Source: Isurus oxyrinchus (taxonomy: Eukaryota). Taken from it: a stretch of DNA of 64,000 bases. The stretch spans positions 558,001 through 622,000 of the forward strand of contig JANJGN010000052.1 in the NCBI GenBank assembly GCA_026770705.1, in the 5' to 3' direction. Under the pieces are notes generated by a model that saw nothing but the letters and a program-made list of their open reading frames with translations, did no database searches and had not been told where the DNA came from. Both the position numbers and the translations under genes were made by a program. Positions 1 through 64,000 of the stretch are shown one piece after another (position 1 is the first letter of the stretch; the number at the start of each line of letters is the position of its first letter).

Positions 1-419
1 AGTCCCTCCGCAACGCCCTTCACCTTGTGCAAATATGTGTTCATATTGATGCAACACAACATAGCAAAAACAGAGGGGCTGGTTCTTATGTCGGCAAATC
101 AGGTGAAGCGCACGCCCCCTAACCCCTTACTCCTCTCATTGCTACACTTACTATTTTACAAATTGTGTGCGTTGCTTTTATTTTGGACAAGGGGCCTCGA
201 GGGGGAACTGATTTACGCTGAGGTTTAAGGGTTAACAGCCATGTCATGTGTTGATCGGTCAGTGTTTACCATGTGGAGACTGTCTGTCACCAGCTTTGTT
301 CATGGTTTATCCAGGAACATTGAAGGGCATGAACGTTCTTGCTTTGTATGGAACAAGTTACCAACTGGGTTCAGTCATCGACTCAGACTCACATCAACAT
401 AAACTGGCTTCTGACAGGT

Positions 420-1050
420 AAGTTTCTATTACATGAGGGTAGGAGGAGGCCATTTGGCCCCTCGAGCCTGCTCCACCATTCAATGAGATCATGGCTGATC
501 TGCAAACTAGCCCCATATGGCTTTGTCCCATCTCCTTTAATACCTTTGGATAACAAAAATCTATCAGTCTCACAGGTTTAAAATGAACAACTTGATCGTG
601 CATCAGTTTCAGTTTGGGGAAGACCGTTCCAAATTTCTCCCACCCTTTGTACTTCCTAATTTCACTCCTGAAAGGTCAGCCTCTCCTTTTTAGGCTCTGA
701 CCCCGAGTCCCAGACTCCCCCCAACCAGGGGAAATGGTTTCTCTTTATCGCCCCCGATCTGTTCCCCTTAATATCATGCAAACTTTCATCAAATCTCCTG
801 CTTAACATTCTAACTTCCAGGGAATACAAGCCGAGTTTGTGTTTAATCTCTCCTTGTGATTTAACCCTTGGAGTCCCGGTCTCATTCTGGTAAACTGACA
901 CTGCTCTCCCTCCGAGGTCAGTATATCCTTCCTAAGGTGTGGGGCCCAGAATGTCTCACAGTGACTCCAGGTGTGGTCTAGCCAGGGCTTTATGTAGACT
1001 GAAGCATGACCTCTGCCCCCTTATATTCTAATCCGTGAGATAGAAAGGGC
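420..1050 (-). mobile_element. CR1 LINE 3' fragment
   Basis: LGLYSLE..R-type ORF2 end and CR1 3' UTR motif ctcgaggggccaaatggcc on minus. Confidence 0.75.
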
Positions 1051-2381
1051 AGAGTTCCAGAATTGTTGTGTTTATTCGACAACAGAATAACAGAGGAAGG
1101 TTTCCTCTCTGCCCTCTTCAGCCCCACTGGGAAGGTCAGGATGAGAAGGTTGGGCTGGGTCCCCTGTACTGGACACTCGCTGAATCTTCCAATGATAGTT
1201 CTGGGCTGGATTTCAAAACGCATAGACAAGGATTCAGTGTTCCATCACATTCTGCCTTTGTCTCTTTTCCTCTCGTTCTCTTTCTCTACCATCCTCTCTC
1301 TCTATCTATCTATCTTTCTCCTCATTCTCTCCTGCTTCATCTCTATCACTTTCTTTCTACTTCTTTGTGTGTCTCTGTCTGTCTCTCTCTCTCACTCTTT
1401 CTTTCCTTGTCCTTATCTCTTTCAGTGTCTCCCTCTTTCTCTCTCTCTCTCTCTCTCTCTAAATGTGCCCCTCTCTAACAGTTTGGCCCAGTACTCTTAT
1501 TTCCCTGTTTTACTGGTGTTCCATTTGAAGGTATACAAGACCAGATCAGACCAGAATGTTTATTTTCCAGTGTTTACTGTGTTTTTTTCATTCTGGGTGT
1601 CTCTCGACTCTGTCTGTCCCTCTCTGTCCTTTTATTTCATTCTTTCATGTGATGTGGACATCACTGCCTAGGCCAGCATTTATTGCCCAACCCTAATTGC
1701 TCTTGTTCAGAGGCCACTTTTTAAAAGTCAACCACATTGCTGTGGGTCTGGAGTCACATGTAGGCCAGACCAGGTAAGGACAGCAGATTTCCCTCCCTAA
1801 AGGGCATTTGTGACCCAAATACAAGAATCAGCAATGGTTTCCTGGTCATCATCGGACTTTTAATTCCAGGTTTTTACTGAGTTCAAATTCCACCAACTGC
1901 TGTGGTGGGATTCTAACCAGGGTCCCAGGAGCATTACACTGGGTCTCTGGATTACTGGTCCAGTGAAAATACCATCAGGCCAACACCTCCCCACTCTTCC
2001 CTTCCACCATCTTTCACACTTGTTCTGTCTCTCTCTCACTCTCCTTCTCTCTTCTCCCTCTCTCAGTCTCTGTCTGTCTCTCAATCTCTCTATCGCTCTC
2101 TATCTCCTGGAGGCTCTCTCTCTGACTGTCTCCCTCCCTATATCTGTAACCTCCTCTCTCTCTCCCTTTCCTCCAGCCCCTACAACCCTCCCTAAGGCAG
2201 CCTCCACCTGCCTCTACAATCCTCCCCATCTCTGTAACCACCTTCAACCCCTACACCCCTCCCTATATCTGTAACCACCTCCAGCCCCCACAACCCTCCC
2301 CATCTCTGTAACCACCTTCAACCCCTACACCCCTCCCTATACCTGTAACCTCCTCCAGCCCCTGTAACCCTCCCTATCTCT

Positions 2382-3612
2382 TGAAGGGTTCTCAAAATTC
2401 CCACATTTTCCATATCATCAACAAGGATATCACTTTTGCACCTTTAAACTGCTGAGTTAAGTGGAAAACCCTGCAGACAGGAGGCTGGGCCCATGAAGGC
2501 CTGGGGCTGCACATGTCCGGGCTTATTGAGAGCAGTGTGGAATGTTTGGCCTGAAACCAGACAACGAGAGGAGACAGAATACGCATTCTTCCCTTTAATA
2601 CAATCAACCCAGAGAAAGACTTCACTTCACACGCAACTGAAGCCCATCTAAATCTTGCATCAATAATCGCTCCTAACTTCTGAGGCCGGCAATTTAATTA
2701 TGCGAACCCATCAATACTCCACACATACAATGGCTTTCAGTTCAAAACTAGTTACTGGGCAGGAAGTCAATGATAAACATCATGCGAGCCCATTAACAAC
2801 AACGAGACATCAATCACCTGGGGAAGCCCACCAAAGACAAACAAAGAACGAACCTTGATTTGGATTGCGATAAGAAACTCGAAAGGCAGTATAACTGGGC
2901 AGTCAGTTGGGAGAGAAACCAGCCAGCAGAAGGGTTGCAGTGTTGAAAGCTGACACAGGGCAGTGAGCAGTTGGGAGCGGTTGAAACAGAGTTTAAGCAA
3001 GGAGATCTGGAGGTTTGCAGGCCCACAGGCAACATCACGGTGAGGGGCACGGGGTGGCAGGCTCAACCGAAGACAACAAGGCCATAACCGCTGCCCTCCA
3101 TGAAGATCGACCACCCACAACCGCGCCCTCCACCCAACTGAAGACCCTTCACAGATTCCACAGACCAGGACCACGTGGGGATGACAGGCCCCAGAGGACA
3201 CAAAGAGCATCCCCCAAAACTGCAACCGGCTTACCTGGCTGGATTTCCACCTGTCAAGGAACCCTGGGTTGGTGAGCGTGACCCCTGACCTCTCCTAGTG
3301 CAATTTAGTTAGGGATGGGGGGTGGGACAAGGGTAAGGGCATTAGTAGCGTGATTCTCCCTCGTTATGCCATGTGTTCCCTATTCTTAACTCAGTGTACT
3401 TTGTAAGTCTGTATAATCTCAGTGTCATCCTAATGTTAGAAGTTCATTTGTGACTTCAGTAAACTCAGTTTTTGTCTTGCACCAAAACCAGTTGTCTGCT
3501 GCACTTTGTGACAAGCCCCGAATAAGTCCAAGGTCTAGAACCCAGGGAGTGGGAGCGATTCAGACGGCTCAGAAGTCGCAGGTGAAGCTGTCACACACCA
3601 CCACACCCTACA
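2382..3612. mobile_element. LTR-like segment (TG...CA); the right-arm copy lacks about 845 bp of it
   Basis: TG/CA ends, adjacent to the gag fragment, no clear TSD. The right arm joins 2399 to about 3244 at about 29133. Confidence 0.4.
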
Positions 3613-4030
3613 AGGGGCTGAATGGCCTCCTCCTGTTCCTGTGTAACGGGCATCAGTGGCTGAATGGGCCTCGTCCTTTTTCTGTGTAACAGGCTCAATG
3701 GGGCTGAATGGGCCTCCTCCTGTTCTTGTGTAACAGGCTCGAGGGGGCTGAATGGGCCTCCTCCAGTTCCTGTGTAACAGGCTTGAGGAGCTAAATGGGC
3801 CTCCTCCAGTTCCTGTGTAACAGACATCAGTGGCTGAATGGGCTTGCTCCTGTTCCTGTGTAACAGTCTTGAGGAGGCTGAATGGCCTCTTCCTGTATCT
3901 GTGTAACAGGCTCAATGGGCTGAATGGCCCCCTTCTGTTCCTGTTTAACAGTCTCGAGGGGGCTGAATGGGCCTCTTCCTGTTCCTGTGTAACAGGCTCG
4001 ACGGGCTGAATGGCCTCCTTCTGCTCTGTA
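3613..4030. repeat. About 38-40 bp tandem repeat derived from the CR1 3' end (mirror at 28445-28770)
   Basis: gggctgaatggcctcctcctgttcctgtgtaacaggctcga units. Confidence 0.85.
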
Positions 4031-4039
4031 AAATTGTTG

Positions 4040-5394
4040 TGATACTGTAACTGCCTCTTTGGTTTCATTCAGCTGAATCTTCAGCTCTTCAGTCTCTTCC
4101 TTGTATCTCTTGCCTTCCTCCTGGAACATTGGACATGGTTGGGTCTTCCCTGCCAACTGTTTCTTCAGTTTGCTCAGAGCGGCACAGAATTCGCTTTCTT
4201 TCTCTTCAGGATTTTCCAGTGGAACCAACTCTGACCTGAGGGACACTTGCAGCCTGTGAGGATGCTTCAATTCTTCAAACTCATTCCGAGATACACTCTC
4301 ATATTCCCCCAGCAACTCAGCAACTCCTCCAGTGAAACATTTCAGAGCAGCTGAGCTTGGTTTTCTGGAACCAGTCTCGGCCCAGAAGACTAGGGCCCTC
4401 ACCTGTCGCTATGATCACTGGAAGCTGGGCTGTCTGCTGCCTGTAGGACACAGGTACTGGGATGAGGTCCTTTCCCTGTATGGATTCTCCAGTGTGTGTC
4501 TTCAGCTGATCCATTGTTGGCTCTAAATTCAGCATCTGGGTTCCTTCATTTAGCTGTTTAAATGTGGGCTCTTCCACCATTGTGTCTGAGGCTCCCGTAT
4601 CTGCCCCATTACTAGTGGCTGCCCATTCACTTGGGTTGTGATGGTTATAGGTTCAGTTTTTACCACTGTGACATTGGACAGGGAATAGACATCGGTATCA
4701 GCAGCTTCAGGCTCTGTGATATTATTCACTTCCATCATGTTGGTGCACTGCCTGATGGGCTGTCTCGATTTCACCCTGCATTGCTTTATTACCCACCCCT
4801 TTCTTGTGGCAGTGATGGCATTCTGCCCCCTTGAACCTGCAGGTGTCCGGTACGTGCTCAATGCCCCCCACATCGAGAACAGGCCAACTTCGGAGTTGCT
4901 GCTGAAATACTCCCACGAAGCCTTTTAGTTTCTGGAGCGGCAGAGACTGTCTCTCGCTTGGCGGCTGTCTCTCTCTCTCTCTCTCTCTCTCCAGTTTGAG
5001 CCTCACGCCCGGTGGTTGTTTCCTGTCCCAGCTGAGGACTGGTGCCATGTTGTACATCCTGTAAATCCCGCCAGTCTCTCCCAGCACTTTCCATGCCTGG
5101 CGCTATTTTCATGGAGCGCTTCAAATCGATGTCGGCTTCTGTGAGTAAACGGCTCTGAATGGCGTTGGGGTGAACGACACAAACCAATCGGCCCCGCAAC
5201 ATGTCATTGAGTGTGTCTCCGAGGTCCCAGTGCTCAGTCACCTGCTTCCACTTCACTGTATAGGTTGCGATGGACTCTCCCTGGGCCCTTACTCTGGAGT
5301 TAAACTTAAACCTTTTCATTATTACCCACGGCTTCAGCTGAAAACACATCTTCATGAGGTCGACTAATTGGTGAAAAGATTTAGAATTGGGTGC
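4040..5394 (-). mobile_element. Degenerate Gypsy-like gag-protease fragment
   Basis: RFKFNSRVRAQGESIATY...DTLNDMLRGRLVC; zinc knuckles CSRCGGH and CHHCHKKG; protease-end GPSLLGRDW; frameshifted. Confidence 0.85.
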
Positions 5395-6546
5395 AATACA
5401 CGTCACTGTCTTCAGCTCTGAGACTGTCAATCCTCACCAAACAATTCTTCCCTTCCAAGTCGGCGATTATTTTAGCACGTCCCACGAATGTGGCCATCCC
5501 ATAGTTGGGATCTTTGGTGTGTGATGGTATATTTCCATCTATACCAATATTTATACCAAGCTCCGTGCAGTGCTGTGTAAGAGTGGGAAGGAAAGTCAAA
5601 GCTACACGGAATAACCACACAAGAGCTGCTGATGGCCCTCCAAGGCAGCGCCTTCATAGACCATCCCTCTGACGTCACTCCTGAAAGGCAACAAGGGAAG
5701 AGACAGGACATCAAAAAGCAGAATATTACTTCAATGGAGAGAGGCAGCAGAATGCGGAACAAAGGGATCTGGGTGTCCTTGTACATGAATCACAGAAAGT
5801 CAGCATTCAGGAACAGCACGGAATGAGGAAGGCAAGTGGAATGTTGGCCTTTATTGCAAAGGGATGGAGTATAAAAGGAGGGAAGTCTTGCAACAGCTGC
5901 ACAGGGCGTTGGTGAGATTGTATCAGGAGCAGTGTGTACAGTTCTGGTCTCCTTACTTAGGGAGGGATAGACTCTGCATTGGAGGCAGCTCAGAGGAGGA
6001 TCACTGGGCTGATTCCTGGGATGAAGGGGGTTTGTCTTATGAGGAAATGTTGAGCAGGTTGGGCCCTGTATCCATTGGAGTTTAGAAGAATGAGAGGTGA
6101 TCTTATTGAAACATATAAGATTCTGAGGTGGTGGGGGGTTTGACAGGGTGGATGCTGAGGGGATGTTACCCCTTGTGGGGGAATCCTGTGAAGCAATAAG
6201 GATGTTTTACTGCATTAAAGGTGCTATATAAATGCACTGTCATTCCTATTGAAACAAGCTCTCTGGTGCACAAACAGAAAATGCTGGAAAAACTCAGCAG
6301 GTCTGACAGCATCTGTGGAGAGAGAAACAGAGTTGGTGTTTCGAGTCCGTATGAGGCTTTTTCTTTTGCTAAATTCTCTGACTCGCTAATCACTCACTCT
6401 CTGTGTGATCACTAACCCTGTTCTCTAAAATTAAATGTTCACTTCCTCACTCCAGGAAAGAATCCAATTCCCTGAGTTCCGATCAGTAATGAATTTGTAC
6501 CTTGCAGCAAGCTGATGAAGATCAATATCAGACCGACCTCTCCCAT
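5381..6546 (-). pseudogene. Inverted copy of the same pseudogene (leader 6501-6546, V from 5680) with an extra 2-nt frameshift near 5520
   Basis: Reverse complement of 25916-27083; the V frame is split over ORFs 5472..5786 and 5381..5620. Confidence 0.85.
5745..6185 (+). mobile_element. CR1 LINE ORF2 fragment (mirror at 26277-26720 on minus)
   Basis: RDLGV...LYRALVR...CVQFWSPYL motifs. Confidence 0.85.
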
Positions 6547-6825
6547 CTTCAGTTCCTCATCTAAATGGAAATGATAAAGACAGAGACTTTTTCATAAATT
6601 GTCCCCAGCGTTTCTTCCTCAAACAACAACTTGTGGTTAAATGGCACCTTTCAGTGAGTTAAACAGCCCCAGGGAATAAACTAATGTCAAGACAAGGAAG
6701 GAGAGATTGAGAAGGGACATCGCAAACCAATTCACCAAACACGGCAAAAATTCATTCTTCCCTCACTCCCTGTGCTGGGTGTCCAGCTTTTTCTCTCAGT
6801 GAGTTTAGCCCTCACAATATCTATC

Positions 6826-6991
6826 TATCGCACTCTTCTGCTCTATCTCTCTCTCTCACACACACACACATTCTCTCTCTAACACTCACAATCTCTCTCT
6901 ATCACACTCTTCTGCTCTATCTCTCTCTCTCTCTCACACACACACATTCTCTCTCTAACACTCACAATCTCTCTCTATCGCACTCTTCTGC

Positions 6992-7022
<31 letters not shown>

Positions 7023-8790
7023 TTCTCTCTCTAACACTCACAATCTCTATCACACTCTTCTGCTCTATCTCTCTCTCACACACACACATTCTCTCTCTAA
7101 CAAACACAATCTCTCTCTAAAACACTCCTCTGCTCGATCTCTCTCTCTCTCTCACACACACACATTCTCTCTCTAACACTCACAATCTCTCTCTATCACA
7201 CTCTTCTGCTCTATCTCTCTCTCACACACACATTCTCTCTCTAACATTCACAATCTCTCTCTATCACACTCTTCTGCTCTATCTCTCTCTCTCTCACACA
7301 CACACATTCTCTCTCTAACACTCACAATCTCTCTCTATCACACTCTTCTGCTCTATCTCTCTCTCTCTCACACACACATTCTCTCTCTAACACTCACAAT
7401 CTCTCTCTATCACACTCTTCTGCTCTATCTCTCTCTCACACACACACTTTCTCTCTCTAACATTCACAATCTCTCTCTATCACACTCTTCTGCTCTGTCT
7501 CTCTCTCTCTCACACACACACTTTCTCTCTCTAACAAACACAATCTCTCTCTATCACACTCTTCTGCTCTATCTCTCTCTCACACACACACATTCTCTCT
7601 CTAACAAACACAATCTCTCTCTATCACACTCTTCTGCTCTCTCTCTCTCTCTCACACACACACATTCTCTCTCTAACACTCACAATCTCTCTCTATCACA
7701 CTCTTCTGCTCTATCTCTCTCTCTCTCACACACACACATTCTCTCTCTAACACTCACAATCTCTCTCTATCACACTCTTCTGCTCTATCTCTCTCTCTCT
7801 CACACACACATTCTCTCTCTAACACTCACAATCTCTCTCTATCACACTCTTCTGCTCTATCTCTCTCTCTCACACACACACACCTTCTCTCTCTAACACT
7901 CACAATCTCTCTCTATCACACTCTTCTGCTCTATCTCTCTCACACACACACACACACATTCTCTCTCTAACACTCACAATCTCTCTCTATCGCACTCTTC
8001 TGCTCTATCTCTCTCTCTCTCACACACACACCTTCTCTCTCTAACACTCACAATCTCTCTCTATCACACTCTTCTGCTCTATCTCTCTCACACACACACA
8101 CATTCTCTCTCTAACACTCACAATCTCTCTCTATCACACTCTTCTGCTCTATCTCTCTCTCTCTCACACACACACTTTCTCTCTCTAACAAACACAATCT
8201 CTCTCTATCACACTCTTCTGCTCTATCTCTCTCTCTCTCACACACACATTCTCTCTGTCTCCCTCCCTCAAATACATTCTCTCTCTCTCTCAGACACAAA
8301 CACTCTCTCACACACTCACACACTTTCCCTAAAAATAACACAATCTCTCTTTCTGTCAAGCACACACTCTCTCTCACACACACACACTCTCTCTCTCAGA
8401 CACACACATTCTCTCTCTCTCAAACATGTAACATTTCTCTTCATCTCGCTCTTCTGCTGTCTCCCTCTTTCTCTCCCTCGCACACACACACACTCTCTGT
8501 CACAAACACACGCTCTCTCACACACACTCTCTCTCACACACACACACACTCTCTGTCACACACACACTCTCTCTCACACACACTCTCTCTCACACACACA
8601 CACTCTCTCTGTCACAAACACACGCTCTCTCCCACACACTCTCTCTCACACATTATCACATGCACACTCTCTCCCTCATATACAAACACTCTCCCTCACA
8701 CATGCACACACTCTCTCTATCTCTTTTTCTCTCTCACACAGTCTCTCGGTCTCTCTCTGTCTCTCAGACACTCTCTCTCTCTCTGATATA
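6826..8790. repeat. About 62-66 bp compound (CT)n/(CA)n satellite followed by degenerate CT/CA tract
   Basis: Unit atcacactcttctgctctat(ct)n(ca)n ttctctctctaacactcacaatctctctct. Confidence 0.95.
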
Positions 8791-9274
8791 GAATGTTTTA
8801 AGACCTGCTCATGATTTCAGCTCAAAACCCAGGTAGATTCTCCCCAGTGAGGGAGTGGTGAGGGAGTGCTGCACTGTCAGAGGATCAGTACTGAGGGCGT
8901 GCTGCACTGTCAGAGGGTAAGTACTGAGGGAGTGCTGCACTGTCGGAGGGTCGGTACTGAAGGAGTGCTGCACTCTCAAAGGGTCAGTGCTGAGGGAGTG
9001 CTGCACTGTCAGACCTGCCATATTTCAGATGACATTTGAAATTAGCAACATGCCTCATGTATAATTATATATCATCAGCTCAAAATAAATAGATTATTCC
9101 TGTACGTTTCACTTTACTGTAAATTGTTTGCAGTTTCATTTCCTTAGAAACCAGGCTTGTGTGATCACTATTTTTAAATAACGTTAATAATAAAGATGCA
9201 ACAATCCACACGCACACATGTACACACACACACACACTCACTCACAAGGGTACATAGACAGACACACACTCACT

Positions 9275-9414
9275 NNNNNNNNNNNNNNNNNNNNNNNNNN
9301 NNNNNNNNNNNNNNNNNNNNNNNNNNNNNNNNNNNNNNNNNNNNNNNNNNNNNNNNNNNNNNNNNNNNNNNNNNNNNNNNNNNNNNNNNNNNNNNNNNNN
9401 NNNNNNNNNNNNNN
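9275..9414. other. Assembly gap (others at 10322-10546, 18735-18864, 20790-20926)
   Basis: Runs of N flanked by dinucleotide repeats. Confidence 0.99.
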
Positions 9415-11239
9415 GTTAGAGTCCAATAAAAATTTAAAAGAATATATGATTAATACAATAGCTTGTCTTTGAGGTGTAGATTGTTGACGTTTGCAGCTGT
9501 TCAAGGTTAATTGGTTTCCTGTGGCATCCTGGTGGTGATTTGATTCAGATTTGCACTTTGTTGAAGATGCGCTGTTAGCTTCAGAAAGAGAGAGAGAGAG
9601 AGAGAGAATTTCTGCTCTTTTCCAGCAGTGTTTGTGGAAGACTGCCATATTTCTTTTTCCCCTCCTTTCTCTTATATCTGCTTGGCAGAACCATTTGTTA
9701 AACTCCTGTCTGTATATCCCTGAAGTCAATTCGATCAGCATGTTTTGCATTCATTGTTATAGACCAAGTATTCCCATTTTTTTATTTTGCATCTCTGAAA
9801 CCTTTGATGCATTTCAAGATATAAATCAACAGGAGACGGGGGTATTGTATCCTCCACAGGGGGTTTTGAATGGTTGATGATTATCCGCTTGGTGAGCAGT
9901 TCCCAATGTTTTGATTGAACTACAGCTGATCAAAGTCCAGCACTTTACATTTTAATGCCTTCCTTTTAAGAGTGTCTCTATTTGAAGTGGACCCTGACAC
10001 ACCCCAGGCGTGAACTTCCATGCAACAGGTCTGCAGTGCAATTCATTTGAACCTTTCCAGAGAAGTGATCAACTTCACAGTATCAGCAATCAGGTGACTT
10101 GTGTCAGCCATTTTTGATCTGTGTACAATCTTGTATTTCTTTGAAAAACAGGTCGCTTTTAGACAGTTCAATATGTCTTTGGTCTCTTAGTTAAGTTGTA
10201 GGAAGTTCTTAATCGCAGTTTGTTGTCATTGGGATATTGTCTTTGTGTGTGTGTTTGTGTGTGTGAGTGAGTGTGTGAGTGAATGTGTGTGTGTGTGAAT
10301 GTGTGTGTTTGTGTCTGTCTGNNNNNNNNNNNNNNNNNNNNNNNNNNNNNNNNNNNNNNNNNNNNNNNNNNNNNNNNNNNNNNNNNNNNNNNNNNNNNNN
10401 NNNNNNNNNNNNNNNNNNNNNNNNNNNNNNNNNNNNNNNNNNNNNNNNNNNNNNNNNNNNNNNNNNNNNNNNNNNNNNNNNNNNNNNNNNNNNNNNNNNN
10501 NNNNNNNNNNNNNNNNNNNNNNNNNNNNNNNNNNNNNNNNNNNNNACAGAGTGAAACCTCCTTGAGTCTGGCCACTGTGTTTAACATTTAAGCCACACAG
10601 ACAGGATGTGGTTAAAAGGTGAAACCACAAGGAGTGAGTGACTTTCTCAGTGACTGTCTCTCTGTGGGTTTCCTGTGGGTTTCTGTGAACTGCCTGTGGT
10701 TTTAAAAAGAATCTTCCAACCCCACATGCACGGCATCAAATAAGGATTTGGAAGCTGCAGCTCAGAGAGTAACTAGTCCCCCGAGAATTCACAGCCCCTC
10801 AAACACAGATTAACAGCATTAATCCTGACCGTCAGCCCACTCACTCATTGCCTCTTGTCTCAGACACTAGAAAGTGGAAGTTAAGGCCGGATTTTCACTC
10901 CCGGGTCGGGGGACACAGAGACGGCAGGAAAAAATAACAAAATATGTCTCGAGCACACAGAGCTCCAAGGGAAGGGTCGTGCTGCAGCTAAGGTGTGAGA
11001 CATGGCACATTCCCCAGATGCAGCATTGAGGCTTGTATGTCTACACAGCTGATGTAGGTGCACATGGAACACATGTGAATGAGCACTGTGATGCACACAC
11101 ACCCTGGAGAGTAATATCCCTCCATGCACTACATATCAGGCTAACATCAACTCATGTTGTCATTGCTGACTCACAGGGTTGAAGCAGGTCACAGAGACGG
11201 CTGCGTCTGGGGTTGGGCCAGCCTCCCTGAGACTCACCG

Positions 11240-11780
11240 TCCTAACATTTGATTGGATCACGTCCGATCTGTATCTTAACCCCATCCACCCGCCTCGGTT
11301 CTGTAACCCTTAACCCCCGACCCAACAACAATCTCCCAATCTCAGTTTTGAAATTTACAATCGACAGCTTTTTCTGAGGGAGAGAGTTCCAGATTTCCAC
11401 CCCCGCTTTGTGTGAAGAAGTGCTTCCTGACATCACCCCCTGAACGGCCTGGCTCCAATGTTAATGTTCTGCCCCCTTGTTCTGAACCCTCCTCACCTCA
11501 ACCCCATCAGAGGAAATAGTTTCTCTCTATTGCCCGTAACAAAGCCTTTAATCATCTTAAACCCCTCGATTAGATCACCCCTTAATCTTCGAGACTCGAG
11601 GGACCACAAGCCTGGTCTGTGCAACCTGTCCTCGGGATTTAACCCTTTCAGACCCGGGATCATCCTGGTGACTCTGCACAGTACCCCCTCCAAGGACAAT
11701 ATATCCTTCCTAAGCTGCTGGACTCAGAACTGAACCCAGTGACTCCAGATTGGATGTGAGGGGACCTTAATAAAACTGTG
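11240..11780 (-). mobile_element. CR1 LINE 3' fragment
   Basis: LEGV..R.TRMIPGLKGL...LESRRLRGDLIE.FK; WNSLP. Confidence 0.85.
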
Positions 11781-12170
11781 CCAGACACTTCAAAAATCTC
11801 TTCAATTCAACCTTGTAAACGCAGTAGGAAATATCCCACGGGGCCATTGTATCTTAGCAACATCGTAAACTTGGCCAAAAGAATCCCCCTGGTCACCCCT
11901 GAGTGTTACTAATATTGTAAACACAATGTATACAGCTCCTCCAGTCTCTGAGAAGCAAAACTAGGACACTAAAGCACCACCACTGGCAGGAGGCTGTAAT
12001 TACAGTGTGACATGTTTACATGGGAATGTTCCATTACCAATGACACAGGAATTTAAATAATCAGAAGGGCATGTGACAACAGGAAGTGGTGCCTTGAAGA
12101 ATGGAATTATTCACTAGAGTACGTATTTAATTTGATAAAACTGTACAGAAATGTCAGGGCATTTTAATTG

Positions 12171-14244
12171 CTTCTTTTTTGTATTCATTCACTGACACTG
12201 GCTAGGCCAGAATTTATTGCCCATCCCTAATTGTCCTTGAGAATATGGGGGTGAGCTGCCTTCTTGAGCTGCTGCAGTCCCTGTGGTGTAGGTACACCCA
12301 CAGAACTGTTTGGGAGGGTGTTGCAGGATTCTGACCCAGCGACAGTGAAGGAACGGTGATATATTTCCAAGTCAGGATGGTAAGTGACTTGGAGGGGAAC
12401 TTCCAGGTGGTGGTGTTCCCATGTGTCTGCTGCCCTTGTCCTTCTAGATGGTAGTGATCATGTGTTTGGAAGGTGCTGTCTAAGGAGGCTTGGTGACTCC
12501 CTGCATTGCATCTTGTAGATGGTACACACACTGCTGCCACTGTGCGTCAGTTGTAGAGGGAGAGAATGTTTGTGGACGGGGCGCAAATCAAACGGGGCTG
12601 CTTTGTCCTGGACGGTGTCGAGCTTCTTGAGTGTTGTTGGAGCTGCACTCATCTAGGAAAGTGGAGAGTATTCCATCACTTCTGACCTGTGCCTTGAGGT
12701 TGGTGGACAGGCTTTGGGGAGTCAGGAGGTGAGTTACTCACCACAGGATTCCCAGGCTCTGGCCTGCTCTTATAGTCACAGTGTTTATATGGCTAGTCCA
12801 GTTCAGTTTCTAGTCATTGGTAACCCCCAGAGTGTTGATAGTGTGGGATTCAGCAATGGTGATGCTATTGGACATTAAGGGTAGATGGATATATTCTCTC
12901 TGGTTGGAGATGGTCATTGCCTGGCACTTGTGTGGCATGAATGTTACTTGCTACTTGTCAGGCCAAGCCTGGATATTGTCAAGGTCTTGCTGCATTTGGA
13001 CATGGACTGCTTCAGCATCTGATGAGTCATGAATGATGTTGAACGTTGTGCAATCATCAGCGACCTTCCATAATTCTGACCATCCGATAGAATGAATGTC
13101 ATTGATGAAGCAGCTGAAGATGGTTGGGCCTAGGACACTACACTGAGCAACTCCTGCAGTGATGTCCTGGAACTGAGTTGACTGACCTCCAACAACCACA
13201 ACCACCTTCCTTTGTACTTGGTATGAATCCAACGAGTGGAGAGTTTTCCCTGTGACATGACATGGCAGATGATGTGTGCTTGGTGCTCCAAATCCACAAG
13301 GGAAAATTGGTCATGCTATCACAATAGTTTTGCAATTTGTATTTATTACAAGAAGCGTGCACTGAATTCAGGAGTAATGAGTTGACCACAACCTTTAGAG
13401 ATTTTAAAAATTCAATTAAGATATTTATTAACAAAATAAAAGATTTCAAGCACAGACATAATACCACGGTTAGTTACAGCTAAAATAAATTCTCAAATTC
13501 CTAATTAACCTGAATCCCAGTTACAGAGCCTGTTTAAGGCAACAGTCCAAAATAAGATTTTAGATTAAAAACAAACCCAGCGAGTTAACACAGCACACAC
13601 TTGACACTGGAATTCTAAATGGATTTTTCCAACTTTATTTACTGAACATAACAGACTTATGCACAAATGCCTGGAGGCTTCTTCAAGTCTATTTCACACA
13701 CTCCTGTTAGATCTTACATGTCCCCCAACATAGCCTTTCATTCTCCTTTATACATGTTTCTCTCTCTTTGATGTGTAAATTCTTTGGAACTGTACCTTTC
13801 CCATAATATAAACTTTCATGTTGCCAATATTGTCAATGAAGTTTGGGTAAAATTAAAAAAAAACTCCTTAGCTTTGCTTATTGGGCTTGTCCTAAACAGA
13901 CCAACATCCCTTTGAAATCTAAACAACCCCTTCACACCTTACATGTTAACACAGCCTCCATGTGTTCTCATTAGCATTTCAAGTACATTTCTACATCTAG
14001 CTTCTTTTGATAATCTCAAACTTGCAGTGTACCTGACTCCAGATGTAATTAAACCACACAGACAGACCCATCTACACTCACACCCATAAACCTAGTTTAC
14101 AACAAACCAGGAAAATATACAGCAAATTATTATACTTTCGCACCACCCGATTCCCATTGACTCCAGTTTTACTCGGGCTCCTAAATGCCACACTCGGTCA
14201 AATGCAGACTTGATGTCAAAGGCAGTCACTCTCACCTCACCTTG
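12171..14244 (-). mobile_element. CR1-clade LINE RT fragment interrupted by a solo LTR
   Basis: GVAQCSVLGPTIFSCFIND...ADD RT motifs; LINE sequence resumes at 14146. Confidence 0.85.
13251..14145 (-). mobile_element. Solo LTR (TG...CA), same family as 56880-57805
   Basis: Splits the LINE at ttttccc|...|cccgattccc. Both termini match the reverse complement of 56880-57805. Confidence 0.75.
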
Positions 14245-14434
14245 TATTAACAGATGTTAAATTATACATAATTCATAAGCTTCTCACAATCTTTTACAGC
14301 ATGGAAAAAGGTGCAGCATTCAGAAAGCTCAGTTAAAACCAATAAAAAAAAGTTGAGCAACATCATATTTCTGTTCATTACTATTTGGCCATGCTGGCTG
14401 CACACACCCCACAGCCCCGCTCCCTGTTTCACAC

Positions 14435-14683
14435 TCAGTTTTTCTGGAACCTGATCTGTGTGTATTCCGTGTCCTCGCTCCTGTGCACAGTCCTGTCACC
14501 GCTGGGCAGCTTTGAAAAGTTGATGTTGGCATAGAAAAGCTCGTCGGGTTTGTCGGGGTTCCCATGTCCAACATCGCCTCCCACTGGACCTTCAGAGAGA
14601 TCCCGGGGAGCTGGGGTCTCCCCCTCGCTAGTTGTGTCTCTGGTTGTGTTCCGGGGCTCAGTAATCAGCACGTTCTGTTTACC
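14435..14683 (-). CDS. Terminal cytoplasmic exon with ITIM (LFYANI) and ITSM-like motif (TEYTQI)
   Basis: Acceptor tctgtag|, phase 0, ends ...ELFYANINF...DTEYTQIRFQKN*. Same two-tyrosine layout as CD33-related Siglec tails. Confidence 0.92.
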   Translation of the reverse strand, partial: GKQNVLITEPRNTTRDTTSEGETPAPRDLSEGPVGGDVGHGNPDKPDELFYANINFSKLPSGDRTVHRSEDTEYTQIRFQKN

Positions 14684-15139
14684 CTACAGAGAAATGGAAA
14701 CAGAAGACATCCTCACATCATTTACTGGTACTGATAGGGTTAAGTTATTCTGCAGCCTCGTTACTGTCAGTCATGTCTCAGTGGGTTTAACCCTCTTTTT
14801 CACTCTCTTTCTCTGTCTCCTTTTTTTCAATCTCTTTCTCTGTCTCTCTTTCTCTCTCTCTCTCTTGCTTTCTCTATTTATCATGTAATCTCTCTCGCTA
14901 TCGCAGACCTGAGTCTTGAAGTCCTATGTTACCATCCCAATCATGAGATTTGTGCCCCATTATTCACAAACACAGACACACAAAGAACCTCACGCCAATG
15001 AAGGAATTTTATTGAAGGGCGACACTGCTACAGTGTTGGAAATGTGGCCATGGGACCAGATAAGATGGTAAACATGGTCAGCATTATACAACTATTCTGA
15101 AAGAGGCACCTCGAACACTGCAATGTTCTCTCAGTGCTC

Positions 15140-15520
15140 TCTGCTGACAGTGCAGCACTCCCTCGGAACTGCCCCTTCAAGAGGGCAGCACCCCTTGAAA
15201 ATGGACTCTTTGACAGTGCAGCACTCACTCAGTACTGTCCTCAGTACTGACCATCCGACAGTGCAGCACTCCCTCAGTACTGACCCTCCGACAGTGCAGC
15301 AGTCCCTCAGTACTGACCGTCCGACAGTCCAGCACTCCCTCAGTACTGACCCTATGACAGCGCAGCACTCCCTCAGTACTGACCCTCTGACAGTCTAGCT
15401 CTCCCTCAGTACAGACCCTCTGACAGTGCAACACACCCTCAGTACTGACCTTCTGACACTCCAGCACTCCCTCAGCACAGACCCTAGGACAGTGCAGCAC
15501 TCCCTCACTACTGACATCAG
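15140..15520. repeat. 33-bp minisatellite (agggagtgctgcactgtcggagggtcagtactg); other arrays at about 8850-9015, 20095-20460, 22200-22300, 31070-31385, 33540-33775, 63330-63670, 63945-64000
   Basis: Produces 11-aa periodic QHSLSTDPPTV pseudo-ORFs. Arrays often abut SINE-like bodies. Confidence 0.9.
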
Positions 15521-15727
15521 GTGCCTTGTCATTATTGCGTTCAGGTTTCTGGTCAAAGAGCAAGTGATGGAGGGAAGAGGGTGAGGGAGCGAGAGACAAT
15601 GCTACCTACTGAGCCATATCTGACTCCACAGGTAGATATCTGTGGGTAACCTGGCTGGGAATCTGGGACATGTGTTGTCTACACACTGAGATAGAAGCTT
15701 TGGAGTGAGTGTAAACAGCTCCTGTAC

Positions 15728-15809
15728 CTGGTGCTTCACAGAGAGTGGACTGGGGGTCAATACAATGTCACTGGTCCCTGAAACTCTCTCCTCCATCGCT
15801 GTCTTTCTC
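15728..15809 (-). CDS. Cytoplasmic exon 1 (RKTAMEERVSGTSDIVLTPSPLSVKHQ)
   Basis: Acceptor tattgcag|, donor CAG|gtacag, 82 nt, phase 2-0, bridging the TM and last exon in frame. Confidence 0.85.
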
Positions 15810-16364
15810 CTGCAATAACACAATATCACACTGTGGTTATCATATAGCAGAGAGTCAGTGCAGCACAGACACAGAGCCCAGTGTAACCTTACACCAACGA
15901 CTGGACTGTCTCTAGTTCCAATAAGGGATATCAGCGTGACATCACTATAATGGAAGTGTGTCATGTGATCCAATCTTAGTTTGACTTTTGCTTTGAGCAG
16001 AACACACACTCACAGCTCTGATGCCTTCAATCTTTCTCCATATGTATAACTGTTCTCGTGCCGAGTCTTGATAAACAAATCATTAACATTCTCACCCAAT
16101 CCCTGTGAGCGATTGGTGCTTTGTTTCTTGTACAATAAATAAGCCTAAGGTATAATATCATTATAATGACACGCCATATCTTTGACCCTCCCTCCACCCC
16201 TGCTCTTCCCCCCATAGCCCTTCAAATGTTCCCCCTTCAAGTATTAACCAATTCCCCTTTTGAAAGATCCTATTAAATCTGCTTCCAGCGCCCTTTCAGG
16301 CAGCACCTTCCAGATCACAGCAACTGATTATTATTCATCTGGATAACGGGCAATGAAAAACACT

Positions 16365-16835
16365 GTCTGGATCGTAAGGGACAAAACAGACCAGTTACGG
16401 AGAGGCATCTAGCGCTTAACACAAGGGAAACAATCACCGACTTCAGGAAAGAACATTGAAGCAAATATTTATCCCGGAGTAATCGTGCAGAGTGAGGAAT
16501 CTCTGGGTCTCGTGATTGTTTACTGGATACAGGACAATGAAAGGTTCTCTCCGGATCATAGTGGACACAGGGACCAGTTACGGAGAGGGACCTGGTGCTG
16601 ATCCCAAGGGAAACAATCACCGACTTAAGGAAAGAACATTGAAGCAAATATTTATCCCGGAGTAATCGTGCAGAGTGAGGAATCTCTGGGTCTCGTGATT
16701 GTTTACCTGGATACAGGACAATGAAAGGTTCTCTCCGGATCAGAGTGGACACAGGGATCACTTACAGAGACGGACCTGGTGCTGATCCCAAGGGAAACAA
16801 TCACCGACTTAAGGAAAGAACATTGAAGCAAATGT
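16365..16835. repeat. About 183-bp tandem repeat, about 2.5 copies, intronic
   Basis: aaacaatcaccgactt.aggaaagaacattgaagcaaat recurs at about 16428, 16611 and 16795. Confidence 0.85.
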
Positions 16836-16869
16836 TTATATTCAAATCAAGTTAAATCTTCAGACTTAC

Positions 16870-16966
16870 TTTCTCACACAGATGAAGATGAAGATTCCAG
16901 CCAGGAAAACACTCAACATGATCCCAGCCGTGAATAATCCTACTGTCCATTTACTGGAGTCTCTAC
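16870..16966 (-). CDS. TM exon, inhibitory type (RDSSKWTVGLFTAGIMLSVFLAGIFIFICVRK)
   Basis: Acceptor tttttacag|, donor AA|gtaagt, 97 nt, phase 1-2, uncharged TM helix. Confidence 0.9.
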
Positions 16967-17775
16967 CTGTAAAAACAGCCATTAATTACTGCACTACAGG
17001 TTTACAATGATGCTCCGATGTATCTCGAGAAGCGATACACTCACTCAGTGTTTAAATACTCATTCTCGGGCAATGCTGACATTTATTGTCCATCCCTAGT
17101 TTCCCTTGAGAAGGTGGTGGGGGGTCTTCCTCCTGAACCACTGGTTTGTCCCAAACTGGGAGACCAGTTCAGAGGGCAGGTAAGAGTTAACCATGTTGGT
17201 GTTACAGACTGGAGTCACATCCACATCGAGACATGCTTCCCTCCCTAAAGGGTATGTAGTCTCTACACATGTAACAACCAACCTCACTGAAATAATCGAC
17301 TATCAGGTCATTATCACACGGTGGTTTGCGGGATCTTACTGTGCACAAATCAGTACCTGTGTTTCCTACATTACAACAGTGAGCTCACTTCGATAATGCT
17401 TCACTGGCTGTTGAATGTTTAGTAATTTCTAAGCAATTTATGAATACAATAGTTGCATTTCAACATGTAACATTTATATATAATATTTATCAATTAAAGA
17501 ATGAGAAGTTCAGCAATTAAAAGGGTTGTTCAGGACAGTTAGAGAGAGAAAGGTCGTCAAGTACGGAGATTGGAAACGAAGACCTGACAGCCTTGTCCTC
17601 ACAACCATTGAAGGAGAAACTGAGAGCAAAAACAGAAAGGGAGAGGAAAAATTGGATGTGTGGATAACGTGGACTGAGCGAGGATTGAAGAAAACTGGAT
17701 TAAAAACAACACGATCCCAATGGCTCCACGGAGACCACGGAGACAACAAACAAACAAATGTATCTCCACACTCAC

Positions 17776-18057
17776 GTTCCACAGTGATGGTTATGAACCC
17801 CTCCACTGCTCCATGTTCATTCTCTGCCACACACTGATTGTCTCCAGTGTCCCTGGATGTAACGTGAGGAATCACCAACCACAGCTCATTGTTGGAACTG
17901 GTTCTGTTCATTGGGACATTAAGATGTCGCCACATCAGGTTAGAAGCTGGGAAGCTCTCGACAGAGCAGATTATCACTGCAGAATTCCCCTCAATTATAT
18001 TGATTGATGAAGCGTAAATCATATTAAGCGAAGTAAATGAGAGATCCTGTGGTGCAT
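17776..18057 (-). CDS. Siglec C2-set Ig exon, tandem duplicate (DNQC variant)
   Basis: 282 nt, phase 1-1, canonical splice sites, about 1.1 kb repeat of the previous exon unit. Confidence 0.88.
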
Positions 18058-18872
18058 CTAAAAACAAATCAAGTGTTTAATGTGAGCAAACCTATTGCAC
18101 AGCAAGACTCCATGCATCATCTCTCTGTATCTGATGTCTGAATGCATTTCCAGGTAACTTCCCTCAGGATAACGTCTTATGCCACATTTTTAATGGACAC
18201 TGCCTATGTAAACTGTCACACTGCAGTTGCATTCTCCCACCAGTAGAGGTGTTGTCCATTTAGAATGAAAGAAGCTTGCTTTCACATCCTCAGGATTTCG
18301 CAAAGGGCTGGACAGGCAATGAATTGTATTTGATCGATGGAGCACTGATGGGTAAATCTACCATTCTCTGTTCAGGAGGTTGCTCATCCAATTCAGGGTC
18401 TTGTTGATCTGGAGTTTACCTTCCTTCAACACAGAATCGGAGCTGATACCGAGACTCCAGTGCAGCACTGAGAGAGGAGAGGGAACTCACGTGTGTGTAT
18501 CTGTGTGTTTGTGTTTCTGCACATGTGAGTGTGTTTGTGTGTGTATGCACACATGTGTCTGTGTGTGCGCATGCGCATGTGTCTGTGTGTCTAGGTCTGT
18601 CCATGAGTGAGAGTATGTGCATGTGTGTGTCTATGTGTGGGCATGAATGTGTGTGTGTGTTTGAGATGGGTGTGTATTTTCCTGTGTATGTGCTTCTATG
18701 TGTATGACTGTGTGTGGATAATTATGCATGTGTGNNNNNNNNNNNNNNNNNNNNNNNNNNNNNNNNNNNNNNNNNNNNNNNNNNNNNNNNNNNNNNNNNN
18801 NNNNNNNNNNNNNNNNNNNNNNNNNNNNNNNNNNNNNNNNNNNNNNNNNNNNNNNNNNNNNNNNTAACTCAC

Positions 18873-19154
18873 GTTCCACAGTGATGGTTATGAACCCCTC
18901 CACTGCTCCATGTTCATTCTCTGCCACACACTGATAGTCTCCAGTGTCCCTGGATGTAACGTGAGGAAACACCAACCACAGCTCATTGTTGGAACTTGTT
19001 CTGTTCATTGGGACATTAAGATGTCGCCACGTCAGGTTAGAAGCTGGGAAGCTCTCGACAGAGCAGATTATCACTGCAGAATTCCCCTCAATTATATTGA
19101 TCGATGAAGAGTTAATCATATCAAGAGAAGTAAATGTGAGATTCTGTGGAGCAT
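18873..19154 (-). CDS. Siglec C2-set Ig exon (DAPQNL...IICSVES...DYQC...ITVE)
   Basis: 282 nt, phase 1-1, canonical AG/GTGAGT, both Ig cysteines and core Trp present. Confidence 0.9.
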
Positions 19155-19847
19155 CTAAGAACAAATCAAGTGTTTAATGTGAGCAAGCAGCATGCACAGC
19201 AAGACTCCATGCATCATCTCTCTGTATCTGATGGCTGTATGCATTTCCAGATACCTTCCCTCCATATAACTTCCACTGTCAAATTTATAATGGGCACTGC
19301 CTATGTAAACAGTCAAACTACAGTTACATTCTCCCACCAGTAGAGGTGTTGTCCATCTAGAATGAAAGAAGCTTGCTTTCACATCCTCAGGATTTCGCAA
19401 AGGGCTGGACAGGCAATGAATTGTATTTGATCGATGGAGCACTGAGGGGTAAATCTACAATTCTCTGTTCAGGAGGTTGCTCATCCAATTCAGGGTCTTG
19501 TTGATCTGGAGTTTACCTTCCTTCAACACAGAATCGGAGCTGACACCGAGACTCCAGTGCAGCCCTGAGAGAGAAGAGGGACCTCACGCGTGTTTATGTG
19601 TATGTGTTTGTGTTTCTACATATGTGAGTATGTTTGTGTGAGTATGCATGCATGTGTCTGTGTGTGCATGTGTGTATGTGCGTGTGTCTTTGTGTATATT
19701 TCTGTGCATAAGTGAATGTGTGTACATGTGTATGTGTATGGTGTGTGCACGTGTGAGTGTGTGTGTGAGTTGAGTGTGTGTATGTTTCTGTGTAGGTTTT
19801 TGCACGTGTATGACTGTGTGTAAATGTGCATGTATGTGCCTACACAT

Positions 19848-19885
<38 letters not shown>

Positions 19886-22369
19886 ATGTGTGCATGTGGA
19901 TTGTCGCATCTTTATTATTAACGTTATTTAAAAATAGTGATCACACAAGCCTGGCTTCTAAGGAGATGAAACTGCAAACAATTTACAGTAAAGTGAAATG
20001 TACAGGAATAATCTATTTATTTAGAGTTGATGATATATAATTATACATGAGACATGTTGCTAATTTCAAACATCATCTGAAATATGGCAGGTCTGACAGA
20101 GCAGCATTCCCTCAGTGTCCACCCTCTGACAGTGCAGCACTCCCTCAGCATTGACGCTTTGAGAGTGCAGCACTCCTTCAGTATTGACCCTCTGGAAGTG
20201 CAGCACTCCCTCAGTGCTAACCCTCCAACAGTGCAGCACTCCCTCAGTACTGACCCTCTGACAGTGCAGCACTCCCTAAATACTGACCCTCTGACAGTTC
20301 AGCACTGCCTCAGTACTGACCCTTTGATAGAGCAGGGTTTCCCTCAGTACTGACCTCCTGACAGTGCAGCACTCCCTCAGTACTGACCCTCTGACAGTGC
20401 AGCACTCCCTCAATATTGACCCTCCAACAGTGCAGCACTCCGTCAGCACTCCCTCACTGGGGAGAGTCCATCTGGGTTTTGAGCTGAAACCTTGAGACGG
20501 TTTGAAAACCCCAACCTGCTGTCTTGGAGAGAGAGAGAGAGAGAGTGAGTGCGTGTGTGAGAAAGAGAGACAATGTGTGTGTGAGAGAGTGACAGTGCGT
20601 ATGTGTGCGAGAGAGAAGGATAGAGAGAAAGAGAAAATGTGTGAGAGAGCAAAAGAGAGGTAGAGTGTGTACGCATGAGAGAGTGAGGTAGCTGAATTGT
20701 GTGAGAGAGAGAGTGTGTGTGAGAGAAAGGGAATGTCTGTGTTAGAGAGAGAGCTTATGTGTGAGAGAGAAAGAAAGAGAGAGAATCTGNNNNNNNNNNN
20801 NNNNNNNNNNNNNNNNNNNNNNNNNNNNNNNNNNNNNNNNNNNNNNNNNNNNNNNNNNNNNNNNNNNNNNNNNNNNNNNNNNNNNNNNNNNNNNNNNNNN
20901 NNNNNNNNNNNNNNNNNNNNNNNNNNGAGAAGGAGTGTGCGAGAGAGGGTGTGTGTATTTGAGAGGGAGTGTGTGTATTTAAAAGAATGAACAAGAGAAA
21001 ATGTGTGTATGTGTGTGTGTGTGTGTCTGCGTGTGCATTCTGACTGAGCCGAGTTTACAGTTTCACACGTTGCTAGGGACCACTTTTCCGCCTCTCTGTC
21101 AGACTGTGTGTATCTGACAGCAGGTCAGGCAGGAATAGTCCAGAATGCGCTGTGGTTTTGTAGCATTGAAACAACGACAGGAACTAAATGAGTGCTGCAC
21201 CAAATAAAGACATGGAGTGACCACACCAAAAAACCACGTGACATCCCCAGTTTCACATCTCCCTCAAACACAGAAAAACTGGGTTAACACTGACCCTCCT
21301 CCCAGAGCCAGTTCACCTCGTGTCCGATGCAGTCAGGAGAGGAAGATCATCTCTCCTCCGATCCTGCTAAACTGAACATTTCCAGAATTAGATCAGCTCC
21401 CTGAAGTGTCTCCAGTTAGACATTCATCTGACAGGATTGACTCTACAACCCTGGGGACTCATTCTCCTGTAAGTAAAACACTTGCTGCTCCTGTCAAATC
21501 TCTTCTGTACAGCATGGTCTCTGGATGTCCCAGAACACTTTACAAGTGAGTTCACCCTTTTTTCGAAGTGTGGTTACTGTTGTAATGTAGGAAACGCAGC
21601 AGCCAATTAGCGCACAGCAAGCTCCCACAAACAGCAATGTGATCATCTGTTTTTGGTGATGTTGGTTGAGGGATAAATATTGGTCCCAGGACACCGGGGA
21701 GATCTCCCCCCTGCTCTTCCTCCAAATAGTGGCTGTGGGATCTTTCACACCCGCCCGAGAGGGCAGACGGGGGACTCGGTTTAGTGTCTAATATTGGACT
21801 AATCTCCAGGCGAGGTTGGCTGGATGGATTATTGACAAGGTCCATTCACCCTGTAAAGAGTTTCTCTGGTTTGAAATACCCGATCAAACATCGAGTTCTG
21901 TGTCTAAACCTTGTGTTGAAAAGACACCTTTCCAGCTCTTCACCTGCCATTAGCTTGTTGAGTCTTCACATGCTCCGTCTGTCCGTGACCAACCCCTCTT
22001 AGCTCATCCTTTCCTTGTCGTACATCGAGCTGTTCATCCTGACGGGTTCCATCCTTCCCAGTAACACTCCATCTCCGACATCAAACTAACTCCCAACACG
22101 TTGATGAATTGTATGGATTCCAGCGTCAGTTGGTTCTGTCTGAGGCTGTTTCTCTGATCGGGGACGGAGCTGTTCTGAATGGACATTGTGTTCAGTACTG
22201 ATCCTCCGACAGTGCAGCACTCCCTCAGTACTTACCCTCTGACAGTGCAGCACGCCCTCAGTACCGATCCTCTGACAGTGCAGCACTCCCTCACCACTCC
22301 CTCACTGGGGAGAATCTACCTGGGTTTTGAGCTGAAATCATGAGCAGGTCTTAAAACATTCTGTATCAG

Positions 22370-23581
22370 AGAGAGAGAGAGTGTCTGAGAGAGAGAGAGA
22401 GACAGAGAGACTGTGTGAGAGAGAAAAAGAGATAGAGAGTGTGCATGTGTGAGGGAGAGTGTTTGTATATGAGGGAGAGAGTGTGCATGTGAGAGTGTGT
22501 GAGAGAGAGTGTGTGGGAGAGAGCGTGTGTTTGTGACAGAGAGTGTGTGTGTGTGAGAGAGAGTGTCTGTGAGAGAGATTGTGTGGGAGAGAGAGTGTGT
22601 TTGTGACAGAGAGTGTGTGTGTGCGAGGGAGAGAAAGAGAGACAGCAGAAGATCGAGATGAAGAGAAATGTTAAATGTTTGAGAGAGAGAGAATGTGTGT
22701 GTCTGAGAGAGAGAGTGTGTGTGTGTGAGAGAGAGTGTGTGCTTGACAGAAAGAGAGATTGTGTTAGTTTTAGGGAAAGTGTGTGAGTGTGTGAGAGAGT
22801 GTTTGTGTCTGAGAGAGAGAGACAATGTATTTGAGGGAGGGAGACAGAGAGAATGTGTGTGTGAGAGAGAGAGAGATAGAGCAGAAGAGTGCGATAGAGA
22901 GAGATTGTGAGTGTCAGAGAGAGAATGTGTGTGTGTGTGAGAGAGAGATAGAGCAGAAGAGTGTGATAGAGAGAGATTGTGAGTGTTAGAGAGAGAATGT
23001 GTGTGTGTGAGTGAGAGAGATAGAGTAGAGGAGTGTGATAGAGAGAGATTGTGAGTGTTAGAGAGAGAATGTGTGTTTGTGAGAGAGAGAGAGCAGAAGA
23101 GTGCAATAGAGAGAGATTGTGTTTGTTAGAGAGAGAATGTGTGTGTGTGTGAGAGAGAGATAGAGCAGAAGAGTGTGATAGAGAGAGATTGTGAGTGTTA
23201 GAGAGAGAATGTGTGTGTGTGAGAGAGAGAGAGATAGATAGAGCAGAAGAGTGTGATAGAGAGAGATTGTGAGTGTTAGAAAGAGAATGTGTGTGTGAGA
23301 GAGAGAGAGATAGAGCAGAAGAGTGCGATAGAGAGAGATTGTGAGTGTTAGAGAGAGAATGTGTGTGTGAGAGAGAGAGAGATAGAGCAGAGGAGTGTGA
23401 TAGAGAGAGATTGTGAGTGTTAGAGAGAGAATGTGTGTGTGTGTGAGAGAGAGAGATAGAGCAGAGGAGTGTGATAGAGAGAGATTGTGTTTGTTAGAGA
23501 GAGAATGTGTGTGTGTGTGAGAGAGAGAGAGATAGAGCAGAGGAGTGTGATAGAGAGAGATTGTGTTTGTTAGAGAGAGAA

Positions 23582-23613
<32 letters not shown>

Positions 23614-25650
23614 CAGAAGAGTGTGATAGAGAGAGATTGTGAGTGTTAGAGAGAGAATGTGTGTGTGAGAGAGAGAGATAGAGCAGAAGAGTGTGATAGA
23701 GAGAGATTGTGAGTGTTAGAGAGAGAATGTGTGTGTGTGAGAGAGAGAGATAGAGCAGAAGAGTGCGATAGAGAGACATTGTGAGTGTTAGAGAGAGAAT
23801 GTGTGTGTGTGTGTGAGAGAGAGATAGAGCAGAAGAGTGTGATAGAGAGAGATTGTGAGTGTTAGAGAGAGAATGTGTGTGAGAGAGAGAGAGAGATAGA
23901 GCAGAAGAGTGTGATAGAGAGAGATTGTGAGTGTTAGAGAGAGAATGTGTGTGTGAGAGAGAGAGATAGAGCAGAAGAGTGCGATAGAGAGAGATTGTGA
24001 GTGTTAGAGAGAGAATGTGTGTGTGAGAGAGAGAGAGATAGAGCAGAAGAGTGTGATAGAGAGAGATTGTGAGTGTTAGAGAGAGAATGTGTGTGTGTGA
24101 GAGAGAGAGAGATAGAGCAGAGGAGTGTGATAGAGAGAGATTGTGAGTGTTAGAGAGAGAATGTATGTTTGTGAGAGAGAGAGAGAGCAGAAGAGTGCGA
24201 TAGAGAGAGATTGTGAGTGTTAGAGAGAGAATGTGTGTGTGTGTGAGAGAGATAGAGCAGAAGAGTGTGATAGAGAGAGATTGTGAGTGTTAGAGAGAGA
24301 ATGTGTGTGTGAGAGAGAGAGAGATAGAGCAGAAGAGTGTGATAGAGAGAGATTGTGAGTGTTAGAGAGAGAATGTGTGTGTGTGAGAGAGAGAGATAGA
24401 GCAGAAGAGTGCGATAGAGAGAGATTGTGAGTGTTAGAGAGAGAATGTGTGTGTGTGTGAGAGAGAGATAGAGCAGAGGAGTGTGATAGAGAGAGATTGT
24501 GAGTGTTAGAAAGAGAATGTGTGTGTGTGAGAGAGAGAGATCGAGCAGAAGAGTGCGATAGAGAGAGATTGTGAGTGTTAGAGAGAGGATGTGTGTGTGT
24601 GTGAGAGAGATAGAGCAGAAGAGTGTGATAGAGAGAGATTGTGAGTGTTAGAGAGAGAAGGTGTGTGTGTGAGAGAGAGAGATAGAGCAGAAGAGTGTGA
24701 TAGAGAGAGATTGTGAGTGTTAGAGAGAGAAGGTGTGTGTGTGAGAGAGAGAGATAGAGCAGAAGAGTGCGATAGAGAGAGATTGTGAGTGTTAGAGAGA
24801 GAATGTGTGTGTGAGAGAGAGAGAGATAGAGCAGAAGAGTGCGATAGATAGAGATTGTGAGTGTTAGAGAGAGAATGTGTGTGTGTGAGAGAGAGAGATA
24901 GAGCAGAAGAGTGCGATAGAGAGAGATTGTGAGTGTTAGAGAGAGAATGTGTGTGTGTGTGAGAGAGAGATAGAGCAGAGGAGTGTGATAGAGAGAGATT
25001 GTGAGTGTTAGAAAGAGAATGTGTGTGTGTGAGAGAGAGAGATCGAGCAGAAGAGTGCGATAGAGAGAGATTGTGAGTGTTAGAGAGAGGATGTGTGTGT
25101 GTGTGAGAGAGATCGAGCAGAAGAGTGCGATAGAGAGAGATTGTGAGTGTTAGAGAGAGGATGTGTGTGTGTGTGAGAGAGATAGAGCAGAAGAGTGTGA
25201 TAGAGAGAGATTGTGAGTGTTAGAGAGAGAAGGTGTGTGTGTGAGAGAGAGAGATAGAGCAGAAGAGTGCGATAGAGAGAGATTGTGAGTGTTAGAGAGA
25301 GAATGTGTGTGTGAGAGAGAGAGAGATAGAGCAGAAGAGTGCGATAGATAGAGATTGTGAGTGTTGGAGAGAGAATGTGTGTGAGAGAGAGAGAGAGACA
25401 GAGCAGAAGATTGTGATCGAGAGAGATTGTGAGTGTTAGAGAGAGAATGTGTGAGTGTGAGAGAGAGAGAGATAGAGCAGAAGAGTGTGATAGAGAGAGA
25501 TTGTGAGTGTTAGAGAGAGAATGTGTGTGTGTGAGAGAGAGAGATAGAGCAGAAGAGTGCGATAGAGAGAGATTGTGAGTGTTAGAGAGAGAATGTGTGT
25601 GTGTGAGAGAGAGAGATAGAGCAGAAGAGTGCGATAGATAGAGATTGTGA
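22370..25650. repeat. Same satellite in reverse orientation, about twice as long
   Basis: gatagagcagaagagtgtgatagagagagattgtgagtgttagagagagaat(gt)n(ga)n units. Confidence 0.95.
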
Positions 25651-25915
25651 GGACTAAACTCACTGAGAGAAAAAGCTGGACACCCAGCACAGGGAGTGAG
25701 GGAACAATGAATTTTTGCCGTGTTTGGTGAATCGGTTTGCGATGTCCCTTCTCAATCTCTCCTTCCTTGTCTTGACATTAGTTTATTCCCTGGGGCTGTT
25801 TAATTCCCTGAAAGGTGCCATTTAAACACAAGTTGTTGTTTGAGGAAGAAACGCTGGGGACAATTTATGAAAAAGTCTCTGTCTTTATCATTTCCATTTA
25901 GATGAGGAACTGAAG

Positions 25916-27083
25916 ATGGGAGAGGTCGGTCTGATATTGATCTTCATCAGCTTGCTGCAAGGTACAAATTCATTACTGATCGGAACTCAGGGAATTGGAT
26001 TCTTTCCTGGAGTGAGGAAGTGAACATTTAATTTTAGAGAACAGGGTTAGTGATCACACAGAGAGTGAGTGATTAGCGAGTCAGAGAATATAGCAAAAGC
26101 AAAAGCCTCATACGGACTCGAAACACCAACTCTGTTTCTCTCTCCACAGATGCTGTCAGACCTGCTGAGTTTTTCCAGCATTTTCTGTTTGTGCATCAGA
26201 GAGCTTGTTTCAATAGGAATGACAGTGCATTTATATTGCACCTTTAATGCAGTAAAACATCCTTATTGCTTCACAGGATTCCCCCACAAGGGGTAACATC
26301 CCCTCAGCATCCACCCTGTCAAACCCCCCACCACCTCAGAATCTTATATGTTTCAATAAGATCACCTCTCATTCTTCTAAACTCCAATGGATACAGGGCC
26401 CAACCTGCTCAACATTTCCTCACAGGACAAACCCCCTTCATCCCAGGAATCAGCCCAGTGAACCTCCTCTGAGCTGCCTCCAATGCAGAGTCTATCCCTC
26501 CCTAAGTAAGGAGACCAGAACTGTACACACTGCTCCTGATACAATCTCACCAACGCCCTGTGCAGTTGTAGCAAGACTTCCCTCCTTTTATACTCCATCC
26601 CTTTGCAATAAAGGCCAACATTCCACTTGCCTTCCTCATTCTGTGCTGTTCCTGAATGCTGACTTTCTGTGATTCATGTACAAGGACACCCAGATCCCTC
26701 TGTACCGCATTCTGCTGCCTCTCTCCATTGAAGTAATATTCTGCTTTTTGATGTCCTGTCTCTTCCCTTGTTGCCTTTCAGGAGTGACGTCAGAGGGATG
26801 GTCTATGAAGGCGCTGCCTCGGAGGGCCATCAGCAGCTCTTGTGTGGTTATTCCGTGTAGCTTTGACTTTCCTTCCCACTCTTACACAGCACTGCACGGA
26901 GCTTGGTATATATATTGGTATAGATGGAAATATACCATCACATACACCAAAGATCCCAATTATGGGGTGGCCACATTCGTGGGACGTGCTAAAATCATCG
27001 GCGACTTGGAAGGGAAGAATTGTTCGGTGAGGATTGACAGTCTCAGAGCTGAAGACAGGGACGTGTATTACACCCAATTCTAA
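25916..27083 (+). pseudogene. Siglec/CD22-like pseudogene: leader exon (25916-25961) plus V exon from 26782, truncated at about 27070 by fusion to Gypsy gag
   Basis: MGEVGLILIFISLLQ G|gtac. V exon reads SSCVVIPCSFDFP...GRAKIIGDLEGKNCSVRIDSLRAEDRDVYY, then a stop; no donor and no downstream Ig exons. Confidence 0.85.
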
Positions 27084-27470
27084 ATCTTTTCACCAATTAG
27101 TCGTCCTCATGAAGATGTGTTTTCAGCTGAAGCCGTGGGTAATAATGCAGAGGTTTAAGTTTAACTCCAGAGTAAGGGCCCCGGGTGAGTCCATCGCAAC
27201 CTATACAGTGAAGTGGAAGCAGGTGACTGAGCACTAAGACCTCGGAGACACACTCAATGACATGTTGCGGGGCCGATTGGTTTGTGTCGTTCACCCCAAC
27301 GCCATTCAGAGCCGTTTACTCGCAGAAGCCGACATCGATTTGAAGCGCACCATGGAAATAGCGCCAGGCATGGAAAGTGCTGGAAGAGACTGGCGGGATT
27401 TACAGGATGTACAACATGGCACCAGTCCTCAGCTGGGACAGGAACCAACCACCGGGCGTGAGGCTCAAAC

Positions 27471-27503
<33 letters not shown>

Positions 27504-28430
27504 CCGCCAAGCGAGAGACAGTCTCTGCCGCTCCTGAAACTAAAAGGCTTCGTGGGAGTATTTCAGCAGCAACTCCGAAGTTGGCCTGTTCTCGATGTGG
27601 GGGGGAGTGATCTCGTACCGGACACCTGCAGGTCCAAGGGGGCAGAATGCCATCACTGCCACAAGAAAGGGGCGGGTAATAAAGCAATGCAGGGTGAAAT
27701 CGAGACAGCCCATCAGACAGTGCACCAACATGATGGAAGTGAATAATATCACAGAGCCTGAAGCTGCTGATACTGATGTCTATTCCCTGTCCAATGTCAC
27801 AGTGGTAAAAACTGAACCTATAACCATCACAACCCAAGTGAATGGGCAGCCACTAGTAATGGGGCAGATACGGGAGCCTCAGACACAGTGGTGGAAGAGC
27901 CCACATTTAAACAGCTAAATGAAGGAACCCAGACGCTGAATTTAGAGCCAACAATGGATCAGCTGAAGACACACACTGGAGAATCCATACAGGGAAAGGA
28001 CCTCATCCCAGTACCTGTGTCCTACAGGCAGCAGACAGCCCAGCTTCCAGTGATCATAGCGACAGGTGAGGGCCCTAGTCTTCTGGGCCGAGACTGGTTC
28101 CAGAAAACCAAGCTCAGCTGCTCTGAAATGTTTCACTGGAGGAGTTGCTGAGTTGCTGGGGGAATATGAGAGTGTATCTCGGAATGAGTTTGAAGAATTG
28201 AAGCATCCTCACAGGCTGCAAGTGTCCCTCAGGTCAGAGTTGGTTCCACTGGAAAATCCTGAAGAGAAAGAAAGCGAATTCTGTGCCGCTCTGAGCAAAC
28301 TGAAGAAACAGTTGGCAGGGAAGACCCAACCATGTCCAATGTTCCAGGAGGAAGGCAAGAGATACAAGGAAGAGACTGAAGAGCTGAAGATTCAGCTGAA
28401 TGAAACCAAAGAGGCAGTTACAGTATCACA
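27070..28430 (+). mobile_element. Degenerate Gypsy-like gag-protease fragment (inverted copy)
   Basis: Mirror of 4040-5394. Confidence 0.85.
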
Positions 28431-29451
28431 ACAAGTTTACAGTGCAGAAGGAGGCCATTCAGCCCCTTGAGCCTGTTACACAGGAACAGGAGGAGGCCCA
28501 TTCGGCCCCCTCAAGCCTGTTACACAGGAACAGGAGGAGGCCATTCAGTCCCCTCGAGCCTGTTACACAGAAACAGGAGGAGGCCATTCAGCCCCCTCGA
28601 GACTGTTACACAGGAACAGGAGAAGGCCATTCAGCCCCCTCAAGACTGTTACACAGAAACAGGAGGAGGCCATTCTGCCACTTATGTCCGTTATACAGGA
28701 ACAGGAGGAGGCCATTCAGCCACTGAAGCCCATTACACAGGAACAGGAGGAGGCCATTCAGCCCCTTGTAGGGTGTGGTGGTGTGTGTCAGCTTCACCTG
28801 CGACTTCTGAGCCGTCTGAATCACTCCCACTCCCTGGGTTCTAGACCTTGGACTTATTCGGGGCTTGTCACAAAGTGCAGCAGACAACTGGTTTTGGTGC
28901 AAGACAAAAACTGAGTTTACTGAAGTCACAAATGAACTTATAACATTAGGATGACACTGAGATTATACAGACTTACAAAGTACACTGAGTTAAGAATGGG
29001 GAACAACCGGCATAACGAGGGAGAATCACGCTACTAATGCCCTTACCCTTGTCCCACCCCCAAACCCTAACTAAATTCCACTAGGAGAGGTCAGGGGTCA
29101 CGCTCACCAACCCAGGGTTCCTTGACAGTTGGAAATTTTGAGAACCCTTCAAGAGATGGGGAGGGTTACAGGGGCTGGAGGAGGTTACAGAGATAGGGAG
29201 GGTTGTAGGGGCTGGAGGAGGTTACAGAGATAAGGAGTGTTGTAGGGGCTGGAGGAGGTTACAAATTGTAAATCAGTTCCCCCTCGAGGCCCCTTGTCCA
29301 AAATAAAAGCAACGCACACAATTTGTAAAATAGTAAGTGTAGCAATGAGAGGAGTAAGGGGTTAGGGGGCATGCGCTTCACCTGATTTGCCGACATAAGA
29401 ACCAGCCCCTCTGTTTTTGCTATGTTGTGTTGCATCAATAAGAACACATAT

Positions 29452-29860
29452 TTGCACAAGGTGAAGGGCGTTGCGGAGGGACTGATAGTTCTCGGCGCCA
29501 GACAGTCAATGTCCCAGTGACCTTACTGCTGGTTTGAAAACAAAGAAAACTGCGGATGCTGGAAATCTAAAACAAAAACAGAATTACCTGGAAAAACTCA
29601 GTAGGTCTGGCAGCATCGGCGGAGAAGAAAAGAGTTGACGTTCTGTCGAAGGGTCATGAGGACTCGAAACGTCAACTCTTTTCTTCTCCGCCGATGCTGC
29701 CAGACCTACTGAGTTTTTCCAGGTAATTCTGTTTTTGTTACCTTACTGCTGGTCCCAGGCCAGTGGGACAGGGAACATCGACACTGCAATATCCAGAAAT
29801 GGGTGTGATACCACACAGCTACCCACCCGCGGCTGTCCCCTTCAAGTGTTTCAGGTATAA
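29452..29860 (+). promoter_or_regulatory. Hepcidin proximal promoter: C/EBP-like TTGCACAA (29452), BMP-RE GGCGCC plus Smad AGAC (29494-29503), TATAA (29856-29860)
   Basis: Motifs read directly upstream of exon 1. GGCGCC is the known BMP-responsive element of vertebrate HAMP promoters. Confidence 0.65.
29534..29739. mobile_element. Penelope-like palindromic insertion in the hepcidin promoter, 14-bp TSD
   Basis: Inverted arms around ctgtcgaagggtcatgaggactcgaaac. ACCTTACTGCTGGT duplicated at 29520-29533 and 29740-29753. Confidence 0.75.
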
Positions 29861-29932
29861 GAGCAGGAAGCTCCTCTAGTTACAAACCAAAGCATCAAAG
29901 CAGAGCCAGAAGATCAGAAGAGACAGGCAGAG

Positions 29933-30025
29933 ATGGGAAGCTCCCAGATGAAATGGCGACTTGTCTTGTTCACTCTGACTTTGCTGCTCTCCCTGCAGCT
30001 GAGTCACTTCTTCTCCTTGTCGAGG
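29933..30025 (+). CDS. HAMP: Hepcidin-like gene, exon 1 (signal peptide MGSSQMKWRLVLFTLTLLLSLQLSHFFSLSR)
   Basis: ATG at 29933 (alternative in-frame ATG at 29948), hydrophobic signal peptide, 93 nt, phase-0 donor AGG|gtaagc. TATA box at 29856. Confidence 0.88.
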
Positions 30026-30224
30026 GTAAGCTAAGAGATGTCCCTCTGGGTGAGGTGTTTCTTGCACATGACTCTACGTCTACCACCCAGATAGACTGGT
30101 CACTTCCGCAGTTTGATATTATTATGTTCGTGCCTTTAATATTGTCGCCCTCTATGAATTTAACATCATTTCCTTCTGTCGTTTCCCTTGAAATTCTCAT
30201 TCTTGTTTTCAATCCCTCCTCAGC

Positions 30225-31010
30225 CACTCCCTATCTCTGTAACCTCCACCAGGCCTTACAACCCTCCCTATCTCTGTAAACTCCTCCAGCCCCTACAACC
30301 CTCCCTATCTCTGTAACCTCCTCCAGCCGCTACAACCCTCCCTATATCTGTAACCTCCTCCAGCCCCTACAACCCTCCCTATCTCTGTAACTTCCTCCAG
30401 CCCCTACAACTGTCCCTATCTCTGTTACCTCCTCCAGCCCCTACAACACTCCCTATCTCTGTAACCTCCTCCAGCCCCTACAACCCTACCTATCTCTGTA
30501 ACCTCCCCCAGGCCCCACAACCCTCATGATCACTGTAACCTCCTCTAGACCCTACAACCCTCCCTATCTCTGTAACCTCCTCCAGACCCTACAACCCTCC
30601 CTATCTCTGTAACCTCCTCCAGGCCCCACGACCCTCAGAATCACTGTCACCTCCTCCAGCCCCTACAATGCTCATGAACTCTATAACCTCCTCTCCACAC
30701 TATAACTCTCCCTATCTCTGTAACCTACTGTGGCCCCTACAACAGTATTTATTTTGGTAACCTCCTCCAGCCTCTACAACCCTCCCTACCTCTGTAACCT
30801 CCTCCAGCCCCCACAACCCCCCATCTCTTTAACCTCCTACAGCCCCTACTCACCTCCCTATCTCTGTAACCTCCTACAGCCCCTACAACCTTCCCTATCT
30901 CTGTAACCTCCTACAGCCTCTAGAACCCTCCCTATCTCTGTTACCTCCTACAGCCTCTACAACCCTCCCTATCTCTGTAACCTCCTCAAGCCGGAACAAC
31001 CCTCCCTAAA
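30225..31010. repeat. 37-bp tandem repeat (ccctacaaccctccctatctctgtaacctcctccagc) in hepcidin intron 1; also about 2140-2380, 29155-29262, 53700-54140
   Basis: About 20 units; the same unit sits inside the L2-like LINE at 53-55 kb. Confidence 0.9.
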
Positions 31011-31788
31011 TCTCTGGTCTGAGTCTCACTCCAGGGAATTCAGTCCCATAACGTCGGTCAACACTCCGTGCTGAGGGAGTGCTGCACTGTCAGAGGGTCA
31101 GTAGTGTGGAAGTGTTGCACTATTGGAGGGACAGTACTGAGTGAGTGCTATACTGTCGGAGGTCAGTACTGAGGAAGTGCTGCATTGTTACAGGGTCAGT
31201 ACTGTGGAAGTGTTGCACTGTCGGAGGTCAGTACTGAGGGACTGCTGCTGTGTCGAAGGGTTAGTACTGAAATAGAGCTGCACTGACGGAGGGACAGTAC
31301 TGAGGGAGCGCAGCACTATCGAAGGGTTAATACTAAGGGAGTGCTGCAGTGTCAAAGGGTTAGTACTGAGGGAGCGCAACAATGTTGAATGAGACATTAA
31401 ACCGAGTCCCCCGTCTGCCCTCTCGGGCGGGTGTGAAAGATCCCACAGCCACTATTTGGAGGAAGAGCAGGGGGTGCTCTCCCCGGTGTCCTGGGACCAA
31501 TATTTATCCCTCAACCAACATCACCAAAAACAGATGATCTAGGCCATGATCACATTTCTATTTGTGGGATCTTGCTGTGCACAAATCAGCTGCCACATTT
31601 CCTACAGTGTGAGTGCACTTCAAAAACATCCTTCAGTGGCTGTGAAATGCTTTGGGATGTGGTGAAAGGCGTTAGAGAAATGCAAGTCTGTCCTCCTCCC
31701 TCTCTCTCTCCTGTACCTCTCTCTCTCTCTCTCCCTCTCCCTCAATCCTCCTCTCACTTTCTCCCTGATAAATTCTTTCTTTTTGCAG

Positions 31789-31845
31789 GTTGACACTGCT
31801 TTAGGTTCTTCGACGATTGAGAAATCTGTGGATTCCCCGGACACG
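31789..31845 (+). CDS. HAMP: Hepcidin-like gene, exon 2 (pro-region VDTALGSSTIEKSVDSPDT)
   Basis: Strong polypyrimidine acceptor ttctttctttttgcag|, 57 nt, phase 0-0, donor |gtaggt. Size and phase fit the short hepcidin exon 2. Confidence 0.82.
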
Positions 31846-33113
31846 GTAGGTGGAAATTCATTCCTTATTTTAAGGTTTCTCCCTGCTCGTTTCTTCCACA
31901 GAAAGTTTTCTGATTTCAAGCTGATTTCAGTGGCAGTCTGTCTCGGTTATACTCAGGAGGCAGGTTTGAAATCGAGCCCCCCCCCCCCTCCTTTTTTTGC
32001 AAAGCTGGGAAGAGGCAATTCCAAGGAAGTGAACATATCCCCACAGGAATTTTAAATGTAACCCACGCCGGGAATAGTGAGAGGGAGACTGATCCAGCCT
32101 GGGAGTGGGTTAAAGAGAGGCTGGGAGTCGAGAGTCGGAGAGAGGGATGGAATGGGGGAGGGAGGGATTGGAAGAGAGAGACAGAGAGTGGGACGGGGAG
32201 GGGTGAAAGGGAAAGAACATAGGTGGGAGAGAGTGACAGAGGGAGAAATTAAAGAAGAGATGCAGAGTGAGGGAAAGTGAAAAGGGAAGAGAGATTGTCC
32301 AAGAGAGAGAAATTAACAGGAAAGGGAGAGTTACAGAGTGAGCGAAAGGTACAAAAATAGTGTGAGAGAGAGGGAGAGATACAGAGTGGGAGAAGGAGAC
32401 AGGGGAGAGAGAGAGGGAGAGAGACAGGAAAAGGGAGAGAGGAGAGAAAGATTGGGAGAGAGGGCAATTGAGCGGAAGAGTAGGAGAGAGAGAGACAGGG
32501 AGAGGAGGAGTGGATGAGAGGAAGAGAGAGAGAGATATGGAGCAGGAGAACACCTCCTCCGGTCCCGATGTTCCTCCAAAATCTCTGAAATTCCTGCATC
32601 TCCCGGGTCCCCCTGATTCCCATCGCTCCACCATTGGTGGCCGTGCCTTCAGCTGCCTGGGGCCCTGAGCTCCGGAATACCCTCCCTTAACCTCTCTGCC
32701 TCTCTCTCTCTCTCCTTTAAGATGCTCCTTAAAAACTGACATCTTTGACCAAGCTTTTGGTCACCTAATATCTCCATATGTGACTCAGTGTTAGACTTCT
32801 CTCTGATTTACGCTCCGGTAATGTGGGCTGGGACATTTTGCAATGTCAGAGGCGCTGTGTAAATGCAAGTTGTGAGTGTTATGTGGAAGGGAGACCCCAG
32901 GCGGCAGTCAGTGCCAGAGACTGGAGTCATTGTGCGCAGACCGTATCTAATCTCTCCGAATGCACAATCGGTTTGACTGTCAGCCAAAGCACTTTTGATA
33001 TTTGATCCTTCTAACTGTTTATAACCAGGCCTACATCATACACCGAGAGGCTGGTTAATCAACAGACACCTTAGAGGATCGAGTGAAAGACAAAGAGGAC
33101 TTGCATTTCTCTA

Positions 33114-33262
33114 TAAAAACAAAGAAAACTGCGGATGCTGGAAATCCAAAACAAAAACAGAATTACCTGAAAAAACTCAGCAGGTCTGGCAGCATCGGCG
33201 GAGAAGAAAAGAGTTGACGTTTCGAGTCCTCAGAAGGGTCATGAGGACTCGAAACGTCAACT
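33114..33262. mobile_element. Penelope-like insertion in hepcidin intron 2, 14-bp TSD
   Basis: CTTGCATTTCTCTA duplicated at 33100-33113 and 33263-33276. Confidence 0.72.
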
Positions 33263-34237
33263 CTTGCATTTCTCTAGCGCCTTCCAACACATCAGGACGT
33301 CCCAAACTGTTTCGCAGACAATCAAGTGCTTTCTTTCTTTCATGTGAGGTCACTGATGTACTGTGGGAAAAGAATCAGCCATTGGCGCACAGTAAGATCC
33401 CACAGACAGCAGCATGATAATGACCAGCGCGCTCCCAGTACTTGCACTGCAAGTGTCAGTTCAGGGTGTCTGCTCGATTCTCTGCAACTCTCAGCTCTGA
33501 ATTAAAAGGACCACCAGGCGTAATTGAGAAATTACCGAGCTGTCGGAGGGTCAGTACCGGCGGGGGGGCAGGACAGTCGGAGGGTCAGTACTGAGGGGGT
33601 GCTGCATTGTCAGACGGTCAGTCTTGGAGTGCTGCACTGTCAGAGGGTCAGTACCGGCGGGGGACTGCACAGTCGGAGGGTCAGTACTGAGGGGGTGCTG
33701 CATTGTCAGACGGTCAGTACTGAGGGAGTGCTGCACAGTCGGAGGGTCAGTACTGAGGGGGTGCTGCACTGTTGAAGGCGCTGTCTTTCAGATGAGATGT
33801 TAAACTGAGACAACATCTGCCCTCTCAGATGGATGTAGAGGATTCCATGGCCACAATTTAAATGAAGTGCGTCATGAGTTGGGGGTATGTGTGGAGGGGG
33901 TGGTGCGGGGTGGATGGGATGCAGTTATGTCTGCTTTCCTGGGGCAAACATTTATCCCTCAACTGACATTGGTAAAAAACTGAAAATCGGGGCCATTATC
34001 ACATTTCTGTTTGTGGGATCTTGCTGTGCGTGAATTGCCTGCTGCGTTTCCTACATTACAGCGGTGAGCTCACTTCAGAAAAAGTCCTTCCTTCAGCTGT
34101 GGAACACTTTGGGCCATCCTGAGGAGGGGAAAGGCGCTATAGAAATGCGCCATCCTCCTTCCAATGACGCGCTTGATTGAAATGATGCCTTCTTTCTTTC
34201 CGGAATGTTCTCACCTATTGTCCTCCTGCTTTTCCAG

Positions 34238-34354
34238 GGCTCCTTGCTGCAGCGCCAGAAGAGAATGGGCAGACAGCAGCTCTGCAGATTCTGCTGTAAC
34301 TGCTGTAATTGGAGAGAACCAAATGAGACTTGTGGTCTCTGCTGTAGATATTAG
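34238..34354 (+). CDS. HAMP: Hepcidin-like gene, exon 3 (GSLLQRQKR|MGRQQLCRFCCNCCNWREPNETCGLCCRY*)
   Basis: Acceptor ctgcttttccag|, furin site RQKR, 8-Cys hepcidin pattern C-x2-CC-x-CC-xn-C-x2-CC, TAG at 34352-34354. Confidence 0.95.
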   Translation, partial: GSLLQRQKRMGRQQLCRFCCNCCNWREPNETCGLCCRY

Positions 34355-36829
34355 ACCCTGGCCTCATTCACGCAAGGTCATCCTGCACCATGCCACAGCC
34401 TCTCCCCTCCTTATCTACTGCTTAGCAATCTACTTAACACAGGCCCTGTTCAGTAATTCCAACTGAAACTTTACCTGCGTTTTACAGCAGGGAAAGAAGC
34501 CATTCGGCCCATCTGTTCCATGCTGGAGTTTCTGCTCCACACGAGTCTCCGCCCACCCCTTCTCCATCTCACCCCATCACCATATCCTTCTATTCATTTC
34601 TCCCTCGTGTGTTTATCCAGCTTCCCCTTAAATACATCGACACTATTCACCTCACGTGACTGTGTTTGTGTCTGTCTTTATGAGCGTGTGTGTGTGACTG
34701 TCAATATGTGTGTGTCAATGTGAATGTGTGTGATTGTGTCAGCGTGTGTGTGTGTATGTGTGACTGTCAGTGCGTGTCAATGTGAATGTGTGTGATTGTG
34801 TCAGCGTGTGTCTGTGTGTGTGTGTGTGTGGGTGTGTGTGACTGTGTCAGTGTGTGTCAATGTGAATGAGTGAGTGTGTCAGTGTGTCTGTGTGGGTGTG
34901 TGTGACTGTGTCAGTGTGTGTCAATGTGAATGAGTGAGTGTGTCAGTGTGTCTGTGTGGGTGTGGGTGTGTGAGTGTGCAAGTGAATGTGTGAGGAATCT
35001 TATGACTAAGTCATTTGAATGGATGTTACTGGGGTTAATGATAGTTAAAATTCAGAGAGATGTAAAGCGGGCTCCTGATTTTGCTGCTTTATGCTCCCGG
35101 GCACAGATTCACCCCGACAATGTGTTCATGATTCACCATTATCTTGTCGGGACTTTAATTGTAAAGATTATGATTTGTGAAAAAAAATGAATAAACAACT
35201 TTTGTCTTCACAAAGTGTCTGACTTGGTATTTCAGGCTACTTGTCTCTCCCTCACCCTCCCCCCCCCACCATGCCCCCCACACCAGGGAACAATTGTCCC
35301 CCGTTCCTCTGAAGTTCTGGGTAAAGATCAGCTTTGTTCAATGCAAGCTGTTCCGACATCGAGAACGTTGTTACAAATATCTCACAAAGGGCACACGCCA
35401 TGATAGCCCACTTTCAACAGATTTTACCAGTTGACCAGGTTGAAAACCTTTTCATAAACCACAACGTAGGTGTTCAATTCTTGCTGCTGTTTGCTTAATG
35501 TTCTCATAACTGCTATAACCTCTCTAGTTCCACTACATAACAACACCAACATAAATAAACAGAAGCAGGAGTAGGCCTTTTGGCCCCCCAAGCCAGCTTG
35601 TCCATTCAATTTGAACCTGGCTCCTGCTGAAAGTTATTTAAGTTGAAGCGATAAAGCCATCAGGTGCAGGGATTAAAATGTAAGCAAAGGAAAAATAATA
35701 CTTAGACATGAGATTTAAAATCAGTTTCTGTGAAGAATCATAGTGAGGCCATTGCTCTGGATTCCTTCTTTCCAGAGTGAAGGGTTTAAAACTAGGAGTC
35801 ACATTCAGCAGCTGCGTTGTCTTCTCTAGTTGACTATTTGGAGGTTGCCTGTAGATGTGAATCAGCAGGACAGCAGCTTTGGGGAGTGAGTGAAGGTCCC
35901 TTTTATTTACAGGATCTGCCATAGGGTGTGCAGGAATATTCCTGCTGAATTCTCCATCCTTGCATTCATGAAGGGTTTGAAACTGGAAGTCATATTCAGC
36001 AGCTGCAATGGCCTCTGTAGCCAACTGTCTGGAGGTTGCCTGTACAGGTGGACTCAGCAGGTCAACAGCTTTGTAGGGCGGGGGACACGGGTAGTGAAGG
36101 TCCCTTTTCTTTAAAGGTTCTGCCAGTGCAACACTTGATGATCCTGGGTCAAAATGATGTATCACCCTCCCCAACAGCACTGTGGATGTGCCCTATGGAG
36201 GTTCCTTGGCTTCAACGAGCAGCCTACCAGCTCTACTCTCAATTCCTCTTCGCACTTGCTTCCTTCCTCCTCTGGTCTTTACTTTGTTATAGTGTTAGTG
36301 TCCGCTCTGCCTTTTTTGTTGCTTTCCCAATTCTTCCCACCAACTCTCTCTGGCTTGATCCTTCTCTGTGCTCATCTCATTGGTTTGAGTTTCTATCCGT
36401 TCATTGACCTGGTGTAATCTGAAACTGGTGCAATCAGGTAGGGTTGGGGGGGTTGGCGCTGGCCGTGGGTGGTGATACACGGCTACCTTTTTACCAAAAT
36501 TCTTTCACGGGATGTGGACAGCGTTTGTTACCTGTTTCTGACTGACCCCTTGAGAAGGGGGTGCTGAGCTGCCTTTTCGAAGTGCTGCAGTTCACCTGGT
36601 TTGACTGGTCTGTGGCGGGTTTTGATATAACTCAGTGGCTTGCTCGGCCATTTCAGGGGCCAGTTAAGAGTCAACCACATTGCTGTGGGTCAGGAGTCAC
36701 ACGTAGGCCAGAATGGGTAAGGACGGCAGGTTTCCTTCCCCAAAGGGCATTAGTGACCCAGATGGGTTTTTGCAACAATTGGCGTTAGTTTCATGGTCAC
36801 CATTACTGAGACTAGCTTCGCATTCCAGA

Positions 36830-37910
36830 TGTCACATCCAGTCGTGGACAATTAAACAACTCACTGGAGGAGGAAGCTCCACAAATATCCCCATCCTCAA
36901 TGATGGAGGAGCCCAGCACATCGGTGCAAAAGACAAGACTGAAGCATGCACAACAATCTTCAGCCAGAAGTGCTGAGTGGGTGATCCATCTCGGCCTCCT
37001 CCGGAGGTCCCCAGCATCAGAGATGCCAATCTTTAGCCAATTCGATTAATTCCACGTGATATCAAGAAAGGGCTGAAGGCACTGGATATTGCAAAGGCTC
37101 CAGGCCCTGACAATATTCTGGCAATAGTACTGAAGACTTGTGCTCCAGAACTTGCTGCGCCCCTAGCCAAGCTTTTCTGGAATTTTCTAGTACAGCTGCA
37201 ACACTGGCAACTACCCGGCTATGGGGTACGTCCTGTACACAAAAAGCAGGACAAATCCAACCCAGCCAATTACCCAGCAGTCTATTCTTGATCATTACTA
37301 AAGTGATTGAAGGGGTCATCAACAGCGCTTGCAAGCAGCACCTGCTTAGCAAGAACCTGCTCACTGACGCTCAGTTTGTGTTCCACCAGGATCATTCAGC
37401 TCCTGGCCTCATTACAGCCTTGGTTCAAACATGCATAAATGAGCTGAACTCCAGAGGTGAGAGTGACTGTCCTTGACATCAAGGCAGCATTTGACTGAGT
37501 GTGGCAAATCAAGGAGCCCGAGCAAAACTGGAGTCAATGGGAATCGGGGGAAAACTCTCCGCTGCTTGGAGTCATACCCAGCACAAAGGAAAATGGTTGT
37601 GATTATTGGGGGTCAATCATCTCAGTTCCAGGACATCACTGCAGGAGTTACTCAGGGTAGTGTCCTAGGCCCAACCATCTTCAGCTGCTTCATCAATGAC
37701 CTTCCTTCCATCATAAGGTCAGAAGTGGGGATGTTTGCTGATGTTTGCACAATGTTCAGCATCATTCACGGCTCCTCAGATACTGAAGCAAGTTATGTCC
37801 AAATGCAGCAAGACCTGGACAACATCCAGGCTTGGGCTGACAGGTGATAAGTAACATTCATGCCACACAAGTGCCAGGCAATGACCAGCTCCAACAAGAG
37901 ACAATCTCAC
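36830..37910 (+). mobile_element. CR1-clade LINE RT fragment
   Basis: KAPGPDNI; GVTQGSVLGPTIFSCFINDLP...MFADV; frameshifted. Confidence 0.88.
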
Positions 37911-38389
37911 TGAAGGTGCAGAAAATTTGGATTTATTTTAAAGAGCCAGCCAGGACCAGCAGCTAGGGTGACAAAGCATACACAGACAATCACATCCTTA
38001 CGTGAAAGCTAAAAACCTGTACAAAGGGTTCAGCTGTAAATTTGCAATGAGGAAATGGGAGACACACACACAAGGACACAGGGTGACTCAATCAAGAAAT
38101 GGGGAAGGTTATTTCACACCCTCCGATTGGCCTTGAACCACATCCAGTCAGCCTCCGGAAACCTTTTGTAGCGAACAAACATAGATTCTTTGCTGTCTCA
38201 AAAGGACAATAGCCAGTCTCTGCCCTGTAATTACTGTACAAGAACACAATTATCAGCCCACCGGAGGGTCATTGTGCTGTGGCCTTTGTTTAACTAATAC
38301 CATTACCTTGTAACTGAGAGTAAAAAATATATAAACTGTGCTCATTTGAACCTCGGTGGAGAAGCACCTGGACTGCCCAGGAATGGCGG

Positions 38390-39330
38390 CTAAATGAGCT
38401 GCTGACACAAAGATAGGTTGGAAAGTAAATTGTGAAGAGGATGTAAGGTGGTTAGAAAGTGACATCGATAGGTTAAGTGAGTGGGCAAAGATCTGACAAA
38501 TGGAGAATAATGTGGGCGCATGTGAAAGTGTTCATTTTGTCAGAAAGAACAAGAAGGAAGATTATTATCTAAAAGGTGAGAGATTGCAGAGCTCTGAGAT
38601 GCAGAGGGATCTGGGTGTCCTCGTGCATGAATCACAAAAGGCTGGTTTGCAGATACAGCAGGTCAATCGGAAAGCTAATGGGATGTTATAATTTACTGTG
38701 GGGAATTGAATAGAAAAGTAGGGAGGTTACGTTCAGTTGTACAGGGCACTGGTGAGACCACATCTGGAGTACTCTGTACAGTAAGGTCACCTTACTTAAA
38801 GAAAGATGTAAATGCATTAGAAGCAGTTCAGAGAAGGTTTACTAGACTAATACCAGGATTGGTCGGGTTGTCTTATGAGGTCAGGTTGGACAGGTTAGGC
38901 TTGTATCCACTGGAGTTTAGAAGAGTAAGAGGCAACTTAATTAAAACCTTTAAGATCCAGGTGAGTCTTGACAGGGTGGATATGGAGAGGATGTTCCCTC
39001 TTGTGTGAGAATCTAGAACTAGGCGGTCATGGTTTAAAAATAAGGGGTCGCTCATTTAAGATAGAGATGAGGCGAAATGTTTTCTCTCAGAGGGTAGTAA
39101 GTCTTTGGAACACTCTGCCTCAAAAGGCAGTGGAAACTGGGTCTTTGAATATTTTTAAGGCAGAGCTAGATAGATTCTTGATTAACAAGGGGGTGAAAGG
39201 TCATTGGGGGTAGACAGGAATGTGAGGTTGAGGTGACAATCAGATCAGCCATGATCTTACTGAATGGCGGAGCAGGTTCGAGGGGCTGAGTGACCTACTC
39301 CTGATCCTAACTCAGATATCCATATGTTCT
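38390..39330 (+). mobile_element. CR1 LINE 3' portion
   Basis: QRDLGVLVHES, LEAVQRRFTRLIPG, RVVSLWNTLP, 3' UTR. Confidence 0.9.
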
Positions 39331-40654
39331 CAAAGGCAATTGGGGATGGGCAACAAATACTGGCCTAGCCAGTGACACCAACATCCCTGAAATGAATAAG
39401 AAAAAAATGTATCAATCAATTAAATTTATTGATTAATCGAATCGAAATTCCTCCAGCTGCCGTGGTGGGATTTGAACCCGTGCCTTCAAAGCATTCACCT
39501 GGGCCTCTGGATCACTGGCCTAGTGCCATTCCCATTGTGCGACTGTCTGCTATCATCATGGCTCTTTCACATCGATGTGGAAGTCCTGATAACAGAAGCA
39601 TTGGACGAGGTACAGAAAGGTGACAAATCAGGAGCTCCATTGCTCAATATGAACGGATAATAAAGATAAATGAACATAAACCTTCCAGTCGCTAATTAGG
39701 GAGTCACTGTGGAGCCCATGAGTCCCTCGCAGCGCTATTGCAACCTTCTGGATCCCCAGTAGGGGACTCGGGGTGCAGCTGTGTCTTCCTCATCATTTGG
39801 AAAAGCCGGAATTGTTCGGGTGCCCCTTCAAACAGGCCGAAGGTGCAGTGGGTGATGTCTCCCACAGGCCCTGGGAGACCTCCCCTGCCAATTTGTTTTG
39901 TAGCTTATTCTTCAACTGCGACATTGGATCAGCTTGAAAAAGGGTGGGTCTGAGGCAATACCACCAGGTAAGCGTCTATCCCCTCCCACTTCACCCCCCC
40001 ACCCCCGTAACCATCACAGTCCCTCCCATCGTGCTGGAGGAGCATAATGTGCACATTCCCCTCCTTCCAATCAGTCTCCTCCCTTCCTCTCTAATCCTTG
40101 ATCTTATTGTGTTCGGGGTTGACATCCCAGTCCTCCTCCCTAGACTGTCTGATGTTGACATCCCAATGCCCCATGTAGACCTGACCTCTCTCCAACTAGA
40201 GGCCCATTGTACTGTGACTTACAGAGACCACCGGCCCCCCTCGATTCCCACCCCCACACCTACTCTCTATATTACCTGCTCCCCACTGACAGGCTGCAGA
40301 TGCCTCCCCTGACTGGGATTGTGCCACCTGCGGCCTAGTATCAAGCCACCCACCCCCAGGATGGACGTGTGTGAGGGACTGACCACGTCACTCACACCAT
40401 GCTGGGCACCACCAACCCAGGACTGCCAGACTCTCCCCACCACACTGGACTGGGACTAGAATAGGCGTGCCAAGCACAGCTCTCTAAATCGTGGCGCAGA
40501 CCCACAGCACTCGCAATGTTTTGTGGCCCGAATCCTTGCTGAGCAACTGCCCAGCACTAAAAGCAAAAAAACTGCAGATGCTGGAAATCCAAAACAGAAA
40601 CAGAAACAGAAATACCTGGAAAAACTCAGCAGGTCTGGTAGCATCGGCGGAGAA

Positions 40655-41205
40655 GTACTGAGGTAGTGCGGCACTGTCGGAGGTTCAGTACTGAGGGAGT
40701 GCTGCACTGTCGGAGGGTCTGAACTGAGGGAGTGCTGCACTGTCGGAGGCTCTGAACTGAGGGAGTGCTGCACTGTCGGAGGCTCTGAAATGAGGGAGTG
40801 CTGCACTGTCGGAGGGTTTGAACTGAGGGAGTGCTGCACTGTCGGAGGGTCTGAACTGAAGGAGTGCTGCACTGTCGGAGGGTCTGAACTGAGGGAGTGC
40901 TGCACTGTTGGAGGGTCTGAAATGAGGGAGTGCTGCACTGATGGAGGGTCTGAACTGAGAGAGTGCTGCACTGTCGGAGGTTCTGAACTGAGGGAGTGCT
41001 GCACTGCCTGAGGGTTTGGACTGAGGGAGTGCTGCACAGTCGGAGGGTCTGAACTGAGGGAGTGCTGCACTGTCGGAGGGTTTGAACTGAGGGAGTGCTG
41101 CACAGTCGGAGGGTCTGAACTGAGGGAGTGCTGCACTGTCGGAGGGTTTGAACTGAGGGAGTGCTGCATTGTCGGAGGGTCTGATCTGAGGGAGTGCTGC
41201 ACTGT
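40655..41205. repeat. 33-bp minisatellite array, variant ...gggtctgaactgaggg
   Basis: About 16 units; source of ORFs 40456..41202, 40626..41315 and 40685..41230. Confidence 0.92.
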
Positions 41206-41938
41206 CTAAAGAACATTGTACAAATAGCACAAAATTTCATCTGATGCCTGTGTCTCATGCTAACATGAAGTTCATGCACACAACAGGAATATTTCTCGCT
41301 GTTTCTCTGCAGCAAGACAGCTTTGGTATCACACCACCCACTGGCAAGAGTGTGCAGTTACAATGTGACATGTTTACATTGGAAATTTCTATTATAAAGA
41401 TGGACAGAGGAATTCATCTGATTGGAAAACGTGACAACAGGAAGCTATGTCTTTGAGCCAAGTATTTTGCAGCAAAACAAGAATTTTAATCTTTAAATAC
41501 CTACAGAACAGGCTGAGCATTTTAATCACTTGAGTTAATCAATGTAATTTTATTCATAAGCCAAATGCTTCTTACAATCTATCGCAGCATGAAAAAGGTG
41601 CAGCATTCAGAAAGCACATTCCAATCAGAGAACAGAGTTTAGCAACGTCACATTTCTGTTCATTCCTATTCGATGAACAATTTCAAAAGGAAATTGGACG
41701 GACACTTGGAAATAAATTTGCAGGGATACGGGGATAGAGCAGGGGATGGGACTGAGTGGATTCCTTTACAGAGAGACAGCATAGACTCAATGGGCCAAAT
41801 GTCCTCCTCCATTGCTGGAATGACTCGATGATACGGAAATGATTATAACCAGGACACTGACCAGTTTCATTACAACTTAACACAACATCACACGTTATTT
41901 GTCCGCACTGACTGACCAGATTGTTGCTGTACAAAGCT

Positions 41939-42078
41939 TCAAACAGTCTGTCGACTTCCTTTCACTGTTTGTCTCTCCCAGACACAGACTCCAGCGATAG
42001 TGATAACCACAGCCACAAGGAATATCACAGCTCGTATTCCCAGGATCAGGATCACGTGCAGAATCTCTCCTCCACTGT
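41939..42078 (-). CDS. Terminal TM exon, activating type: (D)SGGEILHVILILGIRAVIFLVAVVITIAGVCVWERQTVKGSRQTV*
   Basis: Acceptor gtgttctctag|, phase-1 entry, hydrophobic helix with internal Arg, about 12-aa tail without Tyr, TGA at 41939-41941. Minus-strand AATAAA at 41549-41554. Confidence 0.88.
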
Positions 42079-43192
42079 CTAGAGAACACACAGAAAGAAA
42101 TCATCACTGACTCTCCGCTTTCAATCTCTCACTCTGGCTGAACAATCAAGCTTCATATCACTGCAACATTTGCTGTAATATTGACACATCCACTGGGATT
42201 CAATGTGGAATGAATGTTTTCATTGTAAACACTCTAAGAGTGGACAATCGGAACTTTCTCCTTAGCGTGGAACATTGGTGAGAATGGATCATTGTGCTGT
42301 TGGACTCCCTGTCCAATGTTTCTCTCCATCGCTGTGTACAGGATTGTGCTGTAGAAAATTCTGGAAACCTTTAGTGCCGGGTGAAAATCCATCTCAGCCG
42401 TGTGTGCGAATCGGGCAGTATCGGGATGGACTCCCCCACGGACTTACACCCCCCGCTTAATAAACAGTTCCAATCTTTACCCAGAGAGAGGGGAGAATAT
42501 GGAACTCGCTCCCACAGGGAATGGTTGAGGTGAATAGTAGGAAATTAGGAAGTGAAATTGCTTGAAAAGCTTGGAGATGCAAGGGTTAAGTGTTACCGTG
42601 CTACCACTGGTGGGAGAGTGTAACTACAGCGTGATGTTTACATAGGCAATCCCCATTATGAACATGGACATCATGTGAAAAATGGGCACTGGAAAGCTGA
42701 GAACTTGATGTAAGCTTTTCACCAACAGGAATTCCCTTCCTAAACCTCTCCACTTCCCTCTTACTCTCAGATACTCAAACAAAATTTCACACAAAATCAC
42801 GTAAGGAGGAATTGGGACTGGTGACTGGTCAAAGAGTTAGATTTCAGGAAGGTTCTTAAAGTAGGATAGAGAGTTGGAGAGGCAGAGAGTATCTGTGAGT
42901 ATCTCTGTGCATCTGAGTGTCTGTAATAGACTTTGCAATTTCCATATTCTTCCATAAATATGAAAGGGAACACAAATCCCAGAATCCAGGTCAACTCTCC
43001 GGTGCAGCACTGAGGGAGGTCAGGTAATCCACAGGGGAGTATGTGCTAGTGTGTTTGTTTGTGAGTGTGTCTTTGTGTGTGCTCATAGATGTGGGATTGT
43101 GTGTATGCAGGTGTCTATTTAAGGCTGTATATTTATGTGTGTTTTTGTAGTGTTTCAATCTGAGAGAGATGTTGAAGTTTGTCTTAACTAAC

Positions 43193-43344
43193 GTTCCACA
43201 GTGATGGTTATGAACCCCTCCACTGCTCCATGTTCATTCTCTGAGCACACTGATAGTCTCCAGTGTCCCTGGATGTAACGTGAGGAATCACCAACCACAG
43301 CTCATTGTTGGAACTTGTTCTGTTCATTGTGATATTCAGATGTC
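43193..43344 (-). pseudogene. 5'-truncated, frameshifted remnant of a C2 (domain-3-type) exon
   Basis: Matches the 3' half of the exons at 17776-18057 and 18873-19154 (HLNITMNRTSSNNELWLVIPHVTSRDTGDYQC). One nt is missing after the Cys codon and the 5' half with its acceptor is absent. Confidence 0.85.
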
Positions 43345-43667
43345 AGGACTGGACTCAACAAGACAGATTGCAGGTTTACCAACAGAAAGTGAACAACAAT
43401 TTATATTTAAAGGGAAGAGAGTGCTGGTTAATCAGCAAGTGGTCTCTGATTGGAGGAGGTGTTGCCATGGAAAATAATGTGTGTGAGATGCAAAGTTTAG
43501 ACAGCTTGTCTCTTCATTCAGCAACAATCAAATAAAGATCAGTTAACTTCTATCGACTGTGAAGCACTTTGAGAGGCATGAGAATGTGGACACTGAGAAC
43601 GGGCTGCACTGTCAGAGGGTCAGCGCTGAGGGAGTGCTGATGTAGAATGAAGGGTGTCCGTACTTAC

Positions 43668-43964
43668 CTTGCATAGTTAGTACGAGGGTCCGCTCCGATG
43701 AAACAGATGGATATCTCACTCTGCAGCTGAGATTGTGTCTGTGGTGTTTGAGTGATGGGATCAGGGTCAGAACAGAAGTATAGGTCAGAGTGACACCATG
43801 CTGAGTTACAGTGTTTGAGACTGATCCAGGTACGTCAGTGGGAGTGTCCCAGGTTAAGACAGGTGCTGCTGTTCCATTGCACGTTGTGTTGAAGGTGCAG
43901 CTTACATCCACACGCTTTCCTGCAATAATTTCAGCAGGGAATATCATGGGTTTATCTGTGAAAT
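43668..43964 (-). CDS. Siglec domain-2 C2-set Ig exon (DFTDKPMIFP...CTFNTTC...LSCRV...TLVLTMQ)
   Basis: Acceptor tgttag|, donor G|gtaagt, 297 nt, phase 1-1. Extra Cys in C-x5-C is typical of Siglec domain 2. Confidence 0.92.
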
Positions 43965-44692
43965 CTAACAGACAGAGAATGGATCCTTTTAGAGAAATAT
44001 AACGTGAAGCATCAGTTCAAATAGAAATCACAGTCCCACAAGAAAAAGCACTTTTACAAGGATGATATCAGATCTGAGAGGTTACAATGATTAGGAGAGA
44101 ATTTCCTGCTTTGAGACTTTGGTGTTTCTGTCTCTCAGTTTAACACACGTTCACTCCGAGACACTTGAACTGATAATAGTGGGTGAGGGTGGTGGAGCAG
44201 ACCAGAGTTTGGAGTGCACTAACCCATCAGTCCCTCAGCGATCTAGGCCATTTTTTACTTTGCAATTTGTGGGAGCTTGCTGTGCGCAAATTGGTTGCTG
44301 TGTTTCCCACATTACAATAGTAACTAAAATTCAGGAATCAGCTCATTGGCTGTGAAGTGATTTGGTCCATGCTGAGGTGGTGAAAAGTGCTACAGAATTG
44401 TGAATCTTTCTTCTGTCGCTAAGTCAGACTTCGAGACAGGATTAGAGAGATCGATGGGAGTGGATAACCTGATAACATTGATGGACACAGTCAATACATT
44501 TAATCATTGATATTAAAGTGAGTATTAGAGGTTGCTTTAGGACTGAACTGGAAGCTATCACCAGGTTACTGAGAATCAGACAGTGTGTTATAATAAACTG
44601 TGTTTTGTGTTAATATGTAAACGTCACAGTTTGTGTTGTTTCCCATTGAGTGTTGAATGTGAATTGTTGAGTAATTATAACACAGCACTTAC

Positions 44693-45058
44693 CAGAAACG
44701 TGAACCTGGGTTACAGGGTAATAGTTATGGCTCGGACCATTGTCAAATTCTATTCTGAAAAAATAAGGTCCTGCATCTTCCCATGTGATGTTGTTTATAA
44801 TCAGGGAACAGTCGCCATCTTTCAGGTCTCCAGACAGCCGGGTCCGATGGTGGAACCGTGGTAACTCGTGACTGTGATCCTTGGAGTGAAAGGCTATAGA
44901 CGATGTTCTCCATTCCTCATTATTAAGCCAGACTCCACGTCGCGGTTGGTTTTCCAGACATGATGGATAACTATAATGACATGGAATCTGTACACAGGAA
45001 CCTTCCTGCGCTGTCACCTCTCGTGGAGTGTCACCTTTCCACTCTTGTGAGGGTTCAG
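44693..45058 (-). CDS. Siglec V-set Ig exon V5
   Basis: 366 nt, phase 1-1, open frame, DAGPYFFR. Confidence 0.92.
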
Positions 45059-46997
45059 CTGCGGAGAGAAATCTCAATATTTAACTCTGAATGGTTTGTG
45101 GATCCACTGAACCCGATATTTACAGATGAGGCTGAATTGGGGGGATGGTCAATACTGAGGAGAATGGCAATAAATTATATTGTCAGGAAGAATAGAAAAA
45201 CAGGATATAATTTAAATGGTGACAGGCTGCAGTATGCAGTACAGAGGGATCTGGGTGTCCTGGTACATGAATCACAGAAAGTCAGCATTCAGGAACAACA
45301 CGGAATGAGGAAGGCAAGTGGAATGTTGGCCTTTATTGCAAAGGGATGGAGTATAAAAGGAGGGAAGTCTTGCAACAGCTACACAGGGCGTTAGTGAGAT
45401 TGTAACAGGATCATTGTGTACAGGCAGTTCAGAGAAGCTTCACTGGGCTGATTCCTGGGATTAAAGGGTTTGTCCTGTGAGGAAATGTTGAGCAGGTTGG
45501 GCCTGTATCCATTGGAGTTTAGAAGAATGAGGGGTGACCTTATTGAAACATATCCGATTCCGAGGGGGCTTGACAGGGTGGATGCTGGGAGGATGTTTCC
45601 CCCTCGTGGGGGAATCTAGAACCAGGGAGCACAGTTTCGGAATGAGGGCTCTCCCCCATTTAAGACTGAGATGAGGAGGAATTTCCTCTCTCAGAGGGGC
45701 GCTAGCCTGTGGAATTCTCTTCCCCAGAGAGCAGTGGAGGCTGGGCCATTGAATAGACTCAAGGCTGAGTGAGGCAGGTTTTTGATCGACAAGAGAGTCA
45801 AGGGTTTGGGGGACAGGCAGGAAAATGGAGTTAAGGCCACAACCAGATCAGTGAGAGCAGGCTCGAGGGGCCGAATGGCCTGCTCCTGTCCCTATTTCTT
45901 ATGTTCCTACATTCTTACCTTCTTAAAATATTAAAGCTGCAGAATAAACATGCAAGTGACTGACCCGCTCGACCCACTTTCCATCTGGGGGTCCCATGGG
46001 GAGGACCCTTCCTGAGCCAGATCCACCAGCCAACATGGTCTGGATCTGAGCACAGGAGACACGGGGGGGAGGGACTAACAGGCTCCTTGTGACAGGCCCC
46101 GTCTGTCCAATGGCTGGCTTTCAGCTGCCAAGGCCAGAGTTGTCCTTGCTAAAACCGGCTCAGGACAGGCCAGGACCCCTGTGCAGACCCCCTCCAGCGC
46201 TGCAGCCTCTGTACAAACCCCTCATGCGCTTGTGGAGAGACACAAACAAGGCTGCTCATTACCGAGGAGAATCCCCTCTACAGACTAAGGTGCTGACTCA
46301 TCACCCTAAACTCGGCAAATGAGGAGGCTCTCGCTCGGTATCGGGGCTTGGCATTCGCTCAATAAAAATAATCAAATGACATTTTGGTCAGAAATCTAAG
46401 GAGGTTGTACATTCCCTCAAAAATAAGACTCGATCTGGGGTCGAGAGTCAAAGGGCAACAACTTATATTTTCACAACAACTTTAACATGACAAATCACCT
46501 CAAGGTGCTACACAGGAGCGTCATAAAACAAAGTATGTCACCCAGACACATGTGGAGATATTAGCGACAGCTGACCAGAAGAGGTCGGTGTTATGGAGAG
46601 ACAGAGAGAAAGAGACAGAGAGAGAGAGAGAGAGAGGGAGAGGAAGAGGGAGAGGGAGAGGTTTAGGGTGGGAAGTCTAGGGTGGTGAAAGGCGCTGTAG
46701 AAATGTAAATCTTTCTTCTGTCGATATGTCAGACTTCAAGACAGGATTTGAGAGATTGATGGGAGTGGATAAACTGATAACATTGATAGACACAGTCAAC
46801 ACATTTAATCATTGATATTAAAGTGAGTATTAGACATTGCTTTAGGACTGAACTGGAAGCTATCACCAGGTTATTGAGAATCAGACAGTGTGTTATAATA
46901 AACTGTGTTTTGTGTTAATATGTAAACGTCACAGTTTGTGTTAATTCCCATTGAGTGTTGAATGTGAATTGTTGAGTAATTATAACACAGCACTTAC

Positions 46998-47363
46998 CAG
47001 AAACGTGAACCTGGGTTACAGGGTAATAGTTATGGCTCGGACCATTGTCAAATTCTATTCTGAAAAAATAAGGTCCTGCATCTTCCCATGTGATGTTGTT
47101 TATAATCAGGGAACAGTCGCCATCTTTCAGGTCTCCAGACAGCCGGGTCCGATGGTGGAACCGTGGTAACTCGTGACTGTGATCCTTGGAGTGAAAGGCT
47201 ATAGACGATGTTCTCCATTCCTCATTATTAAGCCAGACTCCACGTCGCGGTTGGTTTTCCAGACATGATGGATAACTATAATGACATGGAATCTGTACAC
47301 AGGAACCTTCCTGCACTGTCACCTCTCGTGGAGTGTCACCTTTCCACTCTTGTGAGGGTTCAG
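46998..47363 (-). CDS. Siglec V-set Ig exon V4
   Basis: 366 nt, phase 1-1, open frame, DAGPYFFR. Confidence 0.9.
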
Positions 47364-49296
47364 CTGCGGAGAGAAATCTCAATATTTAACTCTGAATGGT
47401 TTGTGGATCCACTGAACCCGATATTTACAGATGAGGCTGAATTGGGGGGATGGTCAATACTGAGGAGAATGGCAATAAATTATATTGTCAGGAAGAATAG
47501 AAAAACAGGATATAATTTAAATGGTGACAGGCTGCAGTATGCAGTACAGAGGGATCTGGGTGTCCTGGTACATGAATCACAGAAAGTCAGCATTCAGGAA
47601 CAACACGGAATGAGGAAGGCAAGTGGAATGTTGGCCTTTATTGCAAAGGGATGGAGTATAAAAGGAGGGAAGTCTTGCAACAGCTACACAGGGCGTTAGT
47701 GAGATTGTAACAGGATCATTGTGTACAGGCAGTTCAGAGAAGCTTCACTGGGCTGATTCCTGGGATTAAAGGGTTTGTCCTGTGAGGAAATGTTGAGCAG
47801 GTTGGGCCTGTATCCATTGGAGTTTAGAAGAATGAGGGGTGACCTTATTGAAACATATCCGATTCCGAGGGGGCTTGACAGGGTGGATGCTGGGAGGATG
47901 TTTCCCCCTCGTGGGGGAATCTAGAACCAGGGAGCACAGTTTCAGAATGAGGGCTCTCCCATTTAAGACTGAGATGAGGAGGAATTTCCTCTCTCAGAGG
48001 GGCGCTAGCCTGTGGAATTCTCTTCCCCAGAGAGCAGTGGAGGCTGGGCCATTGAATAGACTCAAGGCTGAGTGAGGCAGGTTTTTGATCGACAAGGGAG
48101 TCAAGGGTTTGGGGGACAGGCAGGAAAATGGAGTTAAGGCCACAACCAGATCAGTGAGAGCAGGCTGGAGGGGCCGAATGGCCTGCTCCTGTCCCTATTT
48201 CTTATGTTCCTACATTCTTACCTTCTTAAAATATTAAAGCTGCAGAAAAAACATGCAAGTGACTGACCCGCTCGACCCACCTTCAATCTGGGGGTCCCAT
48301 GGGGAGGACCCTTCCTGAGCCAGATCCACCAGCCAACATGGTCTGGATCCGAGCACAGGAGACACGGGGGGGAGTGACTAACAGGCTCCTTGTGACAGGC
48401 CCCGTCTGTCCAATGGCTGGCTTTCAGCTGCCAAGGCCAGAGTTGTCCTTGCTAAAACCGGCTCAGGACAGGCCAGGACCCCTGTGCAGACCCCCTCCAG
48501 CGCTGCAGCCTCTGTACAAACCCCTCATGCGCTTGTGGAGAGACACAAACAAGGCTGCTCATTACCGAGGAGAATCCCCTCTACAGACTAAGGTGCTGAC
48601 TCATCACCCTAAACTCGGCAAATGAGGAGGCTCTCGCTCGGTATCGGGGCTTGGCATTCGCTCAATAAAAATAATCAAATGACATTTTGGTCAGAAATCT
48701 AAGGAGGTTGTACATTCCCTCAAAAATAAGACTCGATCTGGGGTCGAGAGTCAAAGGGCAACAACTTATATTTTCACAACAACTTTAACATGACAAATCA
48801 CCTCAAGGTGCTACACAGGAGCGTCATAAAACAAAGTATGTCACCCAGACACATGTGGAGATATTAGCGACAGCTGACCAGAAGAGGTCGGTGTTATGGA
48901 GAGACAGAGAGAAAGAGACAGAGAGAGAGAGAGAGAGAGGGAGAGGAAGAGGGAGAGGGAGAGGTTTAGGGTGGGAAGTCTAGGGTGGTGAAAGGCGCTG
49001 TAGAAATGTAAATCTTCTGTCGATATGTCAGACTTCAAGACAGGATTTGAGAGATTGATGGGAGTGGATAAACTGATAACATTGATAGACACAGTCAACA
49101 CATTTAATCATTGATATTAAAGTGAGTATTAGACATTGCTTTAGGACTGAACTGGAAGCTATCACCAGGTTATTGAGAATCAGACAGTGTGTTATAATAA
49201 ACTGTGTTTTGTGTTAATATGTAAACGTCACAGTTTGTGTTAATTCCCATTGAGTGTTGAATGTGAATTGTTGAGTAATTATAACACAGCACTTAC

Positions 49297-49662
49297 CAGA
49301 AACGTGAACCTGGGTTACAGGGTAATAGTTATGGCTCGGACCATTGTCAAATTCTATTCTGAAAAAATAAGGTCCTGCATCTTCCCATGTGATGTTGTTT
49401 ATAATCAGGGAACAGTCGCCATCTTTCAGGTCTCCAGACAGCCGGGTCCAATGGTGGAACCGTGGTAACTCGTGACTGTGATCCTTGGAGTGAAAGGCTA
49501 TAGACGATGTTCTCCATTCCTCATTATTAAGCCAGACTCCACGTCGCGGTTGGTTTTCCAGACATGATGGATAACTATAATGACATGGAATCTGTACACA
49601 GGAACCTTCCTGCACTGTCACCTCTCGTGGAGTGTCACCTTTCCACTCTTGTGAGGGTTCAG
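49297..49662 (-). CDS. Siglec V-set Ig exon V3
   Basis: 366 nt, phase 1-1, open frame, DAGPYFFR. Confidence 0.9.
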
Positions 49663-51600
49663 CTGGGGAGAGAAATCTCAATATTTAACTCTGAATGGTT
49701 TGTGGATCCACTGAACCCGATATTTACAGATGAGGCTGAATTGGGGGGATGGTCAATACTGAGGAGAATGGCAATAAATTATATTGTCAGGAAGAATAGA
49801 AAAACAGGATATAATTTAAATGGTGACAGGCTGCAGTATGCAGTACAGAGGGATCTGGGTGTCCTGGTACATGAATCACAGAAAGTCAGCATTCAGGAAC
49901 AACACGGAATGAGGAAGGCAAGTGGAATGTTGGCCTTTATTGCAAAGGGATGGAGTATAAAAGGAGGGAAGTCTTGCAACAGCTACACAGGGCGTTAGTG
50001 AGATTGTAACAGGATCATTGTGTACAGGCAGTTCAGAGAAGCTTCACTGGGCTGATTCCTGGGATTAAAGGGTTTGTCCTGTGAGGAAATGTTGAGCAGG
50101 TTGGGCCTGTATCCATTGGAGTTTAGAAGAATGAGGGGTGACCTTATTGAAACATATCCGATTCCGAGGGGGCTTGACAGGGTGGATGCTGGGAGGATGT
50201 TTCCCCCTCGTGGGGGAATCTAGAACCAGGGAGCACAGTTTCAGAATGAGGGCTCTCCCATTTAAGACTGAGATGAGGAGGAATTTCCTCTCTCAGAGGG
50301 GCGCTAGCCTGTGGAATTCTCTTCCCCAGAGAGCAGTGGAGGCTGGGCCATTGAATAGACTCAAGGCTGAGTGAGGCAGGTTTTTGATCGACATGAGAGT
50401 CAAGGGTTTGGGGGACAGGCAGGAAAATGGAGTTAAGGCCACAACCAGATCAGTGAGAGCAGGCTGGAGGGGCCGAATGGCCTGCTCCTGTCCCTATTTC
50501 TTATGTTCCTACATTCTTACCTTCTTAAAATATTAAAGCTGCAGAATAAACATGCAAGTGACTGACCCGCTCGACCCACTTTCCATCTGGGGGTCCCATG
50601 GGGAGGACCCTTCCTGAGCCAGATCCACCAGCCAACATGGTCTGGATCCGAGTACAGGAGACACGGGGGGGGAGTGACTAACAGGCTCCTTGTGACAGGC
50701 CTCGTCTGTCCAATGGCTGGCTTTCAGCTGCCAAGGCCAGAGTTGTCCTTGCTAAAACCGGCTCAGGACAGGCCAGGACCCCTGTGCAGAACCCCTCCAG
50801 CGCTGCAGCCTCTGTACAAACCCCTCATGCGCTTGTGGAGAGACACAAACAAGGCTGCTCATTACCGAGGAGAATCCCCTCTACAGACTAAGGTGCTGAC
50901 TCATCACCCTAAACTCGGCAAATGAGGAGGCTCTCGCTCGGTATCGGGGCTTGGCATTCGCTCAATAAAAATAATCAAATGACATTTTGGTCAGAAATCT
51001 AAGGAGGTTGTACATTCCCTCAAAAATAAGACTCGATCTGGGGTCGAGAGTCAAAGGGCAACAACTTATATTTTCACAACAACTTTAACATGACAAATCA
51101 CCTCAAGGTGCTACACAGGAGCGTCATAAAACAAAGTATGTCACGCAGACACATGTGGAGATATTAGCGACAGCTGACCAGAAGAGGTCGGTGTTATGGA
51201 GAGACAGAGAGAAAGAGACAGAGAGAGAGAGAGAGAGAGGGAGAGGAAGAGGGAGAGGGAGAGGTTTAGGGTGGGAAGTCTAGGGTGGTGAAAGGCGCTG
51301 TAGAAATGTAAATCTTTCTTCTGTCGATATGTCAGACTTCAAGACAGGATTTGAGAGATTGATGGGAGTGGATAAACTGATAACATTGATAGACACAGTC
51401 AACACATTTAATCATTGATATTAAAGTGAGTATTAGACATTGCTTTAGGACTGAACTGGAAGCTATCACCAGGTTATTGAGAATCAGACAGTGTGTTATA
51501 ATAAACTGTGTTTTGTGTTAATATGTAAACGTCACAGTTTGTGTTAATTCCCATTGAGTGTTGAATGTGAATTGTTGAGTAATTATAACACAGCACTTAC

Positions 51601-51969
51601 CAGAAACGTGAAGCTGGGTTACAGGGTAATAGTTATGGCTCGGACCATTGTCAAATTCTATTCTGAAAAAATAAGGTCCTGCATCTTCCCGTCTGATGTT
51701 GTTTATAATCAGGGAACAGTCGCCATCTTTCAGGTCTCCAGACAGCCGGGTCCGATGGCGGAACCGTGGTAACTCGTGACTGTGATCTTTGGAGTGAAAG
51801 GCAATGGGAGCCCAGGGAATCTGTTCCTCATTATTAAACCAGAGTCCACCTCGCGGTTGGTTTTCCAGACACGATGGATAACTGTAATGACATGGAATCT
51901 GTACACACGAACCTTCCTGAGCTGTCACCTCTCGTGGAGTGTCACCTTTCCACTCTTGTGACAGTCCAA
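51601..51969 (-). CDS. Siglec V-set Ig exon V2
   Basis: 369 nt, phase 1-1, open frame, DAGPYFFR. Confidence 0.92.
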
Positions 51970-53509
51970 CTGGGGAGAGAAATCTCAATATTTATCTCTG
52001 GATGGTTTGTGGATCCACTAGACTCAAAATTTACAGATGAGGCTGAATTGGGGGGATGGTCAATACTGAGGAGAATGGCAACAAATTATTTTGGCAGGAA
52101 GAATAGAAAAACAGGATATTATTTAAATGGAGACAGGCTGCAGAATGCAGTACAGAGGGATCTGGGTGTCCTTGTACATGAATCACAGAAAGTCAGCATT
52201 CAGGAACACCACGGAATGAGGAAGGCAAGTGGAATGTTGGCCTTTATTGCAAAGGGATGGAGTATAAAAGGAGGGAAGTCTTGCAACAGCTGCACAGGGC
52301 GTTAGTGAGATTGTAACAGGATCATTGTGTACAGGCAGTTCAGAGAAGCTTCACTGGGCTGATTCCTGGGATTAAAGGGTTTGTCCTGTGAGGAAATGTT
52401 GAGCAGGTTGGGCCTGTATCCATTGGAGTTTAGAAGAATGAGGGGTGACCTTATTGAAACATATCCAATTCCGAGGGGGCTTGACAGGGTGGATGCTGGG
52501 AGGATGTTTCCCCCTCGTGGGGGAATCTAGAACCAGGGAGCACAGTTTCGGAATGAGGACTCTCCCATTTAAGACTGAGATGAGGAGGAATTTCCTCTCT
52601 CAGAGGGGCGCTAGCCTGTGGAATTCTCTTCCCCAGAGAGCAGTGGAGGCTGGGCCATTGAATAGACTCAAGGCTGAGTGAGGCAGGTTTTTGATCGACA
52701 AGGGAGTCAAGGGTTTGGGGGACAGGCAGGAAAATGGAGTTAAGGCCACAACCAGATCAGCGAGGGCAGGCTGGAGGGGCCGAATGGCCTGCTCCTGTCC
52801 CTATTTCTTATGTTCCTACATTCTTACCTTCTTAAAATATTAAAGCTGCAGAATAAACATGCAAGTGACTGACCCGCTCGACCCACTTTCCATCTGGGGG
52901 TCCCATGGGGAGGACCCTTCTTGAGCCAGATCCACCAGCCAACATGGTCTGGATCCGAGCACAGGAGACACGGGGGGGAGTGACTAACAGGCTCCTTGTG
53001 ACAGGCCCTGTCTGTCCAATGGCTGGCTTTCAGCTGCCAAGGCCAGAGTGGTCCTTGCTAAAACCAGCTCAGGACAGGCCAGGACCCCTGTGCAGACCCC
53101 CTCCAGCGCTGCAGCCTCTGTACAAATCCCTCATGCGCTTGTGGAGAGACACAAACAAGGCTGTACATTACCGAGGAGAATCCCCTCTACGGACTAAGGG
53201 GCTGACTCATCACCTTGAACTCAGCAAATGAGGAGGCTCTCGCTCGGTATCGGGGCTTGGCATTCGCTCAATAAAAATAATCAAATGACACTTTGGTCAG
53301 AAATCTAAGCAGGTTGTACATTCCCTCAAAAATAAGACTCAATCTGGGGTCGAGGGTCAAAGGGCAACAACTTATATTTTCACAACAACTTTAACATGAC
53401 AAATCACCCCAAGGTGCTACACAGGAGCGTCATAAAACAAAGTATGTCACGCAGACACATGTGGAGATATTAGCGACAGCTGACCAGAAGGGATCGGTGT
53501 TATGGAGAA

Positions 53510-55830
53510 ACTTAAAAGAGGGATGAAATGGTTAGTGAGAGAGAGAGAGTGAGTGTGAGGGATGGAGAGGGCTTAAGGGAGGGTATTACGGAGCTCGGTC
53601 CCCAGGCAGCTGAAGGCATGGCCACCGATGTTAGAGTGTTGAGATCGGGGGATGGTCAAGAGGCTGGAATTGGAGGAGCGCAGAGACCTCTGAAGGTTGG
53701 TGGGTCTGGAGGAGGTTACAGAGATAGGGAGGGTTGTAGGGGCTGGAGGAGGTTACAGAGATAGTGAGGGTTGTAGTGATTGGAGGAGTTACAGAGATAG
53801 GGAGGGTTGTAGCGGCTGGAAAAGGTAAGAGAGATTGGGAGAGTGTAGGGTCTGGAGGAGTTTGCAGAGGTAGGGAGGGTTGTAGTGACTGGGGCAGGTT
53901 ACAGGGGCAGGGAAAGTTGTCGGGACTGGAGCAGGCTACAGAGATACGGAAGCTTTTAGGGGCAGGAGGAAGTTACAGAAATAGGGAGGTTTGTAGTGGC
54001 TGGAGGAGGTTGCAGAGATTGGTAGGTTTGTTGGGCAGGATGAATTTACAGATATAGGGAAGTGGTAGAGAATTGAAGAGGTTACAGAGAATGGGATGGT
54101 TGTAGGTACTGGAGGAGGACGAGGAGATTACAGAGATAGTGAGGAAACAAAGATGAAAATTTGGACATTGAGACTTTGCTTGACCAGGAGCCAGTCTCGG
54201 TCATCGAGCAGAGCGGGTGATAAGGGAACGGGACTTGGTGTGAGTAAGGACGTGGTCAGCAGTTTTGGATGGCCTCAAGTTTATGGAGTGTAGAGCGTGT
54301 GTTGGAACAGTCGAGACTGGAGGTAATGAAGGCGTGGATGAGGGTTTCAGCAGCAGATGAGCTGAGACAGGGTGATGTCGTGCGATGTTACGGAGGTGGA
54401 AATAGACGGTGTTAGTGAGGGCGCAGATATGAGGCCGGAAGCTCATCTCAGGATCAAATGGGACAACAAAGCTGTGAACAGATTGGCTTCAATCTCAGAG
54501 AGCTGCCAGGGAGAGGAATGGAGTTGGTAGCGAGGGAACAGAGTTTGGAGCGGGGAATGAAGACAATGGCTTCAGTCTTTCCAATATTTAATTGGAGGGA
54601 ATTTCTGCCCATCCAGTACTGGATGTCAGATACAAAAACAGAATTACCTGGAAAAACTCAGCAGGTCTGGCAGCATCGGCGGAGAAGCAAAGAGTTGACG
54701 TTTCGAGTCCTCATGACCCTTCGACAGAACTTGAGTTCGAGTCAAAGAAAGAGTTGAAATATAAGCTGGTTTAAGGTGTGTGTGTGTGGGGCGGAGAGAT
54801 AGAGAGAGAGAAGTGGAGGGGGGGTGTGGTTGTAGGGACAAACAAGCAGTGATGGAAGCAGATCATCAAAAGATGTCAACAACAATAGAACAAAAGAACA
54901 CATAGGTGTTAAAGTTGGTGATATTATCTAAATGAATAATATTTATTCTTCGGCTCATCCGACGCCTCAACAAGAAACTTTTTCTCTTTTTCGTTTAGAT
55001 AATATCACCAACTTTAACACCTATGTGTTCTTTTATTCTATTGTTGTTGACATCTTTTGATGATCTGCTTCTATCACTGCTTGTTTGTCCCTACAACCAC
55101 ACCACCCCCCCTCCACTTCTCTCTCTCTCTCTCTCTCCCCCCCCCCCCCTCCACACACACAGCTTAAACCAGCTTATATTTCAACTCTTGCTTGGACTCG
55201 AACTCAAGTTCTGTCGAAGGGTCATGAGGACTCGAAACGTCAACTCTTTTCTTCTCCGCCGATGCTGCCAGACCTGCTCAGTTGTTCCAGGAAATTCTGT
55301 TTTTGTTTTGGATTTCCAGCATCCGCAGTTTTTGTGTTTTTATCTCTGGATGTTGGATAAGCAGCCTGATAATTTAGCAGCAGTGGAGGAGTCGAGAGAG
55401 GTGGTGGTGAGGTAGAGCTGGGGATCCTCAGTGGACAGGTGAAAACTAACACTGTTCAGATGATGCTGCAAAGCCATTGCAAGTGATTCTCTGGCTACGA
55501 TGAGATGGATAAGAATGGAGCCAGGGGAGAGCAGTCCCACCCAGCTGGACGACAGTGGAGAGGTGTTAGAGGAGGATGGTGTGGTCGAGCGTGTCAAAGG
55601 CTGCAGACAGATCGAGAAGGACGAGGAGGGAAAGTTGACCTTTGTCACAGTCACACAGGATGCCATTTGTGACCTTGATAAGAGCTGTTTCAGCACAGTG
55701 GCTGGGGTGGGAACCTGATTGGAGGGATTCAAACATGGAGTTCCGGGAAAGATGGGAACGGATTCGGGAGATGGAAACACGTACAAGGACTTTGGAGGGG
55801 AAAGAGAGGCTGGAGATGGGACAGGGGTTT
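53510..55830 (-). mobile_element. L2-like LINE RT/3' fragment
   Basis: MFESLQSG...H..ETALIKVTN...LVLLDLSAAFDTLDH; YFHLRNIAR. Confidence 0.85.
54633..55345. mobile_element. Penelope-like hairpin insertion (about 300-bp inverted arms) inside the L2 element
   Basis: 54633-54931 mirrors about 54995-55305. Imperfect TSD ctggatgtcagata / ctggatgttggata. Confidence 0.78.
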
Positions 55831-56100
55831 ACACGGACAGTGTGAGGGGTGGAAGGTGTAGTGGGGAGGAGATACTTCACTCAGGGGGGAGGTGTCATCA
55901 CCCCTCAGCTCGGTTTACGTTACAGCTATGATGTGGATTCAATCACACACAATAAGCTTATGGATCTGGGAGCAGAAATAGACAAATCATTAAAAATAGT
56001 GGCGCTGGTTAACACGGCCAAAAAACAAGCAAATCAAACACTATTATTTCCCATTGAGTGTTGGATGTGAATTGTTGAGTAATTATAACACAGAACTTAC

Positions 56101-56475
56101 CAGAAACGTGAAGCTGGGTTTCAGGACGGTCGTTGTATCTATTCCTGTTGTCAAATTCTAGTCTGAATAAATAATATCCTGCATCTTCCCGTCTGATGTT
56201 GTTTATAATCAGGGAACAGTCGCCATCTTTCAGGTCTCCAGACAGCCGGGTCCGATCGTGGAACTGTGGTAACTCGCGATTATGATCCTTGGAGTGAAAG
56301 GCTATAGACCGTTCATTCCATTTTTCCCAATTCCTTCTCATATACCAGATTCCGACTGGTGATCTCGCTACTAAATATGATGGATAACTGTAATTACATG
56401 GAATCTGTACACACGAACCTTCCTGCGCTGTCACCTCTCCTGGAGTGTCACCTTTCCACACTTGTGATAGTCCAA
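56101..56475 (-). CDS. Siglec V-set Ig exon V1
   Basis: AG/GTAAGT boundaries, 375 nt, phase 1-1. Siglec motifs GSCVQIPC, DGDCSL, DAGYYLFR (essential Arg). Confidence 0.92.
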
Positions 56476-56879
56476 CTAGGGAGAGAAATATCAATATTTA
56501 ACTCTGAATGTTTTCTCAATCCACTAGACTCAATATCCACCCCCTCCATCACTGGGGCACACAGGCTGCAGTCTGGATAATCCACAGGTCACACAATGAA
56601 TGCCCCAAGGTTTCACAACAGATTGAAGAGAATTCCGGACACAGGAGTGGACAAGTTCATTCTACATTGGCTCATGACCCTCAGGAACCTGTTTAGTGAA
56701 GTCAGTCTTCCACCCAACACAGTGTCTACAAGACGCACTAATTGAAGTGAGTTCTCTGCTGACTTACAACGTAGGACAATGGATTAGGAGCCTTCAGAAC
56801 TCCCCCCATTATCACCGTCATGAATCACTAATTAGGCTAGCTGTCCTAGATCCTCAGTGTCTAAGGCAGTGGTTCCTAT

Positions 56880-57805
56880 TGTGATGAAAGTATAATAATT
56901 TTCATAATATTTTATAGTATATTGTGAAGTAGGTTTATGGGGGTACGCATGATGGGTCTGCATGTGATTTAAGTACATTTGGAGTTAATTAGATTGGAAG
57001 TTTAAAATGATCAAAAGGAGCTAGGTGCTTGACATGCTATGGAGGAAACATGGATGCTGCTTAGCATGGAAGGTATGAAGAGAATTTGCATTTTTATATC
57101 AATGAAGGGGTTGTTGGATTTCAAAGGAATCTTAGCTTGTTTACAACTAGGCAGATAAGCAAGACTAAGGAATGTGTTTATTTTTCTCAAAGGCTCCTGG
57201 CAATATGGGCACCACGAAAGAGTTTGTTATGAGGAAGATACAGTTTCAAAAACATATGGAACAATAGAATTTTCATGTTACAAAGAGAGAAATATATATC
57301 TATCAGGGAGAATGAAAGGCTATGTGTCAGAATGCCATGTAAGATCTAACACGAGTGTGTGATATAGTCTTAATGAAACCTCTAGCATTTGTGCACAAAC
57401 CTGCTATCCAACAGAACTGAAGTTGGGGAAAAGCCACTTGGAATTCCACTGTGCAGGGTATTGCTTTTATATTGTGTTAACTTGCTGGGTTTGTTTTAAA
57501 TATAAAGTCTATTTTTGGACCATTGCCTTAAAGGGAGTGTAACTGGGAGTCAGTTTAATTCAGAATTTTAAGAATTATTATAGTGGTAATTGTAGAGTTA
57601 TGTATGTGCTTCAAATCATTTATTTTGAGAGCAAGTATTTTAATTTAATTTTCAAATCTCTAAAGGTCTTGGTGTAATTATTGCTTCTGAATTCAGTGCA
57701 CACATCTCATAATAAATACAAATTGCAAAATCATTATGATCATGTGACCACCTTTCTCTCATGGACTTGGTCTGCCTGGCACACATCACCTGCCAAGTGA
57801 TAACA
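56880..57805 (+). mobile_element. Solo LTR
   Basis: TG...CA ends, flanks ctat/ctgt, homologous to 13251-14145. Confidence 0.7.
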
Positions 57806-57809
57806 CTGT

Positions 57810-60760
57810 TGTAATATGCCTTTCAGTGATAGCAGCATGACATCACTCAAGGGGAAGTGTGTCATGTGATTTTAGGAATTGGGTATAGCTTAAGTAAGTT
57901 CTATGTGTATTTGTGTGTGTTAGGGATAAGGTATATGTTTAAGTTCAAGTTTAGTTTGATTTCTGTATTTGTGTGTTAAGAAAGGGGGAAACTTCAGTTT
58001 TGGTTTCATTTTCGTTTAGCAATCTAATGGGGTTTGATGTCTCTTGAAGGAAAGTCAAAACAAACACAAGGTGTAAGAAACTGTGCTATTGCTAAGCAAC
58101 AGTGATCCATAGGGACGGACCCATAGAGACAGAGAAAAACAGAAATGTGCTTTCAGTTTGGTTGAAAGGAGTTGCCAGGAGAAGCAGCAAAGGAGCGGGA
58201 CAGATAGTCAGTCCCAAAGTAAAGAAGAAGCCAAAACCATCGAGTGGAACAGGAGAAAGGGCCAAGAAGACCTTCTACTCCAAAGAAGATCAGGAATCTG
58301 GACAAGGTCCTGTTAAGTCGAGATAAGATTGAGGAGCAGAGGAGGGATCCAAGCTAAAAGAGAAAAAGCAAAAGGACACAGACCTAAAGCAAAAAAGGCT
58401 GATTAGAAGCCAGAAGATCATAGGAGACAGCTAAATGTTGATGTCTTCTTACTATGACCATGTGAAGCCATGGTGTTCCATTGGCATGACTGAGCATTGG
58501 AAAGACAACGCGTAGAAGGAAGGCTGAATGCATGTGGCGATCCAGGGGGCAGGAACATGGGAAGGAGAGTTTGAAATCGTGGAAGTGGACCCTTGTGGAA
58601 GGTCTCTGAGTGAAAGTGTCATGTTAGAGAAGATTCCAAAGAGAGCACTTGACGAGTAGAGATTGGAAACTCTCATGTGAAAGATACAGTTTTGTAAGAC
58701 CAGTTGCCTCATGGTGTAACAAGTGTCTGGAGTCAGTTGAGCTGAAACCCATAGCATTTGTTCCAATTGGGGTCTATCACTTGGTTACAGAATGTGGTGT
58801 CCCTGACACCAGGTCGTCTATTGGTTTGCATGAACTGTGTACTTAGTGTGAACATGAGAGTATAAGATAGTTATTGTAACTTGTATTCTACTTATGAATC
58901 TGTAAATGTATAGGTCTGGGTGAAGGAGTAATGTAATATAGTTTGTCTTTCCTAGTTTAATAAATGTTTTATTCTTTTGTTAGAAGGTCATCAGATGATT
59001 CCTGTGACTCTGTTCAGTAGCCGCACTCCACATTCCAAAATAAAAAATAAAAGTTAGGACCTATCAAGCTGAGCTCCACCCTGGGATCTGACTTGCCCAG
59101 TAGTAACATCAGCTGGGATGATAACACCATCCAGTCCAAGTTTCACTTTGGCCTGTGAACAGAACACAGCTCACACAGTTTGGCCGCAGGTGTCTCCCAG
59201 CTTTCTATCCTTGTTCACATGTCCCCATTCTAAATAAATGAACCCACAATGCATTTACCCAATTCCATATCAGTGGCTGGTGCCTTTATATCATTATAAA
59301 AACACAACATGGTGATCAGCGGTGGCCAAACATTCTGGCAGCAAGATTCAGTACAGGTATGATGTGGTGAACAGCCTTAGATCGAGCTACATGACATGAG
59401 ATGACCCTCGACGCTTTGGTCAGACCAGAACAGAGACACAGCATCAGAGAGGGTTGAAATCGCAGTGTACTGACTGCTCAGGAAACCTTTGAAGACACAG
59501 TGACGGGACAGAGCACAAGTAAAGAGCTGGGGAGCAGACGGATCCCTCGTGGTGAGATTACAGCACACAGCCTGTAGGTCAGTGAGTGGGACACTGTGTA
59601 TCGCCAGGACCAGCAACGGGTTAGCTCAGTCAGGGAAGGCGAGTGACCAGGGTGTGGGCTGGATCGATAGTGAGCGAGGGAGAGTCAAACACACAAAAAC
59701 CATTATAAAAATCAGGCCAGAGAAGTTAGTGATTATAACGGGGGGCTTCGAGATTGCTGAACAGCAAATTGAATAAAAAACAAAGACTCCATTACTCCGT
59801 GGTGTGTTCCTGCCACAACCCGTCTTCGTGGGCGGAGCTTCGGAAAAGCGCACGAAAGGGGCTAAAGCGACACTCATCCCAGATCCTGTAGGAGAAGGAA
59901 GGTCAAAGGAATATTGTCAGAATGTCCACGAAATTCCCCAGTTTGAACTGGGATGTAGCTGACCGACTATCTGAATTCAGAATGTTTAAACAGCATACAG
60001 AGCTCTGGTTTCCTGATTCAGGTGTGACTGAACCAGATGAGCCACCCATAAAAATTCACCTCGCGATTGGGAATGAAGGTCTACACAGGCTGAACACGTC
60101 AGGATTAACAGCAGAAGAGCGAAAGGATCCCCAATAGATATGGACAACATTGGAAGACAGGTTCAGAATCAGTTTAAACTTCATATTCGTCAACTAGAGT
60201 TTATGTCATTTCATCAGCCTACACAATCCATAGACCACTTCATCAGCCGATGTAGAGAAAAGGGTACGCACTGTGATTTCAAACACAGAGCCTGCAGACA
60301 GAGTTGTTGAGTTGGTGATCGCATCCACTCCCATGGAAGCCTTCCAGAAAGATCTGCTAGATAAGACCAAAACCTACAGCATTGAAGAGCTACTCAAGGA
60401 TGACATAAATACGAAGTGATCCTCGCAGGTCAACGAAGCTTACAGGTCCTCAGTACAACATCAATTGTTGACACACTCACTAGAACATCCAAACCTAGTG
60501 AGACGTGTGGAAGGTGTGGCCTTCTGCAAGCACCAAGGAAATGCCCAGCTTTCCACCAATCCTGCAAGGCTTGTGGCAGAAAGGGCCATTGACAGCGGCA
60601 GGGCACTAGAGCAAAGGCTGATGCCGCTACAAAGAGCTGTGCGCTGATCCAAACTAACCCTACAAAACGGGGAACCTTCAAGCAATAAGAATGCCCATCC
60701 CCTATCCCATCAGGAACATAGACATGTGGTGACTGACAAACCAGGAAATGGCGATGATGT
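57810..60760 (+). mobile_element. Gypsy-like element: 5' LTR ending 59309 (probably with a nested LTR up to 59126), PBS-like TGGTGATCAGCGGTGG at 59310, degenerate gag from 59922
   Basis: ...ACAACA|TGGTG junction; gag-like LNWD...FKQ...W; zinc knuckles CGRCG and CKACGRKGH; internal stops. Confidence 0.75.
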
Positions 60761-62470
60761 GCATGGCGAGACGAGGAGCGGTGATCGATATTCCACCTCT
60801 CACACATATCCTGACGTGGCTTGCCAATAAATTGTGGATTGAGGTCTTTATTGATCTCTCTGGGCACATCAAATAAACTGAAAATGTCCCAAGGGGTGGG
60901 ATTTGCTGGCCCCACCCACTGCCAGGATTGTCCGGACCAGCCGAAAGCCAATGGATTTATGTCTGTCCCAGTCTCAGAAACTACTCCATCACCTCAGTTC
61001 ATGACATAACATTGAAATATGCAGAAAGTTTCAACAATATTGGCAATTTCAAGGGAGCTGGATCATCACACCTGCAGGAGAATGCAAGTCTGTCAGACTC
61101 CTTGCATTAAAATAATTGCAATCCAACTTTGCCATTCTATCTTCTGCCAATAATTTCTCTGCCTTCCAGGTTCATTTGCTCTCTCTTCTAATTTTGGCTG
61201 TGCATCTCCCTTTGGTCAACCTCTTTTTGGGATCCCATCCCCTGCCATGTTAGTTTAAAGCCTCCCCAGTTGCATCAAGGGTAAAATGCCAATTGAAACA
61301 AGGGGCAACATCGAAGAATGACAATCCCACAGATCAATGTGAGCAATTAAAGACACCTCCAGACAAGGTTCCCACCACAAGACCTGGGCGTAACAGCAGA
61401 TTACCTCTATGCTTTAGAGACTTAAATATTCAACAGATCTATACATTTATGTAATTGTCAAGAATTATGAAAATGATACCAGAAACCTCTTGTTCTCTGT
61501 CCTTGTCAAAGATCCATCCCTGCAGCGGGAGCCTGAAGAGTTATTGATGTGGGGCTTAATTTGTCAGATTGTAGAATGATCTGGAACAGAAGGAAGCCAT
61601 TTGGTCCATCGAGCCTGCGCTGGGCCTTTGAAAGATCTGTCCAATTAGTCCCACTCTCACCTCTGCTCTCTCCTCCACAGCCCTGCAAAATGTCTCCTTC
61701 AAGTATTTATCCAGTTCCCCTTCTGAAAGTTCCTGTTGAATCTGCTTCCACCGGCCTTTCAGGCAGTGAGTCAATGGTCTCTCTCTGAGCTGCAAAGTGC
61801 TAATGTTCTGAGAACTTTAAACTCTGCAGCAGGTCAGAGACACTCATGATAACTCAGAATATTTGACAGTTTTACACACAGCTTTACCTCCCTTGTCTCT
61901 TTCAGTTATCTTGCTCCCTTATTGAAGTATCTAGCAAGGTGAGAATGGACAGGAAGTGTGACACTGAACAGCCTGTCTATTCTAGGAGCTGATGTGTTGT
62001 CTTCATGGGAAGTCCTGACTTAGATCAGCAAAAGACACAAAATTTCAGGGCATTGTTATCCGTGTCCTAGCATCGGGATAGACCTCAACCCCCCGTTTTT
62101 ATCCCTGATTCTCTCTTCAGCCGATCGCTTCCCTGTCACTCACTGACCAACACTGACTCCCAGTACAGCAATGACTCAAATTTCAAATTCTCATCATCGA
62201 TTTCTTACCACACCATCCCCCCTCTACACTCTCTATCTGTGTAACCTCCTCCAACCCTAAAACCCTCTGAGATCTCTGCTCTCCTCCAATTCTGCTGTCA
62301 GACATGGAGTCAGTGAATATCAGTGAGCACAGGGGTGATGGGTGAATGGGATTTGGTGTGTGTTTGTACACTGGCTCACTGCTGAATCGTTTCCCAATCA
62401 CAGCTCAATAAGAATGATCTTTTACAAAGACTATTAACCATAAATCTGTCCAAGCTGACGATGTTATTAC

Positions 62471-62510
62471 CTTGGAGAAGTGACAGGAGGAAGTAAGATT
62501 TCCCGATCAT
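62471..62510 (-). CDS. Siglec-like receptor leader exon (MIGKSYFLLSLLQ)
   Basis: Acceptor tctttcag| before 62552, ATG at 62510, 40 nt ending in phase 1 at CAA G|gtaat. Joins in frame to every V exon. Confidence 0.85.
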
Positions 62511-62960
62511 TGTCCACTCCCAGATATTTCATTAGCTTCTGACTCTCAATCTCTGAAAGAGAAAGGAGTTAATGAGACCTCACCTCTTGTCCGACAGCTC
62601 TCAAGAGATCAGAACTGCTTTTGGACAATGTCTTGACAGACTAATTTAATTCTCTGTGGGATGATAGGTACTCTGCAGAGAGTTACAAGGCTTTAAGAAA
62701 GAAAAACATTGAAGGATTTGCATTTCTATTGCACCTTTCACCACCTCAAGACTTCCCAAAGCTCATGTCTCTGCACTTCCCTCATCCCTTGAGCTAGAAA
62801 GATGTTCTGTACAACAGACTTGAGCCTCACACCCTGATCTCAATAATCAGTAGAAATCTTTCAAATGCATGAATCATTGGAATCTGTCTTTATAAAGTCA
62901 CAACATCAACAAAGGACGGTGTTGGTCATGGATGTGAATTCCAATCGTTCCGTTACTTAC

Positions 62961-63100
62961 CCAGGACCCGTCCGACTGCTCGTCTGGAGAGGAACTGCCC
63001 ACACGCTCTGCTTGAGCTGAATGACCTCTTCCTGTGCTGCTCCCTCTGTGTGTTTAATTAGAAAGGGTGGATGTGTCACTGTGAGACAAAATGTGGAAGT
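62961..63100 (-). promoter_or_regulatory. Probable non-coding first exon and PU.1/ETS-type promoter of the Siglec unit
   Basis: Minus-strand donor TGG|gtaagt at 62960. PU.1-like aaatgtGGAAGTg at about 63088-63101. Transcription start not definable. Confidence 0.4.
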
Positions 63101-64000
63101 GGGTAATCAGTGAGAAGATCGAGGATGTTTTGTGCTCTCAGCAAAACGTTTACCATCTGATGATCTGTCAGCTCATATATGGGCATCTATAGTCATGAAG
63201 CTTCTCCATTGGCTCCGTGGGATTAGACTCCTCCCCCTCACCTCGGAGGCTGAAACTCAGGCGATAAGAGTTCCCAATACAGGTCTCTGGCCTTATGATT
63301 CATTTCAACGATCCCTGTTATCATTACGGAGGGAGTGCTGCACTGTCAGTGGGACAGTACTGTGGGAGTGCTGCACTGTGGGAGGGTCAGTACTGAGGGA
63401 GTGCTGCACTAGCAGAAGGTCAGTAATGTGGGGGTGCTGCAATATCAGAGGGTGAGCAATGTGGGAGTGCTGCATTGTCAGAGGTTCAGAAATGAGGGAG
63501 TGCTGCAATGTTGGAGGGACAGTAGTGAGGGAGTGCTGCACTGTCAGAGGGTCAGTAATGTGGGAGTGCTGCACTGTCAGAGGGTCAGTAATGAGGGAGT
63601 GCTGCACTATCAGATGGTCAGTAATGTGGGAGTGCTGAACAGTCAGCGTGTCTGTACTGAGTGAGTTCCACACAGTCGGAGGCTCAGTATTGAGGGGGTG
63701 CCGGACTGTGGGATGGTTAATACTGAGGTAGAGCGGAGTAAGAGCAGATATCCTTTCATGGCAAAGTTTAACTGGAATTTATTTAAACTGAGATTCTTGT
63801 ACTGTGTGTTATTGCAAAAGAAAGGATTTGAGGAACTAAGTCTTGTTCCCGTAAGCCTAAAAATAATTTTCACTGATTTCAATGATGTAGCAATGGAACC
63901 TCCCTCTTTGGGCACCAATCTTGATTGAAACAACTTGCGCAGCACAGTGGGAGTACTGATAGAGTGCTGCACTGTGGGAGGTTGAGTACTGAGGGAGTGC

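Follow-up and report, generated by a model that had tools for sequence, protein, structure and literature searches.

Does a shark hepcidin with a His-less N-terminus and an enlarged hairpin loop control iron, or does it serve another role? In vertebrates hepcidin acts both as the master iron hormone and as an antimicrobial peptide, two roles that in teleosts are divided among one type-1 gene and several type-2 genes. We analysed a hepcidin-type locus in a window of 64,000 nt (the whole stretch of DNA under analysis). Our literature search turned up no publication on hepcidin genes of elasmobranchs; the sole trace was a report of hepcidin in nurse shark plasma, and the supplement to that paper holds no hepcidin sequence.

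A three-exon gene with an intact reading frame

The gene lies on the plus strand, and its 31 + 19 + 38 codons plus stop encode a product of 88 aa that on translation is laid out as signal peptide, pro-region, RQKR and a 29-aa peptide with 8 Cys. An earlier note on this DNA had proposed a three-exon, 88-aa hepcidin; this model is borne out at its coordinates, with GT–AG introns and a stop codon.

29933..30025, plus strand: exon 1, coding part, 31 aa, signal peptide; donor GTAAGC at 30026
30026..31788, plus strand: intron 1, 1763 nt, GT..AG, phase 0, ends GTAAGC...TTTTTGCAG
31789..31845, plus strand: exon 2, 19 aa of the pro-region; final codon ACG (Thr50)
31846..34237, plus strand: intron 2, 2392 nt, GT..AG, phase 0, ends GTAGGT...TTTTCCAG
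34238..34354, plus strand: exon 3, coding part including stop; end of the pro-region and entire mature peptide

The ATG stands in the context GAGATGG. Exon 1 encodes an n-region with K and R followed by the hydrophobic core LVLFTLTLLLSL, and a Kyte–Doolittle peak of 2.5 at residues 10–21 marks the predicted signal-peptide core. A 37-nt minisatellite (repeat family D11) fills ~1 kb of intron 1. Within the 64,000-nt window we found neither a second hepcidin-type exon set nor exon relics. A pseudogene reading was dropped because the gene keeps an intact frame, splice sites, convertase site and full set of 8 Cys.

Family membership and predicted mature peptide

Exon 3 alone matches the Pfam Hepcidin profile PF06446 with 31.6 bits (E 2e-7; cut-off 27), so that the profile check proposed in the earlier note was passed, and its 33 aligned residues fall on 29 profile columns, a net insertion of 4 residues. 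A PDB sequence search returned bass hepcidin 1S6W as its sole match (E 0.26), with a 4-column gap at the loop. On these sequence grounds, the gene is a member of the hepcidin family. A HMMER scan of 1.84 billion representatives gave a single match (P0001), a 577-aa repetitive junk ORF that is not a hepcidin; this blank is weak, as with a query of 38 aa ordinary hepcidins cannot reach E 0.001. A word search with the exon-3 ORF extended into the intron yielded no protein candidate and an ESM Atlas search no usable match. AlphaFold2, run on the single exon 3 sequence without an alignment, returned two helices (pLDDT 71, pTM 0.38), a result that is untrustworthy for a disulfide-rich peptide.

Exon 3 translates as GSLLQRQKR followed by MGRQQLCRFCCNCCNWREPNETCGLCCRY and the stop codon, and contains the following elements.

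34253..34264, plus strand: RQKR proprotein-convertase (furin-type) site, a sequence motif; cleavage expected from the family's known processing
34262–34273, plus strand: second minimal motif RMGR, overlapping the end of the RQKR site
34265..34351, plus strand: predicted 29-aa mature peptide, 8 Cys, net charge +2, no His
34307..34330, plus strand: loop NWREPNET between Cys5 and Cys6, 8 residues
34322–34330, plus strand: NET sequon in the loop, mature residues 20–22

The mature peptide carries the pattern C-x2-CC-x-CC-xn-C-x2-CC with n = 8 (Cys spacings 2,0,1,0,8,2,0). Its N-terminus reads MGRQQL, of which only the final Leu fits the fish motif Q-S/I-H-L/I-S/A-L or human DTHFPI; Gly, Arg, Gln and Gln at positions 2–5 stand where the iron-regulatory motif has Ser-His-Leu-Ser. 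The translation confirms two earlier observations, the N-terminus without His and the NET sequon in the loop. The loop had also been called acidic and eight residues long: the length stands, but the charge is just mildly acidic (2 Glu and 1 Arg, net −1). The figure of about 4 loop residues previously given as usual for iron-regulatory hepcidins needs correction, the documented comparison being 5 in both sea bass Hamp1 and Hamp2 versus 8 here. The net charge of just +2 and the slightly acidic loop speak against membrane activity.

Transcripts of the gene family

Transcripts were examined in run X1, which consists of contigs of presumed RNA, possibly from another individual. The junctions predicted in the earlier note, 30025→31789 and 31845→34238 (both GT..AG), recur exactly in 11 and 9 X1 contigs, respectively, and all nine of the latter carry the Thr50 form; 5 further loose contig ends read GGATTCCCCGGACAC before 34237. 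Word depth in the exons ranges from 166,000 to 770,000 (~301,000 at exon 1 and ~540,000 at exon 3), compared to ~700–1,500 in unique intron bins, a difference of >100-fold, where contig depth is a poor measure of expression and contigs lose rare variants. The three-exon hepcidin gene family is strongly transcribed and spliced as predicted. Two further transcribed features were mapped.

34355..34540, plus strand: unique part of the 3′ UTR; X1 word depth ~750,000 over 34376–34542
33029..33183, plus strand: minor cassette exon in intron 2, 155 nt, shifts the frame

The 3′ UTR may extend as far as 35190, where the first AATAAA stands, by way of a SINE-like piece and then a GT-rich repeat. The cassette exon is joined by 31845→33029 (depth 844) and 33183→34238 (depth 510), one contig each, and its donor CAG/GTCTGG falls inside a copy of the hairpin element described below. 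Very high, liver-like expression would suit a hormone too.

An X1 contig departs from the window sequence after ...QKRM and continues with AGCCACCTCTCGATCTGCATGTACTGCTGT, which encodes SHLSICMYCC. This sister transcript has the same pro-region and co-occurs in X1 with the long-loop form. In teleosts, Q-S/I-H-L/I-S/A-L is the type-1 ‘iron regulatory sequence’, and the sister N-terminus (M)SHLSI fits it. Since the SHLS-type sister is present in the same sample, the His-less long-loop form is a paralogue and not the animal's only hepcidin; paralogy, as claimed earlier, is borne out by this transcript together with the duplicated block described below. Because the pro-region is shared with the sister, the split between the two most likely reflects an independent lineage-specific duplication, not orthology to teleost hamp2, a judgement made from the pro-region, the peptides being too short for a tree.

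Duplicated locus and promoter

The hepcidin gene is placed between CD22/Siglec-type Ig exons and within an inverted segmental duplication.

22191..29483, no strand assigned: inverted segmental duplication, right arm; left arm 1–8961
17510–19161, minus strand: Ig C2-type exons, upstream; Pfam Ig_3/I-set at 17510–18064 and 18631–19161
44610..56491, minus strand: tandem V-set/Ig_CD22 (Siglec-type) exons, downstream; Pfam V-set 46–51 bits, Ig_CD22 37–44 bits
29534..29739, plus strand: MITE-like hairpin element in the promoter, 206 nt
29856..29861, plus strand: TATA-like box TATAAG, ~75 nt upstream of the ATG

By blastn, 1–216 pairs with 29483–29268 at 99%, and 3243–8961 with 29136–22191 at 91–93%; the inverted repeats I1 and I2 in the window agree with these arms. 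The inverted sister hepcidin copy lies just left of the window, and offset arithmetic suggests that it is without the promoter hairpin element. Mammalian HAMP likewise adjoins MAG/CD22-type Siglec genes (human 19q13). An Rfam scan of the window returned nothing.

The TATA-like box places the putative transcription start near 29885–29890, a kind of position that X1 contigs cannot reveal. Upstream of the box, the hairpin element is flanked by a 14-nt direct repeat, ACCTTACTGCTGGT, at 29520–29533 and 29740–29753, has three additional copies within the window and folds as DNA with −97.6 kcal/mol (z −22.7). A consensus scan, which is not evidence of function, located one BMP-RE-like GGCGCC upstream at 29494, with 0.15 expected by chance, and the inserted element has moved it away from the TATA box. 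Neither TTCNNNGAA nor the NF-kB consensus was found by consensus scan in the 800 nt upstream.

These features bear on whether the copy in the window is itself in use. It could be a redundant, weakly used duplicate that drifts despite its intact frame, the abundant RNA coming from sister copies. This would fit the hairpin element, which ends ~115 nt upstream of the TATA-like box and is apparently absent from the sister. It would also fit the depth of the Met50 junction contig (ATG for ACG; 31843→34237 with T between), 13,928 versus 2,475 for the Thr50 form, so that among X1 junction contigs Met50 is ~5.6 times deeper and the Thr50 exon-2 variant of this gene copy is in the minority. X1 intron contigs carry 1–6 differences per 145–360 nt from this copy, about 1–2%; because of these differences and the deeper Met50 junction, X1 transcripts are not assignable to this copy. 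Against redundancy stand the intact frame, splice sites, convertase site and eight Cys, the exact Thr50 junction in nine contigs, and the nature of X1 itself, whose depth is a poor guide, whose contigs drop rare variants and which perhaps stems from another individual. We consider the redundant duplicate unlikely.

Predicted function of the peptide

The signal peptide would direct secretion, and a furin-type convertase would cut after RQKR to release the 29-aa form, or after RMGR to release a 26-aa form starting QQLC. The eight Cys would then form the four-disulfide beta-hairpin of the family, with a turn of eight residues, not four or five.

With moderate confidence, we favour the reading that the gene is a duplicated, strongly transcribed hepcidin copy of the HAMP/Siglec locus that is type-2-like and defence-type, not iron-regulatory, and has an enlarged hairpin loop. 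Type-2 hepcidins of teleosts are without the regulatory motif, multi-copy, diverse and chiefly antimicrobial; they are recognized by absence of the motif in diverged copies beside a type-1 gene, and here the motif is absent, an SHLS-type sister is present and the block is duplicated in inverted orientation. Given the replaced SHLS core and the missing X-X-His metal site, ferroportin is probably not a target of the peptide. By analogy with teleost Hamp2, it probably serves host defence rather than ferroportin control; in sea bass, ferroportin is reported to be regulated by Hamp1 and not by Hamp2.

The competing view that the long-loop peptide is still an iron hormone, binding ferroportin and controlling iron either together with the SHLS-type copy or in its stead, appears improbable to us. 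Like hormone-type hepcidins, the peptide has six residues ahead of Cys1; it also keeps Leu6, Cys7 and Phe9, at positions that mutagenesis of human hepcidin is reported to implicate in ferroportin binding, so residual ferroportin binding may persist. The extreme abundance of transcript contigs in X1 and the upstream GGCGCC point in the same direction, as does the first appearance of the hepcidin-binding Cys326 of ferroportin in cartilaginous fish. However, Arg and Gln replace His3 and hydrophobic residue 4, the X-X-His site is missing, the SHLS-type sister expressed in the same sample could fill the hormone role, and the multi-copy state marks non-hormone type-2 genes in teleosts. The single GGCGCC is, moreover, within reach of chance and displaced from the TATA box.

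It is very unlikely that the enlarged, possibly N-glycosylated loop recognizes a target other than classical ferroportin, for instance a second ferroportin paralogue: the loop exceeds the Pfam profile by a net 4 residues and holds the NET sequon, and a second ferroportin that lacks Cys326 occurs in some cartilaginous fishes, but the proposal is purely speculative. N-glycosylation is inefficient at a sequon 9 residues from the C-terminus, as this one is. A slightly longer shot still is that long-loop His-less hepcidins form a separate cartilaginous-fish ligand class whose loop recognizes a partner such as the Cys326-less ferroportin; if true, there would be two hormone–receptor pairs for iron handling.

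If the defence-type reading is true, the division of labour known from teleosts arose independently in shark, near the base of jawed vertebrates. The doubled hairpin loop with a glycosylation sequon is a structural novelty, and the peptide is small enough for direct synthesis and testing on ferroportin and bacteria.

Comparison with known hepcidins

With human hepcidin-25 and teleost Hamp1, the gene shares the three-exon prepropeptide organization, an RX(K/R)R site, the same 8-Cys pattern, six residues before Cys1 and Siglec-type neighbours. It differs from iron-regulatory hepcidins in being multi-copy, in starting with MGRQQL where they start with DTHFPI or QSHLSL, and in its loop of 8 residues, compared to 5 in sea bass Hamp1 and 4 between Cys5 and Cys6 of human hepcidin. 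It has neither His3 nor the X-X-His copper/nickel site, a motif that PMC7232333 describes as a feature of human hepcidin.

The teleost type-2 peptides, sea bass Hamp2 and hybrid striped bass hepcidin 1S6W (which Hamp2 extends at the N-terminus), carry the CRFCCNCC core of the shark peptide without change and its CG(L/V)CCR(Y/F) tail almost unchanged; the shark peptide and 1S6W have the core CRFCCNCC...CG(L/V)CCR(Y/F) in common. The shark loop is longer than that of type-2 peptides (8 residues, NWREPNET, with a sequon, versus 5, PNMSG), the charge of its peptide is lower and its gene lies beside Siglec genes. Like the type-2 peptides, the shark peptide is without a QSHLS-type motif and belongs to a duplicated family beside a motif-bearing, type-1-like sister.

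Gene structure and predicted peptide

Translation of the three exons reproduced the 88-aa prepropeptide of the earlier note, with its convertase site RQKR and a 29-aa mature part holding eight Cys:

29933-30025 (+), coding part of exon 1, translating to MGSSQMKWRLVLFTLTLLLSLQLSHFFSLSR
31789-31845 (+), exon 2, translating to VDTALGSSTIEKSVDSPDT
34238-34354 (+), coding part of exon 3 with the stop codon, translating to GSLLQRQKRMGRQQLCRFCCNCCNWREPNETCGLCCRY

Both introns are phase 0, with borders GTAAGC...TTTTTGCAG and GTAGGT...TTTTCCAG; relative to the start ATG, position -3 is a purine and +4 is G. Exon 1 bears the marks of a signal peptide, a basic n-region and a hydrophobic core (Kyte-Doolittle 2.5, residues 10-21). 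In the predicted mature peptide of 29 aa following RQKR, the eight Cys have spacings 2,0,1,0,8,2,0, the net charge is +2, His is absent and a NET sequon occupies residues 20-22; the His-free N-terminus and the 8-residue Cys5-Cys6 loop with NET were thus recovered as previously described. A second minimal convertase motif, RMGR (34262-34273), overlaps the end of RQKR and, if used, could release a 26-aa QQLC... form with a Gln-Gln start and just three residues ahead of Cys1.

Homology searches were run exon by exon, on sequence taken by coordinates. In the Pfam hepcidin HMM check set beforehand, exon 3 alone scored 31.6 bits against the curated cut-off of 27 for PF06446 (E 2e-7), and by this profile match the product is a member of the hepcidin family. 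In the alignment, 33 residues are set against 29 columns of the profile, which amounts to a net insertion of 4 residues relative to the family consensus. Neither a word search, a full profile scan (single junk match) nor the ESM Atlas returned other chondrichthyan hepcidins, and the literature searched contained no paper on elasmobranch hepcidin genes, the only trace being hepcidin detected in nurse shark plasma.

Transcription and splicing

We compared Logan contigs of four sequencing runs (X1, X12, X10 and X5), from a run search with the gene, with window positions 29700-34700. In X1, the best-matching run and from organism A, both proposed junctions were present, 30025 to 31789 in 11 contigs and 31845 to 34238 in 9, both GT..AG; five further contigs carry the last letters of exon 2 and stop just short of 34238. 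Summed word depth reached about 301,000, 166,000 and 540,000 in the bins bearing exons 1, 2 and 3, and about 700-1,500 in unique intron bins. RNA is the sensible reading of X1, a run type that is itself a guess, because introns are removed exactly and because of this exon-intron depth contrast. Neither X12 (also organism A, from another study) nor X10 (organism C) has contigs that cover the exons. In X5 (organism B), one contig matches exon 1 with 5 differences in 94 nt and another spans the junction of exons 2 and 3; a related gene is therefore expressed in a relative.

Two features involve a repetitive hairpin element:

29534-29739, promoter, near-perfect hairpin element (MITE-like) of 206 nt with a 14-nt direct repeat on its flanks (-97.6 kcal/mol, z -22.7)
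33029-33183, intron 2, minor frame-shifting cassette exon of 155 nt, seen in one X1 contig per side

The promoter element separates the only GGCGCC (29494) from the TATA box (29856). Four copies occur in the window (29534-29739, from 33125, from 40572 and at 55311 on the minus strand), and in each of the four runs the element is very abundant among the contigs. The cassette exon is a transposable-element exonisation, its cryptic donor CAG/GTCTGG being supplied by another copy of the same 206-nt hairpin.

The last codon of exon 2 is ACG (Thr50) in the window copy. Among X1 exon 2 junction contigs, ATG (Met50) has a depth of 13,928 versus 2,475 for the exact Thr50 form; X1 intron contigs show 1-6 mismatches to the window per 145-360 nt, and at 34607 the G>A variant carries 60% of the depth. 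The expressed sequences thus come from at least two copies or alleles: the Thr50 form is present and not dominant, and X1 expression is not attributable to the window copy alone. That the window copy is a little-used duplicate, which would sit with this minority depth and is compatible with other readings of function, we consider unlikely for a gene that is intact and spliced.

Genomic context

No second hepcidin was found in the window. Positions 1-216 match 29268-29483 in inverted orientation at 99%, and 3243-8961 mirrors 29136-22191 at 91-93%, which places the gene in an inverted segmental duplication, at the inner end of its right arm. Its ATG lies 449-450 nt from the mirror point, and a sister gene should stand head-to-head just left of the window. 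The arms diverge by 1-9% with indels, which argues for true paralogy and not a haplotype artefact; the spacer between them contains four N runs. Immunoglobulin-type exons occur in the spacer and downstream:

17510-18064 and 18631-19161 (-), two Ig C2-type exons (Ig_3/I-set), 96% identical, in the spacer beside the N runs
44610-56491 (-), V-set/Ig_CD22 exons in tandem at intervals of about 2.3 kb, four of them scored at 46-51 bits

The latter encode Siglec-type ligand-binding domains. Since human HAMP adjoins MAG and CD22 on 19q13, the region looks like the conserved HAMP locus.

About 1 kb of intron 1 consists of a 37-nt minisatellite (30085-31113), and a related array in direct orientation (2080-2481) lies in an insertion of about 3 kb (217-3242) that breaks the left arm. 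A long array of repeats with a period of roughly 72 nt, over 3 kb in length, occurs inside both arms (22350-25650 and 6770-8720).

An SHLS-type sister transcript

One X1 contig matches the window to 34267 (...RQKR-Met) and then reads AGCCACCTCTCGATCTGCATGTACTGCTGT, which encodes SHLSICMYCC in frame. Window and sister transcripts share a common pro-region, beyond which about 12 of the next 33 nucleotides differ, so divergence is concentrated in the mature peptide; we infer that this follows the usual pattern for defence-peptide families. Teleost type-1 hepcidins are defined by an 'iron regulatory sequence', Q-S/I-H-L/I-S/A-L, and type-2 hepcidins, which are without it, are diverse, multi-copy and mainly antimicrobial (PMC8502971). 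The sister's (M)SHLSI-C matches the type-1 sequence; the window peptide has MGRQQL at this position, where the last residue alone fits. Judged from these sequences, the window gene is a paralogue and not the sole hepcidin. The earlier claim of a functionally diverged paralogue therefore holds as to paralogy (SHLS-type transcript in X1, duplicated block) and the missing regulatory motif; the change of role itself is a matter of probability.

Discussion

The window holds an intact, spliced hepcidin-family gene with a motif-bearing sister in a duplicated family. Its prepropeptide would be secreted and then cleaved by a convertase, and the eight Cys would form a four-disulfide hairpin whose turn is enlarged and slightly acidic. 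A structure prediction for exon 3 by AlphaFold2 from the single sequence gave helices at pTM 0.38, too low to inform on the fold. The ferroportin-directed N-terminus and the X-X-His metal site appear to be lost, and this loss points to a defence-type or otherwise non-hormonal role, which we hold to be more likely than not. Retention of the hormone role is improbable for a peptide with this N-terminus; sea bass ferroportin is regulated by Hamp1 and not by Hamp2 (PMC5665920). A new target, such as the second ferroportin paralogue that PMC8235187 notes in cartilaginous fishes, seems very unlikely.

Bass hepcidin 1S6W, the sole solved relative found by sequence, aligns as CRFCCNCC----PNmSGCGVCCRF; the core is identical and the window peptide has the longer turn. 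In the sea bass peptides Hamp1 (QSHLSLCRWCCNCCRGNKGCGFCCKF) and Hamp2 (HSSPGGCRFCCNCCPNMSGCGVCCRF), the loop comprises 5 residues (PMC5665920), compared with 8 in the window peptide.
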